A stretch of 64,000 bases of DNA, taken from Candidatus Daviesbacteria bacterium (GTDB lineage: Bacteria > Patescibacteriota > Microgenomatia > Daviesbacterales > UBA10151). Where the stretch lies: positions 14,607-78,606 of the forward strand of contig JACPKL010000001.1 of the NCBI GenBank assembly GCA_016187035.1, in the 5' to 3' direction. Both the position numbers and the translations under genes were made by a program. Shown here piece after piece: positions 1 through 64,000 of this stretch. The notes below the pieces were generated by a model. That model ran no database searches. It was not told the DNA's origin and saw nothing but the letters and a program-made list of their open reading frames with translations. Each line of letters starts with the position of its first letter. Position 1 is the first letter of the stretch.

Positions 1-413
1 TCCTCCTTATCAAACCGAACTTTTCCATCATATACACCTACAAATAAAGTAACCAATTCGTTTTCCAAACTTACTTCACCGTTGTTTTGATTCCTGCTTG
101 TTTGGTGATGTGCTTCTCTTATTAACTGAAGACCAACTTCAATCCCCAATTCCTCTTTCAATCCTCTTTTTGCAGCTTGCTCAAAAGTTTCTCCTACCTT
201 TAAATGTTCTGCTGCGCTAATATCCCAATACCCTGGCAGAAGTTTCTTAGGTAATGATCTTTTTTGAAGATAAATTTGATCCTTGGAGTTTTTAATTAAT
301 ATATGAGACGCCCTATGCAGTAATCCTTTTTGATAAACTTCTCCTCTGGATGCTTGTCCAATAACTTTTCCATTTTCATCTACGATATCAAGCTGCTCAT
401 CAAGCTCATCCAT
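1..413 (-). CDS. Nudix-fold hydrolase, IPP-isomerase-like paralog; C-terminal end lies outside the window
   Basis: Not in the ORF track (no stop inside the window). Own minus-strand translation from ATG (cat at 411-413): MDELDEQLDIVDENGKVIGQASRGEVYQKGLLHRASHILIKNSKDQIYLQKRSLPKKLLPGYWDISAAEHLKVGETFEQAAKRGLKEELGIEV, with a Nudix-box-like GETFEQAAKRGLKEELG. Start overlaps the stop of the upstream paralog. Confidence 0.55.
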   Translation of the reverse strand, partial: MDELDEQLDIVDENGKVIGQASRGEVYQKGLLHRASHILIKNSKDQIYLQKRSLPKKLLPGYWDISAAEHLKVGETFEQAAKRGLKEELGIEVGLQLIREAHHQTSRNQNNGEVSLENELVTLFVGVYDGKVRFDKE

Positions 414-939
414 AAAAAAATCCTGATTCTTTTAAAATTTTTAATCCTTCTTGTGACCAAGGAGAGTAATTTTTTGGATTTTTTTCCATATCTTTAAACA
501 GTTCGCCTTTATCTACCCATTTACACTCATAAGCTACTTTGGGATTTAGTTTTATCTCGCCATTATATTCTCCTATCAGGAGGTAATCATGTTCATTCTC
601 GCAAAGAGAACCAACTTTGGCAAAGTAATTAAAACTTCCCACCTCTTTAACTTGAACATTTTCAACTCCATATTCATCTTGTAAAGCCCTTAAGGTTGCT
701 TCTTCTAAACTTTCATCTCCATTTTCTGTATGTAAAGGGTGGGTTGAAGCGGTAAAATCCCAGATATTATCAAAGACTTGATGTTTTCTTTTTTGTAGCA
801 ACACCTCCCCTTTGTTGTTATATAGCAGCACTGTGACAGCCAAGTGTCTTCTTCCTTCTCCGGTATGCCCTATCTTTTTAGGAATATACTCTAAAAATTT
901 ACCTTTATCATCACAAGCTAAAATTATTTGATAAAACAT
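406..939 (-). CDS. Type-1 isopentenyl-diphosphate isomerase-like Nudix hydrolase
   Basis: HLAVTVLLYNNKGEVLLQKRKHQVFDNIWDFTASTHP, EEATLRALQDEYGV and CENEHDYLL resemble the IDI-1/Nudix family. Tandem with a second Nudix ORF at 1-413. Confidence 0.6.
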   Translation of the reverse strand: MFYQIILACDDKGKFLEYIPKKIGHTGEGRRHLAVTVLLYNNKGEVLLQKRKHQVFDNIWDFTASTHPLHTENGDESLEEATLRALQDEYGVENVQVKEVGSFNYFAKVGSLCENEHDYLLIGEYNGEIKLNPKVAYECKWVDKGELFKDMEKNPKNYSPWSQEGLKILKESGFFYG

Positions 940-1675
940 TTATAGTAAAATATATCACTAATACTCCAATAAAAAGACACACTGTTTCCCAAAAAGCTAT
1001 TTTTCGATTCTCCTGCAAATGAATCTCAGGAATCAAGTTTGTAGCTGCAATATAAATAAAAAAACCGGAGGTTAAAGCTAATATTACCGGCAGCAACCCC
1101 TGTATCAAATCTTTACTCAGATACGTCAAAATTGCCCCTGCCAGAGCTGCCAAAGCGCTATAGAAGTTAAGCAGGACCACTCTTTTCCTTGGAACTCCTT
1201 TATGAAGCATCAGACCAAAATCTCCTATCTCCTGGGGAATCTCATGCGCAGCAACAGCCAAAGATGTCACTATACCCAAAGGAATACTAACCAGGAAAGT
1301 GGCTGCCATAGCAACACCATCGATAAAATTATGCAAACTGTCACCAATCATTATCAGCGGTATCACTGATTTTTTATCCTCATGGTTTTTCCCATGGCCA
1401 TGATGATGGATAAACCGTTCCAGAAGAAAAAATATTAAAATCCCAATTAACACCCAAAGAAAAACATCTACCTCTTTATTTCCATTAGCAGCTTCCTGCG
1501 CTTCAGGCAGCAGGTCAAAGAATACTGTCCCAAGCAAAGTCCCGGCAGCAAACGAGGTTAAATAGTGGGAAATTTTAATTGCAAATTTTTCCTTAACTAA
1601 TAACAGGATTCCCCCAATTAAAGAAACTACGCTGCCGAGAAAGCTAAAAATTAAAATGTATAATAAAATTAACAA
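911..1675 (-). CDS. ZIP-family divalent metal (zinc) transporter
   Basis: Multi-TM protein with a His-rich loop HHHGHGKNHEDKK and ZIP motifs HNFIDGVAMA and HEIPQEIGDFG. Confidence 0.8.
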   Translation of the reverse strand: MLILLYILIFSFLGSVVSLIGGILLLVKEKFAIKISHYLTSFAAGTLLGTVFFDLLPEAQEAANGNKEVDVFLWVLIGILIFFLLERFIHHHGHGKNHEDKKSVIPLIMIGDSLHNFIDGVAMAATFLVSIPLGIVTSLAVAAHEIPQEIGDFGLMLHKGVPRKRVVLLNFYSALAALAGAILTYLSKDLIQGLLPVILALTSGFFIYIAATNLIPEIHLQENRKIAFWETVCLFIGVLVIYFTINVLSNNFSL

Positions 1676-1681
1676 ATTAGT

Positions 1682-2455
1682 TTACTTAAGCAAAGGGTCG
1701 ATGGCAGATTGAAAAGCAGAATATGGTTGAGCTCCTATTATTAATTGACCATTGACAACGCCTGATTTCTCAGTTTTTCCTAATACAAAAGATGGAGTAC
1801 CATTAACTCCAGCTGCGCTGCCATCTGAAATGTCTTTAGCGACTTGTTCCTTAAATTTATTTCCCTCCACACAACTTACTAAATTATCAGCATTTAGTCC
1901 CAAATCTGCAGCTATTTGGCGTACTTTATCTTTACTCAAACCATTACCATTTGAGGTTGTTTGTTTAAACATTTCATCATGAAACTTGAAATAAGCGCTG
2001 TCCCCTCCCTTATCTTTTGCACAAAGCGCAGCCTGGGCCTCATATGTAGCCATTGGATCATGGAAAGGTAAAGGGTAATTCCTGAATACCAGCTTCACTT
2101 TGCCTGTATCTATATAATCTTTTTTGAGTTGTGGATAGACCTGGTCAAAATGCCTTTTACAAAAAGGGCATTCATAATCAGAAAACTCAACTAAAGTAAC
2201 TGGAGCATTTTTATCACCTGACACTGGGTCATCAGCAGTCACTGTTGTTTTACCTGTAGCAAGTTGTTGAGGAGCTTGAGGTTGTGGGGCTTGTGCCTGA
2301 GAAGGTTGAGAAGGTTGAGCTTGAGGTTGTGGGGCTACAGCAGTAGTCTTACCTACTTTAATAATCCCGCCATGCATCATAATAGAGACAGCAATTACAA
2401 AAGATCCTAATAAGACTGCCAACGGGGTTGTCAGGAAGGAATTTTTAGCATCCAT
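1682..2455 (-). CDS. Membrane-anchored DsbA-family thiol:disulfide oxidoreductase
   Basis: N-terminal TM helix, P/Q-rich linker (APQPQAQPSQPSQAQAPQPQ) and a thioredoxin fold with active site CPFC (SDYECPFCKRH). Confidence 0.75.
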   Translation of the reverse strand: MDAKNSFLTTPLAVLLGSFVIAVSIMMHGGIIKVGKTTAVAPQPQAQPSQPSQAQAPQPQAPQQLATGKTTVTADDPVSGDKNAPVTLVEFSDYECPFCKRHFDQVYPQLKKDYIDTGKVKLVFRNYPLPFHDPMATYEAQAALCAKDKGGDSAYFKFHDEMFKQTTSNGNGLSKDKVRQIAADLGLNADNLVSCVEGNKFKEQVAKDISDGSAAGVNGTPSFVLGKTEKSGVVNGQLIIGAQPYSAFQSAIDPLLK

Positions 2456-2497
2456 TGTTATACTAGTCTAAAGAGAAAAACTGCTTATGTCAATCCC

Positions 2498-3076
2498 TTA
2501 ATTAAATTGATTCTGAGTTGATTCTAAACCTTTTTCCAAAAGGATCTGTATAGCTTTAACTGTTTGCTTGAGCATATGTTTAACCTGGGATTTTTCTTGA
2601 GGTAAAAATGGCTCTAATACAAACTTCTCAGTTGAAATTGTCTGACCTTTATATTCTCCACTTTGAGTTCTCAGATTCCCTATGCCCAACCTAACTCTGA
2701 TAAATTGATCAGTGTTTAAGCCTGAGATAATTGACTCCACTCCATGATGCCCGGCAGCCGCACCTCCCATCCTGATTTTAATTTTTCCCAAAGGAAGATC
2801 CAACTCATCATGAATAACCATTACATCAGCAGATGGTAGTTTGTAGTAGGTAGTAAGGAGCCTTACAGCCATACCCGAATTATTCATAGATGTTTGAGGC
2901 TTGGCAAATATTAAATCTCCAGTTTTAATAATTTCTGATTTAAGTTTTTCATTGTATTCCCATAATACTTTATACAAAATACTTGATACATACTTATCCA
3001 CAACTTCAAATCCTAAATTATGTCTAACCTTCTGATATTTAACACCAGGATTTCCTAAACCAACGATTAGCTTCAT
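2498..3076 (-). CDS. pth: Peptidyl-tRNA hydrolase
   Basis: MKLIVGLGNPGVKYQKVRHNLGF N-terminus and typical ~190 aa length. Confidence 0.9.
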   Translation of the reverse strand: MKLIVGLGNPGVKYQKVRHNLGFEVVDKYVSSILYKVLWEYNEKLKSEIIKTGDLIFAKPQTSMNNSGMAVRLLTTYYKLPSADVMVIHDELDLPLGKIKIRMGGAAAGHHGVESIISGLNTDQFIRVRLGIGNLRTQSGEYKGQTISTEKFVLEPFLPQEKSQVKHMLKQTVKAIQILLEKGLESTQNQFN

Positions 3077-3085
3077 AATTCTATT

Positions 3086-3122
3086 GTCATCGCGAGCGAT
3101 TAGCGTGGCGATCTTCTAGTGC
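3086..3122. repeat. Palindromic element family A, half copy
   Basis: GTCATCGCGAG-CGATTAGC-GTGGCGATCTTC. The left terminus plus core half is retained and the right half is absent. Confidence 0.65.
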
Positions 3123-3914
3123 CTTGATTATCTGTTCATGCACTACCCCATTTGAGGCTATAATATTTAACCTGTCTTTAGTCCAGTCTATTTCTTTACC
3201 CTCAAAATCAGTCACTTTCCCCCCTGCTTCCTCTATAATAACAGCCCCAGCTGCAAAATCCCAAATCCAGGCTTGATTTATCAAAGCATCCTGAATACCT
3301 TTACCAACTAAAACCATAGACATAGCAGCTGATCCAATTGAATAAACATGACCAACCTTATTAATTAGCGGTAAAATATACAGATTAGTTTTCAATGCTC
3401 TCTTTTCTAAATGCCCATAATCTAATATTACTCCCGCTCTATCTAGACTTGCCCTTTTACTGACAATTATTATCTTTTTGTTAACAAAAGCTCCTGATCC
3501 AACCTCAGCCCAGTATAAATCCTTACTTAACACATGATAAATCACTCCTAAAATTGGCTTATCCCCCTTAAGAAGACCAATTGAGACTGCAAAATAAGGC
3601 ATACCAATTGAGAAAGAAAAGGTACCATCCAATGGATCTATAACCCAGGTATAATCGCAGTTTCCTTGTATCCTTCCGCTCTCTTCTGCAATTATATTTG
3701 ACTCCGGAAAGTTTTGAGTAAGAATTTGAACAATTTTTTCTTCTGCTTGAAGGTCTGCCTGGGTAGTAAAATCGCTCTTATCATTATTCTTATAATTTAA
3801 TTTGTGTTCTTTGCCAAAATACTTAAATATGATTTCCCCAGCCTCCAAAGCAGCCTGTTTAGCAACTTTTAAATATTCATCTTTCATGGTGGAGCAATTG
3901 TACCACTTCTTCAT
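3087..3914 (-). CDS. suhB: Inositol monophosphatase family protein (SuhB-like)
   Basis: WVIDPLDGTFSF and WDFAAGAVIIEEAGG motifs. A more likely start is the ATG at 3887 (MKDEYLKVAK). The last ~11 codons (EDRHANRSR) and the stop codon lie in a half copy of palindromic element family A. Confidence 0.8.
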   Translation of the reverse strand: MKKWYNCSTMKDEYLKVAKQAALEAGEIIFKYFGKEHKLNYKNNDKSDFTTQADLQAEEKIVQILTQNFPESNIIAEESGRIQGNCDYTWVIDPLDGTFSFSIGMPYFAVSIGLLKGDKPILGVIYHVLSKDLYWAEVGSGAFVNKKIIIVSKRASLDRAGVILDYGHLEKRALKTNLYILPLINKVGHVYSIGSAAMSMVLVGKGIQDALINQAWIWDFAAGAVIIEEAGGKVTDFEGKEIDWTKDRLNIIASNGVVHEQIIKALEDRHANRSR

Positions 3915-4515
3915 CGCTTACACTCTCAAATTGATAATAAAATTGACCAACAGCCCGAAAATTCTGGGGTATATTTAAAGCTACCATTATATCAACTGCT
4001 TCTTTTATCTTCTCTGCAGTATCTTTGCTGATTACTGAAACAGCTAAAATTATTGTTCTAACCTGGTGCTTTTTTAGGTAATTTACAGCAGCCAAGGTTG
4101 TTGACCCTGTAGCAATTCCATCATCAGCAAGAATAACTGTTTTCCCTATCAGTTTAATTGGTTTCCTGCCCACTCTATAAACCTGTTCCCTTCTTTTTAC
4201 CTCTATTAATTCTTCTTCTATCTTTTCTCTTAAATCACCAATCTTAAATCTTAAATCTTTTAATAATTTTGTCTCCCATACAACCTCCCCGTCAGTATCC
4301 ACTGCTCCTAAAGCCAGTTCAGGCTGGTTAGGCGCTCCAATTTTTCTGGTTACAATAATATCCAAAGGCAGATTTAATTCTTTAGCTATTTCTGCTGCTA
4401 CCACTACCCCACCTCTGGGAATTCCTAACACTACTCCTCCCTGAAGCCCCCGAATTCCCCTAAGTCTCTTTGCAAGTAATATCCCGGCAGATCTCCGGTC
4501 TTTAAATAGCTTCAT
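3877..4515 (-). CDS. Phosphoribosyltransferase-family protein
   Basis: PRPP-binding motif VILADDGIATGSTTLAAV, plus GIPRGGVVVA. Contains a heptamer tract encoding DLRFKIGDLREK. Confidence 0.7.
   Translation of the reverse strand: MKLFKDRRSAGILLAKRLRGIRGLQGGVVLGIPRGGVVVAAEIAKELNLPLDIIVTRKIGAPNQPELALGAVDTDGEVVWETKLLKDLRFKIGDLREKIEEELIEVKRREQVYRVGRKPIKLIGKTVILADDGIATGSTTLAAVNYLKKHQVRTIILAVSVISKDTAEKIKEAVDIMVALNIPQNFRAVGQFYYQFESVSDEEVVQLLHHER
4229..4259. repeat. Heptamer tract CTTAAAT (in the PRTase gene)
   Basis: The 19-mer ATCTTAAATCTTAAATCTT is identical at 54283-54301 in the SucC-like gene. Both encode DLRFKI. Confidence 0.8.
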
Positions 4516-4519
4516 GAAT

Positions 4520-4640
4520 AATTTTTAATTTTAAGTTTTAAATTTTAATTGAATTTTAAATGTTTTAATGTTTTAAAATTTAATCATTTAGTCATTAAGA
4601 TTTGATTTTAAATTTAAAATTTGTACTTTAAAATTAATAC
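4520..4640. repeat. AT-rich intergenic array of degenerate heptamers (NTTTTAA-like)
   Basis: aatttta attttaa gttttaa attttaa ttgaatt ttaaatg ttttaat gttttaa ... between the PRTase start and the EndoQ stop. Confidence 0.55.
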
Positions 4641-4641
4641 T

Positions 4642-6021
4642 TTAATCAAATAACCCCAATTGCGGAATTTCATTCTTTTCCTCTTTTACAGATTCATCAT
4701 CAGACTGCCAAATTTTCACTACCCCATATACTCCATCATAACCAGGATCTATCACTAAATCACCGTCTCTGTCTTTTTTTACTCCTTCTGCAATTCTTTC
4801 TCCTGAGATTTTAGCTATTTCCTGAATGTCTACTTTGGTCAGAATCTTGATCTCACTACCTAAAGCAGTTGTTAGCTTTTTGTATTCATTTAAGACCTTC
4901 TGGGTTGTTGGAGCAGTATTAAAAGCCTCTGCTATTACCTGTAATAATGGTACTAACATTCTATATTCTGGCCTATCTAGGTTTTTGCTTTTAACCACCC
5001 CTTCTTCTTTAATTTCCCCTAACTCCTCTGCTCCTCTGTCTGCTAACTTCTCCACTCTTTCCATTACTCCTATTGTCAAACCTCTTTTGCAAACAGGACA
5101 GGTTGTTCCCTTAAGTTTTGAATCCTGCGGAGCATACTTAACATTACAATTTCTATGTCCTGTGTAGTGATACTTGCCTTCTTCAGGATAAAACTCAATT
5201 GTCCCAATCACTTTGTCATTGCGAGGGTCGCCGTGGCGACCCGTGGCAATCTCTTTTATTTCCAAGGAAGATTGCTTCGCTTTGCTCGCAATGACGGATA
5301 GTTGAGTAATAGCTCTCCATAAATTGTCATACGTAAACTCAGCCAGATCAAAAACTGTAGACTCCCTGCCTAGATTGGGTAAAGAATGAGCATCAGAAGA
5401 AGATAAAATTGATCTGTTGTCTAACTCTTTAATTCTCCAATTCATGGCCGGGGAAGAGCTTAAACCAGTTTCTATACCATAAACATATTCTGTTAAATCT
5501 TCAAAACACTCTTCCAAACTATCATAGCCGGATTCTGAACCAAATATGCCAAACCAGGGTGTCCAGGCATGCGCGCATACAAAAATAGCCTTGTCTGAAA
5601 CCTGCAAAGCTAAACTTAACAAATCTTTGGAAGATATTCCCACAATTGGTCTGCCGTCTGAGCCTAAATTAGCCCTTCTTGAAAGAAGTTCTTTTTGAAA
5701 CCTTTCTGCTGATGAGAAATCCGGTAAGTAAACTAAATTATGCACCCTTCTGCCCCTGCCTTTGTGAGAATAAATTGAAGCAATTTCTACAGTTAATAAA
5801 AATTTAACACTTGGATCTTTAGGATAAGTTAAAAAACCTGAGCCATCTTCTTTAAGCTGATTTTTAAGTTCTGTTAACCAAAGCGGATGCAGAAAATCTC
5901 CTGTACCTAATAAATCTATACCTTTCAGCTTACACCACTGCACCAAATTAGGAACATTCAGTTGTTGTGAACAAGCCCTGGAATACCTGGAATGAATATG
6001 CAAATCTGCAATATATGCCAT
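4642..6021 (-). CDS. Endonuclease Q-like PHP-domain nuclease with zinc finger
   Basis: MAYIADLHIHSRYSRA, GTGDFLHP, AHAWTPW, SSSDAHS, GKYHYTGHRNC..CPVCKRG and a C-terminal IDPGYDGVYG, collinear with archaeal EndoQ as I recall it. Carries an 81-bp in-frame palindromic element. Confidence 0.8.
   Translation of the reverse strand: MAYIADLHIHSRYSRACSQQLNVPNLVQWCKLKGIDLLGTGDFLHPLWLTELKNQLKEDGSGFLTYPKDPSVKFLLTVEIASIYSHKGRGRRVHNLVYLPDFSSAERFQKELLSRRANLGSDGRPIVGISSKDLLSLALQVSDKAIFVCAHAWTPWFGIFGSESGYDSLEECFEDLTEYVYGIETGLSSSPAMNWRIKELDNRSILSSSDAHSLPNLGRESTVFDLAEFTYDNLWRAITQLSVIASKAKQSSLEIKEIATGRHGDPRNDKVIGTIEFYPEEGKYHYTGHRNCNVKYAPQDSKLKGTTCPVCKRGLTIGVMERVEKLADRGAEELGEIKEEGVVKSKNLDRPEYRMLVPLLQVIAEAFNTAPTTQKVLNEYKKLTTALGSEIKILTKVDIQEIAKISGERIAEGVKKDRDGDLVIDPGYDGVYGVVKIWQSDDESVKEEKNEIPQLGLFD
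5215..5295. repeat. Palindromic element family A, 81 bp, in-frame in the EndoQ-like gene
   Basis: GTCATTGCGAG-GGTCGCCGTGGCGACCC-GTGGCAATCTC..GGAAGATTGC-TTCGCTTTG-CTCGCAATGAC. Translated as SVIASKAKQSSLEIKEIATGRHGDPRNDK. Confidence 0.9.
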
Positions 6022-6041
6022 TTAGCCGAATTTTACCACAA

Positions 6042-7829
6042 TCACCTTTTAAACTGCTGATTATACATCTCAATCAATTCTTTAACAGTGGTGGCATCTT
6101 CCCCTCTCTTATCAGCTTCCCTGAATTTAATCAATCTGGGAAACCTTAAAGCATATCCTGGTTCACTATTTTCTTTACCAGCAGTGTGCAGGGGCGAACG
6201 GGTGATTTCATCTGCTAATACTTCAATTACTATTTTAGGTTCAACCCAAACACTTGGAACTATTAAAGAATTAACTCTGGTCGGTTTACTTTGAACTTTG
6301 AACTTTGAACTTTGAACTTGTATCTCTCTCCATTCTTCATCTGATAAACCTGTTCCTATTTTTGAAACAGTCACGAATTCATCTTTTAACTCATCATAAA
6401 CACCAACCAACAAAGCACCTGCTCCAAACTCCGCTCTTTTACCCTTGCCATAAATATAACCTAACATTACACAATCTATAGTATCTTGTAACTGCCCTGA
6501 GGAATGCCTTTTTAATTTCACCCAGTTAAAATTTCTGGCTCCGGCTGAATAAACCGAAGTCACTCTTTTAACCACTAACCCTTCAAGATTGGCAGTTAAT
6601 GCTTCTTGCAGTAACTCCTCCAAACGGTTAACCTCAATCACTATTTCACCTGGTTGAGGAATTAAAATACCGTTTTCTTTAATAGTATCTTTTAAAATCT
6701 CCATCCTCGCTTTTAAAGGTTTATTAATCAAAGATTTACCATCTTTATACATAATGTCAAAAACAAATGCTTTTAAAGGTAAGCTTTTAGCCATTTCCTC
6801 TACCTTGTACTTTCTTCTTCTTTTAGTAGTTTCCTGAAATGGTAAAAACTCATCTGAGGCAGGATTATAAGCTAACGCCTCGGCATCTAATATAATTGTT
6901 TGAGCCTGAACCTGATTGTAAACTGCCTCAATCAGTTCGGGAAACATATGAGTTGTCTCTTCTAAATTACGGGAGAAAATTCTAACTACTTTTCCATCCT
7001 TATGCAGCTGTGTTCTAAATCCATCAAATTTTTTCTGAACATGAGCTTCTCCTTCAAACTTTTCCAAAATAGTTTTAGCATCAGGCAATCTTTCTGCCAG
7101 CTGGGATCTGATGGGCCTGCCTACTTTGACATCCAGTTTTTGCACTCCTGCCAAACCCTTGGTCCATAAAGTCTCCCCAATCAACCCTAAATCAGATGTT
7201 TTATTGTATGCTTCTTCTAAACTTGATCTTTGCTTGCGATCTCCTAATTTTGCCAAAGCAAATGCATCTAAAATGGTCGGATCACCAATTCCTAACCTGG
7301 ATACTCCCAAAGGAATCCTGACCAAATGTTTGCCAGATACCCCATTAACCTGTTTTAATAAATCAGCCAGGGTGGAAACTTTTTTCTCTACAGTTCCCTC
7401 ACCTTGAGTTTGTGCTATACCTCTTAAAATCTCAAAGACTTCTTTAACTGTCATTCCGAGGTCCGATGAAATCGGACCGTGGGAATCTTTCTTAGTTAAG
7501 ATTGCCACGTCGTCCCGATTTAATCGGGACTCCTCGCAATGACGTTGGGCAACCAATCCTAAATCCCCTACTTTTCCATATTCTTTTAAAACCTCTTCCC
7601 TTTCCATCCCATAAGCCCTGGCAATAGCAGCAGCTATCAGCTTCTCACTCATACCAATTTCGATGGCTTCATAAAAAGGAGCTACCCTGCCCTGGATTAA
7701 ATAACTCACATGTCCAATCTCCCCAACATTCACTTTAGAAAAAAGCTCAGCCAAAATATCAATTAAAGAGAGTCTGGAGGATGTCTGTTCTAATTTTTCA
7801 AAATACTCAGCTAAGGTGGAAAAAGTCAT
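6042..7829 (-). CDS. lig: ATP-dependent DNA ligase (archaeal/eukaryotic type)
   Basis: Adenylation motif I KFDGFRTQLHK, EGLVVK, and an OB-fold C-terminus. Contains one family-A palindromic element and a heptamer tract, both in-frame. Confidence 0.9.
   Translation of the reverse strand: MTFSTLAEYFEKLEQTSSRLSLIDILAELFSKVNVGEIGHVSYLIQGRVAPFYEAIEIGMSEKLIAAAIARAYGMEREEVLKEYGKVGDLGLVAQRHCEESRLNRDDVAILTKKDSHGPISSDLGMTVKEVFEILRGIAQTQGEGTVEKKVSTLADLLKQVNGVSGKHLVRIPLGVSRLGIGDPTILDAFALAKLGDRKQRSSLEEAYNKTSDLGLIGETLWTKGLAGVQKLDVKVGRPIRSQLAERLPDAKTILEKFEGEAHVQKKFDGFRTQLHKDGKVVRIFSRNLEETTHMFPELIEAVYNQVQAQTIILDAEALAYNPASDEFLPFQETTKRRRKYKVEEMAKSLPLKAFVFDIMYKDGKSLINKPLKARMEILKDTIKENGILIPQPGEIVIEVNRLEELLQEALTANLEGLVVKRVTSVYSAGARNFNWVKLKRHSSGQLQDTIDCVMLGYIYGKGKRAEFGAGALLVGVYDELKDEFVTVSKIGTGLSDEEWREIQVQSSKFKVQSKPTRVNSLIVPSVWVEPKIVIEVLADEITRSPLHTAGKENSEPGYALRFPRLIKFREADKRGEDATTVKELIEMYNQQFKR
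6288..6320. repeat. Heptamer tract ACTTTGA x4.7 (in the ligase gene)
   Basis: ACTTTGAACTTTGAACTTTGAACTTTGAACTTG encodes VQSSKFKVQSK. Confidence 0.85.
7450..7543. repeat. Palindromic element family A, 94 bp, in-frame in the DNA ligase gene
   Basis: GTCATTCCGAG-GTCCGATGAAATCGGAC-CGTGGGAATCT..AGATTGCCACG-TCGTCCCGATTTAATCGGGAC-TCCTCGCAATGAC. Translated as RHCEESRLNRDDVAILTKKDSHGPISSDLGMT. Confidence 0.9.
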
Positions 7830-7872
7830 ATCTGGATTGTAATTGATTATACTGCTGTTGTAAAATTCATTT

Positions 7873-8178
7873 ATGGCCGAATCTTCAGAAGGGAAATCCC
7901 CAATTATTCCTCCTATGCCAGAGATTTTAGATATTGAAAAGTTAAGTATCTGGATGAAGGATCATACAATAAGAGCTCCAAAAGGATATGCAGATATGAA
8001 ACGCCAAGATGGTACCCCCTTTAGTTTAGATGAGCAAATTGATGCTCATATAAAACAAACAGTAGACATTATTAACTTCAAGAGACAAAGAAATGATCCA
8101 AGAGAAACTTATCAAGAAATAGAACAAGGTATACTACGTTTTACTCAACCTGATGATCCTACCTCAAAAGGTAAGTAG
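7873..8178 (+). CDS. Hypothetical protein (101 aa)
   Basis: ORF only, no recognisable motif. Its 3' end converges on and overlaps the fic gene by 20 nt. Confidence 0.35.
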   Translation: MAESSEGKSPIIPPMPEILDIEKLSIWMKDHTIRAPKGYADMKRQDGTPFSLDEQIDAHIKQTVDIINFKRQRNDPRETYQEIEQGILRFTQPDDPTSKGK

Positions 8179-9235
8179 CTTTTTTGGTGCCGCCGATTTT
8201 TTTTATCAAGCCTTTTTTCCTTAAAAATTGTAACTCTCTTAAAACTGTATCATCTGAAAAATCAGGGAAGATCTTCCTGAAGTCTTTATTCTGCATGCTC
8301 TTATGACGATGGAGATATTCCATTATTATCATCTGCCTTTCATTTAATATGACCTGCTCCCCTAGTTTATCTTTAATCCTGGCATCAACAGAAATCCTTT
8401 GCACTTTTTCTTTAACCCTGTTTAACTCAATAGCAACACCTTCTGTAAAATATTCCAGCCAGGGAGTTAAATCCCTTTCATGAGTATCCAAAACCAACTG
8501 GTTAGATACTGCCTGCAAAGTTAAATAATACTTCATCGGATTTTCATCAAAATACTCCTCAAATGAGAAAAACTTTTTTATATCATATCCATCTAAAAAC
8601 ATTACTAAAGTAGCCACAGCCCTGGCTATTCTGCCATTCCCATCAACAAACGGATGAACTCTGGCTATTTCATAATGGATAATACCTGCTTTTAAGATGG
8701 GGTGGACTTGTTTCGCTTCATCAGAGTTGATCCAATTAACTAAATCTTCTATTAAATAAGGCACTTCCACTGCCGGAGGCGGTGTATAGGAAATTTGTCC
8801 TGTCTGGGAATTTTTAATAACCACTTGTCTGATTCTAAATTTCCCTGAAGACTGCTCTGGTAATATTTTCTCTGTAGTAAGCTTATGTATTTCTAAGATT
8901 GTTTCCAGGGTGAAGTTATATATACCAATTGAGCCTATTTGTACCTGAATAGACTCAACAAATCTTAAAACATTTCTATAATTAATGACTTCCTGAACAT
9001 CCCTGTCTCTGGCAACCACCTCAGTGCCTGCTAAAACATCCTGGACCTCTTCTTCAGATAAGGCATTGCCCTCAAGATGAGTGCCATGATGGATCGTTCT
9101 TTCAATAGCCTCTTTTCTGAATTTAGCTTCCCAGGCAGGCACCAAAGGAGCATGAATTATGACCTCTTTTGCAGCTTCTACAATACCTATGTCTTTTAAA
9201 ATCTTGTTGGTGATAGAATATTTGGGAACAAACAT
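8159..9235 (-). CDS. Fic/DOC-family protein (putative AMPylase) with C-terminal wHTH
   Basis: Fic motif HPFVDGNGRIARA, N-terminal Fic_N-like THLEGNALSEEEV, and a C-terminal winged-helix-like segment. Confidence 0.85.
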   Translation of the reverse strand: MFVPKYSITNKILKDIGIVEAAKEVIIHAPLVPAWEAKFRKEAIERTIHHGTHLEGNALSEEEVQDVLAGTEVVARDRDVQEVINYRNVLRFVESIQVQIGSIGIYNFTLETILEIHKLTTEKILPEQSSGKFRIRQVVIKNSQTGQISYTPPPAVEVPYLIEDLVNWINSDEAKQVHPILKAGIIHYEIARVHPFVDGNGRIARAVATLVMFLDGYDIKKFFSFEEYFDENPMKYYLTLQAVSNQLVLDTHERDLTPWLEYFTEGVAIELNRVKEKVQRISVDARIKDKLGEQVILNERQMIIMEYLHRHKSMQNKDFRKIFPDFSDDTVLRELQFLRKKGLIKKIGGTKKATYLLR

Positions 9236-9282
9236 ACCATTTCATTATCTCTCATTTCCCGCAAAAAAGCTATCTATATGCG

Positions 9283-9303
9283 TACCAATTTATTGTACGA
9301 TCG
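9283..9303. repeat. 21-bp direct repeat copy 1 (TACCAATTTATTGTACGATCG), upstream of fic
   Basis: Identical 21-mer at 9818-9838. Lies 3 nt after the PaaX-like stop and ~47 nt upstream of the fic ATG. Carries a TACAAT -10-like hexamer on the minus strand. Confidence 0.8.
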
Positions 9304-9305
9304 CA

Positions 9306-9818
9306 TCACAAAATGGTATTAATGGTATTAGCAGTTAAACGATTGACTTCCATTACCACCACCCACTTCTCTATTCCCAAATCTTTAATATATAATTCCA
9401 ATTTATCAAAAACGTTTCTTTTGCTCACCCAAACACTTTTTTGTAAATGCTTAAAACCCCATTTTTTAAGATTTCTTCTAAATAAGTTTCTGATAATTCT
9501 TTTTTGTTCTGGAATATCAAATATTACTATCCTCCACTTTCCATCCCAATCTTTCTCTTCATAATTATCACTGATTAATTCCTTTCCAGCTTGAGTCAGT
9601 TTTATTATTACATCATCCTTGACTTTTGTCTGTTCAATCAACCCCCCTTCCCTTAGTCTTCTTAACGCTTGGGATAAAGAGGATTTCCTAAGCTCAGGGA
9701 TTCCGTATCTGTAACGGTAATGATGATAGGTAAAATCTTCTAAACGAACATAACCATCCACTGTTTTTTCCAATACCAGAAGAATCTTATTTGTCAAACT
9801 CTTTTTATAAACCCTCAT
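9306..9818 (-). CDS. Small PaaX-like regulator (N-terminal wHTH plus Cas2-like/PaaX middle domain)
   Basis: WDGKWRIVIFDIPEQKRIIRNLFRRNLKKWGFKHLQKSVWVS matches the PaaX/Cas2-fold pattern. N-terminal wHTH (LSQALRRLREGGLIE). Paralog at 25795-26310. Confidence 0.6.
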   Translation of the reverse strand: MRVYKKSLTNKILLVLEKTVDGYVRLEDFTYHHYRYRYGIPELRKSSLSQALRRLREGGLIEQTKVKDDVIIKLTQAGKELISDNYEEKDWDGKWRIVIFDIPEQKRIIRNLFRRNLKKWGFKHLQKSVWVSKRNVFDKLELYIKDLGIEKWVVVMEVNRLTANTINTIL

Positions 9819-9842
9819 ACCAATTTATTGTACGATCGTACA
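9818..9842 (-). promoter_or_regulatory. Candidate promoter/operator of the PaaX-like gene: 21-bp repeat copy 2 plus the perfect 14-bp palindrome TGTACGATCGTACA
   Basis: Minus strand reads TTGACA-N16/17-TACAAT-aaattggt-ATG. The palindrome (9829-9842) overlaps the spacer and -10 hexamer. The ATG is 8 nt after the -10, suggesting a leaderless mRNA. Confidence 0.5.
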
Positions 9843-9956
9843 CCGAATTGTCAATAGTAGTAATTAAATATAATAATAAGACTTATGAAATAAAGTCGGG
9901 GGGAAAAGCCTGCAGACTATCTTTAATCAAATCCTCCCCACTTTCAAATTCCTTCC

Positions 9957-12900
9957 TTAACAGGAAATATATTCATCCCAAGACTTAACTTTTAAATCTT
10001 TTAACCTTTTGGGAGTCAGCGCTGAAACCAGAGTCTCAGCTGCCTGTAAGTTGGTAATTAAAGGCACACCTAAATCTACACAATTCCTCCTGATAATATA
10101 ACCGTCAGTCTCCCCTCTGATTGATCCTTTTTCAGGAATATTAATTGCCAGGTCAATCTCTCCTTTTTTCAAAAAATCTAAAATAGATGGATGCTTAGCC
10201 TCTGAAATCTTATAAACCCTGGTATTTCTGATCCCTGATTCCTTTAAAAACTTGTGCGTATGGTCTGTTGCATAAATTTTTAAGCCAAGCCTGAGAAGCT
10301 TTTTTGCCGGTATCAGCATGTCTAACTTATTTTTAGCCCCGCCAATTGACAAAAACACCGATCTTTTGGGCATTTTAAATCCTGTGGCCAGCAAGGCTTT
10401 AAGATAGGCTTCTGGCAAGTCATCACCAAAACATGCGACTTCCCCTGTTGAAGACATCTCTACCCTGAGGCGCGGATCAGCACCCTTTATCCTATGAAAA
10501 GAAAACTGTGGAGCTTTAACCCCAACATAATCTAAATCTAAAGTCTTAAAAGTCTGTTTAATCTCTTCTCCCAATAAAACCCTGGTGGCCAGGTTAACAA
10601 AATTTTTACCGGTCACTTTGGAAACAAACGGGAAAGACCTGGAGGCCCTTAAATTAAGTTCAATCACCAAAATCTTGTTGTCTTTGGCTAAAAATTGAAT
10701 ATTAAAAGGCCCTGATATATTAAGGTGCTTAATAATTTTTTTAGTTGCCAGCTTCACCCTTCTAATAGTTTCCAGATATAATCTTTGCGGGGGTAAAACC
10801 ATGGTGGCATCACCGGAATGAACCCCGGCATTTTCTATATGTTCACTTAAAGCATAAATTATAAGTTTCCCTTTTTGCCCCACCCCGTCAATTTCAATTT
10901 CCTTTGCTCCTTCAATAAATTTAGAAACTACCACCGGATGTTTACTGTAATCTCCGGCCTGCTGCAAATACTTTTTTAGTTCTTTGCCGCAGTAAGCTAC
11001 ATTCATTAAAGAACCGGATAAAACATATGAGGGCCTGATCAGTACAGGATAACCAATCTTTTTAGAAAAACTTGCTGCCTCTGAAACAGCTTTAAAGGAT
11101 TGCCAGGGTGGTTGTTCAATCCCCAGTTTGTCTAAAATTTCAGAAAATTTATTTCTATCCTCTGCCTTGTCAATACTTTCCGGAGAAGTTCCTAATATAT
11201 TATAACCTGCCTGATACAAAGGCAGCGCTAAATTATTAGGAATCTGGCCGCCAAAACCCAGAACCAAGCAGGCTGTTTGCTCAAGATCGTAAATATCACT
11301 AACCCTCTCAAAACTGAGCTCTTCAAAGTACATTTTATCCGCTATATCATAGTCTGTGGAAACAGTTTCCGGGTTACAATTAATAATAATTGTTTGCAGG
11401 CCTTTAGCCTTTAAAGTTTGGGCTGCTGTCACACAACACCAGTCAAATTCAACAGAAGAACCAATCCGATAAGGCCCTGAGCCTAAAACTATAGCCTTCT
11501 TCACTGCTGATTCTTTCGATTCCTCTGACTCTTCTCCATGGTAAGTTAAATAGAGATAATTAGTCTTAGCAGGATATTCTGCAGCCAAAGTGTCAATATG
11601 TTTGACTCTGGGAATTATGCCATGCTTTTTCCTAAATTGTCTGATCTTATCTTCTGTAGTATTTAGTTTCTTAGCTAGTAATTTATCCGAAAATCCCAGC
11701 CTTTTTGCCTCAGCAATTAATTGAAAATTTTTGAGCTTCTGCTCAAACTCTACTATTTCTTCTATCTGAGACAAAAACCAGGGATCAATTCCTGTTTCCT
11801 GGTAGATATTTTCCAACTGATCGCCTTTACTAAATCTTTGGGCAATTACAAACAATCTCTCAGTAGTAGGAAGCAATTTGGTATCATCTATCTGGTTTGA
11901 AAGTAACCCGTCTTGTCCTGTTTCAAGCATCCTGACTGCCTTTTGCAAGCTTTCCGGGAAACTTCTACCAATAGCCATTACCTCCCCCACGCTTTTCATC
12001 TCAGAGCCAATCATCTGCTTGGCTCCAACAAACTTTTGTAAATCCCATCTGGGTAATTTAACCACAATATAATCTAGGGCCGGTTCAAAAAAAGCTGAAG
12101 TGGACCCAGTCACAGAATTCCTAAGTTCCGCTAAATTAAAACCCAAACCAATCTTGGCAGCAATATAAGCCAAAGGATACCCGGTGGCTTTAGAAGCTAG
12201 CGCTGAAGAACGTGACAGTCTGGCATTAACTTCTATTACCCTGTAATCATTATTCTTGGGATTTAAGGCAAATTGAATATTACACTCCCCCACAACCCCC
12301 AGATGCTCAATTACCTGCAAAGATAGTCTTCTTAAAAAGTGATATTGATAATTATTCAAAGTTTGAGATGGAGCAACCACTATACTTTCCCCGGTATGGA
12401 TACCCAAAGGATCCATGTTTTCCATGTTACAAACTGTAATTTTATTACCCTGATTATCCCTGACCACTTCGTATTCCACCTCTTTCCAATGCTTGAGATA
12501 TTCTTCTACAGCTATCTGGGGAGCATGTTTCAGGCTGACAGAAACCATCTTGATCAATTCCTCTTTATTATTAATTACTCCTGAACCAAGACCACCTAAA
12601 GAAAATCCGGATCTGATTAAAAGAGGATAACCTAATTTTTCAGCAATTTTTAAAGCCTCTGAAACAGTTTTGGCAAATCCGCCTTTTGGCACTTTAACGC
12701 CTATTTGCCCTAAAGCTTCGGCAAAAAGTTTCCTGTCTTCAGTAATCTCAATACTTTTAACAGGAGTTCCCAAAACTTTAACTTTGTATTTTTTAAATAT
12801 ACCAAGCCGGTCTAAGGAAAGACCGCAATTTAAGGCAGTTTGCCCGCCAAAACCTAAAAAAATACCGTCAACTTTCTCTTTTTTGATTACATGTTCCACA

Positions 12901-13100
12901 AAATAAGGCATAACCGGTAAAAAATAAATCTTTTGAGCTAAACTTTGGGAAGTTTGAATAGTAGCAATATTAGGGTTGATTAAGACTGATTCAATACCCT
13001 CTTCTTTTAAGGCTTTTAAAGCCTGGGAACCGGAATAATCAAATTCCCCTGCCTCACCTATTTTTAATGCTCCTGAACCTAAGACTAAAACTTTTTTCAT
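9957..13100 (-). CDS. carB: Carbamoyl-phosphate synthase large subunit
   Basis: 1047 aa with duplicated ATP-grasp halves. N-terminus MKKVLVLGSGALKIGEAGEFDYSGSQA, second half KKAIVLGSGPYRIGSSVEFDW, and an MGS-like C-terminus. Confidence 0.95.
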   Translation of the reverse strand: MKKVLVLGSGALKIGEAGEFDYSGSQALKALKEEGIESVLINPNIATIQTSQSLAQKIYFLPVMPYFVEHVIKKEKVDGIFLGFGGQTALNCGLSLDRLGIFKKYKVKVLGTPVKSIEITEDRKLFAEALGQIGVKVPKGGFAKTVSEALKIAEKLGYPLLIRSGFSLGGLGSGVINNKEELIKMVSVSLKHAPQIAVEEYLKHWKEVEYEVVRDNQGNKITVCNMENMDPLGIHTGESIVVAPSQTLNNYQYHFLRRLSLQVIEHLGVVGECNIQFALNPKNNDYRVIEVNARLSRSSALASKATGYPLAYIAAKIGLGFNLAELRNSVTGSTSAFFEPALDYIVVKLPRWDLQKFVGAKQMIGSEMKSVGEVMAIGRSFPESLQKAVRMLETGQDGLLSNQIDDTKLLPTTERLFVIAQRFSKGDQLENIYQETGIDPWFLSQIEEIVEFEQKLKNFQLIAEAKRLGFSDKLLAKKLNTTEDKIRQFRKKHGIIPRVKHIDTLAAEYPAKTNYLYLTYHGEESEESKESAVKKAIVLGSGPYRIGSSVEFDWCCVTAAQTLKAKGLQTIIINCNPETVSTDYDIADKMYFEELSFERVSDIYDLEQTACLVLGFGGQIPNNLALPLYQAGYNILGTSPESIDKAEDRNKFSEILDKLGIEQPPWQSFKAVSEAASFSKKIGYPVLIRPSYVLSGSLMNVAYCGKELKKYLQQAGDYSKHPVVVSKFIEGAKEIEIDGVGQKGKLIIYALSEHIENAGVHSGDATMVLPPQRLYLETIRRVKLATKKIIKHLNISGPFNIQFLAKDNKILVIELNLRASRSFPFVSKVTGKNFVNLATRVLLGEEIKQTFKTLDLDYVGVKAPQFSFHRIKGADPRLRVEMSSTGEVACFGDDLPEAYLKALLATGFKMPKRSVFLSIGGAKNKLDMLIPAKKLLRLGLKIYATDHTHKFLKESGIRNTRVYKISEAKHPSILDFLKKGEIDLAINIPEKGSIRGETDGYIIRRNCVDLGVPLITNLQAAETLVSALTPKRLKDLKVKSWDEYISC

Positions 13101-14194
13101 AGTAAATCCAAAAATTCATCAAATAGAAAACTAGCATCAAATGGGCCTGGACTTGCCTCAGGATGGAATTGAACAGCCAAGAATGGTTTTGTTTTATGCC
13201 TGATTCCTTCATTTGTACCGTCATTTAAATTAACAAACCATTCCTGCCAATCATTAGATAAAGATTTCATATCCACAGCAAAACCATGATTTTGAGAAGT
13301 GATAATGGCTTTTTTATTCTGCATATCTTGCACTGGCTGGTTTTGACCTCTGTGACCGAACTTCAATTTATAAGTATTGCCCCCTGCTGCTAAAGCCAGA
13401 ATTTGGCTGCCTAAACAAATACCAAATATTGGTATGTCTGTTTTCAGTAATTGTCTAGTTGTTTGGATGGTGGCTTTGGCTTGTTTTGGATCTCCTGGTC
13501 CTGGAGACACTGAGACTCCGTCAAAGTCCAATTTAGAATTTAAAGGATTAAAATCCCAAGGGACTTTGGTTATTTTTACGCCTCTTCTAACCAAACTTCT
13601 GATAATGTTCATCTTTACACCACAATCAACTAAGACTATATTTTTCTTACCACTGCCAAAAACTTCTACCTGATCTGTACTAACCTGTGGTAACACATTT
13701 CCTGCATTAGGATCATAATTTTGAATTTTGAATTTTGCTCTGCCGAAGGCAGTTTCGCTATGCGAAACATTTTGAATTTCTATCCTTCCCAGCATGACTC
13801 CATGCTCTCGCAGTTTCGTGGTTAATTGCCTGGTATCTATTCCCTGCAAAGCAGGTATTCCCTCTTCTTTAAGCCAAACATCTAGGTTCTTTTGACTTTC
13901 AAAGTGTGATGGATGATCAATATAATTTTGGACAATTAACCCTTTTACTTGAATTTTTTTTGATTCCCAAAACTCTGGATCTGGTACTCCATAATTTCCT
14001 ACCAGAGGATAGGTTAAAACCAGTATCTGTCCAAAATATGAAGGATCTGTCAAAGACTCAGGATAGCCTACCATACCAGTATTAAAAACCACCTCTCCTG
14101 AGGTACTCGAGAGTCCACTGGACTCTCTCCCCTCTGCCCCAAAAGATTGTCCTAAAAAAACTGTCCCATCGGACAGAATTAATTTTCCCTGCAT
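13097..14194 (-). CDS. carA: Carbamoyl-phosphate synthase small (glutaminase) subunit
   Basis: GEVVFNTGMVGYPESLTDPSY, with GATase triad context GICLGSQIL and VQFHPE. Start set at the ATG at 14194 (MQGKLILSDG). The track's longer ORF (to 14302) would overlap pyrB by 92 nt. Holds two in-frame repeat insertions. Confidence 0.9.
   Translation of the reverse strand: MQGKLILSDGTVFLGQSFGAEGRESSGLSSTSGEVVFNTGMVGYPESLTDPSYFGQILVLTYPLVGNYGVPDPEFWESKKIQVKGLIVQNYIDHPSHFESQKNLDVWLKEEGIPALQGIDTRQLTTKLREHGVMLGRIEIQNVSHSETAFGRAKFKIQNYDPNAGNVLPQVSTDQVEVFGSGKKNIVLVDCGVKMNIIRSLVRRGVKITKVPWDFNPLNSKLDFDGVSVSPGPGDPKQAKATIQTTRQLLKTDIPIFGICLGSQILALAAGGNTYKLKFGHRGQNQPVQDMQNKKAIITSQNHGFAVDMKSLSNDWQEWFVNLNDGTNEGIRHKTKPFLAVQFHPEASPGPFDASFLFDEFLDLL
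13718..13790. repeat. Composite insert in carA: heptamer tract (AATTTTG x3) plus two short hairpins plus a heptamer-like end
   Basis: AATTTTGAATTTTGAATTTTG-CTCTGCCGAAGGCAG-TTTCGCTATGCGAAA-CATTTTGAATTTC. Encodes IQNVSHSETAFGRAKFKIQNY in the inter-domain linker. Confidence 0.75.
14106..14133. repeat. Palindromic element family B core, in-frame in carA
   Basis: CTCGAGAGTCCACTGGACTCTCTCCCCT, a 28-mer identical to 40550-40577. Encodes GRESSGLSS. Confidence 0.85.
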
Positions 14195-14210
14195 AAAATG
14201 GACTCCTCCA

Positions 14211-15173
14211 TCAAAGTCTTCCCAAAACCAGTGAAAGTAAAGCTTCCCTGATATACAAACCATTTCTGGCTTGTTGAAAATAAATAGCATTAGGATGCGC
14301 ATCTAATGAGGAATCCATTTCATTAACCCTGGGCAAAGGATGCATAAGTTTTACTCCTTTGTCTAAATACTCTTTAAAAGAAGCATCTAAAATAAACTTA
14401 TCTTTAATCTTTTTATACTGGCTTAGATTGATAAATCTTTCTTTTTGCACCCTGGTTTGATATAAAAAATCTACTCCCTTCAAATCCTCAGGCAGCTTAT
14501 CCCAAACCTTAAATTCTCTCTTTTTTTCTTTTAAAATTTTTAGATATTCATCTGGCATAGCCAAAGAAGGGTGAGATATAAAAATCTGCTTTACATTAAA
14601 GTGAGACAAAGCAATAGAGAGGGCATGAACGGTCCTGCCATATTTTAAATCCCCCATTAAAGCTACAGTTATTCCATCAAGCTTGCCTGCCCTTGCACCG
14701 TCCGGTGCGGGGCCTGCTTCTTTCATCATGGTATAAAGATCTAACATGGTTTGCGTTGGGTGCTGATTAGGACCATCTCCAGCATTAATGACTGGGATTT
14801 GAGCTACATCTGCAGCTTCTTTGGCAGCACCGGCTCTGGGATGCCTGATAATCAAAACATCTGCATATGAATCCATAATTCTGATGGTGTCTGAAAAACT
14901 TTCCCCTTTATGGATAGATGTAGACTCAGGGTCATTAAAACCAATAATGCCCATGCCAATTTTTTGGGCTGCTGATCTAAAAGATTGTTCAGTGCGGGTA
15001 GATTGTTCAAAAAATAATACTGCTGCAATTTTTCCCTGGGCTAGAGTGTAGTTAGATCTGTCTTTTTTAACAAAGGCAGGGTCAAATTTTTTGGCTGTTT
15101 TTAAAATAAAAAGCAGTTCCTCTTTGGAAAAATCATTTATATCAATAATGTCTCTACCTTTAAAACTTTTCAT
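14211..15173 (-). CDS. pyrB: Aspartate carbamoyltransferase catalytic subunit
   Basis: STRTEQSF, HPTQ, LKYGRTVHA and HPLPRV motifs. Confidence 0.9.
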   Translation of the reverse strand: MKSFKGRDIIDINDFSKEELLFILKTAKKFDPAFVKKDRSNYTLAQGKIAAVLFFEQSTRTEQSFRSAAQKIGMGIIGFNDPESTSIHKGESFSDTIRIMDSYADVLIIRHPRAGAAKEAADVAQIPVINAGDGPNQHPTQTMLDLYTMMKEAGPAPDGARAGKLDGITVALMGDLKYGRTVHALSIALSHFNVKQIFISHPSLAMPDEYLKILKEKKREFKVWDKLPEDLKGVDFLYQTRVQKERFINLSQYKKIKDKFILDASFKEYLDKGVKLMHPLPRVNEMDSSLDAHPNAIYFQQARNGLYIREALLSLVLGRL

Positions 15174-15242
15174 TTTTTTCTAAAAAATATACTTTCTACG
15201 AAAGACTGTCCCGCTTCGCGTGAAAGTCCCACGGTTTATTTC

Positions 15243-15267
15243 AAAAAAAATCCCGCCACAGCGGGAT
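15243..15267 (-). terminator. Rho-independent terminator after argF
   Basis: Minus strand AUCCCGC-UGUG-GCGGGAU followed by UUUUUUUU. Separates argHGF from pyrB-carAB. Confidence 0.75.
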
Positions 15268-15356
15268 AATCAAACTATATTTTTATCTTCAACAATACAA
15301 AGTTTTTGCATAATTCTTTTTGCTAGTTTATAGGTTTATAGTCTATCTGTCAACTA

Positions 15357-16280
15357 TCAAAACTTCTTCCTGCCAAACTTCATTAAGTATATTAATAATC
15401 CCTTTTGGGAATAGAGTCTATTTTCTGCCTGCAGGAATACTACTGATTGAGGTCCATCTATCACCTCAGATGCTACCTCATTTCCTCTATAAGCAGGCAA
15501 ATCATGCATAAAGATTACATCTTTTTTAGCCAAACTCATTAAACTTTGACTAACCTGATATGGTTGAAAGATTTTTAGTCTTTTTTCTTTATCCTTATCA
15601 CCCATGCTTACCCAAGTGTCTGTATAAATTATGTCTGCATTTTTAACAGCTTCTTCTGGATTTTCAGTTTCTAAAATATTTACTCCAGTAGCTTTAGCTA
15701 TTTGTTTTGCTTTTTGGACTATTTCTTTCTTCATAAAGTAACCTTTAGGTGAAGCGCATCTAAAATCAATGCCTAAAAGAGCACATCCCAATACTAAAGA
15801 ATGCGGCACATTATTTTCCCCATCGCCTAGATAAGCCAGGGTTAAACCCTCAAGCCTTCCTTTAACCTCTAATACAGTTAAAAAATCAGCTAAAGCTTGG
15901 CAAGGATGTTCTAAATCAGATAAAGCATTAATTACAGGCACTTTTGAATTATCTGCTAATTCTTCTAAATCTTTATGAGAAAAAACCCTGGCCACTATCA
16001 GATCAGCCATGCTGGATATTATCTTAGCCACATCTGAGACAGACTCTCTTTTACCTAAACCAACTTCCTGGGAACCAAAATAAACAATATGTCCTCCCAG
16101 TTGGTTAAAAGCTATATCAAAACTTAGTTTGGTTCTCAAACTTGGTTTCTCAAACAGCATTACCATAGTTTTACCTGCAAAATAATTTGCATTTCTTTGC
16201 TTTAACTTTTTTACCAATAAAAGCACCTGCCAAATTTCTTTAGCAGATAAATCTGCTATTGATAAAAAATCCTTTTTCAT
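15357..16280 (-). CDS. argF: Ornithine carbamoyltransferase
   Basis: FEKPSLRTKLSF, HPCQALAD, DTWVSMG and HDLPAYRGNEV motifs. Confidence 0.9.
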   Translation of the reverse strand: MKKDFLSIADLSAKEIWQVLLLVKKLKQRNANYFAGKTMVMLFEKPSLRTKLSFDIAFNQLGGHIVYFGSQEVGLGKRESVSDVAKIISSMADLIVARVFSHKDLEELADNSKVPVINALSDLEHPCQALADFLTVLEVKGRLEGLTLAYLGDGENNVPHSLVLGCALLGIDFRCASPKGYFMKKEIVQKAKQIAKATGVNILETENPEEAVKNADIIYTDTWVSMGDKDKEKRLKIFQPYQVSQSLMSLAKKDVIFMHDLPAYRGNEVASEVIDGPQSVVFLQAENRLYSQKGLLIYLMKFGRKKF

Positions 16281-17524
16281 GCTCCCTTTCCTGTCTGGTT
16301 TGCCAGCTTCATCTGTAAGGAATATACTTCTATAAACCCGGCTGATGCATTGGTATTAAATGGATATCCACCTAAGGAAAAGGACGTATGATCCAATCCA
16401 TATGGCGATGCCATTGCTACCACATCTGCTTTGCCTTTAAACAATTTGACTGTAACTTCACCTGTGGCTTTTTCATTAATAAAATCATTAAAAGCATTAA
16501 TTGCCTTCATAGCCGGATCAAACCATAAGGCTCCATAGCAAAGATAAGCCCATTTTGTATCTATCATTTCTTTTATTTCATTCAGGTTTCTGGTTGAGAC
16601 ATATTTTTCCAAAGCCTTATGAGCCAAAATGATTACATGGGCTGCGGGTAGATCGTAAACTCCACCATTTTTAACTCCAACTAACCTATCTTCAAACATA
16701 TAGACCACTCCCACTCCATGCTTCCCGGCAATCTTGTTTAACTTGATTGTTAATTTAGCCAGGCTTAATTTTTCTCCATTTAGGGCAATTGGCAGTCCTT
16801 TTTCAAAAGTGAGTTTAACTAGTTCCTCTTGATTTGGGGCATCTTTTGGCAGCGTGTGAGTTAAAAATTTCTCAACAGGAGCAATTAAATTTGGTTCTTC
16901 AATTTCTCCACCTTCCCAGGTAATTCCCCACATATTGTCATCACTGCTATAGGGAAAATTTACAGAGGCTGGGACAGGGATGCCATGTTTTTTGGCATAT
17001 TTAATCTCTTCATTTCTATCCATAGCCCATTCCCTGACAGGAGCAATGATTTTCATTTTAGGATCCTCTGTTAAAATATACCCATCAAGTCTCACCTGAT
17101 CATTACCTTTACCAGTACATCCGTGAGCTATGGCATCGCAGCCAAGTTTTTTTGCAATTTTGACAGCTTCTTTTCCTAAAATAGCCCTGCCCATAGGAGT
17201 TGACAGATGATAATTACCCTGATAAGAAGCATTGGCTTTTATACCTTTGGCTAAATATTCATTGGCAAATTCCTCTTTTAGATCCAAAACTATTGCCTCT
17301 ACAGCACCAAATTTAAGAGCTTTCTTTTTTATACTTTCCAAATCATCATGCTGTTGGCCTAAATCAGCTGTTAAAGCAACTACCTGACATTTATAATTGT
17401 CCTGTATCCATTTCAACATCACTGAGGTATCTAAGCCTCCTGAATAAAGAAGTAAAACCTTTTTCGCTTCTCCTGCTTTTCCTTCATATGAAGATACTTT
17501 TATATAATCAGTATTACTTTGCAT
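16277..17524 (-). CDS. argG: Argininosuccinate synthase
   Basis: VLLLYSGGLDTSV PP-loop and AHGCTGKGNDQVR. Confidence 0.95.
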   Translation of the reverse strand: MQSNTDYIKVSSYEGKAGEAKKVLLLYSGGLDTSVMLKWIQDNYKCQVVALTADLGQQHDDLESIKKKALKFGAVEAIVLDLKEEFANEYLAKGIKANASYQGNYHLSTPMGRAILGKEAVKIAKKLGCDAIAHGCTGKGNDQVRLDGYILTEDPKMKIIAPVREWAMDRNEEIKYAKKHGIPVPASVNFPYSSDDNMWGITWEGGEIEEPNLIAPVEKFLTHTLPKDAPNQEELVKLTFEKGLPIALNGEKLSLAKLTIKLNKIAGKHGVGVVYMFEDRLVGVKNGGVYDLPAAHVIILAHKALEKYVSTRNLNEIKEMIDTKWAYLCYGALWFDPAMKAINAFNDFINEKATGEVTVKLFKGKADVVAMASPYGLDHTSFSLGGYPFNTNASAGFIEVYSLQMKLANQTGKGA

Positions 17525-18707
17525 TTTTATTCACCTCCATTCCAATTTTTTGATAAGCCTCTCTAAAAGACATTCCTTTTATAACAAGTTCTAAAGCTTT
17601 TTCTGCTTGATAAAGCTCAGCAGTCATGGAATCTTCCAGCTTTTGCTTATTGGGAATTAAATTTTCCAGTAAAATTTTTGTTACTTTTAAGCAAGATTGG
17701 GTAATTTCAAAACTTTCTATTAATGGTTTTTTAGTATCCTGAAAATCCCTGTTATATCCTGAGACTAGATTAGAAGATAGACTAACTATTTGTGTGTAAT
17801 TTCCTAGCACTAAATGTACTTTTGATCTTAATAACTCTCCTATATCCACATTTTTCTTCTGAGGCATGATTGAAGAACCAGTGGTAACCTGATCTGAAAC
17901 CTCAAAAAAGTCAAATTCAGATGTGGTAAATAACATTACATCAGAGGCAAATTTATTAATTGTTTGTAAAATACTAATTAAGCTGGAAACAACACTTGCC
18001 TCAATTTTTCCTCTTGAATTTTGGCAGTAAGTTGTCTGCTGGACTTTTCCAAAACCTAATAAATTCTTTGTATATTCCCTGTCTAATTCAATTGGCGCTC
18101 CATACCCTGCCCCAGACCCTAAAGGAGATTGGTTATTTAACTTGTAAGCAGTTTTTAGAACCAAAAGATCGTCTTTTAATGATTCCATAAAGCTATCTGT
18201 CCAAAGGGCAATTGTTGAAGGCATAGCTTTTTGCATATGAGTATAGCCTGGCATCAGAATTGATCCATAATTTTTGGAAAACTTTTGGAAATTTTCAATC
18301 AAAGCGAATATTTCTATTTCAATTTGCTCTAAATTCTCATTGCAGTATAATCTTATGGCTGTTAAAACCTGATCATTTCTGGATCTGGCTGTATGAATCT
18401 TTCCCCCAGCCTGACCATATTTATCAGTTAAATAATTCTCTATCTTTGTGTGTACATCCTCCTCTCCTTTTTCTAAAATAAATTTATTTTGGTTATCTAA
18501 TTCAAGAATTTCATTTATCCCTTTCTTAATCTCTGCTAGCTCCTGACTGGAAATAATCCCAATTTTTTTCAACATCTTGGCATGGGCTAAAGAGCCTAAA
18601 CAGTCATATTTGACCAATTTTTGATCCATTATCAGATCTTCCTCTGTTTCAAAGGCTTCAACATCTGGATCTAACTCATATTTATCTTTTTGCCATAACT
18701 TTTTCAT
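17514..18707 (-). CDS. argH: Argininosuccinate lyase
   Basis: Fumarate-lyase signature GSSIMPQKKN, TARSRNDQV and PGYTHMQKA. At 397 aa it is somewhat short at the C-terminus. Confidence 0.9.
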   Translation of the reverse strand: MKKLWQKDKYELDPDVEAFETEEDLIMDQKLVKYDCLGSLAHAKMLKKIGIISSQELAEIKKGINEILELDNQNKFILEKGEEDVHTKIENYLTDKYGQAGGKIHTARSRNDQVLTAIRLYCNENLEQIEIEIFALIENFQKFSKNYGSILMPGYTHMQKAMPSTIALWTDSFMESLKDDLLVLKTAYKLNNQSPLGSGAGYGAPIELDREYTKNLLGFGKVQQTTYCQNSRGKIEASVVSSLISILQTINKFASDVMLFTTSEFDFFEVSDQVTTGSSIMPQKKNVDIGELLRSKVHLVLGNYTQIVSLSSNLVSGYNRDFQDTKKPLIESFEITQSCLKVTKILLENLIPNKQKLEDSMTAELYQAEKALELVIKGMSFREAYQKIGMEVNKNAK

Positions 18708-18720
18708 ATATTTTTTAGGC

Positions 18721-19023
18721 TTTAAAAAAGCCCTTGCTAAACCACAAAATTATTGTGATCTAACAAGGGCCATCTTTTGGCGGTGCCACCTTGCTTAATT
18801 TCCTTTAAAAAACCTCCGCTTTTGCGAAGGCTAAAAGAAATTATCTCTTTCAGCGCTCCGTTACCGACACGCTTAGCTGATTTTACAGTTTGCTTTCTGT
18901 CATACTCTGTCCTTCGACTTCGCTCAGGACTGATGTATGCTGCTTGCCTGCTGCGGCAGGCTCAAACGCATTTAAAATATTTAATTGTAAATATACTATA
19001 TCAAGAAATTATTATTTTGTCAA
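18721..19023 (-). promoter_or_regulatory. T-box riboswitch-like leader (promoter, antiterminator/terminator switch) upstream of argH-argG-argF
   Basis: Minus strand: TTGACA (19018-19023), N17, TATAGT (18995-19000). T-box core AAGCAAGGUGGCACCGCC (18779-18796). Canonical antiterminator GCAAGG[UGGCACC]GCC-AAAAGAU-GGC-CCUUGU competes with terminator GCCCUUG..CAAGGGC + UUUUUU (18721-18770). The Stem I specifier is not resolved. Confidence 0.75.
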
Positions 19024-19044
19024 ATTTTACATTTCATTCTGGTA

Positions 19045-19266
19045 TTATTTTAGAGCTTTCAGGAAATCTTCTAAGAGTATATTTGCTTTCTTGACTTGGG
19101 ATTTTAATAAAAATGGAGCTACCTCTTTGTGGAGCGGAATAGATAAAGAAGGTGCATTTGGTTTTTGTAAAATGGCATGGTCACCAGAAGTATGAACATG
19201 GGTATATCCAAATTTTAAGAATGCCTTGACTGCTTTTTTACCTGAAATATTTGCAATCTTAGGCAT
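19045..19266 (-). CDS. hicA: HicA-family mRNA interferase toxin
   Basis: 73 aa. SGKKAVKAFLKFGYTHVHTSGDHAILQK...IPLHKEV matches the HicA/YcfA pattern. Confidence 0.75.
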   Translation of the reverse strand: MPKIANISGKKAVKAFLKFGYTHVHTSGDHAILQKPNAPSLSIPLHKEVAPFLLKSQVKKANILLEDFLKALK

Positions 19267-19498
19267 TTAAAGTAGGGATTGGAGTGTCAACCGACCTCTT
19301 CGCATATTGAGTATTACTTTCTTTATTTGAAGTAATTACCTCCATATAAGCTTTAATAGCTTTTTCTATATTTTCTAAAGCCTCTTTTTTGGTTTTGCCT
19401 TGGGACATACAACCATATAAATTCACTACATCAGCCACATAGCCTTTGTAGGCTTTATCATAAGTTAATTTAATAATGTAATCTAATTTCTTGGTCAT
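19259..19498 (-). CDS. hicB: HicB-like antitoxin (UPF0150)
   Basis: YKGYVADVVNLYGCMSQGKTKKEALENIEKAIKAYMEV matches the HicB N-domain pattern. ATG at 19498 is preferred over the TTG at 19507. Overlaps hicA by 8 nt. Confidence 0.65.
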   Translation of the reverse strand: MTKKLDYIIKLTYDKAYKGYVADVVNLYGCMSQGKTKKEALENIEKAIKAYMEVITSNKESNTQYAKRSVDTPIPTLNA

Positions 19499-19507
19499 AC
19501 ATGTCAA

Positions 19508-20575
19508 TTATACCATTTCTGGAAAAATGACTTGGCCATATGGACCTATTACTCTACCCTGGTCAAAAACTGTTTTTCCCCTTAAGACAACCTTTTTTAC
19601 TTTTCCTTGAACCTCCATTCCTTCAAAAGGAGTCCATTTGCATTTAGTAAATAATTGTTTATGGTTTATCGTATATTGTTCATTAAGATCCACTTCTATC
19701 TCTGTATCTGCTTGCTCTGGGATCTTAAAAATCCTTCTAGGGTTTTTATTGGTTAATTGAATTAGCCTGTCTATTGTTAGTTTTCCCTCTGCCACTGCTG
19801 TTAACAAAATAGGTAAGCTGGTTTCTAAGCCTGGAACTCCATTAACTATCTTTCCTGGTGTTTCTTTTTCCTGCCTGGTATGAGGCGCATGGTCTGAGGC
19901 AATCATGTCTATGTAATCCAGATTGTCCCAAAGAGCCTGCTGATCTTCTTTAGAAGACAAAGGCGGCCTCATACACCCAAACGGACCCAACCTTTTAACA
20001 TCATCAGAATTTAAAAACAAATGATGGCAGGACACTTCACAGCTTATATCCAACCCTTCTTTTTTGGCTTGTTTTACTGCCTCAATTTCTTTTTTTAAAG
20101 AAATATGGCAAACATGCAGTCTTTGATGGTATTTTTTGGCTAGGTTAACAGCTTTTTTTAAAGTCTCCCCCTCTGCATGAACCATGATTACTTTTCCTTT
20201 AGGCCACTTTGAGAAAACCTCTTCCAAAGCATTCATATCTTCCATTAATAAATCTCCTGTGGTGTAATTCATGTAAACTTTTAATCCAAAAACCTTATCC
20301 TTAATTTTTTCAAAAACAGGGTAATTTGCGGGAGTTGCTCCAAAATGAAAACCCAAATCAGAGTATATTCTGCCTGTTGCTAATTTAATTTTTTGTTTTA
20401 AAGCTTCCTCTGATATCGTGGGAATAGGATTATTAGGCATGTCCAAAATAGCAGTATATCCTCCTGCTATAGCAGCTTTAGTGCCGGATTCAAAATCTTC
20501 CTTCTGAGTGGCACCTGGTTCTCTAAGATGTGTGTGCACATCAATTAAACCGGGCAAGGTAAGTATTTTTGGCAT
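19508..20575 (-). CDS. pyrC: Dihydroorotase
   Basis: Amidohydrolase metal ligands DVHTHLREPG, MVHAE and SDHAPH. Confidence 0.85.
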   Translation of the reverse strand: MPKILTLPGLIDVHTHLREPGATQKEDFESGTKAAIAGGYTAILDMPNNPIPTISEEALKQKIKLATGRIYSDLGFHFGATPANYPVFEKIKDKVFGLKVYMNYTTGDLLMEDMNALEEVFSKWPKGKVIMVHAEGETLKKAVNLAKKYHQRLHVCHISLKKEIEAVKQAKKEGLDISCEVSCHHLFLNSDDVKRLGPFGCMRPPLSSKEDQQALWDNLDYIDMIASDHAPHTRQEKETPGKIVNGVPGLETSLPILLTAVAEGKLTIDRLIQLTNKNPRRIFKIPEQADTEIEVDLNEQYTINHKQLFTKCKWTPFEGMEVQGKVKKVVLRGKTVFDQGRVIGPYGQVIFPEMV

Positions 20576-20591
20576 ATGCTAGAATGATACC

Positions 20592-20852
20592 ATGGCAACA
20601 AAAAAAGAAAAACCCTTTCACCGTGAACTTTTATCCCAGATGGTTACTTTATCAACTTCAGCATTTGGCTTGGCAGCAGCTTTAGCCTGGAATGAAACTA
20701 TTCAGCAGGCTGTCAAGGATTTTATAGAGCCGTCTTTACCCGGTTCAGGCATTTTATCCAGATTTATTTATGCTATCTTGGTGACTTTGTTGGGTGTCTT
20801 GGTTACTTACCAGCTTTCCCGTCTAGCCTCCAGATGGGGAATTAAGAGGTAA
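20592..20852 (+). CDS. Small membrane protein, hypothetical
   Basis: 86 aa with two predicted hydrophobic helices. Its 3' end converges on recF. Confidence 0.4.
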   Translation: MATKKEKPFHRELLSQMVTLSTSAFGLAAALAWNETIQQAVKDFIEPSLPGSGILSRFIYAILVTLLGVLVTYQLSRLASRWGIKR

Positions 20853-21894
20853 TCTGCCCATCCTCTACTCTTAAAATCCTGGATGAATCTAAAAAAGATC
20901 TGGGGATATTTTCCAGTTCTACAGTAGCTATAACAGTTTGCTGTTGACCTACAATTTCCACTACATGGGCCCTGTGCAAAGCATCCAGTTCTGAAAATAC
21001 ATCATCAAGCAAAAGCACTGGTCTTTTACCAAGAAGTTTAGTCATATATTCAAGTTGGGCTAGTTTGAAAGCTAAGGTAGCTGTTCTTTGTTCACCTCTT
21101 GAGCCAAAGTGGGCAATGTTTCTCTTGTCTAAAAAAATCCCAAAATCATCTCTGTGAGGACCAATTAATGTAGCAGCAGCAGCTACTTCCCTACCATTAG
21201 TTTCTGTGAGTTTTTCCATAGAAATCGGACTCATTTTATATTCAAACTTAAACTCTCCTAAAGGGCTTTCCAGACTATTTATATACTGAAAAAATTCTTC
21301 ACGCTTTACTCTAATTTTTTCACCATATTTAATCAATCCTTCAGTCCAATAATCTAGCTCATCTACTTTGCCTTTGCCTTCCCTGATCCTTTTTAAAACT
21401 CTATTCCTGGCAGTTAAGAATTGTTCATATAAAGTCAAAGACTTTTTGTAATCCTGATCTATTTGAGCCAGTCCCAAATCTAAATGCCATCTTCTTAAAC
21501 TGGGAGATCCTGTTATCAGGTTAATATCTGAGGGATAAAAGATTATAGCAGGAAGATTACCTATAAAATCTACCACTCTTTTGGAAAGCCCATTTACCAA
21601 AACTTTCTTTCTAAAAGACACCTCTTCTAAGGATCGGTTAACAAGCACCAAAAGCTCTGTTTCAGGACCATCCAAAAAACCTTCTACTCTTAAGAAATCC
21701 TCCTGATCTTTGATCAACTCATCTTCTGTAGTAACTCTTAAAGATTTTGTGGTAGATAAAAGATAAATGGCTTCCAAAATATTAGATTTCCCAACAGCAT
21801 TATTACCAACTAAAATAGTTGGCCTATGGTCGAACTCCAAATTAAGACTTGAGTAATTGCGAAAATTTGTCAGTGTAAGACGTTTAAGAAACAT
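20842..21894 (-). CDS. recF: DNA replication and repair protein RecF
   Basis: MFLKRLTLTNFRNY, Walker A GNNAVGKSNILEAI, and signature/Walker B region LLLDDVFSELD. ATG at 21894 is preferred over the TTG at 21906. Confidence 0.9.
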   Translation of the reverse strand: MFLKRLTLTNFRNYSSLNLEFDHRPTILVGNNAVGKSNILEAIYLLSTTKSLRVTTEDELIKDQEDFLRVEGFLDGPETELLVLVNRSLEEVSFRKKVLVNGLSKRVVDFIGNLPAIIFYPSDINLITGSPSLRRWHLDLGLAQIDQDYKKSLTLYEQFLTARNRVLKRIREGKGKVDELDYWTEGLIKYGEKIRVKREEFFQYINSLESPLGEFKFEYKMSPISMEKLTETNGREVAAAATLIGPHRDDFGIFLDKRNIAHFGSRGEQRTATLAFKLAQLEYMTKLLGKRPVLLLDDVFSELDALHRAHVVEIVGQQQTVIATVELENIPRSFLDSSRILRVEDGQITS

Positions 21895-21896
21895 CC

Positions 21897-23312
21897 CTAC
21901 TCCCAATGTCCTAATCCCAGAAACTGCCTAATACGGTAAGATAATTTATCTTTTTTGAAAAACCAACTAGGGTTTAAACCAAATAACCCTACTATAAAAA
22001 TAGCAAGCCCCATTCCGATAAATATCGGAGTAGTGCCAAAAAGATCAGCCAATAGTCCGGACAATATTACTGGAATAATTGATAATCCAGCCATAGCTAC
22101 ACCTAAAGTAGCAAATACCTTACCTCTGTCTTTTTCAGGGGTATTTTCCTGTAAGACTGTTTGCGAAGGAACTAAGATAGATACCACAGCAATACCTAAT
22201 AGAAATGATCCTGTGACCAGTATTTTAGATAATGGTGGCTGATAAAAAAACGGCAAGGGTTTAGGATACTTCAGATGACGGATAGCCGGCGAAACAAGCG
22301 GAGCTATTCCTACCAGGAAAAAAAGCACCCCGGCAAAAATAATAGCCCTTGCCACCAGTTTCCGTTTGATTAACTTACCGCCTATCCTGCCCAAAATCAT
22401 TCCTCCGGCTACTATACCCAAACCTAAGGGGACAATCACTATATAAGAAGCATCTGTTGCTTTAATTTGCAAGGATTTCTCAAAAAATGAAGGTATCATA
22501 ACTGCAATAACTCCTATTACTACTTGTACACCTGCCATGATAATAATTGAGGTTAAAACCGGTAATTTTCCTTTGATAAGCCGTATTGTTTGCAAAATTT
22601 CAAAATGCCCTGTTTTTACAAAAGCAGAGTAATCTTTTTTCCTTATGGCTGTTATGAGTTTTTTTCCCTGCTCATCTGTTACCCCATAAATAGAAGGGAA
22701 TATTAATGATAACAAAAATGCCAACCCTAACAGGAAAGCGCCTGCACCAAACACAAAATCAATATTAAGATGATTAATTAATGGCCCGGCTAATCCAAAA
22801 CCTATCAAGAAACAAGAAAAGAACGTAGCAGAAAAAATAGAGTTTGCAATAATCAGCTCCCTTTTTTTAACAATAATTGACATGGCTGAAGCTTCAGCTG
22901 GAGTGTGAAATTGCACTAAAGCGTTTACCAAAAAAGTAATCATCAAAACTGCAATATAACTTTCCTTAAGAAAAATTAAACTGATAAAAGCAAAGCATAA
23001 CAGCAAATCAACACCCATGATGATTTTTTTGCGGTCAGTCACATCTACTAATACCCCGGCAAACAACCCTAAAATTACTGCCGGTAAGTAGATGGAGAAA
23101 AGCAAGGCAGATACTGCAGTATTAGAATCTGTTAATCTAAACACCCAAATAATCAAGGCAAAGTTTAAGGCGTTGTAGGAAAGGGATATTAGAATTTGAT
23201 TAATCCATAAATTTGAAAACCCCCGATTTTGTAAAACCGAGGTAAAGGTTGGTTTACGTTTTTCGACAGAAAAAGGAAAGCTCTGCTTATTCATCTTTGG
23301 CAATTTGGGCAA
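21897..23312 (-). CDS. MFS transporter
   Basis: 471 aa with ~12 hydrophobic segments and typical MFS topology. Confidence 0.75.
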   Translation of the reverse strand: MPKLPKMNKQSFPFSVEKRKPTFTSVLQNRGFSNLWINQILISLSYNALNFALIIWVFRLTDSNTAVSALLFSIYLPAVILGLFAGVLVDVTDRKKIIMGVDLLLCFAFISLIFLKESYIAVLMITFLVNALVQFHTPAEASAMSIIVKKRELIIANSIFSATFFSCFLIGFGLAGPLINHLNIDFVFGAGAFLLGLAFLLSLIFPSIYGVTDEQGKKLITAIRKKDYSAFVKTGHFEILQTIRLIKGKLPVLTSIIIMAGVQVVIGVIAVMIPSFFEKSLQIKATDASYIVIVPLGLGIVAGGMILGRIGGKLIKRKLVARAIIFAGVLFFLVGIAPLVSPAIRHLKYPKPLPFFYQPPLSKILVTGSFLLGIAVVSILVPSQTVLQENTPEKDRGKVFATLGVAMAGLSIIPVILSGLLADLFGTTPIFIGMGLAIFIVGLFGLNPSWFFKKDKLSYRIRQFLGLGHWE

Positions 23313-24163
23313 AAGTATGTTCCCCTACCCCCTAAGGAGATCTTCTTGATTTGAGTCCCACACATTTTACATTTCTGTCTATTTCTGCCGTAACAATAAG
23401 CATAATCTAAATAATAACCTTTCTGCCCTTCGCTGTCTACAAAATTGGCTCTGGTAGAACCCCCAAACTTAATACCATCTTTTAAGGACTTGACTATACC
23501 ATAGTACAGCTTCTTAAATTGTTCGTCAGAAAGCTGAGAAACTAATGTTGCCGGATTAATCCCTGTATCAAAGCAGGCCTCATTAGCATAAATATTGCCT
23601 ATTCCTGAAACAACAGATTGATCCATAATAGCTGCTTTCACAGACTGAGATTTATGATTTAAGAGATTAGATTTAAGAATCTGCCAAGTGAAACTCTTTT
23701 CCAAAGGCTCTGGACCCAACTTTTCAAACAAACGATTTACGATTAACGATTTACGATTAACGATTTTTATCCAGCCGAATTTTCTTTGATCGTTAAAGTA
23801 AAGGTGTGATCCATCGCTAAAACTAAAAATAACCCTAGTATGCTTATTGGGCATATCCCCTGTCATATCTTCTGTTGGATGTCCTCCAATAAATTTGCTG
23901 TTACCATTAAAAACTAATTGTCCGCTCATCTTTAGGTGAAATAAAAGAGTCAAATTACCAGTTATATCTATGCCTAAAATCTTAGCTCTTCTCCATACTT
24001 TGAGTACTTTTCTACCCTGTAGATCCTGAGTGTAGTCGAAGGGTTGTCCTTTTTCATTTTGGAAAGATTTTGGGGAATTTATCTGGATTTTAGTTAATTT
24101 CAATCCTACAATTCTTTTCTCTAATCCAATTTTTATAATTTCTACTTCAGGTAATTCTGGCAT
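23291..24163 (-). CDS. mutM: Formamidopyrimidine-DNA glycosylase
   Basis: MPELPEVE N-terminus, LGPEPL, and a C-terminal zinc finger CKMCG..CPNCQ. Five heptamer units encode KIVNRKSLIVNR. Confidence 0.9.
   Translation of the reverse strand: MPELPEVEIIKIGLEKRIVGLKLTKIQINSPKSFQNEKGQPFDYTQDLQGRKVLKVWRRAKILGIDITGNLTLLFHLKMSGQLVFNGNSKFIGGHPTEDMTGDMPNKHTRVIFSFSDGSHLYFNDQRKFGWIKIVNRKSLIVNRLFEKLGPEPLEKSFTWQILKSNLLNHKSQSVKAAIMDQSVVSGIGNIYANEACFDTGINPATLVSQLSDEQFKKLYYGIVKSLKDGIKFGGSTRANFVDSEGQKGYYLDYAYCYGRNRQKCKMCGTQIKKISLGGRGTYFCPNCQR
23733..23767. repeat. Heptamer tract CGATTTA/CGATTAA x5 (in fpg)
   Basis: CGATTTACGATTAACGATTTACGATTAACGATTTT encodes KIVNRKSLIVNR. Confidence 0.85.
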
Positions 24164-24179
24164 GAAGGTATTTTAAACA

Positions 24180-24962
24180 CTAAATTACTTTAACTAATTT
24201 GCCCCCTTTTAGAACGCTTTTTAAAATAAAGGCAAAAAAGATAATTGATAAAGTTAGATAAATGATATTTAAGATTAAAGAGTGCCAAAAAAGATTAGTA
24301 TTAAACTGTCCGCTGACAATCACATACCTCATTCCCTCAAATACATGAGAGATAGGAATCAGGTAAGCTATTTTTTGGAAAACTGGGGGTAAAACAGACA
24401 GCGGGTAAAAAACTGCGGCAAATGGCTGAACTAAAAAAGGGATAATCCAGGTTAAAGGCCCGATTGAGTGGCCAAATCGCAGTACCAGAGCAATATTAAA
24501 AATACCAAAAGAAGCAGCAAACATAAACAGATTGACAGCAAACAAAGCTAAGCCAAAACCTAAACTAGTAATTTGAAAATTATAGAAAATTGCAGCAATC
24601 AGTCCCATCATTGAAAAAGCAAAGAAAATCTTAATCAAGCTGACAATTACCAGTGCTGCTAAATACTCTACAAAAGTAATAGGGGTAGATATGACATTAA
24701 TAAAATTCCTATCCCAGATATCAAACATAAAATTCACTCCTATATCTGTTCCTACTTTCTCAAAGATAATCCAAAGCAGTATTCCTCCTAACAAAAATGC
24801 AGCCAGGGTTTGCGACTGTAGGGTTTGAACATACTTTGTCATAAATCCCCATAACATTACCATCAGAACAGGAGAAATTAAAACATCAAAAAACCTCTCA
24901 AGCTGCCGCAGAGAAAGAAAATAATGCCTTAAAATAATGGCTGAAATTCTGTTGATATTCAT
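24180..24962 (-). CDS. ABC-2 type transporter permease
   Basis: Six-TM ABC-2 permease. Paralog of 47632-48423 with the same N-terminus (MNINRI.A.I.R). Confidence 0.8.
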   Translation of the reverse strand: MNINRISAIILRHYFLSLRQLERFFDVLISPVLMVMLWGFMTKYVQTLQSQTLAAFLLGGILLWIIFEKVGTDIGVNFMFDIWDRNFINVISTPITFVEYLAALVIVSLIKIFFAFSMMGLIAAIFYNFQITSLGFGLALFAVNLFMFAASFGIFNIALVLRFGHSIGPLTWIIPFLVQPFAAVFYPLSVLPPVFQKIAYLIPISHVFEGMRYVIVSGQFNTNLFWHSLILNIIYLTLSIIFFAFILKSVLKGGKLVKVI

Positions 24963-25705
24963 TGTTGTCTTGATAACTGTATGAAAACATCTCTTAAATT
25001 TGGTTCAGCTGCTTCACCTTTTAAAACCTGCTGGGTTAACTGCAAAGGACTACCCTGGGCAATAATCTTTCCATGGTTAATAAAAACAACGTCAGAGGCC
25101 ATCTCTTCTATTTCCCACATATTATGGGAGGTATATAAAATACTCATCTTTTCCTCTATTTGGATTTGTTTAATTAAACTTATCCCTTTATCCACCACAT
25201 CAGGGTCCATTGAAGCCATTGGTTCATCTAAAAGTAAAAGTTTTGGTTTATTAAGCAAAGCTTTGCATAAGTTTCCTCTGGCTCTTTGTCCAAAAGATAG
25301 GTCACGGATAGCCTTGGTCTTAAGATGGCTCATCTCAAAAACATCCAATAATTCTGTTATCCTTTTTTTAAGATCCCAAACCTCATATAACCTGCCGTAC
25401 ACCAGTAAACATTCCCATAAAGACAAATTCCAGGGCAAACTATATTCAGCTGAAGCATAGTTTACCTGCTTTAAAATCTCTGATCTGTTTTTTTTAACAT
25501 CTTCACCAAAAATGTTAATGCTCCCAAAATCAGGATCAACCAAACCTAAAATACAATAAATAGTGGTTGACTTACCTGCACCGTTAGGGCCTAAAAAGCC
25601 TAAAATTTGCCCTTCCTCTAAACTGAAAGAGATATCTTCAATGGCAACAAATTGGCCAAAAGTCTTCTTCAAATTTTTAACCTCTAAAATTATTTTTGTC
25701 ACCAA
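24959..25705 (-). CDS. ABC transporter ATP-binding protein
   Basis: Walker A GPNGAGKST, signature-like LSFGQRAR, Walker B LLLLDEP. Confidence 0.9.
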   Translation of the reverse strand: MVTKIILEVKNLKKTFGQFVAIEDISFSLEEGQILGFLGPNGAGKSTTIYCILGLVDPDFGSINIFGEDVKKNRSEILKQVNYASAEYSLPWNLSLWECLLVYGRLYEVWDLKKRITELLDVFEMSHLKTKAIRDLSFGQRARGNLCKALLNKPKLLLLDEPMASMDPDVVDKGISLIKQIQIEEKMSILYTSHNMWEIEEMASDVVFINHGKIIAQGSPLQLTQQVLKGEAAEPNLRDVFIQLSRQQ

Positions 25706-25794
25706 ATGATTTTAGCAGGTTTTACCTTGGCGGGCTAAGGAGACTTTTTTACTTCGAGTCTTATATTCTCGTCCTATACTTATACACGATCGTA

Positions 25795-26310
25795 TTATTG
25801 TATGTCCAGAGGACCATACTTTTCAGATTCAAAAACCCATACCCACTTCTCCACTCCTAAATCTCTAATATAATTGAATAATTTATCAGTAACGTTCTTT
25901 TTGGAAATCCAGACACTTTTTTGAAAATGTTTAAAACCCCATTTTTTTAAATTCCTTCTAAAAAGATCTCTTATCAACCTCTTTTGTTCTGGTATATCAA
26001 AAATCACTATTCTCCATTTTCCATCCCAACTTGCTGTACCATCACCAGTCAGCAATATCACTGTCTTACCTTCATCTGTCAATTTCAAAACCACTTGACC
26101 GATATCTTTCTTGTCAGTTTCTATCAGACCCTTCTCTTTTAACCTGGCAATAGCCTTAGATAAAGCAGATTTCTTCAGCTCAGGAATCCCATATCTGTAG
26201 CGATAATGATGGTAGGTAAAATCTTCTAAACGTACATAACCATCAATACTTTTTTCTAAAAAAGTCAAAAGGCTATAACTCAAACTTCCTCTTCTAACCT
26301 CCATACCCAT
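25795..26310 (-). CDS. Small PaaX-like regulator, paralog 2
   Basis: WDGKWRIVIFDIPEQKRLIRDLFRRNLKKWGFKHFQKSVWIS. Long identical blocks with 9306-9818 (YVRLEDFTYHHYRYRYGIPEL). Sits directly upstream of the ABC pair. Confidence 0.6.
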   Translation of the reverse strand: MGMEVRRGSLSYSLLTFLEKSIDGYVRLEDFTYHHYRYRYGIPELKKSALSKAIARLKEKGLIETDKKDIGQVVLKLTDEGKTVILLTGDGTASWDGKWRIVIFDIPEQKRLIRDLFRRNLKKWGFKHFQKSVWISKKNVTDKLFNYIRDLGVEKWVWVFESEKYGPLDIQ

Positions 26311-26364
26311 AACAATAACCGATCGTTTAATAGTATGTCAACCCCGACTGAGTCGGGGTCAAGA

Positions 26365-27225
26365 TTATATACTAAATATTGATAAAAGGACTATACCTAT
26401 TAAGGTAGTTACTACCCCTACGACTTGCTGCTTGGTGATAGGATCTTTAAATATAAGAAATGCCAGAAAGACAAACAAAGTAACTGAAGATGAAGCAATA
26501 GGGGCTACCAGAGAAACCAAACCCTCACTAATGGCTAAATTATAACTAATCCCCCCTATGTTAATTAGCAATGCAGCTAACAAAAGAGGGATAAATACTC
26601 TTTTGTCTGGTTTTATCAATTTGATTCTCTTTACCTGCATTACTATCAGGATGATAGGGAAAGATAACCAGGTGAGATATCCTGGCCAAAACCAACCAAT
26701 CTGCTTAATTGGTATTTTGATAAAAGTAAAATATACTCCCCATAAAAGCATAGCGACGATGGCATAGGGTATTCCCCGATCGAGTAAAATATTTTTATTT
26801 TTTAACTGCCTCAAATTTAAACTGCTTAGGATTATCCCTAAAAATATTATTGAGATAAAAATTGACTGACCAAGTGAAATCTTCTCCCCTAAAAAAATTA
26901 TTGATAATAAAACTGTAACCAAAGCAAACGAAGAAGCAATAGTCCCGACTACAGCAGCATTTCCTACCCGCAATCCTTCATAAAAAGCCACCAAAGGTAT
27001 TGGGCCCAAAAATGTGAGTATAATAATTATTATTAAAGACTCCAGAGTAAATTTATTCAAATCTGCAAGTGCAAAAGGAATGTAAAAACTAGATAATATC
27101 AATCCTATTACAGATAGATATAAACTAAAGCTATATCCCCCGATTTTCCTAGAAGTTTGCGCACCCAAAATATCCCCAATTCCCCAACCTAAATATGATA
27201 TAAATGCAAAAATTATAGCTAACAT
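26365..27225 (-). CDS. EamA/DMT-family transporter
   Basis: 286 aa with ~10 TM helices in two EamA-like halves. Confidence 0.75.
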   Translation of the reverse strand: MLAIIFAFISYLGWGIGDILGAQTSRKIGGYSFSLYLSVIGLILSSFYIPFALADLNKFTLESLIIIIILTFLGPIPLVAFYEGLRVGNAAVVGTIASSFALVTVLLSIIFLGEKISLGQSIFISIIFLGIILSSLNLRQLKNKNILLDRGIPYAIVAMLLWGVYFTFIKIPIKQIGWFWPGYLTWLSFPIILIVMQVKRIKLIKPDKRVFIPLLLAALLINIGGISYNLAISEGLVSLVAPIASSSVTLFVFLAFLIFKDPITKQQVVGVVTTLIGIVLLSIFSI

Positions 27226-28220
27226 TAGGAAGGCTTTGCTTGGCGGGCTAAGGAGACTTTTTTACTTCTTTCCAAGAAGGCTTGTTGGGCAAGCTTTACA
27301 TTTTCTTCTTTACCTGCCCAGGCAGTCAAAGCCTCATCCTGCAAGGCCCTGCCATAAGAGTAGGAAAGCTGCCAGGGACTACCTTCTATCAGATTTATTT
27401 CATATAAATTTGTGGTTGCTTCATCAGGTGATTGCCCCCCAGACAAAAAGACAATACCTGGCATTGGGGATGGAACTACCTTTTTAAATGTTTCCACTGT
27501 AGCTTTAGCTATCTCTTTTGCAGACGCTTGAGTTGGGCATTTTTTGCCTGAGATAACCATATTTGGTTTTAAAATCATCCCTTCTAAAATTACTTTATGG
27601 GCAGCTAGTCTTTCAAAAACAGCTTTTAAGGTTTTTTCTGTTACATCCTGGCAGACTGCCAAAGTATTATCAGCATCCATCAATACTTCAGGCTCTACAA
27701 TTGGCACTATATCAGCCTCCTGGCAAAGGCTAGCATATCTGGCTAAACTTTCAGCATTAGCCCATATACAAGTATCTGAAGGTATCCCCTCTACTATGGT
27801 AATCACCGCTCTCCATTTGGCAAACCTTGCTCCCATCTCTTTATACTCAGTCAATCTGTCTCTTAACTCATCCAACCCTTCAGTTACCTTTTCTCCGGGA
27901 AAATTAGCCAGTTTCCAGGCACCTTTATCTACCTTAATTCCAGGGATTATCCCTTTGCTTTCTAAAAACTGAGGTACAGGAGTTCCGTCTATACTTTGTC
28001 TGATGGTTTCATCATATAAAATCACTCCAGAAATATAGTCTGCTATACCTGAAGTGGTAAAAAGCATTGTTCTGTAGGCTAAATTAGTCTCTGGAGTAGA
28101 AGTTAAACCAATTTTGTCAAATCTTTTTTGAATGGTTTTTGAAGATTCATCTGCAGCTAAGATCCCTTTTCCAAGAGCCACCATAACCCGAGCTGTTTGT
28201 TTTAAGACATTTATATCCAT
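27225..28220 (-). CDS. fba: Fructose-bisphosphate aldolase, class I
   Basis: GILAADESSKTIQKRF and the Schiff-base lysine context MILKPNMV. Eukaryote-like class I length. Confidence 0.85.
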   Translation of the reverse strand: MDINVLKQTARVMVALGKGILAADESSKTIQKRFDKIGLTSTPETNLAYRTMLFTTSGIADYISGVILYDETIRQSIDGTPVPQFLESKGIIPGIKVDKGAWKLANFPGEKVTEGLDELRDRLTEYKEMGARFAKWRAVITIVEGIPSDTCIWANAESLARYASLCQEADIVPIVEPEVLMDADNTLAVCQDVTEKTLKAVFERLAAHKVILEGMILKPNMVISGKKCPTQASAKEIAKATVETFKKVVPSPMPGIVFLSGGQSPDEATTNLYEINLIEGSPWQLSYSYGRALQDEALTAWAGKEENVKLAQQAFLERSKKVSLARQAKPS

Positions 28221-28231
28221 TGCTATAATAT

Positions 28232-28317
28232 GTCATTGCGAGGGATGTACCATACGGTACGTCCCGTGGCAATCTTCCTACTTGAGGTGGAAGATTCCTC
28301 ACTACGTTCGCAGTGAC
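28232..28317. repeat. Palindromic element family A, intergenic copy (86 bp)
   Basis: GTCATTGCGAG-GGATGTACCATACGGTACGTCCC-GTGGCAATCTTCC-tacttgaggt-GGAAGATTCCTCAC-..TTCGCAGTGAC. The right terminus is degenerate. Lies between fba and glpX. Confidence 0.85.
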
Positions 28318-28328
28318 AACGGTAACAT

Positions 28329-29318
28329 CTAATGATGTTCCTGTTTATGTAACTTTACACCATTATCGTCTACTGTCAAGGTGGCCACTTCATATCCATC
28401 CTCTTTACTCTTAACTCCAGATAGATTAAACCATTTATTGTCATCAGTTATTGCTGAAATTGACACTAAACAATCCTCCTTTTTACCGCTAACCACTTCA
28501 TCCACACTCCAGACTTTACTGTATCTTTTAGTAATTTCTGGATCAGCAGACCACCCTCTCGTCTCACAAGCAGCACCCAAAGCTTTAGCAGCTACTACTG
28601 CCATCACTCCCTCTTCAAATCCACCAATACCCATTATCAGATAAATTCCTTTGTTGTACCTTCGGGGATCAGTACAGGATAAAATAGAAGGCATAAAATC
28701 CCCTGCTTTGATTAAAATCAGATTAACCCCAAACTTTTGACAGGCATTAATATAATGGGCATTCCTATCTCTGTCCATCATGACCACATTAATCTCCGAA
28801 GGTTTAATTTTAAAAGTATCAACTACCTCTGCTAAATTCTCTTCAACAGGATTCCGAATGGAAATCCTGCCTTTAAGCTGTGGTGGGCCAAACAGCTTAT
28901 CCATATAATCAATATCCAAAGGAGTAGGCATTAAACCTTTATGTGACCCAACAGCTATCACAGATACAGCCCCAGGACTATTTAGTTTGGCCGCTTTTGA
29001 ACCTTCCACTACATCATTCACCATATCCAGCTGATGTTTTCCTAAGCCAAAAGTGCCCATTAAAGTTGGTAAGCTTTCCCCATACTGGTGGATATGTTTT
29101 CTGCCCTCAGACCCAACTACCTCCAGTACAAATGGAATGTCAGTTAAAGCTGTATACATGGCATCAACCCCTGTTTGATCTATCAGCTTTTCTCTTGCTT
29201 TAGATTCTTCCTCATCTAAAAAATCTTCTGGTGTGAAACCTTTTTCTTTAATCAGTCTGGCAACTGAAATAGCAGTCAATTCTGTAACTCTGGTTATGTA
29301 TTTTTTGACTTGATTCAT
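28329..29318 (-). CDS. glpX: Fructose-1,6-bisphosphatase class II (GlpX)
   Basis: Collinear GlpX-like blocks VTELTAISVARL, DVVEGS, YMDKL, AGDFMPSILSC and GIGGFEEGVMAV. Confidence 0.8.
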   Translation of the reverse strand: MNQVKKYITRVTELTAISVARLIKEKGFTPEDFLDEEESKAREKLIDQTGVDAMYTALTDIPFVLEVVGSEGRKHIHQYGESLPTLMGTFGLGKHQLDMVNDVVEGSKAAKLNSPGAVSVIAVGSHKGLMPTPLDIDYMDKLFGPPQLKGRISIRNPVEENLAEVVDTFKIKPSEINVVMMDRDRNAHYINACQKFGVNLILIKAGDFMPSILSCTDPRRYNKGIYLIMGIGGFEEGVMAVVAAKALGAACETRGWSADPEITKRYSKVWSVDEVVSGKKEDCLVSISAITDDNKWFNLSGVKSKEDGYEVATLTVDDNGVKLHKQEHH

Positions 29319-29692
29319 GGTGTAATAACCTGAACATCTGTCATTGGAAAATCAGATTTATTGTGTGTAATCAAAGTTAATTTATTTAATTTTGCCTGGG
29401 CTGCTAAAAAGCAATCTAAAAGATGTACCTTTTTTGTCTTTAGACTCATCTTTCGATATTTTGCCGCTATTCTTGCTGCGTCTAAATTCACAGAAAGAAT
29501 TATAAACTCATTTAACAACTTTTCAAATGCTTTTTCTTCTTGAGATGTGGCTTTTGACAAGAATTCTCCTGCCACTATAGAAGAAATCTTAATTTGTTTC
29601 TTTTTGATTAGTTTACTCAAAAGTTCTGATTCTGGAGAATAACCCTTAGCAGCTCTGATAAAGATATTTGTATCCGGTAAATAACCTATCAC
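29315..29692 (-). CDS. vapC: PIN-domain toxin VapC
   Basis: 125 aa. N-terminal acidic residue (LPDTNIF), LLDCFLAAQA and a THN C-terminal region. Overlaps the upstream antitoxin by 4 nt. Confidence 0.8.
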   Translation of the reverse strand: MIGYLPDTNIFIRAAKGYSPESELLSKLIKKKQIKISSIVAGEFLSKATSQEEKAFEKLLNEFIILSVNLDAARIAAKYRKMSLKTKKVHLLDCFLAAQAKLNKLTLITHNKSDFPMTDVQVITP

Positions 29693-29979
29693 TTTCTTAG
29701 TAGCGCTTTTTGCAACCTTTCCTCTCTTACTTCATCTGACAGTCTTCTCTCTTCTCTGACCCAATCTAACCATTCCTGAATTTCTTCATCTGTTCTTTTG
29801 GAACAACCGATAAATTCATCTGCTAATTTTTTCAGGTCAGTTTTTCTTTTTTTATCTTTTTCCAAACGTTCTTTGGCAGCTTTCCTTAAATAATCAGTTA
29901 AACTCTCACCACAGGCTTTACGGTGTTGATCTATTTCTCTGCGTAATTCTTCTGGTAAATAAATTTGAGTCCTTTGCAT
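29689..29979 (-). CDS. vapB: Ribbon-helix-helix antitoxin (VapB-like)
   Basis: MQRTQIYLPEELRREIDQHRKACGESLTDYLRKAAKERL is a typical RHH N-terminus. Confidence 0.7.
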   Translation of the reverse strand: MQRTQIYLPEELRREIDQHRKACGESLTDYLRKAAKERLEKDKKRKTDLKKLADEFIGCSKRTDEEIQEWLDWVREERRLSDEVREERLQKALLRK

Positions 29980-30021
29980 ACATCACTATTATACATCATT
30001 TGATTACTAAGTCAATCGCGA

Positions 30022-30315
30022 CTACTTGCTGACTTGGGATTCCAGTGCCTGATTGATATTTTCTACAGTATTATCTTTTAATTTAACCCGAACTTTATCT
30101 CCAGAAACTGTGTAAGTAGGTACACTGTTATTTTTACTTTCATCCTCAACCATTTGCTGGGTTTGGTTATCCATATCCAGCGAGGAAGACATATTCCAAG
30201 AAGCCTTGGATTTAAAAATTTGTTTTACCTGGACTAAATATAAGGTTGCAAAAAGACCTAGAAGTAGCAGTATTATTATCAAAAATAACCATTTATTTTC
30301 TCTTATATAATCCAT
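30022..30315 (-). CDS. Small membrane-anchored protein, hypothetical
   Basis: 97 aa with an N-terminal TM helix (WLFLIIILLLLGLFATLYLV). Last gene of a three-gene secreted-protein array. Confidence 0.4.
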   Translation of the reverse strand: MDYIRENKWLFLIIILLLLGLFATLYLVQVKQIFKSKASWNMSSSLDMDNQTQQMVEDESKNNSVPTYTVSGDKVRVKLKDNTVENINQALESQVSK

Positions 30316-30321
30316 ATTATT

Positions 30322-32529
30322 TTACTGTACGCAACCATCTCCCCATGGGCCTACATCATATTGATCACATCTTGTTGCCCCTTCATGATTTTGGCTACAC
30401 ACTGCATCAGATCCTTCTCTATCATTTGGATCACCATTAATCCAACAGGCTGTTTCAGGAGGTATGGGCACTTCCTCTGCTGGTTGTTCATCAGGTCTGG
30501 ACTTTTCAATATAAAAGGAGCTGTCTTCTTCGGAAGTTTCATCATTATAAATGATGATAATTTTAAATAAATTAAGATCATTTCTTAATTCAATTTCAGG
30601 ATTCTGATAACCTCCTTCGTCAGTATAAAGAATTATTTTATTTCCTTCATCACCAACAGGAACAAGATCCACCTCTTTAACTTTTTTAGCTATTTTAGCG
30701 ATAATTTTGATCCCGCCCACCTCAGTAGTTTCACCATTGTTAAGATCAGCTGAATAATCCTTAACATCCCCATCTTTTTCCACTACCCTGATATAGGTGA
30801 TATCATCATTTCCATTTTCCGGAGGACTATAGTATATTTCTTCTGTTTGCTCAGGATTATTTATTACCTCAGTTGTGGTGATCTCTTCCCCTTTGGCATC
30901 TTGTCTGTCCACAAAGTCAGCATCATTGGAGATTAACACCTGTTGAAGGTCATTATCCTGTGAAGAAGTTAGGTCATTCGGCTCCTCGGATGTGGTAGAT
31001 GTTGGGGTGGGTGTTAGGGTAGGATTGATTAAATGACCTGGACACTGAGGGTAGTTAAAGAAAACACTATAGATACCATCACGACTGTTATTAAACAATA
31101 GCAGCCGACGACGTCCACCATTAGGTCTAATATTACCTATTGGATCAACTACGGCAGAATCATAACCAGAACTGGAAAATTTTAAAAGTGCCTCTCCCTG
31201 GTTATTGGTAGTGGCTTTAGCCACTACTTCCTTAGTATCATCTTCTCTCTCCACTCTGACTGGCAGGTTAGGTACAGGAATCTGATCTGGATTACAGGTG
31301 ACAAGCGCTTTTACAGTTATGCTAATTGGTTTAGAAGTGTCAATTGTTTCCAAAGTTACGTTAATCGATTTGGATTTGTTTATAATGGGTTTAACCTTAC
31401 CGTTAATGCCAAGGAGGTTTGGAGAGTGGACTGATCTACTTGGATCATTCTTAGTTTGAATGGTTAGATCCCAGTAGGTTGTGAACTCTTTAGTAGCTTC
31501 ATCCCTAATCTTAATCGTAATACTTGAATCTGACCACTGCACGATGTCAAATTTAGTTAAATCTTCTACCAGAATAGAGTTGTACAATTTGATAGCGCCC
31601 GGCTCTTTGCCAAATCCCTTCCCTTCAATGATTACTTGTTGACCGGGATCAATTGCAGCAGGAGAAATCCTGCTGATAATTGAGTTTACAACAGAAGAGG
31701 TTGGTATAACCTGACTAAAGGCTCTGCTTTGGGGACTAATGATGAATGGATTCTTAAGTAGTTTTGATACCTCCGGGTTAACAATTGAGTTATTGATATT
31801 AGCATTGGGAAATAGAGCGGCGCCAGATCCGTCCCAAGACATCATATCATTGTAATGTTCTATTGCAGGCGGCAGCGGTTGCGGAGCATTTGGTTTGCAC
31901 TCTTTTAGGCTGGCAATTGAACAAGGATGAAAATAGGCATACTCAGAATTAACCAGGCCAAAAGCATGCCCCAGTTCATGCGCTATAGTGCCAAGACTAT
32001 AACTCTTTGCATAATCTGAATTTAGTTTAAGCAGATTATCTTCATCCAATATAGCATATGGAATATCCCACTCGTAAATCCAGGCGCAATTATTAAGAGA
32101 CTTTGATCCTATTACCCAGATTGCATAAATAATATTAGCCTGTTTTTTAAAATAGTCAAACCCGTCAGCTCTTGTAAAGACGTCACAGGCCTGCTTTGCG
32201 CCAGTTCTGGCTGATCCTTTCTGAGCAATCTTAACATCAACATCAAGATAGATTTTAAAAGTGGCGCCGTTTAGTCTCTTAGCGTAGAACTGCTGTACAT
32301 CTTTTAAAGCCTGAATAATTTGCGGTTTAAACCTTTCAATCTCTTTATCAGAAAAGTCGTTTTTATGATCTGCTAAAATAAAAAGTCCTGGTTTAACAAT
32401 ATATTCCTGGGCATAAACTTCTCTTGAAGTCACAAAGATTAACCCTAGACAAATTATAGAAAAGAAGCAAAGCTTTTCTACGAATAAGCAAAGCTTTTCT
32501 ACGAATAAAAAGCATCTATTAAATTTCAT
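30322..32529 (-). CDS. Secreted zinc-metalloprotease-like protein (HEXXH) with beta-rich middle region, acidic tract and Cys-rich C-terminus
   Basis: Signal-peptide-like N-terminus ending VYA-QE, HELGHAFGL motif, Thr/Pro linker TPTPTSTTSEEP and a C-terminal CWINGD..C..C..C module. The N-terminus contains a 21-bp perfect tandem duplication. Confidence 0.55.
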   Translation of the reverse strand: MKFNRCFLFVEKLCLFVEKLCFFSIICLGLIFVTSREVYAQEYIVKPGLFILADHKNDFSDKEIERFKPQIIQALKDVQQFYAKRLNGATFKIYLDVDVKIAQKGSARTGAKQACDVFTRADGFDYFKKQANIIYAIWVIGSKSLNNCAWIYEWDIPYAILDEDNLLKLNSDYAKSYSLGTIAHELGHAFGLVNSEYAYFHPCSIASLKECKPNAPQPLPPAIEHYNDMMSWDGSGAALFPNANINNSIVNPEVSKLLKNPFIISPQSRAFSQVIPTSSVVNSIISRISPAAIDPGQQVIIEGKGFGKEPGAIKLYNSILVEDLTKFDIVQWSDSSITIKIRDEATKEFTTYWDLTIQTKNDPSRSVHSPNLLGINGKVKPIINKSKSINVTLETIDTSKPISITVKALVTCNPDQIPVPNLPVRVEREDDTKEVVAKATTNNQGEALLKFSSSGYDSAVVDPIGNIRPNGGRRRLLLFNNSRDGIYSVFFNYPQCPGHLINPTLTPTPTSTTSEEPNDLTSSQDNDLQQVLISNDADFVDRQDAKGEEITTTEVINNPEQTEEIYYSPPENGNDDITYIRVVEKDGDVKDYSADLNNGETTEVGGIKIIAKIAKKVKEVDLVPVGDEGNKIILYTDEGGYQNPEIELRNDLNLFKIIIIYNDETSEEDSSFYIEKSRPDEQPAEEVPIPPETACWINGDPNDREGSDAVCSQNHEGATRCDQYDVGPWGDGCVQ
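32465..32506. repeat. Perfect 2 x 21-bp tandem duplication (AAGCAAAGCTTTTCTACGAAT)
   Basis: Read directly. Encodes the duplicated FVEKLCL/FVEKLCF at the N-terminus of the metalloprotease-like ORF. Confidence 0.9.
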
Positions 32530-33014
32530 ATTTGACCTGTCCAGGCTATACTACCATCAGGGTAAAATAATCTAATGATTGCGCCTTGGGCGTAAACAGT
32601 AGTCACACGGAAATCAAGGTCACCTTTAGCTGTTTGCAGTATCTTTTTAGCAGTTGTAGACCAACCTTTTTGTAAAAGCTCATTTTTATTGGAAACAACT
32701 TCCAGTCTATAAATAAATTCATTTGGATCATTCGGAGGTTGAGAAGGAAATAAAGGAGGCAGGTCGCCTTTTGTTGTACCTGTGCTAAGTTGAGAGATAA
32801 GATTAGTTTTAGGATTGTATTCTAGATCTACATAATATAGGTCTGGGTGAGTATCCGTAGCTAACTTATTTATCGTTGTTTGCTTAATTAATTTAGGTTG
32901 AATTTTAGTGGTAACACCAGCGCTTTTTAGAAAAAGAAAATATCCTCCAATACTAAACACTATAATGAGGGCTAAAATTATCAATAATATTCCCAGGAAT
33001 TTAGAGGTTTCCAC
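32526..33014 (-). CDS. Membrane-anchored/secreted hypothetical protein
   Basis: 162 aa with an N-terminal TM helix. Overlaps the downstream metalloprotease-like start by 4 nt. Confidence 0.45.
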   Translation of the reverse strand: METSKFLGILLIILALIIVFSIGGYFLFLKSAGVTTKIQPKLIKQTTINKLATDTHPDLYYVDLEYNPKTNLISQLSTGTTKGDLPPLFPSQPPNDPNEFIYRLEVVSNKNELLQKGWSTTAKKILQTAKGDLDFRVTTVYAQGAIIRLFYPDGSIAWTGQI

Positions 33015-33034
33015 ACTTTTATCATGTACCTAAA

Positions 33035-34192
33035 TTAATACTCAGTCAAGTCCTCTAAATTTTTCTCCACCAATTCTAAAATTTCTTTTTTAAATCTAAC
33101 TTTTCCAAACTTCTCAGCGTTTTTGCGGCAGTCTTCGGTTTTGATACGATGATTCGTATCATCAAAGCGTTTAAGGACTTCTATTAAACTGTCCACAGAA
33201 ATTTGTCCTGGACAACCATATAATAATCCTGTTTTTCCATCTATGACTGTTTCTAAAAAGCCCCCGCTAAGCGGGGCTATGACCGGAGTTCCACAAACCT
33301 GGGCTTCTATTGAAGTAATCCCAAAATCCTCATCTTCTGAGGCCACAATTAAAGCCTGAGCATTAGACAGTAACTCTACTCTATCCTGATCAGATACCCA
33401 ACCCAGGAAAGTAGTTGGTAGTTGGTAGTTGGTAGCAAGCTTTTTTAGATTTTTTAATTCAGGACCAGATCCTGCTACTTTGAGTGGTAAACCTAATCTA
33501 CCACAAGCTTCTACCACTACCTCTACTCCCTTTCCCCTGACTAATCTACTCAGCACTAAATAATAAAATTTTGAATTTTGATTTGTATTTTTGATTTTTG
33601 AATTTTGAATTTTGAATTCTGCAAGATCCACTGGTGGGTAAATTACCACACTATCCCTTCTGTAAAATTTCTTGATCCGCTCTTGAACATTCTTAGAATT
33701 AGCAATTAAAATATCCGGTCTTTGGGAGGTCTCAAAATCATAAATTCTTAGAATATGATTAGCTAACTCCCCTAAAATTCTAGTAATAAAGTTTTTTTTA
33801 TAATTAAAAGAAGTCACATAACCATATAAAAACCTGGGCGGGGTATGAATGTAGCTTAAATGGAGCGTCTCGGGTTTAGTAATAACGGCTTTGGCAAAAT
33901 ATATGGCAGATGAAGAAATGACCAAATCATATTCAGATAAATCAAAACTTTCAAACATTAAACAAGCAAATACTCTGCAAGGAGACAACAGCTTATTGGC
34001 AAAAGGAAATTTTTGAAACCAGGAAGGCCTGATATCCCAATCCTTGAAACGCTTGCCATTCTCCCCCATTGCCTCCAAATTTACATAAGCAGTGTAGACA
34101 GGAGCATTAGGAAAGATTTCATGAAGGGCTTCTAAAACTCTTTCTGCTCCACCATATTCTCTTAAATAATCATGAGCTAATGCAACCTTCAT
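33035..34192 (-). CDS. Glycosyltransferase family 4 (GT-B fold)
   Basis: MKVALAHDYLREYGGAERV N-terminus and EDFGITSIEAQVCGTPVIA (EX7E region). Two in-frame heptamer tracts. Confidence 0.8.
   Translation of the reverse strand: MKVALAHDYLREYGGAERVLEALHEIFPNAPVYTAYVNLEAMGENGKRFKDWDIRPSWFQKFPFANKLLSPCRVFACLMFESFDLSEYDLVISSSAIYFAKAVITKPETLHLSYIHTPPRFLYGYVTSFNYKKNFITRILGELANHILRIYDFETSQRPDILIANSKNVQERIKKFYRRDSVVIYPPVDLAEFKIQNSKIKNTNQNSKFYYLVLSRLVRGKGVEVVVEACGRLGLPLKVAGSGPELKNLKKLATNYQLPTTFLGWVSDQDRVELLSNAQALIVASEDEDFGITSIEAQVCGTPVIAPLSGGFLETVIDGKTGLLYGCPGQISVDSLIEVLKRFDDTNHRIKTEDCRKNAEKFGKVRFKKEILELVEKNLEDLTEY
33411..33436. repeat. Heptamer tract GTAGTTG x3.7 (in GT4)
   Basis: GTAGTTGGTAGTTGGTAGTTGGTAGC encodes ATNYQLPTT. 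Confidence 0.85.
33567..33621. repeat. Heptamer tract AATTTTG/ATTTTTG, ~8 units (in GT4)
   Basis: AATTTTGAATTTTGATTTGTATTTTTGATTTTTGAATTTTGAATTTTGAATTCTG encodes FKIQNSKIKNTNQNSKF. The unit is the same as in the carA tract. Confidence 0.85.
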
Positions 34193-35001
34193 GCTGATTT
34201 TGCTACCTCAATCAACTGTTCAAATGATAATTTAGTAGGTTTACTATCTGGAGCTGATGATGAACCACAAATAACCATATGATGAGATTGGTGTAAAAAC
34301 CAGTCAGCCTTTGGATCTAACTCTTTGACTTTTTTGTATATAGCTTCTATATCTGCCTCAGGAGCAAAAAATTGAACTGCAGGATACTTTGGATTATACA
34401 TTAAAAACAGATCCCTGCCTTGCTCCCTGACAAATTCCCTGTCCACAGTTTCTGAAATAACTGCATAAGATTTGCCAAATTCAGACTCAAACTCCACTCT
34501 TTTCTCCCAGTCTAGCAAAGATTGTTCTTTTCTTTTTAATACTTTTAAAACCCTATCTAATATCTCTCTACCCAGCGCTACAGATTTTTGGGAAGTTTCA
34601 TTGGAATTAGCTTTGGTTCTGATAAAAGATTGAATACTAAACTCATCAAACTGGTTATTTGGAGCTTTACCTGTATCAATAAGTTTATTCCAGGAAACTA
34701 ACTTTTCTAAAGCCTTTTGGGTCAAACCAGAAGGTATAAATCCCTGCTCTTTTAAATATTCATAGACAAGGGACCCTGCGCAAGTGTCTAAACCTTCCTT
34801 ATGCTCATCAAATCTTCCTCCTCCTGTGCCTACAAATACTCTATCTGCTGTTTCCTGTCCTGCTTTGTCATGTGAGGCTGAAATGAACTCTACCTGGGCA
34901 TCTTTGAACTGCGGATGGAATTTTTTAAAAAGCCAGATCCCACAAATATCATCCAGGTGTGGATTAATGTGGGTAACCAAAACTTTTGCCATAGTTGTCA
35001 A
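34189..35001 (-). CDS. Conserved hypothetical protein; possibly an MYG1/UPF0160-like metal-dependent hydrolase
   Basis: VTHINPHLDDICGIWL ... GTGGGRFDEH loosely follows the MYG1 His/Asp pattern. The family assignment is tentative. Confidence 0.35.
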   Translation of the reverse strand: MTTMAKVLVTHINPHLDDICGIWLFKKFHPQFKDAQVEFISASHDKAGQETADRVFVGTGGGRFDEHKEGLDTCAGSLVYEYLKEQGFIPSGLTQKALEKLVSWNKLIDTGKAPNNQFDEFSIQSFIRTKANSNETSQKSVALGREILDRVLKVLKRKEQSLLDWEKRVEFESEFGKSYAVISETVDREFVREQGRDLFLMYNPKYPAVQFFAPEADIEAIYKKVKELDPKADWFLHQSHHMVICGSSSAPDSKPTKLSFEQLIEVAKSA

Positions 35002-35100
35002 AGTATAACATTCAAGAAGTTTCTCTACAATTTATTCCCATACATTTAAACGATCGTATTGTGTTATGTCTTTTTACATATACTATGATAAGATCATCAT

Positions 35101-35892
35101 ATGATTCTAGTTAAAAAGCTACTTTTTGCACCTTTATTTTTAATTACTTTTGCTTTATTAATTTCCCAGCTCTCCCCTATTTTTAAATCTTCTGATTTTA
35201 TCTTTTCTTTATCCATTAACAATCTTTTTCAGTTAATTATTATTTCCATCTTATTGAGTTTATCCTCTTTTTTATTTATTATATTTGCAACTTTGTCTTT
35301 TGACTTAAGACTAATCCTCCCGGTCAATTTACTAATCTCTGTCATTCCTATGTTTTTTTTAGATCAGGCTATTGGAGTAGTTTTAGCTGTGGCAGTGTTT
35401 ATAAGTTTGCTTGTTAGTTATCTTTCTTTGGAAAATACTCTAAAAACTTACTTGAATTTTCAACCAACTATCTTATTTGGTCCATCTTTCAGGCGTTTAT
35501 CCTCTTTTTTAATCTTAGTTATCTCTATCACATACTTTTTGGCAAGCAGCAGCATAATTGCTCAAAATGGTTTTCAAATTCCTGATTCTATAATAGATAC
35601 TACTCTAAAGTTTACTCCTCAATCTGAAACAACTACCAAAATTCCCCAAGAACTAGTTGATAATCTAATCAAACAAACTGTAAAAGATCAGATCCAATCA
35701 TTTATTAAACCTTATTTAAATTTTATTCCTGCAATTTTGGGATTACTGCTGTTTGTAACTTTCCAGTCTCTAACTTCCATTATCAATCTTTTGATATATC
35801 CCCTGCTTTGGATTACTTTTAATATTTTAGAAAAAACAGGGTACGTAAAATTTACAACTGAGATGAGGCCAGTTAAGAAGATGGTTATTTAA
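35101..35892 (+). CDS. Polytopic membrane protein, hypothetical
   Basis: 263 aa with several hydrophobic helices. Its last ~14 codons form the left copy of a ~42-bp direct repeat. Confidence 0.5.
   Translation: MILVKKLLFAPLFLITFALLISQLSPIFKSSDFIFSLSINNLFQLIIISILLSLSSFLFIIFATLSFDLRLILPVNLLISVIPMFFLDQAIGVVLAVAVFISLLVSYLSLENTLKTYLNFQPTILFGPSFRRLSSFLILVISITYFLASSSIIAQNGFQIPDSIIDTTLKFTPQSETTTKIPQELVDNLIKQTVKDQIQSFIKPYLNFIPAILGLLLFVTFQSLTSIINLLIYPLLWITFNILEKTGYVKFTTEMRPVKKMVI
35851..35892. repeat. Direct repeat, left copy (target duplication flanking the TA cassette)
   Basis: TTTACAACTGAGATGAGGCCAGTTAAGAAGATGGTTATTTAA versus 36490-36531 TTTATAACTTAGATGAGGCCAGTTAAAAAAATGGTTATTTAA (38/42 identical by my alignment). 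Confidence 0.85.
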
Positions 35893-36102
35893 TACTTATC
35901 TCTAGATAATAAACTTCTTTCCTATGACCAATCCTATCTACATAAATAGTAGTTTGGTCTAGATAAAAAGCTATTCTATAATTCCCTACCCTAAACCTAT
36001 GAGTTGCAGGTGGTAGATTAATTAAGGGTTTTGAAAAGGTTAAAGGATCAGCTTGGTTTCTAAATCTTTCAGGCCACGGGGTGTAAATTTAGCATCAAAC
36101 AT
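35885..36102 (-). pseudogene. RelE/ParE-family toxin pseudogene (frameshift plus internal deletion)
   Basis: Own translation: frame a is MFDAKFTPRGLKDLETKLIL then stop. Frame b is DPLTFSKPLINLPPATHRFRVGNYRIAFYLDQTTIYVDRIGHRKEVYYLEISIK then stop, with the RelE/ParE signature RVGxYR..IGHRKEVY. The helical segment between the two parts is missing. Confidence 0.6.
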
Positions 36103-36489
36103 TTAGAGATTGTGCTACTTCTTCTAAAGGTATCCATCTGGTTTTTTTGGCATTCTTTATAGATGATTTTAAATCAGAGGCAAATTTTGGATTTACAGGT
36201 AGTTTTTCCTCAATTAAATCAATCAGCTTCCCGGCTGGATTATCAAAAGCTTTTTTAGGATCATTAACTCTTTTTTCAAATTCGTCATCTATTACTGTGC
36301 ATAAAGAGATGAAAGAATCCCTTCCAAAAACAAAACCTAAAGGATTATTATCTTTATCTACTACTACTGATGCATCAGATAAAGACAGATTATTCTCAGA
36401 TTTAGTGAATTTTTTAAAGGGAATTAACTTATTCATGGTATAAAAATTATACCATCTTTTAATTAAAAAGTGCCACTTTCACTTTTGAA
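35893..36489 (-). mobile_element. Inserted toxin-antitoxin cassette (decayed RelE/ParE toxin plus Phd/YefM-like antitoxin) bounded by ~42-bp direct repeats
   Basis: The segment between the two repeat copies contains only the TA pair. The right copy is a stop-containing duplicate of the 3' end of gene 35101-35892. Confidence 0.6.
36095..36436 (-). CDS. Putative antitoxin (Phd/YefM-like N-terminus)
   Basis: 113 aa. VVVDKDNNPLGFVFGRDSFISLCTVIDDEFE resembles the Phd/YefM beta-alpha core. Its stop overlaps the start of the decayed toxin. Confidence 0.5.
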   Translation of the reverse strand: MNKLIPFKKFTKSENNLSLSDASVVVDKDNNPLGFVFGRDSFISLCTVIDDEFEKRVNDPKKAFDNPAGKLIDLIEEKLPVNPKFASDLKSSIKNAKKTRWIPLEEVAQSLNV

Positions 36490-36531
36490 TTTATAACTTA
36501 GATGAGGCCAGTTAAAAAAATGGTTATTTAA
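36490..36531. repeat. Direct repeat, right copy
   Basis: See 35851-35892. Abuts the stop of ORF 36535-37017. Confidence 0.85.
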
Positions 36532-36534
36532 ATC

Positions 36535-37017
36535 TTATTCATTTCTGCTTAACGTTCTAGGAATTGTATATAAGGAACTGGGTAGGTTTCTTATTAAAGT
36601 GTCAACCCCTCTGATATTACTCACTCTAGCCCCTAAAAACTCTTGCTGATAAGTATGACCTGCTGCCAGAAATATCCCTCCCTCGTCTATCATCAAGCTG
36701 GTTGATCCACTGCCAGTTCTATAGATATTATCAACAACTGCCTTAGCTCTAGTTTCAACAGAACCTTTATTGACTCTTAGTTGCTCAAGTAGTTTAGGAA
36801 GGTAATTAGGGTCTAACGGTTCTTGATTTTCTACTCTTTGGAGTGTTCCAAATGTATCCTGTTCTGTATCTGAAAGATAGCTGGTAGATTGAGCATCCTT
36901 AGGAAATATTGTTTGTTCATCAGGAAAATGTTCCAATCCTGAATGAAGACGATCATAACCTAACTTTGCAGCAGTACCAACGGCAGCTATTCCAGTTAGT
37001 CCAACCAGAATATCCAT
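36535..37017 (-). CDS. Hypothetical membrane-anchored protein
   Basis: ATG at 37017 (MDILVGLTGIAAVGTAAKL, a TM helix) is preferred over the TTG at 37053. No confident family. K-poor composition unlike its neighbours. Confidence 0.4.
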   Translation of the reverse strand: MDILVGLTGIAAVGTAAKLGYDRLHSGLEHFPDEQTIFPKDAQSTSYLSDTEQDTFGTLQRVENQEPLDPNYLPKLLEQLRVNKGSVETRAKAVVDNIYRTGSGSTSLMIDEGGIFLAAGHTYQQEFLGARVSNIRGVDTLIRNLPSSLYTIPRTLSRNE

Positions 37018-37022
37018 CCTTG

Positions 37023-39347
37023 TTAATTTTCCTCCGGCTTCATTTCTCCCCAAGTTTTGCCTGCTTTTAAATCAACTACCACTGGTACTGATAATTCTAG
37101 AGCATTTTCCATTTTTTCTTTGACCATTTTAGCAATCTGGCGGACTTGTGGTGAGCCTGCCGAACCATCACATTCAAACAAAAGCTCATCATGAACTTGA
37201 AGAATTAACTTACAGTTATCAGTTTTCGGTTTTCTGTTTTCAGATATTGGTTTGCCGGTTTTCTGTTTACCAGATTGACTGATAACTGATGAACTTTCAT
37301 CCGACGACTGACCACTGAGAACCGATAACTCCTTATCAATTTCCACCATAGCCTTTTTAATCATGTCAGCTGAAGATCCCTGAATAGGATGATTAATTGC
37401 TGCTCTTTCTCCTTGAGATCTGATCATTCTATTTGAGGCTTTTAGCTCCGGCATATATCTTTTTCTACCCCAGATAGTCTCTACATAACCATTTTCATAC
37501 CCAAAAGCTAAAGTTTGCTCCATCCATTCCCGTACTTTAGGAAACTGCTCAAAATATTCCACTATGTATTGACGGGCTACTTCATATTCCACTCCTAGTT
37601 GCCTGCTTAAAGCATGTGGACCCTGGCCATAAAGAGTAGCAAAATTCATGGTTTTCCCAACATTTCTTTGCTCATAAGAAACCTTTCCCACAGGTACTTT
37701 AAAGATCTTTGCAGCAGTGGCGCTGTGGATATCCAAGCCTGCTAAAAAAGCCTGTTTTAATCCTGGATCATCTGCCAGATGAGCCATAATCCGAAGTTCT
37801 ATCTGAGAATAATCAGCTCCAAATAATACTTTTCCCTTGGGAGCAATAAAGGCTTTTCTGACCTCTCCTCCAAGTGTACCCCTGATTGGGATATTTTGAA
37901 GGTTGGGGTCCTGGGAAGAAACACGTCCTGTGGCAGCTCCTTCCACATTAAAAGTAGAATGTATTCTGCCGTCTTCCCCAACTGATTTTGGTAAAGCGTC
38001 AATATAGGTGGAAACTAACTTGAAAAGTTGGCGGTATTCCAACAAAAGGGGTACAGCAGGGTGAGCTATAGATAATTCTTTCAAAGTCTCCTCATTTGTT
38101 GACCTGCCGGTTTTGGTTTTTTTAAAAACAGGCAATTTTAACTCGTCAAAAAGCACTACCTGCAGTTGTTTTGGGCTGTTCAGATTAAACTGATGACCTA
38201 TTTTAGAGTAAATTTCTTTTTCAATATTAGTTAATTTAGCTTTTAAATCGGTCCCAAGCTTATTTAAAAACTTAAGATTTATTAATATTCCTGACTTGGA
38301 CATTTTTTCCAAAACCGGCTGGACTTGGAGATCTAAATCAGTAGTGTCATTGCGAGGAAGTTTACCCTGAGCCGATTCGGCCTGAGGGCTCACGGCCTCG
38401 AAGGCTTGTCGAAGGGTGGCAATCTTCCCACTTGAGGTGGAAGATTCCCACGGCCCTTCGGGCCTCGGAATGACAGGAAAAGGTAATCTGTTTATCAAGC
38501 TCTTAAATTCCAATTCTTCGAATAATTCTCTTACCTTATTAGCATCGTAATCATGTACTCTACAAGCTGCTAAATCTAGCTTGACAGGGGCATTTGTATC
38601 TAGAGTAGCTAATTTTTTACTCATCACAGCTGATTCTGCTCCCTCGGCCAGTAACTTTTGCATTCTTTCGGGTAAGGTCTTCAAATTTTTAGGCAAGTAG
38701 ATTTTCTCAATAGAACCGAATTGGTGAATCAATTTAGTGGCTGTTACATCTCCTATACCAGCTACCCCTGGAATGTTATCTGAAGCATCTCCTGCCAAAG
38801 CTTTGTAATCTATCATCTGAGGAGGCATAAAACCATATTTAGCTACAAACTCCTCTACTCCATAAAGGCCCACATCCTGTAAAGTTTTTTTTGGCATTAA
38901 TACTTTAATATTTTCATCAATCAGCTGCATAATATCCCTGTCACCCGTGACTATTATAACTTCTAATTTTTGAGCTTTGAGCTTTGAGCTTTGAGTTGCC
39001 AAAGCGCCTATTAAATCATCTGCCTCATAACCTGACAGCCTAAACTCAGGAATATTAAAAGCTTTCACTACCTGATAAACCCTATCATACTGGGAAGATA
39101 AACCATCATCAGCCGGTCCCCTGGTAGCTTTATACTGAGTGTAAGCTTGATGCCTGAATGTTGGCCCTTTTTCATCCCAGGCAATGGCTAAAAAATCAGG
39201 TTTTAATTCATTTAAAGTCCGAAGAAGCATTGAGGAAAAACCATATACAGCATTAATTAACTCACCATAAGATGTGGAAAAAGGAGGAGTGGCGTGATAA
39301 GCCCGATGAAGTAAAGCATTCCCATCAACCAAAACCAAATGTTTCAT
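37023..39347 (-). CDS. polA: DNA polymerase I: 5'-nuclease plus polymerase domains, no 3'-5' exonuclease domain
   Basis: N-terminal 5'-3' exonuclease (VLVDGNALLHRAYHA, GDRDIMQL, GVAGIGDVTATKLI). Pol A motifs DYSQIELRI, RNVGKTMNFATLYG and QVHDELLFE. The two domains are joined by a translated 129-bp palindromic element. A second ~40-aa heptamer-derived insert precedes QVHDE. Confidence 0.9.
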   Translation of the reverse strand: MKHLVLVDGNALLHRAYHATPPFSTSYGELINAVYGFSSMLLRTLNELKPDFLAIAWDEKGPTFRHQAYTQYKATRGPADDGLSSQYDRVYQVVKAFNIPEFRLSGYEADDLIGALATQSSKLKAQKLEVIIVTGDRDIMQLIDENIKVLMPKKTLQDVGLYGVEEFVAKYGFMPPQMIDYKALAGDASDNIPGVAGIGDVTATKLIHQFGSIEKIYLPKNLKTLPERMQKLLAEGAESAVMSKKLATLDTNAPVKLDLAACRVHDYDANKVRELFEELEFKSLINRLPFPVIPRPEGPWESSTSSGKIATLRQAFEAVSPQAESAQGKLPRNDTTDLDLQVQPVLEKMSKSGILINLKFLNKLGTDLKAKLTNIEKEIYSKIGHQFNLNSPKQLQVVLFDELKLPVFKKTKTGRSTNEETLKELSIAHPAVPLLLEYRQLFKLVSTYIDALPKSVGEDGRIHSTFNVEGAATGRVSSQDPNLQNIPIRGTLGGEVRKAFIAPKGKVLFGADYSQIELRIMAHLADDPGLKQAFLAGLDIHSATAAKIFKVPVGKVSYEQRNVGKTMNFATLYGQGPHALSRQLGVEYEVARQYIVEYFEQFPKVREWMEQTLAFGYENGYVETIWGRKRYMPELKASNRMIRSQGERAAINHPIQGSSADMIKKAMVEIDKELSVLSGQSSDESSSVISQSGKQKTGKPISENRKPKTDNCKLILQVHDELLFECDGSAGSPQVRQIAKMVKEKMENALELSVPVVVDLKAGKTWGEMKPEEN
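37212..37330. repeat. Degenerate heptamer array with inverted ends (CAGTTATCAG / CTGATAACTG) in polA
   Basis: CAGTTAT CAGTTTT CGGTTTT CTGTTTT CAGATAT TGGTTTG CCGGTTT TCTGTTT ACCAGAT TGACTGA TAACTGA ... encodes LSGQSSDESSSVISQSGKQKTGKPISENRKPKTDN just upstream of QVHDELLFE. Confidence 0.7.
38346..38474. repeat. Palindromic element family A, 129 bp, in-frame in polA
   Basis: GTCATTGCGAG..(extra GC-rich hairpins CCTGAGCCGATTCGGCCTGAGGGCTCACGGCCTCGAAGGC)..GTGGCAATCTTCCCACTTGAGGTGGAAGATTCCCAC-GGCCCTTCGGGCC-TCGGAATGAC. Translated as VIPRPEGPWESSTSSGKIATLRQAFEAVSPQAESAQGKLPRND. Confidence 0.9.
38971..38995. repeat. Heptamer tract TGAGCTT x3.5 (in polA)
   Basis: TGAGCTTTGAGCTTTGAGCTTTGAG encodes SKLKAQKLE. 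Confidence 0.85.
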
Positions 39348-40240
39348 CGCCAGACACCCCTTTTCCTCTTTGGTAACAAGTCTGCTATTTTCTTCATAAC
39401 CAGATCACTTTGTTTCCTGATATGTTCTTTAACCTGTCCATACCTTACCCTTTCTTCATTTTTCTCCTCAGCAGTTAATGTTTCTACTTGAGTCCTACTA
39501 GCTGCTTTACCATAACAGGCAGCATACCGCTTCTCAAAAGATTCCCATGCCTCTCTATAAGTCTGATCAAGATTAAAAGGTTGACCAATAATAACTCTTA
39601 CTTTAGGCCTTTGTCCTTTTATCAATCTTTTGATTGTACCCCCTACATCTGCTGACATAGCAACTGGCTGGTCTGTCTGAATATCAACAGCTACAGGTAA
39701 CAGAGTAGCATTAGTTCGTTGTGCTAAATAAGCAGCACCCAGACCTGACTTACCGGGAAGCTCCCATGACAAACCTGTAATATTAGATAAAGGTTCATGT
39801 GCAGATATGATTAAATCTGTTCCTTTTTGTAATGCCTCTGTCATCTTATCAAAATTCTCAGGGTTAAACCGAAATCGTAAATGGCCTGTTTCTTCATCCG
39901 GGTAGGCATCCAACGGGAAAAAGTGCTCTTTCCCTACCAGTTTTATTGGTAGGGCAGTCCTGAGATCACGGAAATTATCAGATTGCAAAGTTATACCCAG
40001 CCCATGGCCAGGACGGACCTTTTTTAACTGGGGCCTTAAAACGCTTTCAACTGTCTGCACATCCGCATCTGAAAAGTGTGAAGTCGCAATAATTAATGGT
40101 AAATGCGCTGGTATTTCACCCAGATCTTCTGCTCCCAAAACTTCAGAGACTCTAAAAACCAAGCTTTTATTTAATCCCATCAATACATCAAAACGTCGTT
40201 GTCCTGGAGCTTCCGGACCACCCCCTACACCTTCTGCCAT
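39344..40240 (-). CDS. Hypothetical protein; weak PlsC-like acyltransferase motif
   Basis: SHFSDAD fits HX4D. Start set at the ATG at 40240 (MAEGVGGGPE) because the longer ORF overlaps the upstream gene by 79 nt. The family call is tentative. Confidence 0.35.
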   Translation of the reverse strand: MAEGVGGGPEAPGQRRFDVLMGLNKSLVFRVSEVLGAEDLGEIPAHLPLIIATSHFSDADVQTVESVLRPQLKKVRPGHGLGITLQSDNFRDLRTALPIKLVGKEHFFPLDAYPDEETGHLRFRFNPENFDKMTEALQKGTDLIISAHEPLSNITGLSWELPGKSGLGAAYLAQRTNATLLPVAVDIQTDQPVAMSADVGGTIKRLIKGQRPKVRVIIGQPFNLDQTYREAWESFEKRYAACYGKAASRTQVETLTAEEKNEERVRYGQVKEHIRKQSDLVMKKIADLLPKRKRGVWR

Positions 40241-40275
40241 ATCTTTTATTGTATCAGTTTTAGATAAACTAAAAC

Positions 40276-41334
40276 CTAAAACAGCTGTTTGGCTAAGTTT
40301 AGATACTCCGGGTAGCCGTTTTGAGCCATTAAATACCACCACTCTACTCCCCAAAGATAGGCTTCATTAAAAGCTGTTTTTCTAACAAAGTTAATATTAT
40401 CTTTAAAATCAGCCAGTGTAAAAAGTTTTGCCTGAAACTGATAAGAATCCTCCCTTTTATCTCTTCTGGCTAACCACGGTTCTGCCTGAAGCTCTGAAAT
40501 TATAATTTTTTTATTCTGCTGCCTTCCTGCCACCTCGAAGGTGGGCTTTCTCGAGAGTCCACTGGACTCTCTCCCCTTCGAGGTGTTACTGACCAGATAA
40601 GCTTTTAAACTATACATTCCAGGAGTAAAAGGATAACTGGTATACATATTCACCATAGAATTAAAAGATCTTCTGTAAATAGAAACACCTAATACATCAG
40701 CCAGCTTAAAAGAACTCACCCAGCTCCCCCATTCACCGCTATCTGTGATAATGACCGGCCGGCTGTCTAATCTTTTAACCAAACCAATCTCTTCTTTCAG
40801 AAATAAAGAATTAGGAGAATCACAGCCTTCTCCAAACCAAAAAGCAAAAGGCTCATTTTCTATCTGCCAGGCCCCGATAGCCTGATTACCCTGATATCTT
40901 TCCACTACTTTTTGAACAAACTGCATGGTTTTTTGTCGCCTTTTCGGTAAAGATACTTTTTTAGCCCAATCAGGATACTGGCATTCCGGCCAACGAGGCT
41001 GCCTGGCGCCCAAGACTAAAATTACATTCGCTCCTCTTTTTTCCGCCTCAGATAACATAAAGTCAGTTTCAGAAAAATCATATTGATCCTGCTCTGGCTC
41101 TAGACTATTCCAATAACTGGGAAGCCTTAAATTTTTAACTTTTAACTCATCCAAGATCTGAAGATAGACTTTTTGCCAATCCAATTTTAGAAACCTGGCA
41201 TACCTGGGGGAAAAAGTTACCCCATATTTAACTTGATCAGAAGAATAATACTTTTCAAAGATAAAAGATATAAAAATTATAACAGTTATAATAGTTATAA
41301 ATATTATGATAGCGGCTTTAAGTATTTTACCCAT
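40276..41334 (-). CDS. Membrane-anchored TIM-barrel glycoside-hydrolase-like protein (clan GH-A type NEP motif)
   Basis: N-terminal TM helix. WQIENEPF (acid/base-like NEP) and ISELQAEPW (candidate nucleophile Glu). Contains the family-B palindromic element in-frame. Confidence 0.5.
   Translation of the reverse strand: MGKILKAAIIIFITIITVIIFISFIFEKYYSSDQVKYGVTFSPRYARFLKLDWQKVYLQILDELKVKNLRLPSYWNSLEPEQDQYDFSETDFMLSEAEKRGANVILVLGARQPRWPECQYPDWAKKVSLPKRRQKTMQFVQKVVERYQGNQAIGAWQIENEPFAFWFGEGCDSPNSLFLKEEIGLVKRLDSRPVIITDSGEWGSWVSSFKLADVLGVSIYRRSFNSMVNMYTSYPFTPGMYSLKAYLVSNTSKGRESSGLSRKPTFEVAGRQQNKKIIISELQAEPWLARRDKREDSYQFQAKLFTLADFKDNINFVRKTAFNEAYLWGVEWWYLMAQNGYPEYLNLAKQLF
40531..40585. repeat. Palindromic element family B, full 55-bp copy, in-frame in the GH-like gene
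   Basis: CACCTCGAAGG-tgggctttc-TCGAGAGTCCACTGGACTCTCT-cc-CCTTCGAGGTG. An 11-bp perfect outer inverted repeat surrounds the central palindrome. Encodes TSKGRESSGLSRKPTFEV. Confidence 0.85.
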
Positions 41335-41358
41335 CTAATCAATGATATAATATTTTAA

Positions 41359-42525
41359 GTGAAAATTGCATATTTTACAGATACCTTTTTACCTCAAGTA
41401 AACGGGGTGGCTACAGCTTTAGCTAATCAAACTAAAGTCTTGGGTGAAATGGGCCACGAAGTCCTCATTTTTACTCCTAAATTGGATAATATTAACAGGC
41501 CGAAATTTAAAGCAAAAAATGTTCAAATAATCCCCCTGCCTGCTGTACCGGCTTTGGTTTATACTGAATTTAAACTGGGAGTATTTGGTTTACCCAGAGT
41601 ATTCAAACACTTGACCAAATTTGATCCTGATATTCTTCACCTTCACACTCCTTTTACAGTAGGCATGGATGCAGTTATAGCTTCCAAATTATTAAAAAAA
41701 CCGCTGGTTGGCACAATCCATGTTTATTACACTGATCCAGAATATTTACGCTGGCTGAAATATAATTTTGCTGTGAAACTGGCTGATAAAATTTCGCAGC
41801 GTTACTTAAACTTTTTATACAGCCAATGCGATGTTGTTTTAGCTCCTTCAAAAATATTAGCGGAAGAACTAAACAGGAATGGATTTAAAAAAACAGTATC
41901 CCACCTGCCAAACGGCATTATCATAAAGAGTTCAAAAACATTATCTTTGCAAGAGAAAAATCATATTAAGAAAAAGTATGCACTTAAAGAAAAAGTTATA
42001 TTACATTTTGGTAGATTGTCTTATGAAAAAAATGTTGATGTGATAATCAAATCCTTTAACCTGGTTACTAAAAAACACCCTGATGTCAGTTTACTGATTA
42101 TAGGTGACGGACCTGCTACTAAACATCTTAAAAAATTAGTCAGAAAATTAGGACTTGACTCCAAGGTAGTTTTTACAGGCTTTATAGATTATCAATCCTT
42201 AATAAACTCCAGTCTTTTATCTGTTGCTGACCTTTTTGCAACAGCCTCAACCATGGAAAATCATCCAATGGTAGTACTTGAAGCCATGATGTTTGGATTA
42301 CCAATTGTAGGGGTTAAACAGGCAGGACTCATTGAGTTGGTTTCCTCAAATGGTTACTTAGCAAAAGCAGGAGATACAAAACAGTTAGCAGAAGCAATGG
42401 GGAAAATACTTTTTGATAAGCAGCTGGCTAGTAAAATGAGTAATGAGTCCATAAAAATGATCAAGCAATATTCAGTTGATAAAACTACTGATAAACTATT
42501 AAACTTATATCATAGTTTAGTGTAA
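41359..42525 (+). CDS. Glycosyltransferase family 4
   Basis: GTG start. MKIAYFTDTFLPQVNGVA, and ENHPMVVLEAMMFGLPIVG (EX7E). Confidence 0.8.
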   Translation: MKIAYFTDTFLPQVNGVATALANQTKVLGEMGHEVLIFTPKLDNINRPKFKAKNVQIIPLPAVPALVYTEFKLGVFGLPRVFKHLTKFDPDILHLHTPFTVGMDAVIASKLLKKPLVGTIHVYYTDPEYLRWLKYNFAVKLADKISQRYLNFLYSQCDVVLAPSKILAEELNRNGFKKTVSHLPNGIIIKSSKTLSLQEKNHIKKKYALKEKVILHFGRLSYEKNVDVIIKSFNLVTKKHPDVSLLIIGDGPATKHLKKLVRKLGLDSKVVFTGFIDYQSLINSSLLSVADLFATASTMENHPMVVLEAMMFGLPIVGVKQAGLIELVSSNGYLAKAGDTKQLAEAMGKILFDKQLASKMSNESIKMIKQYSVDKTTDKLLNLYHSLV

Positions 42526-43145
42526 TCATTTAAACTACTAAAGCATTTTTTTGCTCTACCCTTTAAAACTACCTGTTCTATCTGATTAAGGGCAGAGGAT
42601 GAAGCTTCTCTATTAAAAAGGTAGCAGATTGGCAGCCTAGCTTCTTGTGGCACATCAGCCCTTTGAATTACCCTATTCATAGCAGATCTAATAGCCATTT
42701 TTGCTCTTGCATTTGCAGCAGACTGATAAACTTGTTCAAGCACCTTAAGATGAATTGTTAAATTATCTCTAAGAATCGCTGCAAATTCATCTGTCTTTTT
42801 GTGTTTATCAGGTAAAGTGTTTAAATGAGCTATATACCTTTCTAAGGTTGGGGGGATAAGGTTTTGATCTATTAGTATCAGAGTTTTTGTTTCACGCAAC
42901 CTTCTAGTAGCAAATTCTAATTGTCTAAGGTATTTTACCCTAGTAGTCTGTGCAGATCCCATTTCCAGACTTTCCCTGACTGTTTTTAAAAAGTAAAAAG
43001 GGTGAGCAGGATGAAGCTTGGAAGAATCAATGGTCTCTTGAGCAAAGGTAGGGGTATTTATAACAGTTATAATTATTATAAATATTATAAGCGAAGCTTG
43101 AAAAGCGAGCTTACAAACTCGCTTTATAAATATTATAATTTTCAC
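42510..43145 (-). CDS. Secreted helical hypothetical protein
   Basis: 211 aa. N-terminal hydrophobic signal-like segment ending TFAQE. Overlaps the ftsH stop by 4 nt. Confidence 0.4.
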   Translation of the reverse strand: MKIIIFIKRVCKLAFQASLIIFIIIITVINTPTFAQETIDSSKLHPAHPFYFLKTVRESLEMGSAQTTRVKYLRQLEFATRRLRETKTLILIDQNLIPPTLERYIAHLNTLPDKHKKTDEFAAILRDNLTIHLKVLEQVYQSAANARAKMAIRSAMNRVIQRADVPQEARLPICYLFNREASSSALNQIEQVVLKGRAKKCFSSLNDYTKL

Positions 43146-44983
43146 TTTTTTGAACCTACAATACCCTCAAATTCATCAGATTCTAGGGTTTCTTTCTCCA
43201 GTAACGCCTTTGCTACTAAATCTAGTTTAACTTTATATTTCTTTAAAGAAATCTGGGCGTTTTTATAACAAGTATCTATAATTTTCCTGATTTCTATATC
43301 CACTGCATCATGAAGCTTGGGAGAAAGATCTTCTCCATCACTCATCCCTCTCCAGATGCCAAACATTGGTTTGGATGTAATACTGATTGGACCTAAAGCA
43401 GACATCCCATATTGAGTCACCATTTGCCTGGCAATATTTGTGGCTATTTCAATATCAGATGCCGCTCCTGTTGAAATATCTTTAAACACTAAATCTTCTG
43501 CAGCTTGGCCGCCTAAAGCAGCTGTAATTTGCTCCAGCAGGCGCGACTTACTTTCGTTTGACCTATCCTCTGTGGGAGGAAATAAAGTATGGCCGCCGGA
43601 GATGCCGCGGGAAACTATGGAAATCCTGTGTACCGGATCAACGTTTTTAAGAAAATGGCCAACCACGGCATGACCTGCCTCATGATAGGCTGCCAATTTT
43701 CTGTCTTTTTCTGACTGCATCCTTTTCCTTTGCGGGCCTAATTTCTCTTTTGTGGCTGCCTCTTCCAAATCTTTTGGCTCAATGGCTTTTTTGCCTTCCC
43801 TGGCTGCTAAAATAGCGGCTTCATTTAACATATTAGCCAAATCAGCTCCGGAAAAACCAACTGTTCTTCTGGCCAATTTCTCCACACTAACATTTTTAGT
43901 AAAAGGTTTACCTTTCATATGGAGCTCAATAATGGCTTTTCTTTCTTGCAAATCAGGCAGACTTAAAACTACTCTTCTGTCAAACCTGCCTGGCCTGATT
44001 AATGCTGCATCCAATAAATCAGGACGGTTTGTTGCAGCCAGAATTATTAAGCGCTCGTTAGGGGTAAAACCATCCATTTCCACCAGAATTTGATTTAAGG
44101 TTTGCTCTCTTTCATCATGGCCTCCAGAGATCCCAATACCCCTTTGACGCCCAATACTCTCAATTTCATCTATAAAAATAATGGCCGGAGCGTTTTTCTT
44201 TGCCTGCAAAAACATATCACGAACGCGACTAGCACCCACACCTACGAGCATTTCCATAAACTCTGAACCGGCTATTGAATAAAAAGGTACTCCTGCTTCA
44301 CCTGCTATGGCACGCGAAATTAGGGTTTTTCCGGTTCCGGGTGGCCCTACCAACAATACTCCTCTGGGAATTCTGGCACCTAATGCTTTAAATTTATCAG
44401 GAGTTTTTAAAAACTCTACTATTTCAGATAATTCTTTTTTCGCTTCTTCTGCTCCTGCCACATCTGTAAATTTAATCTGCGGCTGGTCTTTAGTAAATAG
44501 CCTGGCCCTGGATTGGGCAAATGAAAAAATCCCCTGGGCTCCTTCTCGGGCGTTTCTAAACAATAAAAACATTAGCCCTACCAGAATTAATACGGGCAAA
44601 ATTGCAGATATAATGCCAGTCCAAGCCTGTTGCGTAGATAAATCCTTAACCTCAATAGTAACTGATTTTGGATCAACGCCTGAGGATTCCAGGATTTTAT
44701 AAATGGATTCGCCTTCTTCTTTACGTGAGATCAGCTTTTGGTCAGAAGATTTAACCTCAGCAGTTATTTTATTGCCTTCTATGGAAACCTTTTCTATTTT
44801 ATTGTCTTTAACCTGATTAATAACCTGAGAGATGGGCACCTCATTACCCGTACCAGATGGTCCCCCTGCCACCTGGTAGAAAAAGATTAAAGCAGATAAA
44901 GCAATTAATACATAAATTGCCAAACCCTTTAAAACTGACATCAGCCTTTTGTTTAAATTGAATCTCTTTTTACCATTTGCCAT
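43142..44983 (-). CDS. ftsH: ATP-dependent zinc metalloprotease FtsH
   Basis: Two TM helices, Walker A GPPGTGKT, Walker B IIFIDEID, SRH region and protease motif HEAGHA. Confidence 0.95.
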
Positions 44984-45027
44984 AGGCGGATTGTACCACA
45001 GACTAATCTTGGGGTAAAATAATTTAT

Positions 45028-46764
45028 TTACTTTGATGGGGTGAATTGTCTGAAGCCCATAAATTGACCTCTATCTCTTATCCTTTGTCTTTCTGCATAT
45101 TCCCTGCTCACTTTAACCCGCAGTCTTAAAATATCATCAGTTGTCACCGGAACCCATTCATCCTGATCCAACTTTTCATCAAGAGCAGTATTAATAAGGT
45201 TTTCCAACTCTGCCCCGCTAAACTGCTCAGTTTGATCACCAATAGCAACCCAATTAACATCTTGTGCAAATAAATTTTTATAACCTTCATGTGCCCTACT
45301 TACTGCAGCCTGGGCCTTACTTTCTAAAATAGCGGTCCTGCCTCGAGCCTCTGGTAATGGTACCTCTATAATCCTGTCAATACGGCCAGGCCGCATAATT
45401 GCAGGGTCTATTGCATTCGGCCTATTAGTTGTAGCAAGCAGTGTTACTCCTTTAGATTCAACCAATCCGTCAAGCCTTTGCAGAAAAATAGAAATGGTTT
45501 TAACGTCTTCCGGGTGTACTCCCTCTCTATTCTGAGTCACTGCATCAATCTCATCAACAAAAAGAATAACTTTTCTACCTGCTTTAACCCTTCTCACAGC
45601 ATCATCAAATATGGCATTAACTTTTTGGGCTGATTCATTGATCCATTTGCTGCCAATATTGGCTGCATTTATCTGGATAAAATCAGCATCTGTTTCAGAT
45701 TGTATAGCTCTGGCAATCATAGTCTTACCGGTTCCCGAAGGACCAACCAGCAAAACTCCTTTGGGAGGTTTTACTCCCCTGCGTTCATACTTTTCCGGCT
45801 CGTTGATTGCCCTAACCAGCCTTCTGCATTCTTGAACAGCACGATCCTGACCCTTTACGTCATTTAATGTTAATTTTTCCGGAACAACCTGTTCCTTGGT
45901 CAGAACCCTAGGCTCTGGCTCTGCAGCACTTTGTAATTCTATTAATATATCTTCTGCTTTATTAGGTGGTCTTAAATTTATCTCAACTCGCGGAGTTACG
46001 TCTGCTTCTTTATACAAAACTTGAATCATATATGCTAATCCCTTTCTATAAAATTCTGTTTGTTCGTAAAACTCTGTTTTATCCTGGGGAATGGTTGGAC
46101 TAGCAACTGCCAAAAAGTCACCGGCTAATCTGGCTTTGCTGGATAAGTGGATAGATATTTGAGTATTGTTCTTAGTTACCGCCTCTGCTGCCTGCTTTCT
46201 TGCTTGTTCCTCCAACTGCTGTGGATCAGTAATCTGCCCAGCATACGTCTGTCTATTTAGGTTATACTCATACTGGTAATAACTCTCTCTAGAAGGCCAT
46301 CCTAGGATCATCTCAATTCCATAATCTTTATTATCCGGACCATAAATCATAATACGCTGATTACCATTACCTATATCTCCAAAACGGGCATTTATTCTGT
46401 CTTTTTGGAAAATTGCCATAAGATTGTGTATTCTGTCCGGGTTATAATACCCGCCATTATTCTTTTCAATCTGCTTAGCGGTAAGGTACAAAGATGTATA
46501 GTATCCATAGTTATCTACAGGGAAAATATCTCCTTTTCTTCGTACATCAACCTCTGTATGCTCACTTGAAAAAAGATCATCGTTCAAAACGGTATTACTT
46601 AATGGGTTTTCTCCAGTTCTTCCTGAACTTACATTAATAGCTGCAAATATAAGATCTGGCTGGGAAACGTTTACCCTGACAAAACCTTGAGGGCGTTCTG
46701 CACTAGGATCTCCAACAGGAAGTCTAGAAGGCTCAGATGGAGGCGGAACAGGTACTTCACTCAT
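45028..46764 (-). CDS. Classic-clade AAA+ ATPase with a ~300-aa N-terminal domain of unknown family (no TM helix, no protease domain)
   Basis: C-terminal half has GPSGTGKTMIARAI (Walker A), ILFVDEIDA (Walker B) and ATTNRPNAIDPAIMRPGRIDR (SRH). I recognise no motif in the N-terminal 300 aa. Confidence 0.8.
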   Translation of the reverse strand: MSEVPVPPPSEPSRLPVGDPSAERPQGFVRVNVSQPDLIFAAINVSSGRTGENPLSNTVLNDDLFSSEHTEVDVRRKGDIFPVDNYGYYTSLYLTAKQIEKNNGGYYNPDRIHNLMAIFQKDRINARFGDIGNGNQRIMIYGPDNKDYGIEMILGWPSRESYYQYEYNLNRQTYAGQITDPQQLEEQARKQAAEAVTKNNTQISIHLSSKARLAGDFLAVASPTIPQDKTEFYEQTEFYRKGLAYMIQVLYKEADVTPRVEINLRPPNKAEDILIELQSAAEPEPRVLTKEQVVPEKLTLNDVKGQDRAVQECRRLVRAINEPEKYERRGVKPPKGVLLVGPSGTGKTMIARAIQSETDADFIQINAANIGSKWINESAQKVNAIFDDAVRRVKAGRKVILFVDEIDAVTQNREGVHPEDVKTISIFLQRLDGLVESKGVTLLATTNRPNAIDPAIMRPGRIDRIIEVPLPEARGRTAILESKAQAAVSRAHEGYKNLFAQDVNWVAIGDQTEQFSGAELENLINTALDEKLDQDEWVPVTTDDILRLRVKVSREYAERQRIRDRGQFMGFRQFTPSK

Positions 46765-46900
46765 AATAGGTCTAAGTTAAACATACCACACAGGGACTAT
46801 ATAAAGCCAATCATTTCTTCCAGAACTCCTGAGGTATTTAGTTTTTTTGCCCATTTTCGGCTGTTTTCTTCATTGGGATTATTATACAATATCGCGGCTT

Positions 46901-47635
46901 ATGACAGATGTAATTTTAGAGGTAAAAAATTTAAGAAAGAAGTTTGGCAAATTTGAAGCTGTCAAAGGAATCAGCTTTAATTTAAAAAAGGGTGAAATCT
47001 TAGGATTGTTAGGCCCCAATGGAGCTGGTAAAACCACTACTATCCAGTCTATTTTAGGCTTGATTCATCCTACCTCCGGTGTAGTTTCAATTTTTGGTAA
47101 AAAAATGCCCGGGGACAGGGAGGAAATTTTATCCCGTGTTAATTTTTCTTCTGCTTATGTTTCTTTGCCTACTAATCTAAAAATTTGGGAGAATTTATAC
47201 ACCTTTGCCAGATTATATAATGTACCTGACTTTAAACAAAAAGTAAAAGATTTGGCAGGCTTTTTCCAAATTAATGATTTAATGGGCAAAATGTATGGTA
47301 CCCTATCCTCTGGCCAAGCCACCAGAGTAAATCTGGTTAAAGCTCTGCTTAATTCTCCCCAGTTATTATTTTTAGATGAACCAACTGCCTCTTTGGACCC
47401 TGATATTGCTGACAGGGTAAGAAGGTATTTAAAAATTTTTCAAAAACAGGATAATTTAACTATTCTTTATACTACCCATAATATGGGGGAGGTGGAGGAA
47501 CTTTGTGACCGTGCTATTTTTATTAATGAGGGCAAAATTATTACCCAAGGCACACCTAAACAGTTGGTTAGAAGGTTTGGGAAAAAGGATCTAAATGAAG
47601 TATTCATTAAAATTGCCAGGGAGAAACACCTGTGA
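46901..47635 (+). CDS. ABC transporter ATP-binding protein (paralog of 24959-25705)
   Basis: ATG at 46901 (MTDVILEVKNL) is preferred over the TTG at 46847. Walker A GPNGAGKTT, LSSGQATR, LLFLDEP. Confidence 0.85.
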   Translation: MTDVILEVKNLRKKFGKFEAVKGISFNLKKGEILGLLGPNGAGKTTTIQSILGLIHPTSGVVSIFGKKMPGDREEILSRVNFSSAYVSLPTNLKIWENLYTFARLYNVPDFKQKVKDLAGFFQINDLMGKMYGTLSSGQATRVNLVKALLNSPQLLFLDEPTASLDPDIADRVRRYLKIFQKQDNLTILYTTHNMGEVEELCDRAIFINEGKIITQGTPKQLVRRFGKKDLNEVFIKIAREKHL

Positions 47636-48423
47636 ACATTAACCGTATTTATGCTTTGATAATGCGTTATTTATATCTTTATCCCCGTTCTGTTCCCAGA
47701 ATTTTGGATATTTTCTTCTGGCCAATGGTGGAACTTTTGATTTGGGGCTTTTTAACTTTATATTTACAGCAATCCAGACTGGCTATTCCCAATTTCATTA
47801 CTGCTTTACTGGGAGCTTTAATATTTTGGAATTTTATCCAAAGATCCCAGCAGGCTGTATCCATTGCTTTTTTGGAAGAAGTTTGGGAAAGAAATTTATT
47901 AAATATTTTTGTCACCCCTTTAAGAATTAGTGAATTCCTAATAGCAACTGTTTTTGTGGGTATAGTCAGGCTTATCTTGATTGGGTTAACCCTGGGTGTG
48001 CTGGCCTATTTATTATTTAAGTTTAATATTTTCTTTTTTGGCTTTTTACTTATCCCTTTTATATTAAATCTATTTTTGTTTGGCTGGATTTTAGGACTGC
48101 TTGCCACTTCAATTATCATGAGGTTTGGCCAGAGTGCCCAGGTATTGGCTTTTGCCCTCACCCTACTTTTACAACCCTTTATGGCGGTTTTTTATCCGGT
48201 ATCAGTTTTACCTAAGGCTTTACAATATTTTGCTAACCTGATTCCAGCCACCCATGTTTTTGAAGGAATGAGAGTAGTGGTATTTAGCGGACAGATACCA
48301 TTAACCAGTTTATTTTTTGCAACCGTGCTAAACATCGTCTGGTTTATTATTGCCATAATAATATTTTTTAAAATGTTTGATTATATTTTGGAAACAGGAC
48401 AACTGATGAAGCTGGTAGATTAA
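47632..48423 (+). CDS. ABC-2 type transporter permease (paralog of 24180-24962)
   Basis: MNINRIYALIMRYLYL..., collinear with the other permease (..ATHVFEGMRVVV versus ..ISHVFEGMRYVI). Confidence 0.8.
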   Translation: MNINRIYALIMRYLYLYPRSVPRILDIFFWPMVELLIWGFLTLYLQQSRLAIPNFITALLGALIFWNFIQRSQQAVSIAFLEEVWERNLLNIFVTPLRISEFLIATVFVGIVRLILIGLTLGVLAYLLFKFNIFFFGFLLIPFILNLFLFGWILGLLATSIIMRFGQSAQVLAFALTLLLQPFMAVFYPVSVLPKALQYFANLIPATHVFEGMRVVVFSGQIPLTSLFFATVLNIVWFIIAIIIFFKMFDYILETGQLMKLVD

Positions 48424-49412
48424 AAATAATCAAGTTTCATCATCTTTTTAACTTCTGCTAAAGTTTTTTGGGCTTCTGCTCTTATCTTTTCTGTCCCTTT
48501 TCTTAGGATCTCATCTACCAAATCAGGTTTATTCTCATACTCAGCCCTTTTTTTCCTAATAGGTTCCAGAAAATTATTTAAAACTTTAGTAAGGTACTTT
48601 TTTACCTCAACATCGCCTACTTGGCCTTTTGTGTATTGTTCTTTATAACTTGTTACTTGTGCCTTGTCATCTTCTGTACCAAAGGCATCCAGATATATAA
48701 AAACAGGGTTGCCTCCAACAGTTCCGGGATCTGTGGGATGTATTCTTTTTGGATCTGTATACATACCCATGACCTTTTTTTCTACTTCTTCTTGGGTATC
48801 TGTTAGGAAAATAGCATTACCCAATGATTTGCCCATCTTAGCCTGCCCGTCAGTACCAGGCAGAGTTGGCACCTCTCCTATTAAAGGTTCTGGGATGGGA
48901 AAAACCTCCCCATATTGGTCATTAAACTTTTGGGCAATGTCTCTGGCAAACTCCACATGAGCCTTTTGATCCTTACCCACAGGCACCAAATTGGCTCTGG
49001 GAAGCAAAATATCAGCAGCCATTAAAACCGGGTAGTAAAAAAGTCCAACAGTATCTTCAGACCCCTGGTCCAGTTTTTCTTTTAAAGCAGGCTGCCTGGC
49101 AATTAAACTTCTGGGAGTAAGCAGGCTAAGAAAATATGCCAGCTCCAAAACCTCCGGCACTTTGGATTGAACAAAAAAAGTTACTCTCTCAGGCTCTAAT
49201 CCAACTGATAAATACCCAAGCATCAGCCCCCTGATATTTGATTCTAATTCCCGGGTTCTATTAAAATGAGTAGTCAAAGCATGAAGATCAACCAAAGGGA
49301 TAAACATTTCATATTCCTGTTGCAGCTTAACTCTATTTTTTAATGACCCCACATAATTACCTAAATGAAAACTATCATAAGTAGGCCTATCCCCTGTTAA
49401 AATCCTTTTCAT
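48420..49412 (-). CDS. trpS: Tryptophan--tRNA ligase
   Basis: Class I motifs GDRPTYDSFHLGNY (HIGH-like) and KMGKS (KMSKS). 330 aa. A 21-nt heptamer module encodes DKAQVTS. Confidence 0.9.
   Translation of the reverse strand: MKRILTGDRPTYDSFHLGNYVGSLKNRVKLQQEYEMFIPLVDLHALTTHFNRTRELESNIRGLMLGYLSVGLEPERVTFFVQSKVPEVLELAYFLSLLTPRSLIARQPALKEKLDQGSEDTVGLFYYPVLMAADILLPRANLVPVGKDQKAHVEFARDIAQKFNDQYGEVFPIPEPLIGEVPTLPGTDGQAKMGKSLGNAIFLTDTQEEVEKKVMGMYTDPKRIHPTDPGTVGGNPVFIYLDAFGTEDDKAQVTSYKEQYTKGQVGDVEVKKYLTKVLNNFLEPIRKKRAEYENKPDLVDEILRKGTEKIRAEAQKTLAEVKKMMKLDYF
48648..48668. repeat. Heptamer module ACTTGTT-ACTTGTG-CCTTGTC (in trpS)
   Basis: The 20-mer ACTTGTTACTTGTGCCTTGT is identical to 52002-52021. 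A variant lies at 52266-52286 in the SucD-like 3' end. Confidence 0.8.
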
Positions 49413-49458
49413 GATACTCTTTTATTCTATCTTATTCCAGTGGCGATTGATAGGAGTA

Positions 49459-50214
49459 TTAGACCCTTCTAGCAATAATATTATGATACCTACCACTTTT
49501 TGTCCCAACTCTTTGCATTTTTTCGTAATGAACAACTTCGAAACCAGCGAAGATAAGCGCATTCATTAATTCTGGTTTTGTATAGTAGGCAATGAAACGA
49601 GGATTCCCCATACCATAGCTAGTTGAAAAATGCTCAGAACTACCTCTTAACATCCCCATACCTAAGATACCTCCAGACACTAAGGTCTCTCCAATCTCTG
49701 CCAATGTTTGTACAAACTCAGTTTTTGGGACATGAATTAATGAGGTGTATGCCCAAGCTCCATCAAAAACACCTCTACTAAAGGGGAGCCTGCGAAAATC
49801 TCCTTGCACTGTAGTAAATCCTCTTTCAGACGTTAACCTTGTCATACTTACACAAGCATCTAGACAGATAACTTCTAACCCAGTCAGCGACAATAATTTG
49901 CTATCCCATCCTGGGCCACTTCCTACATTTAAGACTCTCCCATTCGGTGGTAAATGGTTTCTATAGTTTTCAATAAATCCCAGTGGAAATCTCCTCCAGA
50001 ATCTGGCAGCTTCTCGATCATACACAACTGCCATTGTTTCATAAGCTTGGTGAGTAAGTGATAAGGCATCTGGCTTAATTCTTTGATAAAGCGTAGCTGG
50101 AAAGCTACCTAGCTTATCTTGCGTTACTCTGACCTCTTCAACGGCTACCATCGCATTAAAAAGAAGAGTATTTGTGGCACTCTGTCTCTCAATTGAATCA
50201 GGTGATATTGGCAT
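49459..50214 (-). CDS. Class I SAM-dependent methyltransferase
   Basis: Motif I VLNVGSGPGWDS. K-poor composition unlike its neighbours. Confidence 0.7.
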   Translation of the reverse strand: MPISPDSIERQSATNTLLFNAMVAVEEVRVTQDKLGSFPATLYQRIKPDALSLTHQAYETMAVVYDREAARFWRRFPLGFIENYRNHLPPNGRVLNVGSGPGWDSKLLSLTGLEVICLDACVSMTRLTSERGFTTVQGDFRRLPFSRGVFDGAWAYTSLIHVPKTEFVQTLAEIGETLVSGGILGMGMLRGSSEHFSTSYGMGNPRFIAYYTKPELMNALIFAGFEVVHYEKMQRVGTKSGRYHNIIARRV

Positions 50215-50226
50215 ATTTTCCTTTTT

Positions 50227-50259
50227 TAAAACGAAAAAACCGCTTCTTGGGAAGCGGTT
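50227..50259 (-). terminator. Rho-independent terminator
   Basis: Minus strand AACCGCUUC-CCAA-GAAGCGGUU followed by UUUUUCGUUUU. Lies ~200 nt downstream of the vapC stop and immediately upstream of the methyltransferase start. Confidence 0.75.
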
Positions 50260-50464
50260 TCAAGTCTTTCTAGATTCTTTTAGAATCTTTAGACACTCGA
50301 ACCGTTCCCCTTTGTAAAGAGGCGGCGTTGCCAAACAACAATTTGTTTAAAAAACTTCATTGTATTTAAACTAAAAACATCCCCTATGGGATATTTCTAT
50401 AGTAATTTTAACCACAAACAAAATACTCTGTCAATAGGGATTATACTATGGGGCTTAATTAAAA

Positions 50465-50851
50465 TCAAACTTTAGCGAACTGCTTTTCTAGCTTATCATC
50501 AAACGTTCTAAAATCTTCAACCTTGAGCTTCTTCGCATAAAGTAGGTTATAGCAATCTTCTATTTCTAATGTAGTGTTTCTGAATAAATGCAAAACCTCA
50601 AACAATAAATCTCGATTTTCAATATTAAGACTTAAGGTCAGTATCTTGTATAAAGCCTCAGTCAAACTATCTCTATCTTGACCATAACTAGCTTCCAAAA
50701 CCCAGGCTACCTCAAAAAAGACCACCACGGAAGTTATCAATTCCAATTCACCTCGAGCTGCTTTGAGAAATAGCTCTTTAGACTGCTGGTAATGAGAATC
50801 AATATCATTTAGCAAAAATCTAAGGAAGTAGTTTGTATCAACAAAAGTCAT
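50465..50851 (-). CDS. vapC: PIN-domain toxin VapC
   Basis: MTFVDTNYFLRFLLND, with acidic residues spaced as in a PIN domain. Overlaps the antitoxin by 4 nt. Confidence 0.8.
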   Translation of the reverse strand: MTFVDTNYFLRFLLNDIDSHYQQSKELFLKAARGELELITSVVVFFEVAWVLEASYGQDRDSLTEALYKILTLSLNIENRDLLFEVLHLFRNTTLEIEDCYNLLYAKKLKVEDFRTFDDKLEKQFAKV

Positions 50852-51108
50852 TTAATGTGGTATTTTCTTAAAAAATGTTCTTCTTTGGCTTTTCTAACAA
50901 CTTCCTTAATACTGTTACCATACCATCTCTTAGGCAAAGCTACTGATCCAGCAAGCTCCTCCACCACCCTTTCAGCTGGAGTAATCTTTAAAGACCCATT
51001 TTCCTCTGATACCATCACCCTTTGTCCGATTTTGAGCCTAGCTCTTTCAAAAATCTTGGCAGGGATAGTTAATTGTTTTTTGCCAGTAATTGTAGCTATC
51101 TGAACCAT
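50848..51108 (-). CDS. vapB: AbrB/MazE/SpoVT-type antitoxin
   Basis: ITGKKQLTIPAKIFERARLKIGQRVMV, a swapped-hairpin barrel motif. Confidence 0.75.
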   Translation of the reverse strand: MVQIATITGKKQLTIPAKIFERARLKIGQRVMVSEENGSLKITPAERVVEELAGSVALPKRWYGNSIKEVVRKAKEEHFLRKYHIK

Positions 51109-51200
51109 AGTAAGGAAATTATACTATTGCAAGGAAGGAATGTCAATATCAAGGCAAGAAACTAATTAGTTCTTCCCCTTGGCTGGGAAATACTGAATAG

Positions 51201-51950
51201 CTACCAAGGCAATTTTCTGGGTGAAGTCCCATCATATTCAATCTCTTCACTAGGTATTCTTCTGAATGGTTTTTCTCTGACCCATTCTTCAAATACATGG
51301 GCTATGAGTCCTACTACCCTACCGATTAAGAAAAATCCCTTGCCTAACCTGTAGTCAAAGCCCATATCAGAAATAACAGCTGCTATGGCTCCATCCACAT
51401 TAACAGGTATTTTTTTACCTTTCTTTTGCTCTAAAACCTGTTCTACTTTAACTGCCAACTCACAATATTCCCCAAAAAAACCTAATTTTTTAGCCTTTTC
51501 AAAAATCTGTTTAGCTCTGGGATCCTCCGTCTTATAAACTTTGTGTCCAAATCCAGCAATTCTGTCTCCTGCTGCTAATACTTTTTCCACCAATTTTTCA
51601 GCAGACAGGCCCATCTGCAGCAGTCTGGCACATTCTTCAATTGCTCCTCCATGATATTCCCCTATTCCTAATACTCCTGCTGCCACAGCAGCCTGCATGG
51701 GATTGCCGGCAGAGGCAGAATTCCTGGCATTAGTTGTGGATGGCGGACCCATGCCATTATCAATGGTGGAGATTAAAATAGCATCCAGCATAGCTTTCTC
51801 TTTTTCTGTAGGCAGCTCCCCTTTTAATTCCAGCCAGATAGCCGCTGTGAAGTTTACCTTATCCATCAACTCAGTCACTTTATAACCATGAATCAAAGTC
51901 TCCCCATCAACAATTCCAGCAATAGATGTTTTCCACTTTTTATCAGACAT
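51201..51950 (-). CDS. Short citrate-synthase-family protein (citryl-CoA lyase-like)
   Basis: GFGHKVYKTEDPRA citrate-synthase signature in a ~250-aa protein. ATG at 51950 (MSDKKWK) is preferred over the TTG at 51986. Confidence 0.65.
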   Translation of the reverse strand: MSDKKWKTSIAGIVDGETLIHGYKVTELMDKVNFTAAIWLELKGELPTEKEKAMLDAILISTIDNGMGPPSTTNARNSASAGNPMQAAVAAGVLGIGEYHGGAIEECARLLQMGLSAEKLVEKVLAAGDRIAGFGHKVYKTEDPRAKQIFEKAKKLGFFGEYCELAVKVEQVLEQKKGKKIPVNVDGAIAAVISDMGFDYRLGKGFFLIGRVVGLIAHVFEEWVREKPFRRIPSEEIEYDGTSPRKLPW

Positions 51951-51959
51951 AATAGTAAC

Positions 51960-52024
51960 TAGTAACAAGTACAGTAAAGGTAACAAGTTGAAATAAAAAT
52001 AACTTGTTACTTGTGCCTTGTTAC
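51960..52024. repeat. Long imperfect hairpin built from heptamer modules (ACTTGTT/ACTTGTG/CCTTGTT and complement)
   Basis: TAGTAACAAGTACAGTAAAGGTAACAAGT - tgaaataaaaata - ACTTGTTACTTGTGCCTTGTTACTA. Lies between the four-helix-bundle fragment stop and the ccl-like start. Confidence 0.7.
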
Positions 52025-52263
52025 TATTTCTGTGAAATGTATAACCTCCAAATTATATGTCCTGTTTCTGATCTTAGCAAGCAGACATCCTGAAATTCTG
52101 TTTCTTTTATTAATTTTCTCTGGTAAGAAAACTCAAGCAAATATTCCGTTTCTGCAAGCGAGCCTAAGGCTATAGATAAAAATCTATAAAATTCTTTCTT
52201 ACTGTTTCTAGCATGCCCTTCAACAATGTTTGTTGGAACTGATAAGCACGCTCTTTGTAGTTG
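52024..52263 (-). pseudogene. 5'-truncated four-helix-bundle protein gene (23S rRNA intervening-sequence protein family)
   Basis: Not in the ORF track (contains no Met). Own translation: QLQRACLSVPTNIVEGHARNSKKEFYRFLSIALGSLAETEYLLEFSYQRKLIKETEFQDVCLLRSETGHIIWRLYISQK then stop. Matches the family core RA..S...NI.EG..R.S.KEF..FL.IA.GS..E. It begins right after the SucD-like stop, and roughly 40 N-terminal codons are absent. Confidence 0.7.
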
Positions 52264-53169
52264 TTACTTGTCACTTGTGCCTTGTTGCTTTAGTAATTCT
52301 GGGATTTCATCTGGAGTTTTGGCAATAATAACTCCAGCTGCTTTTAAGGCTGTTATTTTTGATTTATAACTGCCCTTATCACCATAAACTATGGCTCCTG
52401 CATGACCAAGTTTTGTACCTTGGGGCAACTTTTCGGCAAATAACCCTGAGATAAAGGCTACCACTTTTTTGCTAAACTTACCACTTTTAATAAGCTGTGC
52501 AGCCTCTTCTTCATAAGTTCCCCCAATTTCTCCAAATAAAACTACTGCTTTAGTTTGCTCATCTTTTTCAAAGTCTACCAATAAATCAGCAAAGCTTGAC
52601 CCCACCAGTATATCTCCTCCAATACCCACAACAGTTGATTGCCCAATGCCATTTTTGGTTAGAATCCAGGATACCTCAGATGCCATTCCCCCGCTTTTAG
52701 AAATTATCCCCACATTTCCTTTAGAATAAACGCCTCTGGGATCATCCCCGCCAATTGAGCCCACTTTACCTATACCTGGAGAAATAATCCCAATAGATGA
52801 GGGGCCTACAATTCTCACTCCATTTTGTTTGGCTAAAGCTATGGCCTTGGCGCTATCTGCTATTGGAATATGTTCTGTTAAAACATTGATTAGAGGAATT
52901 TTGTTATTGATTGCCTCTTCTATTGCACCAAAGGCGGCAAAATTTGGCACAGCTATGAAAGAGGTATTAATCCCGGGGTGATTATCCAATGCTTCAGAAA
53001 CTGTATTATATACAGGTATTCCGGAAACCTCATATCCACCCTTACCAGGAGTTACTCCGGCTAAGACTTTAGTTCCATAATTCCTCATCTGTAAGGCTGC
53101 TTTAGAGCCTTCTTTACCAGTGATACCCTGGATTAAAACCTTAGTCTTTTCTGTTACTAAAACACTCAT
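52264..53169 (-). CDS. Succinyl-CoA synthetase alpha-subunit family protein (CoA-binding plus CoA-ligase domains)
   Basis: VLIQGITGKEGS, SKSGGMASEV and phosphohistidine loop LGHAGAIV. The C-terminal QQGTSDK is encoded by a heptamer module. Confidence 0.8.
   Translation of the reverse strand: MSVLVTEKTKVLIQGITGKEGSKAALQMRNYGTKVLAGVTPGKGGYEVSGIPVYNTVSEALDNHPGINTSFIAVPNFAAFGAIEEAINNKIPLINVLTEHIPIADSAKAIALAKQNGVRIVGPSSIGIISPGIGKVGSIGGDDPRGVYSKGNVGIISKSGGMASEVSWILTKNGIGQSTVVGIGGDILVGSSFADLLVDFEKDEQTKAVVLFGEIGGTYEEEAAQLIKSGKFSKKVVAFISGLFAEKLPQGTKLGHAGAIVYGDKGSYKSKITALKAAGVIIAKTPDEIPELLKQQGTSDK
52266..52286. repeat. Heptamer module ACTTGTC-ACTTGTG-CCTTGTT (3' end of the SucD-like gene)
   Basis: Third copy of the module. 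Together with 51960-52024 it brackets the truncated four-helix-bundle gene. Confidence 0.75.
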
Positions 53170-53202
53170 ATGAATTCTTTACTCCTTTTTTTATCTTCGT
53201 AG

Positions 53203-53252
53203 ATTTAAGATGTAAGAATTAAGAATTAAGATCTTAAATCGTAAATCATAAA
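53203..53252. repeat. Intergenic heptamer tract with central palindrome TTAAGATCTTAA
   Basis: ATTTAAG ATGTAAG AATTAAG AATTAAG ATCTTAA ATCGTAA ATCATAA ATC. Confidence 0.7.
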
Positions 53253-54485
53253 TCACTTAACTCCATATGCTAACTCCACCATGATTTTTGCAGTTGAAGT
53301 CATTGGAGTCTCCCTGCCAAATATATGAAAATCAAACCCTTCCTTACGGCCTACTCTTTTTAGCTCCTCAAAAGCTTCCTGATCCCTTGGCCCGCCTCTT
53401 CTTATCACAATTGGGTAAGCAGGCTTTGGTTTAATTTCCCTAAGCCCTTCTACAAAGCCCATTAAAGTTTCATAAATATCAGTAAAATTGGCTGTGCCTC
53501 CCACAAACCAACAACCCTTAAGTCCTGGTTTTCCTAGAACAATTTTAGTTAATTTTTTCAATTTTTCTCTGGGAGGGTTGCCTGAGTGTTCAGTATAATT
53601 AGCCGCCCTTCCTCCAAAAGTTACTAAAGCATCCATGTTAACTATAGACCCTCCACCTCCTGCAGCAATGACTGCAATGTCTCCATCCCGAAGGTCCCAA
53701 TAAACAGAGCCTGCAGTACCTCTGTGATCTCCTTCATCTATTTTTCTGGCTTCAATTTCAGCCTCAGTTGGGGGTCTGCCAAACAAATTTCTTTGGGGAA
53801 ATTTAATTTCCCTTCTAAAGTCTGCATCATCGTCCAAGATAACTTTGGCATCTAAAGCATAGACTCTCTTGTCATTGCGAGGTCCGCCCTGGCGGACCGT
53901 GGCAATCTTTCCATTTGAGATGGAAGATTCCTCGCTTATGCTCGGAATGACAGAAGTGGTAGAAACTACCAAAGGATTTATTTCTGCCAGTTCTAAGTCA
54001 TATTTTGTGAATACCTCCCAAAGCTCTGTAATAGTATCTGTAAATTGGACATAATGTTCAACGATCGTTGAAGGTAACGTCATATTTAGAGGATCAACAG
54101 GAAAACTCTCTGCGCCTTTTTCCTCTACTCCTGTCCCACCTTTGCCAAAAGTTAACACAGGTCCTCTTGTTGCTGTGGAGTATGAGAAAGACAGATAATA
54201 CTCCTTACCAACATCAACCATTTGTTCAACTAAAACCTTCTCCACCTTCTCATTGTTAATTGTCTTTGAAAGTAATTCTTCAATCTTAAATCTTAAATCT
54301 TCCATCTTCTCTACCACCAAAATCCCCCCAGCTTGTGCTCTTTTTCCAGACAAAACTTGAGCTTTCAAAACCAAAGGAAGTTTTAAGGTTACTTCCTGAT
54401 CTGCAGATTCTAAGAGTTGTGACTGGGGAACATTAATCCCACAACTTTTAAAAAGTTGTTTGCCTTCAAATTCGAAGAGTTGCAT
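53253..54485 (-). CDS. Succinyl-CoA synthetase beta-subunit / ATP-citrate-lyase beta-like ATP-grasp protein
   Basis: N-terminal ATP-grasp (MQLFEFEGKQLFKSCGI). C-terminal ligase-CoA-like IAAGGGGSIVNMDALVTFGGRAANYTEHSGNP. Carries an 81-bp family-A element in-frame between the halves. Confidence 0.75.
   Translation of the reverse strand: MQLFEFEGKQLFKSCGINVPQSQLLESADQEVTLKLPLVLKAQVLSGKRAQAGGILVVEKMEDLRFKIEELLSKTINNEKVEKVLVEQMVDVGKEYYLSFSYSTATRGPVLTFGKGGTGVEEKGAESFPVDPLNMTLPSTIVEHYVQFTDTITELWEVFTKYDLELAEINPLVVSTTSVIPSISEESSISNGKIATVRQGGPRNDKRVYALDAKVILDDDADFRREIKFPQRNLFGRPPTEAEIEARKIDEGDHRGTAGSVYWDLRDGDIAVIAAGGGGSIVNMDALVTFGGRAANYTEHSGNPPREKLKKLTKIVLGKPGLKGCWFVGGTANFTDIYETLMGFVEGLREIKPKPAYPIVIRRGGPRDQEAFEELKRVGRKEGFDFHIFGRETPMTSTAKIMVELAYGVK
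53871..53951. repeat. Palindromic element family A, 81 bp, in-frame in the SucC-like gene
   Basis: GTCATTGCGAG-GTCCGCCCTGGCGGAC-CGTGGCAATCTTTCCATTTGAGATGGAAGATTCCTC-GCTTATG-CTCGGAATGAC. Translated as SVIPSISEESSISNGKIATVRQGGPRNDK. Confidence 0.9.
54285..54301. repeat. Heptamer tract CTTAAAT x2.4 (in the SucC-like gene)
   Basis: See 4229-4259. Confidence 0.8.
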
Positions 54486-54488
54486 AGC

Positions 54489-55781
54489 TTAAAGTTTTTT
54501 TCTGAACTGATCGTAGCTGGTTAAAGAAGGAGTACGCTTGGATACCTGATACTGCTGTTTAACTAAAATCCTGGTGTTGTCTTTGACATCTTCATGCAAA
54601 ACCACCCCTGGGCCAATCAGGCAGTTTACTCCAATCCTGACTCCAGGCATGATTGATGCATTTACTCCTACTCTTGAGCCTTTACCAGCTACTGTCCCCA
54701 GTTTGGTTCTGCCTGTATCAATTTTTTCATCCCCTATTCTAATTGTAGCATCATCCAGCCTGAGATTAGCTAAAACTGCACCAGATCCCATCCCAAAATC
54801 CCCTTCTATTACAGAGTCTCCTACATAATTGGTATGAAACCAGCTGTTTCTGCCTATATATGAGCGGGTGATATCGCAGTTAAAACCTGTTACCACCCCT
54901 TCTTCTAAAATAGATTCCCTGATCATAGTGTTGTTACCAACAATGACATTCTTGCCAATGTAACAAGGGCCTTTAATGACAGCCCCTTCAAACACTTTTG
55001 CTCCCTCTTCTATCTTCACATTACCCTCTATAATTGCTTTATCAGACACTTTTGACCCCGGGGAAATATTTTGTTCAAGTGTGGATAAAAAGTAAGCCCC
55101 TGTTTCTAAAATCTGCCAGGGATATTTTAAAGGAATCCACACTCCGTTATATCTAATAAACCTGACATCACAACTATCACAAATCTTAGCTAAAGCTACT
55201 TCATAAACATCATCTTTTTCACTTGAAGCTTCTTCTAGATATGAAACCAGCTTTCCACCATCTCTAAAATAATCTACTACTAGTTTAACTAAATCAGACG
55301 GTTCATTACCCTTGCCAGGTTTTTCCACTATACCCTGTATCCTATCCCTTTTAACCTCTAAATATCCTCCCGGAAAATAACTTTTAACCTGCAAACCTGA
55401 CAAAACCACATCAGATTGAGTATCTGAAGCTGTAGTCAAAACATCCTGATAAACTCTTTCTTCCAAAACATCCTCAGCATTAATAACCAAAATCTCACCG
55501 TTTATATCCTCTTTTGCAGATAAAAGCGCATCTGCCATACCTTTAGGTTCTTCTTGGATAGCTATTTTGTGCTTTATGCCTAGGCTTGAGGCTATTTGAG
55601 AAACCTGATCCCTTGAGGCTTCTTTGGTAACTATAATTACTTCATCAAAGTTTATTCCATCAGCTATTCTTTTCAGAGTATAAGAGATCAAAGGCTGGCC
55701 TAAAAAGGGAATCAGATACTTATCAGTCTGAATAGGCCACATTCTTTTGCCTTCCCCCCCGGCTAGAATTATTATTTTCAT
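54489..55781 (-). CDS. Sugar-phosphate nucleotidyltransferase fused to a left-handed beta-helix domain (GlmU-like architecture)
   Basis: MKIIILAGGEGKRMWP (NTP-transferase G-loop). The C-terminal half has hexapeptide-repeat periodicity (IGKNVIVGNNTMI..). Confidence 0.75.
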   Translation of the reverse strand: MKIIILAGGEGKRMWPIQTDKYLIPFLGQPLISYTLKRIADGINFDEVIIVTKEASRDQVSQIASSLGIKHKIAIQEEPKGMADALLSAKEDINGEILVINAEDVLEERVYQDVLTTASDTQSDVVLSGLQVKSYFPGGYLEVKRDRIQGIVEKPGKGNEPSDLVKLVVDYFRDGGKLVSYLEEASSEKDDVYEVALAKICDSCDVRFIRYNGVWIPLKYPWQILETGAYFLSTLEQNISPGSKVSDKAIIEGNVKIEEGAKVFEGAVIKGPCYIGKNVIVGNNTMIRESILEEGVVTGFNCDITRSYIGRNSWFHTNYVGDSVIEGDFGMGSGAVLANLRLDDATIRIGDEKIDTGRTKLGTVAGKGSRVGVNASIMPGVRIGVNCLIGPGVVLHEDVKDNTRILVKQQYQVSKRTPSLTSYDQFRKKL

Positions 55782-55851
55782 AAAATTAATATACTACTTT
55801 AATTATGATAAACTATTTTACACTAAACAGAAAGGTTGATAGACTTAAATT

Positions 55852-56511
55852 ATGAAAGTTAAGAAAATTAAAAAGAATTATCTTATGCTAATAGGATTAG
55901 TGCTCGTACTTTTTATAATATTTTTTTACTCTACAAAGTCCACAACTCTCTTGCAAGAAATTAGTATTGAACCAGCTTTTCCTTTCAAAACACTCCCACC
56001 AAATACATACAATACAGATAGTTTTTCCTGTAATTCTAATGAGGATTGTGAAATAAATATCTGTCAGTGTACGGCTATGAATAAGAAATACATTAGCCCC
56101 GAAGATAGGTTATGCACAAGGGTATGTGAAGGAATAACTCAATGTATAAACAACAAATGTAAGTTCAAAGAAGATAAATCAGCAAATTGTTATTATTCAA
56201 GAATAATTTGTGTCATGGGTCCATGTAATCCTAAACGGGTTTGTAGTAGTAAAAATCACAGTTTAATAATGGCTGTAGTTAATGATTTATCAAAAAGGCT
56301 AAGGGTGGATAGGAATACAATTATTGTTAACAAAGTGACTGAAGTTATGTGGAGCGATGGTAGTTTAGGTTGCCCAGAACCTGGCAAAATGTATACACAG
56401 GCGACTATTGGTGGCTACAAGATAAGTCTATCTCAGGAAGATAAAACTTATCTTTACCACACTGGACCCCAAGAAAGGTTTATTCTTTGTGAAAATCCAG
56501 AAAAAGATTAG
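55852..56511 (+). CDS. Secreted cysteine-rich hypothetical protein
   Basis: N-terminal TM/signal segment, then a Cys-rich module (CNSNEDCEINICQC..C..C..C..C). Confidence 0.45.
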   Translation: MKVKKIKKNYLMLIGLVLVLFIIFFYSTKSTTLLQEISIEPAFPFKTLPPNTYNTDSFSCNSNEDCEINICQCTAMNKKYISPEDRLCTRVCEGITQCINNKCKFKEDKSANCYYSRIICVMGPCNPKRVCSSKNHSLIMAVVNDLSKRLRVDRNTIIVNKVTEVMWSDGSLGCPEPGKMYTQATIGGYKISLSQEDKTYLYHTGPQERFILCENPEKD

Positions 56512-56559
56512 TCCGATATATCAATCCATTCAGCACTTTGGCGAAGAGGGTGCCCCGTA

Positions 56560-56634
56560 TGGTGGCAGCGACAGGGATCGAACCTGTGACCTAGCGGTTA
56601 TGAGTCGCTCGCTCCGCCACTGAGCTACGCTGCC
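56560..56634 (-). tRNA. tRNA with anticodon CAU; G1-C72 paired, so elongator Met (or Ile2 if lysidine-modified); CCA encoded
   Basis: Own fold of the reverse complement: GGCAGCG-TA-GCTC-AGTGGCG-GAGC-G-AGCGA-CTCATAA-CCGCT-AGGTC-ACAGG-TTCGATC-CCTGT-CGCTGCC-ACCA. Confidence 0.85.
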
Positions 56635-56695
56635 ATACCATTATTATACCAAAGCTGGTCTTGACTCACCCTAAAATTGGGTTTACTGTTAAATT

Positions 56696-58069
56696 ATGAA
56701 TGATTCAGAAAAATTTATAGAAAAAATGGCTGGGGCTCCAGCTTATGTTCTGGATAAAACTTTGGATACCTCAAGGCAGATAGGTGAAACAATCATTACC
56801 AAAAAACAGATAGGCCATGCCAGGAATTACTGGAAATCATTAGGACCAGGGGTTATCACCGGCGCTGCTGATGACGACCCTTCCGGGATCACCACCTATT
56901 CTCAGGCTGGAGCAATGTATGGTTTTAATCTGCTTTGGCTGTCTGCTTTCACCTTTCCTTTAATGGCTATTGTGCAGGAAATGTGTGCCAGAATTGGCCT
57001 GGTAACCGGCAGGGGTCTAGCTGCCAATATCAGGCAGTATTTTCCTAAGTGGGTGCTATATCTGGCCACATTTTTGCTATTTTTTGCCAATTCTTTAAAC
57101 ATTGGAGCAGATTTGGGTGCTATGGCTAAAGCAACTCAACTGATTTTCCCTAAATTGACCTTTACTTCCCTTCTTTTAACTTTTACCACCCTTTCTTTGG
57201 CCCTGCAGATCTTTACCACTTATGAAAAGTATGCTAAATACCTAAAATGGCTGGCTTTGGTATTATTATCTTATGTTTTCTCTGCTTTAACTTTAAATTT
57301 AAATTGGGGGATGATTTTACAAAAAGCTGTGGTGCCTGCCATTACTTTTTCCCGCGATCAGATCTTTTTAATTACAGCTGTTTTAGGCACTACTATTTCA
57401 CCTTATTTATTTTTTTGGCAAACCTCACAAGAAGTTGAAGAACAGATCTTAGGCGGCAAAACTACCCTTAAATTGCGCCGGGAAGAAACTACACCTTTAG
57501 AGATTGGAAACATGAGAACAGATGTCTGGTCTGGCATGTTTTTGTCAAACTTGGTAATGTTTTTTATCATTGCAGCCTGTGCTGCCACACTTTTCACTGC
57601 CGGTATTACAATTACTACTGCCTCTGATGCTGCCCAAGCCTTAAGGCCTATTGCCGGTGAGCAGATTTATCTGCTTTTTGCTTTAGGAATTATTGGAACC
57701 GGGATGTTGGCTGTGCCAATTTTGGCTGGATCTGCCTCTTATGCTTTATCTGAAAGTTTTGGCTGGAAATTGGGATTATATAGAAAGCTGAAAGAGGCTA
57801 ATGCTTTTTATGGAGTGATTATTATTTCAACCGGTATCGGATTAGCTATTAATCTGTTAGGTTTTGATCCTATTAAGGCTTTAATTTATTCAGCTGTGGT
57901 CAATGGGTTAATTGCTCCAGTGGTATTAGTTTTAATAGTATTAATGAGTGGTAATCAAAATATTATGGGCAGATGGACCAATGGCGCTCTCACTACCCTA
58001 CTTGGATGGTTTATTACCCTACTGATGGCTGCAGCAGGCCTAGCCACTATCTTCTATTTATTTGTCTAA
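56696..58069 (+). CDS. NRAMP-family divalent metal cation transporter
   Basis: 457 aa with ~11 TM helices. GPGVITGAADDDPSGITTYSQAGA resembles the NRAMP DPGN-region. Confidence 0.75.
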   Translation: MNDSEKFIEKMAGAPAYVLDKTLDTSRQIGETIITKKQIGHARNYWKSLGPGVITGAADDDPSGITTYSQAGAMYGFNLLWLSAFTFPLMAIVQEMCARIGLVTGRGLAANIRQYFPKWVLYLATFLLFFANSLNIGADLGAMAKATQLIFPKLTFTSLLLTFTTLSLALQIFTTYEKYAKYLKWLALVLLSYVFSALTLNLNWGMILQKAVVPAITFSRDQIFLITAVLGTTISPYLFFWQTSQEVEEQILGGKTTLKLRREETTPLEIGNMRTDVWSGMFLSNLVMFFIIAACAATLFTAGITITTASDAAQALRPIAGEQIYLLFALGIIGTGMLAVPILAGSASYALSESFGWKLGLYRKLKEANAFYGVIIISTGIGLAINLLGFDPIKALIYSAVVNGLIAPVVLVLIVLMSGNQNIMGRWTNGALTTLLGWFITLLMAAAGLATIFYLFV

Positions 58070-58122
58070 ACATTGACTTATTAACTTCTCAAAGCTAAAA
58101 TATGCATTGTTCTTTTAAATAT

Positions 58123-58194
58123 CGCGGGGAAGTGTAACGGCTGCACACAAGGCTCATAATCTTGAGGCAGTGGGTTCGACTCCCGCCCCCGCAA
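58123..58194 (+). tRNA. tRNA with anticodon CAU and a C1xA72 mismatch: probable initiator tRNA-fMet with atypical D-arm and anticodon stem
   Basis: CGCGGGG..GTGT-AACGGCTGC-ACAC..CAAGG-CTCATAA-TCTTG-AGGCA-GTGGG-TTCGACT-CCCGC-CCCCGCA-A. No encoded CCA. Lacks the three consecutive G-C pairs usual in initiator anticodon stems. About 1 nt short of canonical length. Confidence 0.65.
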
Positions 58195-58440
58195 CCTTTT
58201 TTAATCTTAAATTTCTTCATTCTGTTGGGGCATTAAACAAAATTAAAAAATGATAAAAAAAGTTGGTTATAATGTTGACCATAGGCAGTTTGATAAAGAT
58301 AGTTTCATGTTGCCCATTCTACTTTTTAGAAGTAAAGATAAATTGCCTTTTTGTGTAAGAAAATAGTAATAGATGAGTGTTTTATATTGAAATTAGAGAT
58401 AAGAATCTGTTAAAGTTTGTAAGAAGTTTACGAAAGTCTT

Positions 58441-59112
58441 ATGATTTATAAGATATTGATTGCAGAAGACGACATAGGGATACAGAAATACTTAAAAGAA
58501 CTTCTTTTAGATAACCAATACTCAGTGCAGGTGGTGTATGATGGTATTTCTGCTTTAAACAGCATTGCTAAATTACCCCCTGATCTAATTATATTAGATC
58601 TAGGGCTGCCAAATATGAGCGGGGAATCAGTTTGCCAGGAAGTCAGGAAAAAGTACCCCCATCTTCCCATAATTATCTTAACAGCCAAAGACAGTGTTTC
58701 AGATATAGTCCAGGGATTAAATTTAGGAGCAGATGATTATATTACCAAACCCTTTGTGGCTGAGGAGCTGCTGGCCAGGATTAAAGCCAGATTACGTTCT
58801 AACGGTGAGGCTGAGACTAAACTTAAGGTAGGTAATTTGGAACTTGATGATAAAACTCTGGAAGTTAAAAGGGGTGGAAAACCAATTCAACTTACTCCCC
58901 AAGAGTTTAAGCTGTTAGAGTATTTGATGAGAAATAAAGGCAGGATTTTAACAAGAGAGATGATTTTGAATAGAGTTTGGTTATATTCCCAGGATATAGA
59001 AACCAGAGTAGTGGACGTGTATATGGGATATCTAAGAAAAAAGATTGATGGGGAGAGTAAAAAGAAACTGCTTAACTCAGTCAGGGGTTTTGGTTATATG
59101 ATTAAGGAGTAA
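58441..59112 (+). CDS. OmpR/PhoB-family response regulator
   Basis: Receiver domain (DDIG.., phospho-acceptor context IILDLGLP, TAKD), plus a winged-helix output domain (LTPQEFKLLEYLM, RGFGY). Confidence 0.9.
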   Translation: MIYKILIAEDDIGIQKYLKELLLDNQYSVQVVYDGISALNSIAKLPPDLIILDLGLPNMSGESVCQEVRKKYPHLPIIILTAKDSVSDIVQGLNLGADDYITKPFVAEELLARIKARLRSNGEAETKLKVGNLELDDKTLEVKRGGKPIQLTPQEFKLLEYLMRNKGRILTREMILNRVWLYSQDIETRVVDVYMGYLRKKIDGESKKKLLNSVRGFGYMIKE

Positions 59113-59118
59113 TTAAGT

Positions 59119-60240
59119 TTATTGAGCTAGAGTTAGGAATTTATCTGGTTGGTGATCATGTAAATTATAAATATAACTTCTTCTTCTAAATTCTTCAATC
59201 TGTCTTGGCGAGGCTGGTAGTCCGGGTCTTGAGTTCTCACAAACCAGTACTTGTTCAGGAGGTACATTAAAATTTTCAGGTCCTAACAGCCAAGGAATAC
59301 CAAATGATCTCCAAATAAACAGTCTAGCTGCGTCTATACTAACTAGATCAAGTTCCTGGCTTAGATCAGGCAATTCATCCCCAGAAGCAGTAGAATAATC
59401 CCTAATAAATTCCTCAAGTTCCATATTACCAATTTCTGTTGCCAAAACATTTCCACCAGGTCTTTCCGGAGTTCTACTATCGATAGCACGGCTTTCCAGG
59501 TTTCTTTTGTATTGACCCGGCAATGCTGTCATGGCAGTAACCCATAATTTACTTCTTGAATTTGCAAAGACACCTTGATGTGTACTTAAATCGCAAACAG
59601 CGCTCGTACCCCGATCTTTACCGGTTATTTTTGTTCTGCCCCATCTATCAGTCATCCTATATCCTCCTATACAGGGAATCTCTGCAAATACAAAGTTATA
59701 ATCAACTCCAGCCATATATAAGGCATTTGTCAGAATACGTGTGCCGCCTAAAAAATCTCTTTCATCCCAAAGTTTTGAAAGATCTGCTGGATTAGAGGAG
59801 TGTTTGGGACTCACAAAAAACGATCCATCTGCTCTTGGCAGTCTTTGTCCGGCCCACAATGCATCTTGAATAGTCACAATCGTGCTTTGTATCTTCTTTG
59901 CTTCTTTGCCAACTGCCTCTACATGTTCATCAAAATCATCAATTCCTTGGGCAAAGGTTAAGGTTTTCCCGGTTCCCTGCGGCCCTATTATCACACAGTA
60001 CTGTGTATCCCCTGTTTCTAGGAGAGATCTCACAGCATGATCATTCATTTCCCGGGGAGAAGTTAGTCCACCATATGAGCTTGTTAATATAGTTAAATGT
60101 CCGAATCGAAAAGTTGAGGTAAGATAAGCTGTGGCAGCAACATCACCGGCAATATCTGGTTCTGACTCAGGATGACGCTCGACCCAGCTTCTAATTAGAG
60201 CTATTCGTTCTCCAGAGGTCAATCCCTGTTGTTCAGTCAT
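59119..60240 (-). CDS. P-loop NTPase of unknown family, translationally coupled to the upstream histidine kinase
   Basis: Walker A VIIGPQGTGKT and a possible Walker B NFVFAEIP. K-poor, R/G/P-rich composition. ATGA overlap with the HK stop (60237-60240). Confidence 0.5.
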   Translation of the reverse strand: MTEQQGLTSGERIALIRSWVERHPESEPDIAGDVAATAYLTSTFRFGHLTILTSSYGGLTSPREMNDHAVRSLLETGDTQYCVIIGPQGTGKTLTFAQGIDDFDEHVEAVGKEAKKIQSTIVTIQDALWAGQRLPRADGSFFVSPKHSSNPADLSKLWDERDFLGGTRILTNALYMAGVDYNFVFAEIPCIGGYRMTDRWGRTKITGKDRGTSAVCDLSTHQGVFANSRSKLWVTAMTALPGQYKRNLESRAIDSRTPERPGGNVLATEIGNMELEEFIRDYSTASGDELPDLSQELDLVSIDAARLFIWRSFGIPWLLGPENFNVPPEQVLVCENSRPGLPASPRQIEEFRRRSYIYNLHDHQPDKFLTLAQ

Positions 60241-61424
60241 ATATATGAGGGCAGTATTATTTTAACAGTTGTACCAATATTCATTTTTGATTTAATATCG
60301 ATCTTACCGCGGTGCTTTCGAACAATTTCTTTGACCAGAAATAACCCCAGACCCATCCCTTCCCGGTCATGACCTCTGCCACGATAGAACTTATCAAATA
60401 GTTTATTTAGATCTTCTCGGGAAATTCCTTGGCCAAAGTCTTTGATAGTGATGTGTATTTTTTTGCCAATTTTTTTGGCTTTCAGGATGATTTTTGATTT
60501 TTGAGGGGAAAATTTAACAGCGTTATCTAAAATATTAGTCAGCATCCGCAATAGCTTATCCTTATCTCCAAAAATTATATCTTCCTTTAAAGAAAGCTTG
60601 ACCTCGGTTTCCAGCTCTCTGTCTGTATGAATAATCTTAAAATCTTTCTCTGCCTCACAAAGTAATTTCTTAAGGTGTAGTCTTTCAAAATCAATGAAAA
60701 AAGGTTCCCTGGTTGTTCCCACCTGAAGTAATTCCTGAATTAATTTTATTAAACGGGTTGTTTCAGCAGTAATTGAATCAACCCAATCCTTTTTCGGCAG
60801 TCTATTTACATCCGTGTATTGTCTTATCAGTTGGAGATATCCATAAATAGAAGTTACAGGGGTTTTAAGTTCGTGAGAAGCCATCTCCATAAATAACTCC
60901 CGAGCTTCCAGCGCAGACTTGGTTTCCATATAACTTTCCCCTTTATTGATTGCCAAACATGCTAAAGAGCCATATAGTTTCAGCATGCCTAATTGATCTT
61001 TGGATAGTTGTTCTTGCTGTTTTGATAGTATATTTAATACACCGATCGATTTCTGTCTATAAGTTAAAGGAATAAATATAATAGATTTGATATTAAGCTT
61101 ATATATCTTGGCATTTATATCTGCTTTGGTTTCTATTCTAGTAATTACAGGTTGTCTGGATTTGAAAGCCTGATATGCTCTACCTCTTTGTCTGACAGCG
61201 GCAGCAGCTATAATTTCATGATTTGAGTAAATGCGCTTTAATTCCCCTTTACGGTATAACAAAATGGTTCCATAATCTGCAGCTAGTAATCTTAAAGCTT
61301 CCCAAACTATAGCCTGATAGATTTCATCAGGAGTATTTAGAGCTAAAAATCTCAGGGCAGCCTGATCAATCTCCAGTAAGAATTTTCTCAGGGTTATTGA
61401 TGGATTAGTACTATTTTTTTTCAT
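60237..61424 (-). CDS. Cytoplasmic sensor histidine kinase (GAF-like N-domain, HisKA, HATPase_c)
   Basis: H-box SHELKTPVTSIYGY, N-box NILDNAVKF, G-boxes DFGQGI and GLGLFL. No TM segment. Confidence 0.85.
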   Translation of the reverse strand: MKKNSTNPSITLRKFLLEIDQAALRFLALNTPDEIYQAIVWEALRLLAADYGTILLYRKGELKRIYSNHEIIAAAAVRQRGRAYQAFKSRQPVITRIETKADINAKIYKLNIKSIIFIPLTYRQKSIGVLNILSKQQEQLSKDQLGMLKLYGSLACLAINKGESYMETKSALEARELFMEMASHELKTPVTSIYGYLQLIRQYTDVNRLPKKDWVDSITAETTRLIKLIQELLQVGTTREPFFIDFERLHLKKLLCEAEKDFKIIHTDRELETEVKLSLKEDIIFGDKDKLLRMLTNILDNAVKFSPQKSKIILKAKKIGKKIHITIKDFGQGISREDLNKLFDKFYRGRGHDREGMGLGLFLVKEIVRKHRGKIDIKSKMNIGTTVKIILPSYI

Positions 61425-61430
61425 GGTTAT

Positions 61431-61775
61431 TTAGAAAAAGACCTTCCACCAGCCTAACCAATTGGGTAATTTAATTTGAGCTGATTGACTAACCCCCATC
61501 ACCTGTTTTAACCTTTCTTGGGGAATAACCACAATAGTTTCTCCTATCTTAGAAAGTCCAAGTTTATTTCTGGCCTCTTTCTCAATAAATCCTTCTGATT
61601 GAATCTGGGCAAGTTTCTTTTTCAGCTCTCTATTTTTAGCTTCTAATTTATAAACTTTTTCAGCAGCTTGAGATAATCTTTCTCCAGATTTAACAGCATC
61701 CATAATTTGAATCACTAGGTTATATGTAATGATTGAAATAATTATGATTGCTACAGCCAAGATGATTTTTTTCAT
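61431..61775 (-). CDS. Septum formation initiator family protein (FtsB/DivIC-like)
   Basis: Single N-terminal TM helix, a coiled coil (KLEAKNRELKKKLAQIQSE) and IEKEARNKLGLSKIGETIVVIP. Confidence 0.7.
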   Translation of the reverse strand: MKKIILAVAIIIISIITYNLVIQIMDAVKSGERLSQAAEKVYKLEAKNRELKKKLAQIQSEGFIEKEARNKLGLSKIGETIVVIPQERLKQVMGVSQSAQIKLPNWLGWWKVFF

Positions 61776-61796
61776 GTTCTTCCAGTATTGACAAAG

Positions 61797-62690
61797 ATGA
61801 CCTATAACATTACAATATATGATATGATATCACTTCGTGATGCACACCAACAATTTATTGGACACCTGCAAGGTAAATCCCGCGCCTCAGCTACTATCTT
61901 AGCCTATGGTAAAGACATAGAGCAACTGGTGGATTACTTGCAGAATTTGGGTAAGCTTGATCCTAACGAGATTACAACAGAAGATTTGCAAATCTTTATG
62001 GATAGTTTAGCCAAACAATCTTACACTGCTAAATCTATTTCCAGGAAAACTAATTCCACCAAAACCTTCTTTAAGTTTTTGAAAACCACTGGTGTCATTT
62101 CTAATGATCCAGCTACTAATTTGGCTCATCCTAAGTTTGAAAATAAACCTCCCAGAATTTTAACTAAGCTGGAATACAGAGCTTTAAGAGATGCTGCCAG
62201 AACTGATGTCAGGATGATGGCAGTAATTGAGCTGCTTTTACAAACCGGGATCAGAATCGGAGAATTAGCAAAGCTTAGAGTTGAGGATGTTAATTTGGAA
62301 GAAACCTCATCTTTACATGTTCCCCTCTTTGAGGGGGCCAACGAGAGAACTATCCCTTTGATAAAAGCCGCTTCAGAAGCAGTTGCCAAATATTTAGAGA
62401 TCAGGCCAAAATCACCTTCACATTCTTTATTTATCACTAAAACCGGCAGGCCTTTGCTTATCAGAAATATCAGGACTGCAATTGACAGGTATTTCAGAAT
62501 TGCTGGAATTAAGGATGCCAAGGTAAATGACTTAAGACATACCTGGGTTGCACACCAGCTCCAATCCGGTGTACCTATGACTATGGTTTCAAAGCTGGCC
62601 GGACATAAAAGATTATCAACCACAGAAAGATATCTTCAGTTTATCCAAGGCCAGGCAGTTGATGCTAAAGTCAAACTGGAGGAATTGTAA
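61797..62690 (+). CDS. Tyrosine recombinase, XerC/XerD-like
   Basis: N-terminal SAM-like domain. Catalytic residues in context TGIRIGEL (R), LRHTWVAHQL (H-x-x-R) and GHKRLSTTERY (H..Y). The track start is a TTG at 61788. Confidence 0.85.
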   Translation: MTYNITIYDMISLRDAHQQFIGHLQGKSRASATILAYGKDIEQLVDYLQNLGKLDPNEITTEDLQIFMDSLAKQSYTAKSISRKTNSTKTFFKFLKTTGVISNDPATNLAHPKFENKPPRILTKLEYRALRDAARTDVRMMAVIELLLQTGIRIGELAKLRVEDVNLEETSSLHVPLFEGANERTIPLIKAASEAVAKYLEIRPKSPSHSLFITKTGRPLLIRNIRTAIDRYFRIAGIKDAKVNDLRHTWVAHQLQSGVPMTMVSKLAGHKRLSTTERYLQFIQGQAVDAKVKLEEL

Positions 62691-62737
62691 ATAACTTGTA
62701 TCTTGACATAGTTCTGATTTTCTGATATTCTGAAATC

Positions 62738-62995
62738 ATGAAAACTGTCAGTATTGTTCGAGATAGAGGTCAGCTAACGATACCTGATTCTATTCGTAGG
62801 GTTGTAAATTGGATTGCTCCTATGTCTGCTGTATCTATTTCTGTTGTAAAACCTGATGAGATTATTATCAAACCCCACCAGCAACAAATTGATTGGGATC
62901 AGGTTTGGGAAAATATAAGAAAATCTAGAGCCAGTTTAGGTAAGGGTAAGATTAGTGCAGCAGAATTTTTAGAGCAGGATCGTAGATCACATTAA
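62738..62995 (+). CDS. vapB: AbrB/MazE-type antitoxin
   Basis: IVRDRGQLTIPDSIRRVVNW swapped-hairpin motif. Stop overlaps the vapC start. Confidence 0.75.
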   Translation: MKTVSIVRDRGQLTIPDSIRRVVNWIAPMSAVSISVVKPDEIIIKPHQQQIDWDQVWENIRKSRASLGKGKISAAEFLEQDRRSH

Positions 62996-63414
62996 TGAAT
63001 ACCCTAGTTATTGACACATCAGTATTTGTCAAATGGTTAAGCCAAAATAATGAACAAGATCTAGAAAATGCAGATAAAATTCTCCAGGACGTTAAAAATG
63101 GTCAAGCAGAACTTATAGTTCCGGAGTTAATTAAATACGAAGTTGGAAATGTTCTTCTAAAAGGTAAGCAATTAACACCAAATCAAGCACATATTTCTTT
63201 TGGGACTGCATATTCCTTACCGATTACCTTCATTGCAGATTCAGAGCAACAGGCAAAAGATACTTACTCCCTCGCTTATAACTTAGGAATTAACTACTAT
63301 GACGCCTCGTTTATGTCATTGGCTAAACAATATAATGCTACACTAGTAACGAATAACATAAAACACCAAGGAAAAGATTCAACTATTAAAGTTGTCGCAC
63401 TTAAAGATTACTAA
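62995..63414 (+). CDS. vapC: PIN-domain toxin VapC
   Basis: MNTLVIDTSVFVKWL and YDASFMSLAKQYNATLVTNN. PIN acidic residues are present. Confidence 0.8.
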   Translation: MNTLVIDTSVFVKWLSQNNEQDLENADKILQDVKNGQAELIVPELIKYEVGNVLLKGKQLTPNQAHISFGTAYSLPITFIADSEQQAKDTYSLAYNLGINYYDASFMSLAKQYNATLVTNNIKHQGKDSTIKVVALKDY

Positions 63415-63415
63415 G

Positions 63416-63487
63416 TGGGCGGACCAGGATTTGAACCTGGAACCAAATCTGTATAAGAGATTTGCTCTACCGTTGAGCTATCCGCCC
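63416..63487 (-). tRNA. tRNA-Ile with anticodon UAU (reads AUA)
   Basis: Own fold of the reverse complement: GGGCGGA-TA-GCTC-AACGGTA-GAGC-A-AATCT-CTTATAC-AGATT-TGGTT-CCAGG-TTCAAAT-CCTGG-TCCGCCC-A. All stems are Watson-Crick paired. No encoded CCA. Confidence 0.85.
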
Positions 63488-63504
63488 GATCGGTAGTCAT
63501 TATA

Positions 63505-64000
63505 CTAGAGCTTGGCTCTCTGGGCAATTGAGACCTCTACCTGGGTAACATCTCTGCCATACTTTAATCTTGATAACTCCCTGATGGCTTGTCCTATTTG
63601 AGGCTTTAACATTGCTTTCCATTTAACCATGTCTTTGGTGGTATCCAGAGAAAACGGCACTACCGGTTCACCGCTGACTATAGTCTTGATATAAGCATGA
63701 GGAGATTCAATATTAACCAGATCCTGCTCAGAAAAAGTAGGGGAAAACTCATGTTGTAAATAGTTAGCGTCTGTTACTCCTACTCGGAAAGCTATTACAG
63801 TACCCACATTACCAAAAACCGCATTCTTTAAATCTTCGCCAATTTGGCCGATAAATTGATTTGCCACAGTTAAATTAAGTCTATATTTCCTGGCTTCTGA
63901 TAATATATCTGCAAAAGTATCTGTGGCAAAATTTTGGAACTCATCAACATATAAATAAAAATCGCGTCTATCCTCCATCTGCATATCTGTTCTGGACATG
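63505..64000 (-). CDS. C-terminal part of a type IV secretion coupling-protein-like (TraD/VirD4/TraG-family) ATPase; N-terminus outside the window
   Basis: FYLYVDEFQNFATDTFADILSEARKYRLNLTVANQFIGQI (Walker-B-like DEF plus the ARK..L..A.Q block typical of T4CP/HerA-like ATPases). The ORF is open to the window edge. Confidence 0.6.
   Translation of the reverse strand, partial: MSRTDMQMEDRRDFYLYVDEFQNFATDTFADILSEARKYRLNLTVANQFIGQIGEDLKNAVFGNVGTVIAFRVGVTDANYLQHEFSPTFSEQDLVNIESPHAYIKTIVSGEPVVPFSLDTTKDMVKWKAMLKPQIGQAIRELSRLKYGRDVTQVEVSIAQRAKL

Follow-up and report, generated by a model that had tools for sequence, protein, structure and literature searches.

A 21-nucleotide sequence found at both ends of a small regulator gene is probably part of a palindromic operator of approximately 36 bp, which is present twice and brackets the gene of its own binding protein. 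The stretch of DNA analysed here, referred to as the window, is 64 kb long, and the two operator copies, O1 and O2, lie in it at the start and at the stop codon of the gene for a 170-aa protein, P1. The sites and their positions are read directly from the sequence, and their conservation and a covariation between protein and DNA come from the comparison with related loci. Because of this covariation P1 very likely binds the palindrome, at O1 as well as at O2, and represses itself. An earlier sequence-only reading had described an autoregulated PaaX-like repressor that would also control a Fic enzyme; the autoregulation gains from the covariation, whereas the control of fic looks weak.

The regulator gene and its palindromes

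The regulator P1 (9306..9818, minus strand) was characterized by profiles, an AF2 model and fold matching. It is composed of an N-terminal winged helix and a C-terminal Cas2-like domain and lacks the C-terminal domain of PaaX; such proteins are here called mini-PaaX. The PaaX-like identity proposed from the sequence was borne out by the match to Pfam family PaaX_M (PF20803; 78.9 bits, E 3e-22, cut-off 24) and by a fold search, in which E. coli PaaX (8a39) was the best match and many winged-helix regulators appeared as well. PaaX was reached in this way and not through the sequence search of solved structures with P1 and its profile, which returned only weak MarR-type winged-helix matches. The HxlR and MarR profiles matched P1 below their cut-offs, and the Cas2 profile PF09827 did so just above (26.1 bits, cut-off 23.8), over residues 95-133 only. 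In the structure model, which is of a monomer only and of moderate confidence (pLDDT 70), residues 8-74 form three helices and a beta-hairpin wing, and the Cas2-like part has a beta-alpha-beta-alpha-beta arrangement. No effector domain or signal is apparent for mini-PaaX.

The 21-mer TACCAATTTATTGTACGATCG occurs exactly twice in the window, at 9283-9303 and at 9818-9838. No further match with up to three mismatches was found there and none in 100 shuffles, and the duplication reported by the sequence-only reading was thus exact in both positions, with no copy expected. Equally correct were the perfect palindrome TGTACGATCGTACA that extends the upper copy (9829-9842) and the 47-nt gap between the lower copy and the fic ATG (9235); that the regulator and fic genes are both on the minus strand had been missed. 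The lower 21-mer starts 2 nt past the regulator stop codon. The repeat is longer than 21 nt, comprising approximately 45 nt at 76% identity with a spacing of 535 bp, and each 21-mer represents the core and the right arm of an imperfect palindrome of approximately 36 bp. The predicted operator O1, TGACAATTCGGTGTA-CGATCG-TACAATAAATTGGTA, is located at 9818..9853 (minus strand), and the predicted second copy O2, TACCATTTTGTGATG-CGATCG-TACAATAAATTGGTA, at 9283..9318 on the same strand. O2 overlaps the end of the regulator gene, its left arm being the final four codons and the stop codon TGA (9308-9306). Neither the longer repeat nor the 36-bp palindromes nor this overlap figured in the sequence-only reading.

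O1 covers the predicted regulator promoter, and its end is the A of the regulator ATG. This sigma-70-type promoter (9827..9854, minus strand) is the best promoter-like site in the region with 11 of 12 matches; it consists of TTGACA (9854-9849) as the -35 box, a spacer of 16 nt and TACAAT (9832-9827) as the -10 box, which is 8 nt from the ATG (9818-9816), a leaderless geometry. The promoter claimed in the sequence-only reading is therefore confirmed, with a spacer of 16. As the long palindrome lies over both boxes of the regulator's own promoter, P1 on O1 would occlude RNA polymerase, resulting in negative autoregulation.

CGATCG is the top over-represented palindromic hexamer of the window, where a count against expectation gave nine copies versus 1.0-1.6 expected; five of the nine are in an operator-like context. 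Some of them belong to a paralogue, P2 (25795..26304, minus strand), which is 66% identical to P1 and matches PaaX_M with 82.2 bits. Its ATG is at 26304, and the listed ORF begins two codons earlier, at 26310. P2 repeats the layout of P1 with different operator arms: P2 O1, TGACATACTATTAAA-CGATCG-GTTATTGTTATGGGT (26305..26340, minus strand), is directly before the ATG, and P2 O2, GGACATACAATAATA-CGATCG-TGTATAAGTATAGGA (25772..25807, minus strand), overlaps the stop codon TAA (25797-25795). A third P2-type site (35036..35071) has the same base as the P2 operators at 22 of 30 arm positions and is found in the intergenic DNA that separates the divergent ORFs 34189..34992 (minus strand) and 35101..35892 (plus strand). 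The related motifs announced near P2 and in this divergent region are indeed present, but their coordinates were slightly shifted and 26320-26325 reads AACGATCGG instead of ACGATCGTA. ACGATCGT is located at 25786-25793, 35050-35057 and 54061-54068, the last copy being intragenic and absent from the earlier description. P2 has an EamA transporter gene on one side and ABC transporter genes downstream. The EamA-P2 block lies between the copies of another direct repeat, of 30 nt, which hints at a past insertion.

Paired sites in related loci and residue 127

The mini-PaaX family comprises at least 4031 clusters at 50% identity, with several paralogues per genome of approximately 1 Mb. Of 60 loci, all have a palindrome centred on CG[AG][TC]CG upstream of the start and 55 have one at the stop codon, against a background of 80 other such cores in 416 kb. 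A narrow search (this core, 90 nt upstream and 80 nt downstream) undercounts the sites, and a wider and then a core-free search were used. With a pair counted as cognate when at least 20 of 36 positions are identical, the core-free search found O1/O2 pairs at both gene ends in 128 of the 153 evaluable loci versus 9 of 153 in the control; the ORFs of these loci were called mechanically, with possible local errors. The arms of O1 and O2 agree at 19.6 of 30 positions when taken from one locus and at 12.3 of 30 when taken from different loci (permutation p < 1e-4), the cores are concordant within loci, and the palindromic symmetry of the arms extends to 18.4 of 30 positions versus 7.9 for random 36-mers. 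The pair is kept across several candidate phyla, down to protein identities of approximately 30%. Genes downstream of the family members belong to diverse families, and no shared function was found among them.

The centre of the operator co-varies with a single residue of the protein, K127 (codon 9438..9440, minus strand), which is found in the motif LQ-K-SVW at the start of beta2 of the Cas2-like domain. In 76 loci a K or R at this position is accompanied by AT at the operator centre, in 17 a Q by GC, and no locus is discordant (Fisher p 6e-19); approximately nine independent switches are placed on the tree. E is linked, in five of five loci, to the hybrid core CGACCG. Among all residue-by-position pairs this one ranks first, explaining 0.80 of the base entropy (runner-up 0.53). 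The core switches are seen between proteins that are 73-90% identical, and O1 and O2 switch together. From this covariation we infer that residue 127 contacts the operator centre. E. coli PaaX lacks the QKSVW motif and has Pro aligned with K127, so the rule is not checkable on the known operators of PaaX. Between arm positions and winged-helix residues, no covarying pair rose above phylogenetic noise.

Most likely, mini-PaaX would bind its operator as a symmetric dimer or a higher oligomer. In such a complex the arms, whose consensus in the P1 orthologue group is TACCAWTT ... AWTGGTA with inner GTA/TAC, would be recognised by the winged helices and the dyad centre by the Cas2-like domain; there, K127 may be paired with the central A-T pairs of CGATCG.

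Direct repeats around one small gene with an arm-core-arm structure also resemble recombination sites, and O1 and O2 could be the ends of a mobile or recombining cassette (a target duplication, Xer/dif- or integron-like sites) or a dispersed repeat with no regulatory role. The occurrence of several paralogues per genome beside unrelated genes and the 30-nt direct repeat around the EamA-P2 block would fit with this. We nevertheless regard it as very improbable. Only two P1-type copies are present in 64 kb; the arms vary among paralogues, which would be incompatible with recognition by one host recombinase; and the core changes along with a residue of the gene's own product, in which no recombinase or HUH motifs were found. 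Moreover, O1 lies on a near-consensus promoter at a fixed distance from the ATG, and the order carB - P1 - fic is stable in 11 genomes.

The stop-codon copy and the fic gene

In 70 of 128 loci the footprint of O2 is on the stop codon and in 102 of 128 it is no more than 10 nt away, the distance varying between subfamilies. It occurs irrespective of the downstream gene, which may encode a sortase, ComEC, a Mur ligase or enolase, or be convergent. The next gene is convergent in 25 of 113 loci, and in 30 none starts within 200 nt. A general role of O2 as promoter-operator of the next gene was ruled out, since a co-directional ORF starts within 25 nt of it in only 12 of 113 loci. In approximately 10% of the loci the geometry of O2 and the downstream gene equals that of O1 and the regulator, and O2 may there be the operator of that gene.

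By analogy with lacI O3, O2 most likely acts as a roadblock or as a loop partner. Protein on O2 would stop RNA polymerases that got past O1, giving regulator transcripts without a stop codon as at lacI O3, and the roadblock would insulate the downstream DNA, which in the window is fic. The O2-bound protein perhaps also loops to O1, 535 bp away. As the O1-O2 spacings show no signal of helical phasing (Rayleigh R ~0.08), looping is unsupported by the spacing; loops of approximately 540 bp tolerate phase, which makes the phasing test uninformative at that length.

It could also be that O2 is bound by the regulator without having a role of its own, as a decoy or a relic of promoter duplication. 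O2 is dispensable in two orthologous loci, L003 and L010, where its absence has no visible compensation, and its distance to the stop codon differs among subfamilies. Such a passive site seems improbable, however, given that O2 is kept in approximately 84% of more than 150 loci from several candidate phyla, while the neighbouring non-coding DNA is unalignable even between close orthologues. Every core switch in O1 is matched by O2, which requires continued selection on binding.

Any palindrome can fold, and O2 would be transcribed at the 3' end of a coding region, where the minimum-energy fold of the P1 O2 region is a hairpin. The proposal that O2 is an RNA-level 3' hairpin (a terminator or stabiliser of the regulator transcript) and resembles O1 only incidentally has nonetheless a next to negligible chance of being correct. 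The P1 hairpin is weak (-9.9 kcal/mol, z -1.5), the P2 O2 palindrome is missing from the best fold, and past O2 there is no T-run and the terminator scan is negative. O1, with the same sequence, is upstream of the predicted transcript start, and the would-be loop, at the palindrome centre, has the highest conservation and varies together with a residue of the protein. An RNA-level reading of the palindromes in general was ruled out by folds with z of -0.5 to -1.5 and the lack of a match to an Rfam family.

The fic gene (8159..9235, minus strand) encodes a 358-aa protein, which was assigned on motifs, a profile and an alignment with FICD. The active-site motif HPFVDGNGRIAR at residue 194 fits HxFx(D/E)GNGRxxR, and the motif GTHLEGN at residue 51 aligns with TVAIEGN of human FICD, which contains the inhibitory Glu. 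The protein shares this combination of an active site and a same-chain N-terminal inhibitory Glu with the class II Fic proteins, such as human FICD/HYPE and Shewanella SoFic, and its winged-helix-like C-terminal region with SoFic-type proteins; unlike in FICD and SoFic, its inhibitory motif begins with Gly and not with Ser/Thr. By these motifs Fic is a class II, self-inhibited enzyme, and therefore no separate antitoxin is expected. Indeed, no separate small (S/T)xxxE(G/N) protein is found beside fic, and the 170-aa protein upstream does not have the motif. The atypical toxin module without a FicA-type antitoxin that had been suggested thus dissolves, the inhibitory motif being within Fic itself.

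Directly upstream of fic there is a promoter-like element (9244..9272, minus strand), which consists of TAGCTT (-35-like), a 17-nt spacer with conserved TTTTGCGGGAAATG and GATAAT (-10-like) 8 nt before the fic ATG. It is conserved among orthologous loci, and TAGATTTTTTGCGGGAAATG...GAnnAT is found at this position in all 11 Daviesbacteria loci in which the regulator is followed by fic in synteny. The carB - P1 - fic neighbourhood of these genomes has protein identities of 70-84%.

This element bears on the idea of O2 as the operator of a fic promoter, with the regulator and Fic joined in a dedicated regulator-effector (toxin-like) module, an idea which we consider unlikely. O2 is between the two genes with a TACAAT 47 nt before the fic ATG, their order is kept in 11 loci, and no terminator separates them, which makes read-through into fic possible. 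On the other hand, O2 has no -35 of its own in the P1 orthologue group, where the -35 position is coding, and it ends 10 bp upstream of the -35-like box of fic and hence would not occlude it. L003 and L010 keep fic without O2, and in five genomes O2 and fic are separated by 0.4-1.3 kb carrying other genes, part of them in the opposite orientation. In most family members the stop-codon operator is next to unrelated or convergent genes, and a class II Fic with its Glu in cis is not a toxin that requires a partner. With its own element and an O2 that is separable from it in relatives, fic is poorly explained as a direct target, contrary to the earlier proposal. It rather appears as a conserved neighbour with its own promoter, affected at most indirectly, via read-through.

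Implications and comparison with known systems

To our knowledge almost nothing is known about gene regulation in the bacteria of the candidate phyla radiation (CPR), which are uncultured. One of their expanded regulator families now has an operator that is defined, a two-site layout that is conserved and a residue predicted to set the specificity, all of which is amenable to experiments on purified protein and synthetic DNA, with no need for culture. More than 100 natural protein/operator pairs with two sites each constitute a data set for a recognition code. In addition to that, a widespread Cas2 mis-annotation is corrected, and an apparent orphan Fic toxin gives way to a class II enzyme that is predicted to inhibit itself and to have a promoter of its own.

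It is conceivable, though we think it doubtful, that mini-PaaX is a self-contained, self-bracketing unit whose Cas2-like head is re-programmable by one residue and whose stop-codon operator serves as a protein-dependent terminator or insulator. If so, the code would be K/R for AT, Q for GC and E for the hybrid core, the regulator message would be cut before its stop codon with tmRNA-mediated feedback, and O2 would shield the neighbouring operons in compact, largely leaderless genomes with few intrinsic terminators. CPR proteins filed as Cas2 would then be a main family of local repressors and insulators, and the Cas2 fold would be capable of specific recognition of palindromic repeats.

In the Cas1-Cas2 complex, the bound DNA duplex is contacted at its middle by the Cas2 dimer. 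The C-terminal half of P1 resembles Cas2 in its match to PF09827 and in the retained motifs FDI...QxSVW, and NCBI and other public records often call mini-PaaX proteins "CRISPR-associated endonuclease Cas2", which is a mis-annotation. Unlike Cas2, the domain in P1 is fused to a winged helix, its gene is flanked by carB and fic with neither an adjoining cas1 nor a CRISPR-like array in the 64-kb window, and its DNA reading is presumably sequence-specific. The analysis suggests a capacity of the Cas2 fold to recognise DNA sequence. No literature was found that treats PaaX together with Cas2, Cas2-like domains or the CPR, and mini-PaaX proteins are outside the scope of a 2026 survey of paa pathways.

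E. coli PaaX (PDB 8a39) is a phenylacetyl-CoA-responsive repressor. It binds the long-spaced palindrome TGATTC-N27-GAATCA and represses its own promoter (Px) via steric hindrance of RNA polymerase (PMC9493321). P1 is similar to it in having a winged helix followed by a Cas2-like domain, central in PaaX, and, as predicted at the sequence level only, a long palindromic operator over its own promoter. It is shorter, however (170 versus 316 aa), the chain stopping at residue 170 directly past the Cas2-like domain, and has no Pfam match to PaaX_C, the domain that is said to bind phenylacetyl-CoA. The alignment covers only the Cas2-like domain (residues 102-172 of E. coli PaaX) with 21% identity, and the FDIPE and QKSVW motifs of P1 are absent from E. 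coli PaaX. There are no paa genes near P1 or P2, and the neighbours of the family are diverse unrelated housekeeping genes. The mini-PaaX operator also differs in its conserved 6-bp palindromic centre and in the second copy at the regulator's own stop codon.

For this second copy the closest likeness is lacI O3, an operator of LacI that is located at the 3' end of lacI itself. LacI at O3 roadblocks transcription of lacI, which leads to a truncated, SsrA-tagged product, and O3 is able to loop to a second operator (PMC3711431). The main lac operator, however, controls the neighbouring operon, and the lacI promoter has no operator, whereas the mini-PaaX sites bracket the regulator gene with the upper one over its own promoter, and this two-site layout is conserved through the whole protein family.

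The repeat unit and the regulators that it brackets

The 21-mer TACCAATTTATTGTACGATCG occurs in the window in exactly two perfect copies (9283-9303 and 9818-9838), just as the sequence-only reading had it, one before the regulator gene and the other before fic, the gene 3' of it; no extra copies with up to three mismatches were found in the window, and 100 shuffles gave 0. With a repeat finder the duplication grows to 45 nt (76% identity; copies 535 bp apart), and each copy is itself palindromic. The true repeat unit is approximately 36 bp and has an arm-core-arm structure. The operator at the start of the regulator gene, O1, is TGACAATTCGGTGTA-CGATCG-TACAATAAATTGGTA (9853..9818, minus strand), and that at the stop end, O2, is TACCATTTTGTGATG-CGATCG-TACAATAAATTGGTA (9318..9283, minus strand), its left arm being the final four codons and the TGA stop of the gene. 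CGATCG is the top over-represented palindromic hexamer of the window (9 observed, 1.0-1.6 expected). In the operators of the orthologue group the core, TACAA (+4 to +8) and an outer-end TGGTA are conserved, three variable bases separating TACAA from the outer block, and the approximately 10-bp periodicity of conserved positions would fit DNA binding from one face.

The bracketed gene (9306..9818, minus strand) encodes a 170-aa protein, P1. In Pfam it hits PaaX_M, the 'Cas2-like central domain' (E 3e-22), and marginally the CRISPR_Cas2 profile, with winged-helix profiles staying below threshold. Its AlphaFold model, a monomer of moderate confidence (pLDDT 70), places a winged helix ahead of a beta-alpha-beta-alpha-beta domain, and the closest solved structure is Escherichia coli PaaX (8a39). 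Compared to the latter, P1 has no PaaX C-terminal domain and can be aligned over the Cas2-like part only (21% identity). Homologues are found in Candidatus Daviesbacteria and other Microgenomates and are often labelled 'CRISPR-associated endonuclease Cas2' in public records; a search for a CRISPR array in the window found none. P1 is a distant, truncated PaaX relative and not a Cas2.

The paralogue P2 (25795..26304, minus strand; 66% identity to P1; ABC transporter genes next) also has CGATCG-centred palindromes abutting its ATG (26340..26305, minus strand) and over its stop codon (25807..25772, minus strand), both with arms unlike those of P1. A third site, in a divergent intergenic region (35036-35071), matches the P2-type arms at 22/30 positions.

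Several other features were noted around P2 and CGATCG. A G+C-rich hairpin, CCCCGACTCAGTCGGGG (26341-26362, minus strand), just 5' of the P2 -35 and after an EamA gene, may be the terminator of the latter. Two identical direct copies of a 30-nt sequence, GAAGTAAAAAAGTCTCCTTAGCCCGCCAAG (25726-25755 and 27239-27268, minus strand), stand 1513 bp apart on either side of the EamA-transporter and P2 block. One of them forms the 3' terminus of ORF 27225..28220, and its partner lies 5' of an ABC ATPase gene; the pair looks like a duplication from insertion of the block. The perfect 16-bp palindrome TTCAACGATCGTTGAA (54054-54069), within an ATP-grasp/citrate-lyase-like gene (53253..54485), has a left flank, GGACATA, similar to P2-type arms; it may be either a weak site within the gene or a coincidence. 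One more CGATCG (63487-63492) stands directly at the 5' end of tRNA-Ile(TAT) (63415..63487, minus strand), with a TATAAT box 6 nt before it and no operator-like arms.

Paired operators across the family and residue K127

Clustering at 50% identity puts the family of these small regulators, here called mini-PaaX, at 4031 clusters for E ≤ 1e-3 and at 481 for E ≤ 1e-10. Related loci were sampled from species genomes (80) and from metagenomes (80), with ORFs called mechanically. Of the two window genes together with the 58 closest genome loci, 60/60 have a CG[AG][TC]CG-centred palindrome within 110 nt 5' of the start and 55/60 have one at -40 to +60 nt from the stop codon, against a background of 80 other such cores in 416 kb of the same DNA. 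In a core-free search, which sought the palindromic 36-mers most alike between the two gene ends, a cognate pair (≥20/36 identical) was present in 128 of 153 evaluable loci, and in 9 of the 153 when unrelated coding DNA served as the downstream region. The arms are palindromic at 18.4/30 positions (7.9 in random 36-mers) and share 19.6/30 positions within a locus vs. 12.3/30 between loci (permutation p < 1e-4), and the two cores agree within each locus. O1 and O2 are spaced by 505-840 bp (median 549), the O2 footprint lying over the stop codon in 70 of the 128 loci and within 10 nt of it in 102.

Some subfamilies have recurrent neighbourhoods. The mini-PaaX gene is located between comEA-like (HHH/SLBB) and comEC (Competence) genes in L015, L023 and L056. 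In L016, L026, L030, L036 and L042 it points away from a divergently transcribed GH1 glycosidase gene, and O1 lies within the 79-bp intergenic region common to both genes. Locus L038 carries a third operator copy (position 1590; 29/30 arm positions as in O1) 5' of a 221-aa gene preceding the regulator, and therefore this regulator probably controls that gene as well.

In three orthologous pairs with differing cores (CGATCG vs. CGGCCG) both operators had switched jointly. Five alignment columns split the core types in all three pairs, only one of them with the same change each time (K/R to Q); this column is K127 of P1, part of the motif LQ-K-SVW where beta2 of the Cas2-like domain begins. In a set of 118 non-identical loci, central AT (CGATCG, also CCATGG, CATATG, CTATAG and TGATCA) is accompanied by K or R, CGGCCG by Q and the hybrid core CGACCG by E (5/5 loci), the table of K/R vs. 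Q by AT vs. GC being 76, 0, 0, 17 (Fisher p 6e-19). On a simple neighbour-joining distance tree, parsimony counts approximately nine independent changes for each of the two characters, with 0 discordant tips. Some core switches separate proteins of 73-90% identity, such as L124 (K, GCGATCGC) and L125 (E, GCGACCGC), which are 90% identical. When every protein column was compared with every operator position, K127 with the operator centre was the clear maximum (0.80 of base entropy; next 0.53). The K127 codon (9440..9438, minus strand) is far from both sites, so overlap cannot account for the link. We conclude that the encoded protein would bind both O1 and O2, and infer that the dyad centre is read by the Cas2-like domain and the arms by the winged helices.

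The fic gene

The fic ORF (8159..9235, minus strand) encodes a 358-aa Fic enzyme with the motif HPFVDGNGRIAR. In an alignment with human FICD its GTHLEGN falls on the inhibitory TVAIEGN, which places the enzyme in class II, the self-inhibited kind of Fic, and the proposal of an atypical toxin-like module without a FicA-type antitoxin is not supported. The order carB, P1, fic is conserved in 11 Daviesbacteria loci, and in 11/11 of them (L001-L010, L013) fic is preceded by a conserved element of its own, TAGATTTTTTGCGGGAAATG with a GAnnAT box after it; in the window it is TAGCTT-N17-GATAAT (9244-9272, minus strand), 8 nt 5' of the ATG, with O2 ending 10 bp upstream of the -35-like hexamer. In L003 and L010 O2 is missing with fic and its element kept, and in L005-L009 O2 and the element are separated by 0.4-1.3 kb with further ORFs. 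Because of this own element, the O2 losses and the intervening ORFs, the suggestion that the regulator controls fic directly is not supported; read-through may modulate fic.

In 6 of the 11 loci an insert of approximately 100 nt, made of short tandem repeats and inverted copies, separates the element from the fic ATG; it has the potential for a long hairpin, differs in sequence per genome and holds an extra ORF in L005. The N-termini of Fic (MFVPKYSITNKIL, 9197-9235) and the regulator (MRVYKKSLTNKIL, 9780-9818, both minus strand) are alike at 9/13 residues, and AAAT(T)GGT precedes both ATGs; the N-terminal likeness may be chance (tblastn E 5.3).

Probable autoregulation and the stop-codon site

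The upstream copy of the 21-mer lies within TTGACA-N16-TACAAT (minus strand), the top promoter-like match of the region (11/12 positions), whose -10 is 8 nt from the ATG, in the leaderless-like arrangement read earlier from the sequence. O1 spans the spacer, -10 and start codon of this near-consensus promoter, and its left arm departs from the symmetric TACCAWTT precisely where TTGACA demands. E. coli PaaX, the operator of which is the long-spaced palindrome TGATTC-N27-GAATCA, hinders RNA polymerase at its own Px promoter and thereby represses itself (PMC9493321). Because O1 covers the promoter and this precedent exists, autorepression of P1 by promoter occlusion is the expected mechanism. The earlier proposal of an autoregulated PaaX-like repressor is thus strengthened by the palindrome on its own promoter and by the protein-operator covariation, repression itself being inferred. 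The leaderless geometry is not peculiar to P1: Shine-Dalgarno sequences are scarce among the window genes and numerous operon-first genes have a TAnnnT (-10-like) box 6-9 nt 5' of the start codon, an arrangement that points to leaderless mRNAs as the norm in this Daviesbacteria genome.

An autoregulated palindromic operator per se is ordinary. Our literature search found no description of family-wide bracketing of a gene by two cognate operators, of private arm specificities of paralogues, or of a single Cas2-like-domain residue tracking the operator centre through repeated switches. Every functional statement made here is drawn from sequence. With these results, a family of proteins from uncultured bacteria that was uncharacterised and mis-annotated becomes a directly testable protein-DNA recognition system.

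O2 as a general operator of the next gene was rejected: in the 113 loci with sufficient downstream sequence, a co-directional ORF is next in 58, only 12 of these starting within 25 nt of the O2 centre, a convergent gene is next in 25, and there is no ORF start within 200 nt in 30. The flanking gene families on both sides are unrelated (sortase, ComEC, Mur ligase, enolase, DprA, PBP2, GH1, tRNA synthetase). What stays constant is that O2 stands at the stop codon of the regulator itself. RNA fold and RNA-family searches make a role as an RNA hairpin improbable, and O1-O2 helical phasing gave no signal for looping, a weak test at such distance. The closest precedent is O3 of lacI, likewise a repressor site at the 3' end of the repressor's own gene, where LacI, once bound, acts as a roadblock to transcription of lacI; the product of the truncated message is SsrA-tagged, and a loop from O3 to O1 of lac also forms (PMC3711431). 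Given this precedent and the constant position, a role of O2 as a roadblock and/or in a loop is favoured; it would tighten autoregulation and would block read-through into downstream DNA.

Follow-up and report, generated by a model that had tools for sequence, protein, structure and literature searches.

The arginine operon and its leader

The 64,000 nucleotides of Candidatus Daviesbacteria bacterium analyzed here (GCA_016187035.1 JACPKL010000001.1:14607-78606, hereafter the window) carry on the minus strand the genes argH, argG and argF, whose coding regions overlap or abut, and pyrB, carA and carB come after argF beyond a gap of 183 nt. Between the initiator of argH, an ATG at 18707, and a promoter on the same strand there is a leader of approximately 280 nt, and a hicAB toxin-antitoxin pair is directly upstream of that leader. 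ArgH is C-terminally short. The genes, the promoter and the start of the leader are placed as follows.

15357-18707, minus strand: the genes regulated, argH (17514-18707), argG (16277-17524) and argF (15357-16280), assigned by Pfam and by the NCBIfam equivalogs TIGR00838, NF001770 and TIGR00658
19018-19023, minus strand: −35 box TTGACA, seen in the sequence; a similar TTGACA is ahead of many related leaders
18995-19000, minus strand: −10 box TATAGT with a TG extension and a 17-nt spacer; 11 of 12 consensus positions matched
18971-18988, minus strand: 5′-terminal leader sequence ACAAUUAAAUAUU..AAAU, whose position with respect to the −10 box is conserved in relatives

The sigma70-like promoter TTGACA-N17-TATAGT of a preliminary description of this DNA is present where it had been placed on the minus strand and, judging from the sequence, transcription probably starts near 18988. 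The leader has a minimum free energy of −99.1 kcal/mol (z = −7.3), and none of 200 shuffled sequences did as well. Attenuation by translation of a leader peptide was considered and is ruled out, as the leader encodes no such peptide: its sole ATG-started ORF is of 6 amino acids and has zero Arg codons.

The decision domain

The part of the leader closest to argH contains a T-box sequence and two competing folds.

18779-18796, minus strand: T-box sequence AAGCAAGGUGGCACCGCC, aligned with high posterior probability to positions 186-200 of RF00230
18763-18794, minus strand: antiterminator, helices A1 and A2 around a 7-nt bulge, energy −8.7 kcal/mol
18794-18789 with 18768-18763, minus strand: antiterminator helix A1, GCAAGG/CCUUGU
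18788-18782, minus strand: antiterminator bulge UGGCACC, 7 nt
18781-18779 with 18771-18769, minus strand: antiterminator helix A2, GCC/GGC
18724-18771, minus strand: intrinsic terminator, a 19-bp stem (18771-18729) and a U-run (18729-18724), mutually exclusive with the antiterminator

Thirteen of the 15 specified positions of the consensus T-box AANNNGGGUGGNACCGCG are matched by AAGCAAGGUGGCACCGCC. On its own GGTGGNACC occurs once in the window with 0.78 copies expected, and is not significant by itself; the significance of the T-box core derives from its conservation in relatives and the match to the class model considered below, not from this count.

The antiterminator that had been drawn from the sequence, with GCAAGG/CCUUGU and GCC/GGC on either side of UGGCACC, is found at 18794-18763 and covaries across 58 leaders. 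Its complementarity was assessed, with controls, by treating A1 and the first three nucleotides of A2 as a contiguous 9-nt composite strand, a procedure preferred to an earlier one that located the 3′ strand and leaned toward finding complements. A contiguous complement to all 9 nucleotides is present in 39 of the 58 distinct leaders, and also in the window, as compared to 0.9% with shuffled sequence and 13.8% when the downstream sequence is swapped. Across the family the UGGN of the bulge is UGGU 33 times and UGGC 25 times.

GGCCCUUGU is common to the terminator and the antiterminator, and so the folds are mutually exclusive. The competing terminator with its U6 had been recognized correctly in that the 3′ strand of the antiterminator is reused in the 19-bp stem at 18771-18729, though the distance from its 3′ end to the argH ATG (18707) had been given as 14 nt and is 16 nt. 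There is no Shine-Dalgarno-like sequence within the terminator helix, taken as the 19-bp hairpin and U6. The minimum free energy fold of the decision domain is the terminator, at −35.5 kcal/mol versus −8.7 kcal/mol for the antiterminator, and a much weaker antiterminator that needs stabilization from outside is the usual T-box arrangement.

Relatives and the Rfam model

A search of the whole window with RF00230 at its gathering threshold (93 bits) gives no match. With permissive filters on 551 nt the score is 22.5 bits (E = 0.006), the best of any Rfam family for the region, and the alignment is confident only for Stem III, the T-box sequence and the antiterminator; that for Stem I is spurious, with promoter bases placed on the K-turn. 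A score of 22.5 in place of 93 is attributable to a Stem I that is not canonical. The preliminary description had staked its proposal on a significant RF00230 score, and since a gathering-level match is literally lacking, the matter has to be decided on comparative evidence. The sub-threshold score is a limit of the model for such a Stem I and is not evidence against a T-box.

The closest ArgH proteins, of no more than 71% identity, are from Microgenomates-group MAGs of the Candidate Phyla Radiation (CPR), the lineages being Daviesbacteria, Levybacteria, Gottesmanbacteria, Woesebacteria and Roizmanbacteria, with many of the records under other submitter labels. The core RGGTGGNACC is ahead of argH in approximately 45 of 80 CPR loci. 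One of the relatives, L024, has an argH leader with a canonical long Stem I and an AGA specifier, and with 97.8 bits, above the gathering score of 93, it is the only one of 20 relatives to pass for RF00230. Other relatives with a long or intermediate Stem I have, by eye, AGA, AGG or CGA at the specifier position. L024 and these others establish T-box control of argH in the lineage, and this makes the leader in the window a structural variant. Long, intermediate and apical-loop forms of Stem I all precede argH within one lineage, an architecture that is unusually plastic.

A covariance model for the 5′ half of the leader, built from an 18-sequence MAFFT alignment, has a single match in the window, at 18971-18844, and its 105.8 bits are in the middle of the range for the family. 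The same model matches 27 of the 80 loci, each time just upstream of argH. The earlier proposal of a T-box leader over argH-argG-argF is upheld by the antiterminator that covaries in 58 leaders, by the 97.8 bits of L024 and by a 5′ half that itself covaries.

A decoding module with a 6-bp Stem I

The order of elements in the class is basal helix and K-turn-like bulge, Stem I, Stem II, pseudoknot, extra hairpin, purine linker, Stem III and decision domain. Those from the basal helix to the pseudoknot are located in the window as follows.

18941-18970, minus strand: truncated Stem I, 6 bp and a 4-nt loop
18970-18968 with 18943-18941, minus strand: Stem I basal helix, UGC with GCA; the basal pair covaries (AU, UA, GC)
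18967-18962 opposite 18945-18944, minus strand: K-turn-like GUUU-GA opposite AA (AA or GA in the class)
18961-18956 with 18951-18946, minus strand: 6-bp helix of Stem I, with the apical loop CGCA at 18955-18952
18901-18939, minus strand: Stem II, with lower helix CAUAC (18939-18935) paired to GUAUG (18905-18901), an internal loop and an apical module
18909-18930, minus strand: apical module of Stem II, GUCCUGAGCGAAGUCGAAGGAC, a tandem G.A hairpin, recurrent and dispensable
18875-18899, minus strand: IIA/B-type pseudoknot including the F-box-like CUGUAAAA, CAG (18899-18897) with CUG (18888-18886)
18894-18892 with 18877-18875, minus strand: pairing of the pseudoknot, AGC of the IIA loop with GCU

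A K-turn at the base of Stem I is suggested by its likeness to the canonical GCGAUGAG...GAGC base. The 6-bp helix above it has compensatory changes at all six pairs, with 98.9% of cells paired in an alignment of 51 sequences, and the lower helix of Stem II has them at all five of its pairs with 99.2% of cells paired; no S-turn is apparent in Stem II. The IIA hairpin of the class consists of a 3-bp CNG/CNG helix, the middle pair of which alternates between A-U and G-C, followed by UAAAA, and its loop pairs with the downstream linker. That pairing was examined by permutation, and the complementarity of the leaders’ own loops and linkers exceeds that in 5000 out of 5000 permutations. CUGUAAAA or CCGUAAAA is the counterpart of the F-box CCGUUA.

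The 51 leaders are from Microgenomates (CPR) genomes and metagenomes. Overall 97.8% of cells are paired, with compensatory changes at 18 of 24 pairs (232 cells) and 27-42% pairing in slid controls; this alignment was fitted to the model and so leans toward the structure, and the 18-sequence MAFFT alignment, made independently of any structure, agrees with it (96.5% paired, 12 pairs double-changed, slid controls 22-45%). RNAalifold with no structure supplied returns the same helices and, in addition, a third pair at the base that covaries. Joint MAFFT alignment of leaders with 4-nt and 7-nt loops gave inconsistent registers for Stem I, and a homogeneous seed with a covariance model was used instead. 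A long-range base for Stem I formed by GCGUUUG and CAAACUG was also considered and rejected, since the complementarity of the 3′ partner is not conserved and that partner belongs to the IIA helix. The parts of an elbow platform, namely the S-turn of the Specifier Loop, the AG bulge and the distal loop, are all absent from this Stem I of 6 bp.

Two GC-rich hairpins had been remarked on as repeat-like, and both exist. That at 18961-18946 (GCCUGCCGCAGCAGGC) is Stem I itself and not a repeat; the description does fit that at 18930-18909, which is the recurrent module at the tip of Stem II. The CCUGAG..CGAAGG module has two copies in the window with 0.02 expected, and in relatives it occurs at the tips of different helices, also outside leaders, with many members of the class having none at this position. 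Recurrence elsewhere and absence from many class members put the tandem G.A module outside the core mechanism. The second copy in the window, at 24025-24042, is antisense inside an ORF.

The specifier and the tRNA end

The preliminary description had left Stem I unassigned and named two candidate specifiers, which are weighed below. The assignment made here is different.

18953-18955, minus strand: specifier codon CGC (Arg), then the purine A at 18952, from the table of loops and its correlation with downstream pathway

A loop with CGC and a purine is present in approximately 43 members upstream of arg genes, reading CGCA, or GUCGCGA in the 7-nt variant. The genes that these leaders precede are argH, argG, that for an OTCase, that for a GNAT acetyltransferase followed by argH, and that for an ArgE-like M20 enzyme. 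Six members instead have CCY and a purine, in loops that read UUUCCYG or CCUA; four of them precede proS, proB-like or proC genes, with proline-tRNA ligase, a ProB-like amino-acid kinase and P5C reductase as the products, and the contigs of the other two end before any gene. In the class, therefore, the codon matches the pathway, CGC going with arginine and CCY with proline, and the single exception in the table is a leader (L022) with AGCA in place of CGCA. Metagenomes were scanned with a 16-mer of the extra hairpin that is specific to the class, so that the downstream gene played no part in the selection; 28 loci were retained, about two dozen of them real leaders after context filtering.

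The triplet and purine always directly precede the 3′ strand of the basal helix, which RAGC follows. A canonical Stem I has its specifier at that position, and the present one looks as if it had lost everything beyond the Specifier Loop. Other short variants of Stem I carry the specifier in an apical loop (PMC7583486). Correlation of loop with pathway, canonical position and the precedent of these short variants all identify CGC at 18955-18953 as the specifier in the window. A loop of 4 nt with a covarying closing pair is a sterically awkward way of offering three bases to an anticodon.

With UGGC in the bulge, the cognate tRNA is predicted to have G73 as its discriminator. Bacterial tRNA-Arg species have A73 or G73, and bacterial tRNA-Pro has A73, which is consistent with the UGGU of all five Pro-type leaders for which a T-box core was recovered. 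One Arg-type leader with UGGU (L145) is immediately upstream of a gene for tRNA-Arg(UCU) that has A73. The tRNA genes of the 64-kb window are two for tRNA-Met and one for tRNA-Ile(UAU), with none for tRNA-Arg, and a scan of 51 loci for tRNA genes gave one for tRNA-Arg only, an unrelated one.

The extra hairpin and Stem III

Between the pseudoknot and the T-box sequence the leader has a hairpin specific to the class, and a Stem III of unusual content.

18852-18873, minus strand: extra class-specific hairpin AGCG-UGUCG-GUAA-CGGAG-CGCU, with a U.G / G.A / U.G core and a GNRA loop
18843-18851, minus strand: purine-rich linker GAAAGAGAU 5′ of Stem III; relatives have GAAAGAGA, GAAAUAAG or GAUAAUAAG
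18796-18843, minus strand: Stem III, a 12-bp lower helix around an inner hairpin, from folding
18830-18813, minus strand: inner hairpin of Stem III, CCUUCGC-AAAA-GCGGAGG, −13.0 kcal/mol, then U6 at 18812-18807

The class consensus of the extra hairpin, located between the pseudoknot and Stem III, is UGUCGGYAACGGAG. Its core consists of U.G, G.A and U.G pairs, two G-C pairs and a GYAA loop and varies little or not at all, being the same in 46-50 of the 51 sequences, and its outer pairs covary (CG, UA, AU, GC). It has no counterpart in RF00230, to which it aligns as an insertion. A relative (L120) carries both a long Stem I and the extra hairpin, and so the hairpin does not simply stand in for the elbow platform. 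Pairing of its loop YAAC with the K-turn-like GUUU was entertained and set aside, as variation in the GUUU region is not matched by any in the loop, leaving zero support from covariation. The linker that follows is where T-boxes have a critical string of purines, 5′ to Stem III (PMC7583486).

Of 38 leaders with the extra hairpin, 31 have a GC-rich hairpin within Stem III with 5-7 U directly after it, as do 2 of 19 leaders without the extra hairpin. This Stem III element is approximately 10 nt before the T-box sequence and resembles an intrinsic terminator or a hairpin-dependent pause, and a consensus scan does not list it. It looks like an unconditional terminator ahead of the decision point and in this respect counts against the mechanism proposed below.

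Proposed mechanism

We put at roughly 85% the probability that the leader is an arginine-specific T-box that senses tRNA-Arg and acts by transcription attenuation. Transcription would start approximately 7 nt past the −10 box and the first RNA to emerge would form the 5′ decoding module, with its K-turn-like base, the 6-bp Stem I with CGC and a purine in its loop, Stem II and the IIA/B pseudoknot. The partner of the CGC would be the anticodon of tRNA-Arg, either ICG or GCG. With uncharged tRNA the 3′ NCCA is expected to pair with UGGC of the bulge, so stabilizing the antiterminator and permitting readthrough into argH-argG-argF. With charged tRNA the antiterminator would not be stabilized, and the stronger terminator would form and stop transcription 16 nt before argH. 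Binding of tRNA, discrimination between its charged and uncharged forms and the identity of the isoacceptor are here predictions from the arrangement of the RNA.

Perhaps the hairpin and U-run of Stem III are a programmed pause, during which tRNA could bind to a decoder that has no elbow platform; this is a best guess and is speculation. The pause reading comes from the consideration that transcriptional T-boxes need fast association of tRNA and hence a Stem I that binds its elbow (PMC7583486). A wider proposition is that the class consists of transcriptional T-boxes devoid of an elbow platform for which both peculiarities compensate, the extra hairpin by making a new contact, tertiary or with tRNA, and the hairpin and U-run of Stem III as a pause or leaky terminator. 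We hold this only tentatively and consider it somewhat unlikely; if true, it would show diversification of T-boxes within the CPR.

Alternative readings

The specifier could lie elsewhere in the leader or be read in another register. The two candidates of the preliminary description, GAA-AGA-G (18851-18845) and GAA-AGC-A (18896-18890), both have the canonical look of GAA, a triplet and a purine, and AGA is an Arg codon; were either of them used by the T-box, the CGC hairpin would be a repeat-like insertion. However, GAAAGAG falls in the purine linker 5′ of Stem III, where many relatives upstream of argH read GAAAUAAG with no Arg codon, and AGC is the pseudoknot triplet of the IIA loop, where it covaries with the downstream GCU. 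Positions in the Stem III linker and in a pseudoknot loop are not those of specifiers, whereas the CGC hairpin has a fixed position, covaries at six of six pairs and has a loop triplet that tracks the downstream pathway, and we give these candidates hardly any credence. Displacement of the register by one base within the same loop gives GCA in the 4-nt and GCG in the 7-nt loops, both of them Ala codons, in which case tRNA-Ala would be sensed, and the exceptional AGCA of L022 does retain GCA. In the leaders linked to proS the shift turns CCC, CCU and CCU, all Pro, into CCG, CUG and CUA, and it is for this mixture of Pro and Leu codons that the shifted register is rejected. It is also disfavored by the AGA, AGG or CGA of the relatives with canonical Stem I upstream of argH, by the canonical geometry, in which codon and purine directly precede the 3′ strand of the basal helix, and by the lack of any biological reason why alanine should control the synthesis of arginine, which together leave sensing of tRNA-Ala very improbable.

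More distant from the T-box proposal is an attenuator under the control of something other than tRNA, an RNA-binding protein or a small-molecule aptamer in the 5′ domain, with the T-box-like core a relic or co-opted. The low RF00230 score would fit with this, as would the invariant extra hairpin and the Stem III hairpin and U-run, which are not T-box features, and there is a weak match to a PyrR site over the region (18.1 bits versus a gathering score of 54) with pyrB and carAB after the arg genes. That match is far under threshold (E = 5.8), though, and a UGGN bulge, an F-box-like pseudoknot, a loop with codon plus purine and a correlation of codon with pathway are all predictions of tRNA sensing that the leaders bear out; moreover the relatives grade, at the same genomic position, into canonical T-boxes above the Rfam gathering score. 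Control by another ligand is consequently improbable. The leader might also have decayed and be non-functional, its terminator serving to end upstream transcription or acting constitutively, and reduced CPR genomes, a hicAB insertion directly upstream and an ArgH that is short at its C-terminus are what one might then expect. Against decay are a near-consensus promoter immediately upstream, helices that are all intact, antiterminator complementarity of 9/9 and a class-model score of 105.8 bits that is mid-range for the family, and compensatory changes are so extensive as to imply that the structure is under purifying selection; loss of function is to our mind extremely unlikely.

Relation to known T-boxes

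The range of T-boxes as reviewed is Firmicutes, Actinobacteria, Chloroflexi, Deinococcus-Thermus and Geobacter (PMC3766115). Among the papers searched none ties T-boxes to CPR taxa, and this does not prove their absence from the literature as a whole. The leader in the window, which probably senses tRNA-Arg as set out above, would extend T-box regulation to CPR bacteria, and would mean that reduced genomes retain amino-acid-responsive control over the synthesis of arginine and proline. At the gathering threshold the class escapes the Rfam model, and so routine annotation overlooks such leaders.

With class I transcriptional T-boxes (RF00230), such as those of B. subtilis tyrS and glyQS, the leader in the window shares the T-box sequence, the 7-nt UGGN bulge and the competing terminator, a K-turn-like base of Stem I, the position of codon plus purine, Stem II and Stem III, the IIA/B pseudoknot with its F-box-like CNGUAAAA, and an amino-acid gene matched to the codon. 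Unlike them it has a Stem I of 6 bp with the specifier in its apical loop and has no S-turn, AG bulge, distal loop or double T-loop platform, and it has in addition the invariant extra hairpin and a terminator-like hairpin and U-run within Stem III. Arg-specific T-boxes are themselves familiar from Firmicutes, where they include argS leaders, and Vitreschak et al. in 2008 reportedly placed Arg T-boxes on arginine-biosynthesis operons in Clostridium difficile. They exert tRNA-Arg-dependent attenuation of arginine-related genes, as is proposed here; they are of a different phylum, and those known have the canonical long Stem I, which RF00230 recognizes.

It is the translational ileS T-boxes of Actinobacteria (Sherwood et al. 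2015, cited through PMC7583486 and PMC11297988) that come closest in the decoding module, with a truncated Stem I, an apical-loop specifier, Stem II and a pseudoknot as in the window. In T-boxes with a short or ultrashort Stem I, compensation at the anticodon-binding pocket comes from Stem II together with the IIA/B pseudoknot (PMC7583486, PMC11297988). The ileS T-boxes sequester the Shine-Dalgarno sequence, whereas the leader in the window uses an intrinsic terminator (PMC7583486, PMC11297988), and they are Ile-specific and actinobacterial, whereas the present class is Arg-specific with Pro siblings, on biosynthetic operons and in the CPR. Neither an extra hairpin nor a Stem III hairpin and U-run is described for ileS T-boxes in PMC7583486 and PMC11297988. 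Short Stem I variants are a feature of translational T-boxes, the transcriptional ones generally needing the long, elbow-binding form (PMC7583486, PMC11297988). If the mechanism proposed here is correct, the class is a natural counter-example to the need of transcriptional T-boxes for a long Stem I (PMC7583486) and a test case for how capture of tRNA can be quick enough co-transcriptionally, with the extra hairpin and the Stem III hairpin and U-run as mutable candidates for what compensates. In sum, the leader belongs to what is apparently a previously undescribed class of short-stem T-boxes in the Microgenomates of the CPR; its regulatory logic is standard, and the novelty is in the structural class and the lineage.

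Leader architectures and the genes that follow them

Upstream of argH in Microgenomates at least three Stem I architectures were found. A long Stem I is present in five of the related loci compared with the window (L024, L033, L039, L045 and L048) and an intermediate one in six others (L010, L019, L031, L034, L057 and L060), the intermediate class having its own conserved element, AAAUGAGUYAACUG...CUGUCAAGGC. In L120 a long Stem I and the extra, class-specific hairpin that lies between the IIA/B pseudoknot and Stem III occur together in one leader. Two of the long leaders, those of L045 and L048, look translational, since each seems to sequester the start codon.

What comes after the leader also varies. 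In L003, L006, L009, L016, L020 and L033 the leader is 500-640 nt upstream of argH, and in these six and in L088 and L094 the first gene past the leader, before argH or argF, is a short ORF, some 70-80 aa long (one starts with MVEKREIIGRDILGTL...), for which there was no Pfam-level identification. L145 has an Arg-type leader of the same class as that of the window, terminator included, at about 431-537 (minus strand), and a tRNA-Arg(UCU) gene with A73 at 236-309 (minus strand) starts within a couple of bases after it. This direct succession raises the possibility that the T-box there is sited 5′ of a tRNA gene.

A recurrent small hairpin and the transcript 5′ end

The apical part of Stem II in the window leader is a copy of a module, NNCCUGAG-N5-6-CGAAGGNN, that is a small hairpin with tandem G.A pairs and a variable loop. 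The window has these copies:

18909-18930, minus strand, module at the tip of Stem II
24021-24044, plus strand, module

The plus-strand copy is antisense within an ORF. Copies in relatives include those at L028 5927, L122 8754 and L126 3451. There are 26 matches in 1.26 Mb, of which 11 lie in leaders; the module is found at the tips of differing helices there and elsewhere too. The predicted transcript opens with ~18 nt (18971-18988, minus strand), ACAAUUAAAUAUU..AAAU, that are conserved in close relatives, at a constant distance from the -10 box.

Genomic surroundings and the length of ArgH

The gene order is an amidohydrolase gene, then hicA/hicB, then the arg operon. Features of the window are:

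15174-15356, gap of 183 nt from argF to pyrB-carA-carB
17514-18707, minus strand, argH (product 397 aa)
19045-19507, minus strand, hicA/hicB toxin-antitoxin pair directly upstream of the arg promoter
56560-56634, minus strand, tRNA-Met(CAU)
58123-58196, plus strand, tRNA-Met(CAU)
63415-63487, minus strand, tRNA-Ile, anticodon UAU

Decoding of AUA by tRNA-Ile(UAU) is uncommon in bacteria. One of the two nearby tRNA-Met(CAU) genes could encode a lysidine-modified tRNA-Ile2.

The window ArgH aligns to positions 10-392 of the 455 of the argH equivalog model, with ~60 C-terminal residues absent relative to it. As ArgH relatives from CPR and from DPANN archaea cover the same span of the model, truncation of the window protein is ruled out and the short C-terminus is a lineage feature.

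Follow-up and report, generated by a model that had tools for sequence, protein, structure and literature searches.

The window, as we call the whole 64,000-nt stretch of Candidatus Daviesbacteria MAG DNA analyzed here, carries 11 strong period-7 tracts, 9 of which lie in coding sequence. Genes that contain such tracts, weaker ones included, code for a GT4 glycosyltransferase, PolA, an ATP-dependent DNA ligase, Fpg/MutM, CarA, a phosphoribosyltransferase, TrpRS, SucD-like and SucC-like proteins and a GAF sensor histidine kinase; host gene identities in the window agree with database names and with Pfam and PDB matches. The tracts are collected in Table 1. The sole integrase-family gene seen (~61788-62690, Pfam Phage_integrase) adjoins no tract.

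Table 1. Period-7 tracts of the window, in window positions.
Feature	Coordinates	Strand	Unit and coding content
Phosphoribosyltransferase tract	4228..4259	-	(AAGATTT)n, codes for KDLRFKIGDL
AT-rich intergenic block	4519..4645		several period-7 and period-8 tracts, upstream of the gene for the phosphoribosyltransferase
ATP-dependent DNA ligase tract	6288..6319	-	perfect (TCAAAGT)x4.6, codes for QVQSSKFKVQS
CarA tract	13717..13737	-	(CAAAATT)x3, codes for KFKIQN
Fpg/MutM tract	23732..23766	-	(AAATCGT)x5, perfect at period 14, codes for IVNRKSLIVNR
Second GT4 tract	33411..33435	-	(CAACTAC)x3.6, codes for TNYQLPTT (TRF, lag-7 scan)
GT4 tract flagged initially	33567..33618	-	imperfect (CAAAATT)n on the coding strand, 7.6 units, 82% matches (TRF); codes for EFKIQNSKIKNTNQNSKF
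PolA C-terminal tract	37213..37268 (TRF 37222-37268)	-	imperfect (GAAAACN)n, codes for SENRKPKTDNC
PolA 5'-nuclease domain tract	38969..38995	-	(GCTCAAA)x3.9, codes for QSSKLKAQK
trpS weak tract	48647..48667	-	ACAAGGC ACAAGTA ACAAGTT, 3 units, codes for DKAQVTS
Convergent ACAAGTN-type pair	51953..52025		TRF array 52002-52025, lag-7 scan
SucD-like CoA-binding protein tract	52261..52285	-	third copy of the ACAAGGCACAAGTRACAAGT tract, QQGTSDK and stop
Intergenic inverted pair	53201..53255		(AGATTTA)n then (TAAATCN)n, between the SucC-like and SucD-like genes
SucC-like acetate-CoA ligase family tract	54273..54309	-	(AAGATTT/AAGATTG)n, codes for EDLRFKIEEL
GAF sensor histidine kinase tract	60488..60504	-	minor, 2.4 units (TCAAAAA)

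TRF called period 7 at 17 places in the window, and exact self-match runs numbered nine at lag 7, with almost none at other lags within 4-12. Both analyses revealed 7-nt units arranged head to tail, as in heptanucleotide long SSRs. The initial annotation had listed period-7 tracts by position; a TRF array was found at every listed coordinate but two, those in trpS and in the SucD-like gene (listed at 52266). The latter was recovered by the lag-7 scan as 52261-52285. The trpS tract held up in part: its 21 nt match 52001-52021 exactly, but it consists of only three weak units and falls under both TRF and lag-7 thresholds. Codon-preserving shuffles of all ORFs in the window served as a control, with a tract threshold of score at least 12 at lag 7. 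The real sequence contained 11 tracts compared to a shuffle mean of 2.03, which was made up by the two unshuffled intergenic tracts; for coding tracts alone, 9 were observed versus ~0.03 expected. The claimed period-7 excess therefore survives this control, and it extends over other periods as well as shuffles, both in the window and in pooled loci, as it does for long SSRs. All coding tracts are in phase, as had been noted, yet this follows automatically because the host ORFs are intact.

The tracts are located at domain linkers and surface loops. The flagged GT4 tract (aa ~192-209) lies in the linker joining the two halves of the glycosyltransferase; in orthologues this linker is hypervariable in length and contains period-7 tracts with other units. 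An AlphaFold2 model of GT4 built from 25 sequences (mean pLDDT 58, poor N-terminal half) shows low confidence at residues 201-206 and lends weak support to the linker location. The second GT4 tract occupies a helix end and loop in the C-terminal domain, and units AACCTGT, CAACTAT, AAACCAT and others are found at this site in orthologues. In CarA, the tract (aa ~189-196) falls in the linker between the CPSase small-chain (41-174) and GATase (223-399) Pfam domains. The Fpg tract sits in the hinge from the N-terminal domain to the H2TH domain, as judged by PDB match, while the C-terminal PolA tract is placed near the C-terminus directly ahead of a conserved Cys. At the TrpRS site, a perfect AAATTCG tract is present in the related locus L027. 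The SucD-like tract spans the 3' end and stop codon of its gene. Between genes, the 4519..4645 block contains TRF arrays at 4519-4584 and 4605-4635 and has no significant fold (z -0.58). The convergent pair at 51953..52025, which covers the start of a truncated citrate-synthase ORF and neighbouring intergenic DNA, can form a predicted hairpin (dG -24.6 kcal/mol, z -4.15). Another hairpin is predicted for the inverted pair at 53201..53255 (dG -13.4 kcal/mol, z -2.79). Convergent or inverted tract pairs were also found in three related loci (L057, L068 and L047).

Comparison of orthologues revealed hot spots, at which the same sites carry different units: the GT4 linker, the PolA 5'-nuclease loop, the PolA C-terminal loop and the Fpg hinge. 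At the clean hot spots (PolA loop and Fpg hinge) alleles differ in length by steps of 7 aa, i.e., 21 nt or 3 units. Short 7-aa alleles (AKQAEKL) and 14-aa alleles occur in the PolA 5'-nuclease loop, the latter with at least six different near-perfect units. Fpg hinge alleles are 7, 14, 21 or 28 aa long, with lag-7 identity of 0.41 where no tract was called. In the PolA C-terminal loop (4-7 or 10-13 aa) the corresponding value in orthologues without a called tract is 0.565. The 7-aa quantisation is seen at individual clean hot spots only; when ortholog gap sizes were pooled around all tracts, multiples of 7 aa were not enriched. Other tracts changed sequence at constant length. The ligase tract replaces native sequence, and in 18 of 21 homologues a gap-free alignment pairs it with IHARADKIKLDHK; both this tract and the independent one of L050 still contain the local AAAGTT (KV) codons. 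Retention of a local seed in length-neutral overwrites was also observed for IRY in L037 and in further cases. The initial annotation had left the choice between insertion and replacement of native loops to ortholog alignments; in these, several tracts overwrite native sequence length-neutrally, and 7-aa steps are present at clean sites.

A census of 80 related loci (1.37 Mb) was undertaken; all of them surround one gene neighbourhood, and their tracts are often at orthologous sites and therefore not fully independent. The pooled sequence contained 180 tracts at lag 7, compared to 28 at lag 8, 13 at lag 9, 5 at lag 6 and 4 at lag 5. In most loci from Daviesbacteria, Levybacteria, Curtissbacteria and Gottesmanbacteria, lag 7 yields more tracts than other lags do; several outgroup loci have no lag-7 tract. 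Loci of Daviesbacteria and of neighbouring Microgenomates have 1.5-2.1 tracts per 10 kb. Part of the Microgenomates (CPR) has heptamer tracts as a clade-wide feature, and dispersal at many loci, common to related genomes, is likewise found in long SSRs. A literature search, which mostly excludes subscription journals, retrieved no report of heptamer tracts in CPR/Microgenomates. Most pooled lag-7 tracts (150/180) are within ORFs and 30 are intergenic, the density per base being ~3 times higher between genes. The length distribution has a mode of 30-33 nt (~31 nt), alike in ORFs and between them and also for lag-8 tracts, and many tracts are perfect at 4.5 units. Coding tracts form a secondary cluster at 52-53 nt, 21 nt above the main peak. 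A preference for 3n units in coding over intergenic tracts was not detected, the two length distributions being essentially alike with 30 intergenic tracts available. Tracts of AAAATTC of ~31 nt are present in unrelated contigs of 57-59% GC. Among the 15 Daviesbacteria loci that could be scored, all with short linkers, tract density did not correlate significantly (rho 0.28, p 0.32) with the length of the linker that PolA has in place of the 3'-5' exonuclease domain. Viral contigs contained 21 matches to (AAATTCA)x4, mostly isolated long arrays; one contig, L096, is tract-dense.

The units are strongly biased in composition. On the coding strand tracts contain 48% A, versus 31% in the background, and 13% G; an A-run of at least three is present in 57% of units, versus 16% in the background. 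Coding-strand units are stop-free and hydrophilic, and in reversed orientation just 55 of 150 would be stop-free. Unit AAAATTC is 27-fold above background, so that units are by no means used in proportion to the 7-mers locally available. At least eight different units are used in the window. Identical units in unrelated genes had been reported, and all three shared k-mers proved exact: ATCTTAAATCTTAAATCTT at 4241 and 54283 (phosphoribosyltransferase and SucC-like genes), ACTTGTTACTTGTGCCTTGT at 48648 and 52002, with a variant at 52261, and AATTTTGAATTTTG at 13717 and 33567 (carA and GT4). With so narrow a unit repertoire, chance is enough to explain the AATTTTG and TCTTAAA coincidences: between genomes, units agree at a rate of 1.5%, which predicts 0.8-2 pairs in the window. 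The heterogeneous 20-mer ACTTGTTACTTGTGCCTTGT must have been copied between loci. Two of its copies flank a four-helix-bundle (23S IVS-type) ORF fragment beside the truncated citrate synthase gene. Tracts of one genome share 12-mers in 38 pairs compared to 17.7 +/- 4.3 expected. Overall, within-genome sharing of units and 12-mers is 2-2.6 times expectation, rare units included, a pattern more readily reconciled with copying or a template at the genome level than with seeds that are local only.

We consider it somewhat better than an even bet that the tracts are heptanucleotide microsatellites of the STRR/long-SSR class, which arise through misalignment in a 7-nt register, with selection filtering the products. 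We infer the following mechanism. During replication or repair, the nascent strand would re-pair with the template shifted by 7 nt or, less often, 8 nt. Whole units could thereby be gained or lost; alternatively, the strand would realign, resulting in templated substitution that makes adjacent heptamers identical at constant length. Within genes, only a net change of 0 or 21 nt (3 units, 7 aa) would keep the frame, and the survivors would be units that are stop-free in all three frames and code for hydrophilic peptides such as KFKIQNS, with tolerance limited to linkers and surface loops. Most surviving tracts are found in housekeeping genes because ~90% of these small genomes is coding. Between genes, convergent tract pairs may form hairpins. 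Units common within one genome would stem from occasional copying between tracts. The earlier suggestion of slippage-prone modules under strong purifying selection thus comes close to the data: period 7 dominates clade-wide, units are stop-free and hydrophilic, tracts lie in linkers and loops, and alleles at clean sites differ by 7 aa (3 units).

Whether the tracts are real and how stable they are bears on two other readings. Contigs L081-L088, from five runs (SRR12113420, -22, -24, -83 and -84), are 99.7-100% identical to the window, and six tracts align in them gap-free. Recurrence was observed for the Fpg tract (L081 and L082, independent assemblies), the SucD-like tract and the inverted pair at 53201..53255 (L083), the phosphoribosyltransferase tract (Logan assembly L084) and the histidine kinase tract (L085-L088). 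An origin in assembly or binning, the former raised initially as a condition that would undo the observation, has a negligible probability: the same tracts are present in independent assemblies of five runs and within intact ORFs, and dozens of MAGs from unrelated studies show heptamer tracts, although short-read Logan contigs do stop at tracts (L083 at 51997, L084 at 4556), indicating disturbed assembly graphs. Extremely improbable, too, is the idea of phase-variable contingency loci that switch genes on and off by gain or loss of a unit. Each single-unit change of a coding heptamer would shift the frame, and neuO provides a precedent (PMC13001214, PMC8653822); however, the hosts are essential housekeeping genes (PolA, DNA ligase, Fpg, CarA, TrpRS and others), the arrays are short (3-7.6 units), and the six tracts showed no change of unit number among the assembled contigs of the five runs. 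A search for unit-number variants in 90%-identity protein clusters yielded only singletons or identical tracts. The fragility foreseen in the initial annotation, where one unit gained or lost would kill the gene, was not seen, the near-identical strains from five runs being unchanged. Selection for useful 7-residue protein modules (small hairpins or flexible linkers), with nucleotide periodicity as a by-product, would agree with peptides that are all hydrophilic or amphipathic (KFKIQNS, KFKVQSS, KLKTQNS), with linker positions and with the occasional keeping of native residues. It is nevertheless very improbable, given that nucleotide-level perfection extends to synonymous positions, that the same tract type and length mode occur in intergenic DNA at ~3 times the density per base, and that units change freely at a given site.

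There are two further readings. If the tracts marked where a mobile element had inserted, ended or left a footprint, or if ectopic gene conversion were the main means of their spread, this would account for the 20-21-mer ACTTGTTACTTGTGCCTTGT at two loci and its variant at a third, for its copies flanking the IVS-type fragment and for the excess of shared 12-mers. But most tracts have no element body, with neither terminal inverted repeats nor a transposase seen alongside, they are merely ~31 nt long, units differ at orthologous sites of different genomes and trace to local conserved codons (e.g., AAAGTT in ligase), and two of the three k-mer coincidences are expected by chance from the unit repertoire. 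We find this origin quite improbable; the mobile or recombination system proposed initially fails as a general explanation and leaves a residue in the copied ACTTGTTACTTGTGCCTTGT and in within-genome 12-mer sharing at about twice expectation. Microsatellite misalignment accounts neither for the 7-nt register nor for the ~31-nt settling length, and simple stepwise slippage does not account for the simultaneous gain of three units in an essential gene. Tolerance of out-of-frame intermediates through ribosomal frameshifting or transcriptional slippage was considered and rejected, as canonical slippery sites are not among the units and all alleles seen were in frame. The ~31-nt mode is not made by a reading-frame filter, because it is the same in ORFs, outside them and in lag-8 tracts; it points to some ruler or constraint. 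The other reading, a dedicated templated-synthesis activity that copies a ~24-nt patch in 7- or 8-nt register in one event, would give both this mode and genome-specific units, and it would be in line with the many tracts perfect at 4.5 units, with several length-neutral overwrites, with rare units recurring at unrelated loci of one genome and with ~31-nt tracts, AAAATTC included, in unrelated GC-rich contigs. Its agent could be a nickase with a strand-displacing polymerase, a short-template reverse-transcriptase-like enzyme or a gap-filling polymerase of fixed processivity. Yet no candidate enzyme or template was identified, genomes use many units (at least eight in the window), units often match local conserved codons, and alleles 7 aa shorter or longer at the same sites look like unit gain or loss, all of which makes such an activity distinctly unlikely. 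In broader terms, a new mutational activity may rewrite ~24-nt patches in 7-nt, sometimes 8-nt, register into ~31-nt tracts (three helical turns) of any unit. Although we hold it to be unlikely, it would belong to a particular replication or repair enzyme or to a small templated system, would also stand behind cyanobacterial STRRs and Xanthomonas heptamers, and would continuously generate new loops in essential CPR proteins.

On the preferred reading of misalignment filtered by selection, location in essential genes lets selection show its rules (net change of 0 or 21 nt, stop-free units), and the orthologous hot spots offer many independent, countable events. Length-neutral overwrites point to templated misalignment over simple insertion. 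Heptamer tracts contribute a major part of the variation in loops and linkers among CPR proteins, break short-read assemblies and can mislead alignments and homology models.

Cyanobacterial STRRs comprise defined unit families, occur in heterocystous cyanobacteria and are mostly intergenic. Heptanucleotide long SSRs were reportedly surveyed by Mrazek et al. in 2007. Over-representation of heptamers in bacteria has been recognized since 1990 and 2007, and no accepted mechanism is known. As in STRRs and long SSRs, heptanucleotides in the present genomes are over-represented relative to other unit sizes, and lineage-typical units recur at many loci; in this respect the analogy with STRR heptamers, drawn from the start, fits. 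Unlike STRRs, the tracts reside in a CPR host, with many units per genome and mostly in frame in genes. Set against STRR units by their description, the Daviesbacteria tracts, with diverse AAAATTC-like units and 150 of 180 in ORFs, lie outside the strict STRR class. For STRR heptamers, PMC4692102 cites Mazel et al. 1990, and it also cites a published proposal in which slippage by 7 nt is favoured by the footprint of the polymerase active site.

Dispersed G-rich heptamers of Xanthomonas (GGGAATC) and Nostoc PCC 7120 (GGGGAYT) have been interpreted as G-quadruplex formers and occur less often than expected within coding DNA (PMC4692102). The likeness to the present tracts is considerable: each genome has tandem 7-nt units dispersed over roughly a hundred sites or more, ~4 units are preferred (here a mode of 30-33 nt), convergent intergenic pairs occur, sequence and length vary between related genomes, and the origin lacks explanation in both (PMC4692102). 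Unlike those heptamers, the Daviesbacteria tracts are A-rich and mostly coding (150/180 in ORFs), and their common units lack the runs of at least three G that could give each unit G-quadruplex potential. Since A-rich tracts share the length preference, the ~4-unit length is unlikely to result from quadruplex formation.

Coding heptamers are known from E. coli K1 neuO, whose AAGACTC VNTR keeps the gene in frame only when the unit number is a multiple of three, every three units coding for a 7-residue repeat (PMC13001214, PMC8653822); 7-bp repeats are also found in H. influenzae hmw1A/hmw2A (PMC8262952). The neuO unit resembles AAAACTC of the present tracts, which are likewise coding heptamers. 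The neuO and hmw arrays, however, are long, hypervariable and phase-switching and lie in surface-related or phage genes, whereas the present tracts are short arrays in housekeeping genes that stay unchanged among near-identical strains. Unit-number polymorphism between close strains, as in neuO, was absent from the assembled contigs of five runs, and housekeeping genes take the place of surface, modification or virulence genes as hosts. Borg elements are said to carry nucleotide-perfect tandem repeats within ORFs that make disordered, low-complexity protein segments; their in-gene units are reportedly divisible by three, longer and far more numerous than the tracts described here.

Tandem Repeats Finder described the tract at 33567-33618 as 7.6 imperfect tandem copies of AATTTTG (82% matches) on the plus strand. 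It falls within a minus-strand gene (33035-34192), on the non-coding strand, and the coding-strand unit, CAAAATT, encodes EFKIQNSKIKNTNQNSKF (residues ~192-209). In protein comparison the gene product was 100% identical to a glycosyltransferase encoded on a 179 kb contig of a Candidatus Daviesbacteria MAG. The window belongs to a CPR (Microgenomates) genome, has a GC content of 37% and is gene-dense, with genes mostly on the minus strand. The identities assigned to the tract-bearing genes in the initial annotation were confirmed: phosphoribosyltransferase, ATP-dependent DNA ligase, CarA, Fpg, GT4 glycosyltransferase, PolA, TrpRS, a SucD-like CoA-binding protein and a SucC-like acetate-CoA ligase family protein. 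Each listed period-7 site was picked up either by Tandem Repeats Finder or in a separate scan for self-matches at a 7-nt offset (lag 7); the trpS site, below threshold as a repeat, duplicates the tract at 52001 exactly over 21 nt. The three k-mers said to be common to unrelated genes are each exact.

Nine exact self-match runs were found in the window at lag 7 and hardly any at other lags from 4 to 12. When codons were permuted within every ORF, 2.03 lag-7 tracts with a score of at least 12 were obtained, compared to 11 observed. Since the shuffle value reflects two intergenic tracts that were not shuffled, nine coding tracts stand against ~0.03 expected, and the period-7 excess over codon-preserving controls is present. 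Five sequencing runs, assembled independently in Logan, also contain several of the tract-bearing proteins. The corresponding contigs (L081-L088) align to the window with 99.74-100% identity and without gaps, and at the tracts they cover (4240, 4519, 23732, 52261, 53201 and 60488) unit number equals that of the window in all of them. Two Logan contigs terminate at tracts, indicating that the repeats disturb short-read assembly. The tracts are real and not hypervariable.

The comparison set comprised 80 loci around GT4 orthologues, one genome per species: Daviesbacteria (L001-L022), Levybacteria, Curtissbacteria, Gottesmanbacteria and more distant groups. Lag 7 gave more tracts than other lags in most of the first 45 loci; among the most distant loci, many had none in the lag scan. 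Lag 7 accounted for 180 tracts over the pooled 1.37 Mb, lag 8 for 28, lag 9 for 13, lag 6 for five and lag 5 for four; many of the tracts are at orthologous sites and not independent, since the loci share one gene neighbourhood. Heptamer tracts are thus a clade-wide property. With coding status set by ORFs of at least 90 codons rather than by gene calls, 150 of the 180 lie inside ORFs; as such ORFs make up ~94% of the DNA, tract density per base is roughly threefold higher outside them, an approximate value, since ORFs cover more DNA than is truly coding. In an IMG/VR contig labelled viral (IMGVR_UViG_3300028549_002218, 59% GC), 12 period-7 tracts, each 26-38 nt long, lie within 12 kb (458-9697), some in convergent pairs, with units AGAATCC, CCGCTGA and also AAAATTC; the ~31-nt heptamer phenomenon therefore also occurs in an unrelated GC-rich genome.

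Tract length is sharply peaked at 30-33 nt, or ~4.5 units. This class contains 73/150 tracts in ORFs, where a minor second cluster lies at 52-53 nt (+21 nt); outside ORFs, 13/30 tracts, a small intergenic sample, measure 30-32 nt. Period-8 tracts such as AAGATATT and TCAAAGAG were seen in some relatives (the Levybacteria-like loci L044, L057, L033, L036 and L032) and in the window itself at 4555-4596. The length mode of lag-8 tracts is likewise 31 nt, so that total length, not unit number, seems to be kept. On the coding strand, tracts contain 48% A compared to 31% in coding DNA overall, and 57% of units, against 16% of background, have a run of at least three A. The commonest unit, AAAATTC, occurs in 14 tracts, 27-fold over its share among coding 7-mers, followed by AAAACTC, AAATTCG and AAAGTTC. 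Since a run of three units passes through every reading frame, a unit must be stop-free in each; only 55/150 are also stop-free in the opposite orientation. The encoded heptads (KFKIQNS, KFKVQSS, KLKTQNS) are hydrophilic or amphipathic. Intergenic tracts often form convergent pairs predicted to fold into hairpins.

Positions of hairpins, palindromic repeats and tRNA genes in the window
Feature	Position	Location or product	dG	z
Convergent-pair hairpin	53195-53262	intergenic	-13.4	-2.8
Convergent-pair hairpin	51940-52032	intergenic, reaching into the start of the truncated citrate-synthase ORF	-24.6	-4.2
Palindromic repeat GTGGCAATCTTCC...CCTCGGAATGACA	38345-38475	PolA aa ~290-335, reads ...GKIATLRQ...LPRNDT...
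Palindromic repeat GTGGCAATCTTCC...CCTCGGAATGACA	7405-7475	DNA ligase aa ~95-130
Palindromic repeat GTGGCAATCTTCC...CCTCGGAATGACA	28265-28305	intergenic
23-nt palindrome GAGAGTCCACTGGACTCTCTCCC	14109-14131
23-nt palindrome GAGAGTCCACTGGACTCTCTCCC	40553-40575
tRNA (ARAGORN)	56560-56634
tRNA (ARAGORN)	58123-58196
tRNA (ARAGORN)	63415-63487

A second, unrelated in-frame insert is the small palindromic repeat GTGGCAATCTTCC...GGAAGATTCCCAC...CCTCGGAATGACA, which resembles the MITE-like palindromes that are frequent in CPR genomes. The 23-nt palindrome occurs at two sites far apart and may represent a hairpin or terminator that they share, or a small repeat family. ARAGORN called two of the tRNA genes, ~1.5 kb from each other and on opposite strands, as tRNA-Met (CAT anticodon), and the third as tRNA-Ile, with an unusual TAT anticodon.

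Judged from alignments, the comparison of orthologous sites is the most informative result. The GT4 tract lies in the linker joining the two halves of the enzyme, ~5 to 45 residues long in 25 orthologues (an AlphaFold2 model, too poor in the N-terminal half, adds little); orthologous linkers contain period-7 tracts with units AGCCAAA, GGGGAAA, GAAAGCT, TCAGTCG and AAAAAAG. The CarA tract sits between its two Pfam domains. The first PolA tract stands, by alignment, in place of the AEQEGY loop of mycobacterial Pol I; this 5'-nuclease loop has a short allele of seven residues (AKQAEKL), and in at least eight genomes of several genera it has 14 residues encoded by near-perfect tracts of at least six different units. 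Even where an orthologue has no called tract, the PolA C-terminal loop ahead of a conserved Cys shows a lag-7 identity of 0.565, its length being 4-7 or 10-13 residues. The Fpg tract aligns to the hinge preceding the conserved LGPEPL motif; alleles of this hinge have 7, 14 (38/49), 21 or 28 residues, and orthologues without a called tract show identity of 0.41 at lag 7 and 0.23-0.32 at other lags. Differing units at orthologous sites point to recurrent hot spots with rapid unit turnover. PolA itself (37023-39347) has 5'-nuclease domains (aa 4-269) and a family A polymerase domain (aa 360-768) with only ~90 residues between them, and hence lacks a 3'-5' exonuclease-like domain; this linker has 53-114 residues in 15 Daviesbacteria orthologues.

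At clean sites the step is seven residues, i.e. 21 nt or three units, a quantisation not visible when all sites and distant homologues were pooled. Elsewhere sequence was replaced at constant length: the perfect ligase tract at 6288-6319 (IQVQSSKFKVQSK) aligns gap-free to non-repetitive IHARADKIKLDHK in 18/21 homologues, which have no residual lag-7 signal. The conserved local codons AAAGTT form the core of this tract and also of an independent tract in L050, and like overwrites were found in L050, L037 (IRY retained), L011 and L007. In Fpg the tract repeats perfectly with a period of 14. Simple insertion as the source of overwrites is ruled out by the gap-free alignments. Transient-misalignment, or template-switch, mutagenesis is established from work on polymerase errors; overwrites could arise by such misaligned copying followed by realignment, or alternatively by a 21-nt gain offset by a 21-nt loss.

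Two tracts from different genomes have the same cyclic unit with 1.5% chance, predicting 0.8-2 sharing pairs in the window, so that the AATTTTG and TCTTAAA coincidences need no special cause. Within genomes, 14 pairs share units (5.5 expected, p = 0.0025), including rare GGGGAAA in L002 and GAACCGT in L027, and 38 12-mers are shared (17.7 +/- 4.3 expected; reached in 0/2000 permutations). The heterogeneous 20-mer ACTTGTTACTTGTGCCTTGT has three copies, two of which flank a fragment of a four-helix-bundle ORF. There is either some inter-tract copying or a genome-specific preference, secondary to local origin. The region 51201-52285 resembles a rearrangement junction: the Pfam match of ORF 51201-51986 is confined to the C-terminal half of the citrate synthase profile (positions 164-353 of 357), and upstream lies the start-less four-helix-bundle ORF (23S rRNA IVS-type, C-terminal two-thirds), flanked on both sides by ACAAGGCACAAGTRACAAGT heptamer tracts in direct orientation.

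The best-supported account, which we consider somewhat more probable than its rivals taken together, is that the tracts are heptanucleotide microsatellites that arose when strands misaligned in a 7-nt register and that selection then filtered. The 7-nt unit is strongly preferred although 6- or 9-nt units would keep frame at every step, and the ~31-nt length holds whatever the coding status, the unit sequence or the unit size (7 or 8 nt). On the 7-nt preference, PMC4692102, citing Mrazek 2007, offers the idea that 7 nt matches the stretch of DNA that sits in the active site of the polymerase; other published ideas were not found in the literature searched. With length-neutral overwrites at hand, a dedicated patch-rewriting activity has to be considered as the maker of the tracts, and seems doubtful.

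The mobile-element origin that the initial annotation had proposed is unlikely, units at orthologous sites differing between genomes. An origin as contingency loci would be accompanied by polymorphism, which the tracts do not show in the assemblies of the five runs, and is improbable despite the heptanucleotide period. An origin as protein-level modules is likewise unlikely, tracts with the same length mode being present in intergenic DNA. Artefact is hardly credible: gap-free tracts in independent assemblies of five runs argue against misassembly.

Of the systems described so far, the G-rich heptamers found in Xanthomonas and Nostoc come nearest; they share with the tracts a preference for roughly four units and convergent pairs, but differ in being G-rich and avoiding coding DNA. 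Next come cyanobacterial STRRs, whose strict definition does not cover the tracts, and then the phase-variable heptanucleotide repeat of neuO. The G-quadruplex feature is absent from the tracts. No report of heptamer tracts in CPR was found in the literature searched. The tracts are best filed under the heptanucleotide long-SSR kind, set apart from other long SSRs in that they occur in a CPR host, lie mostly in frame within essential genes, have A-rich units, recur at hot spots and overwrite sequence without changing its length.
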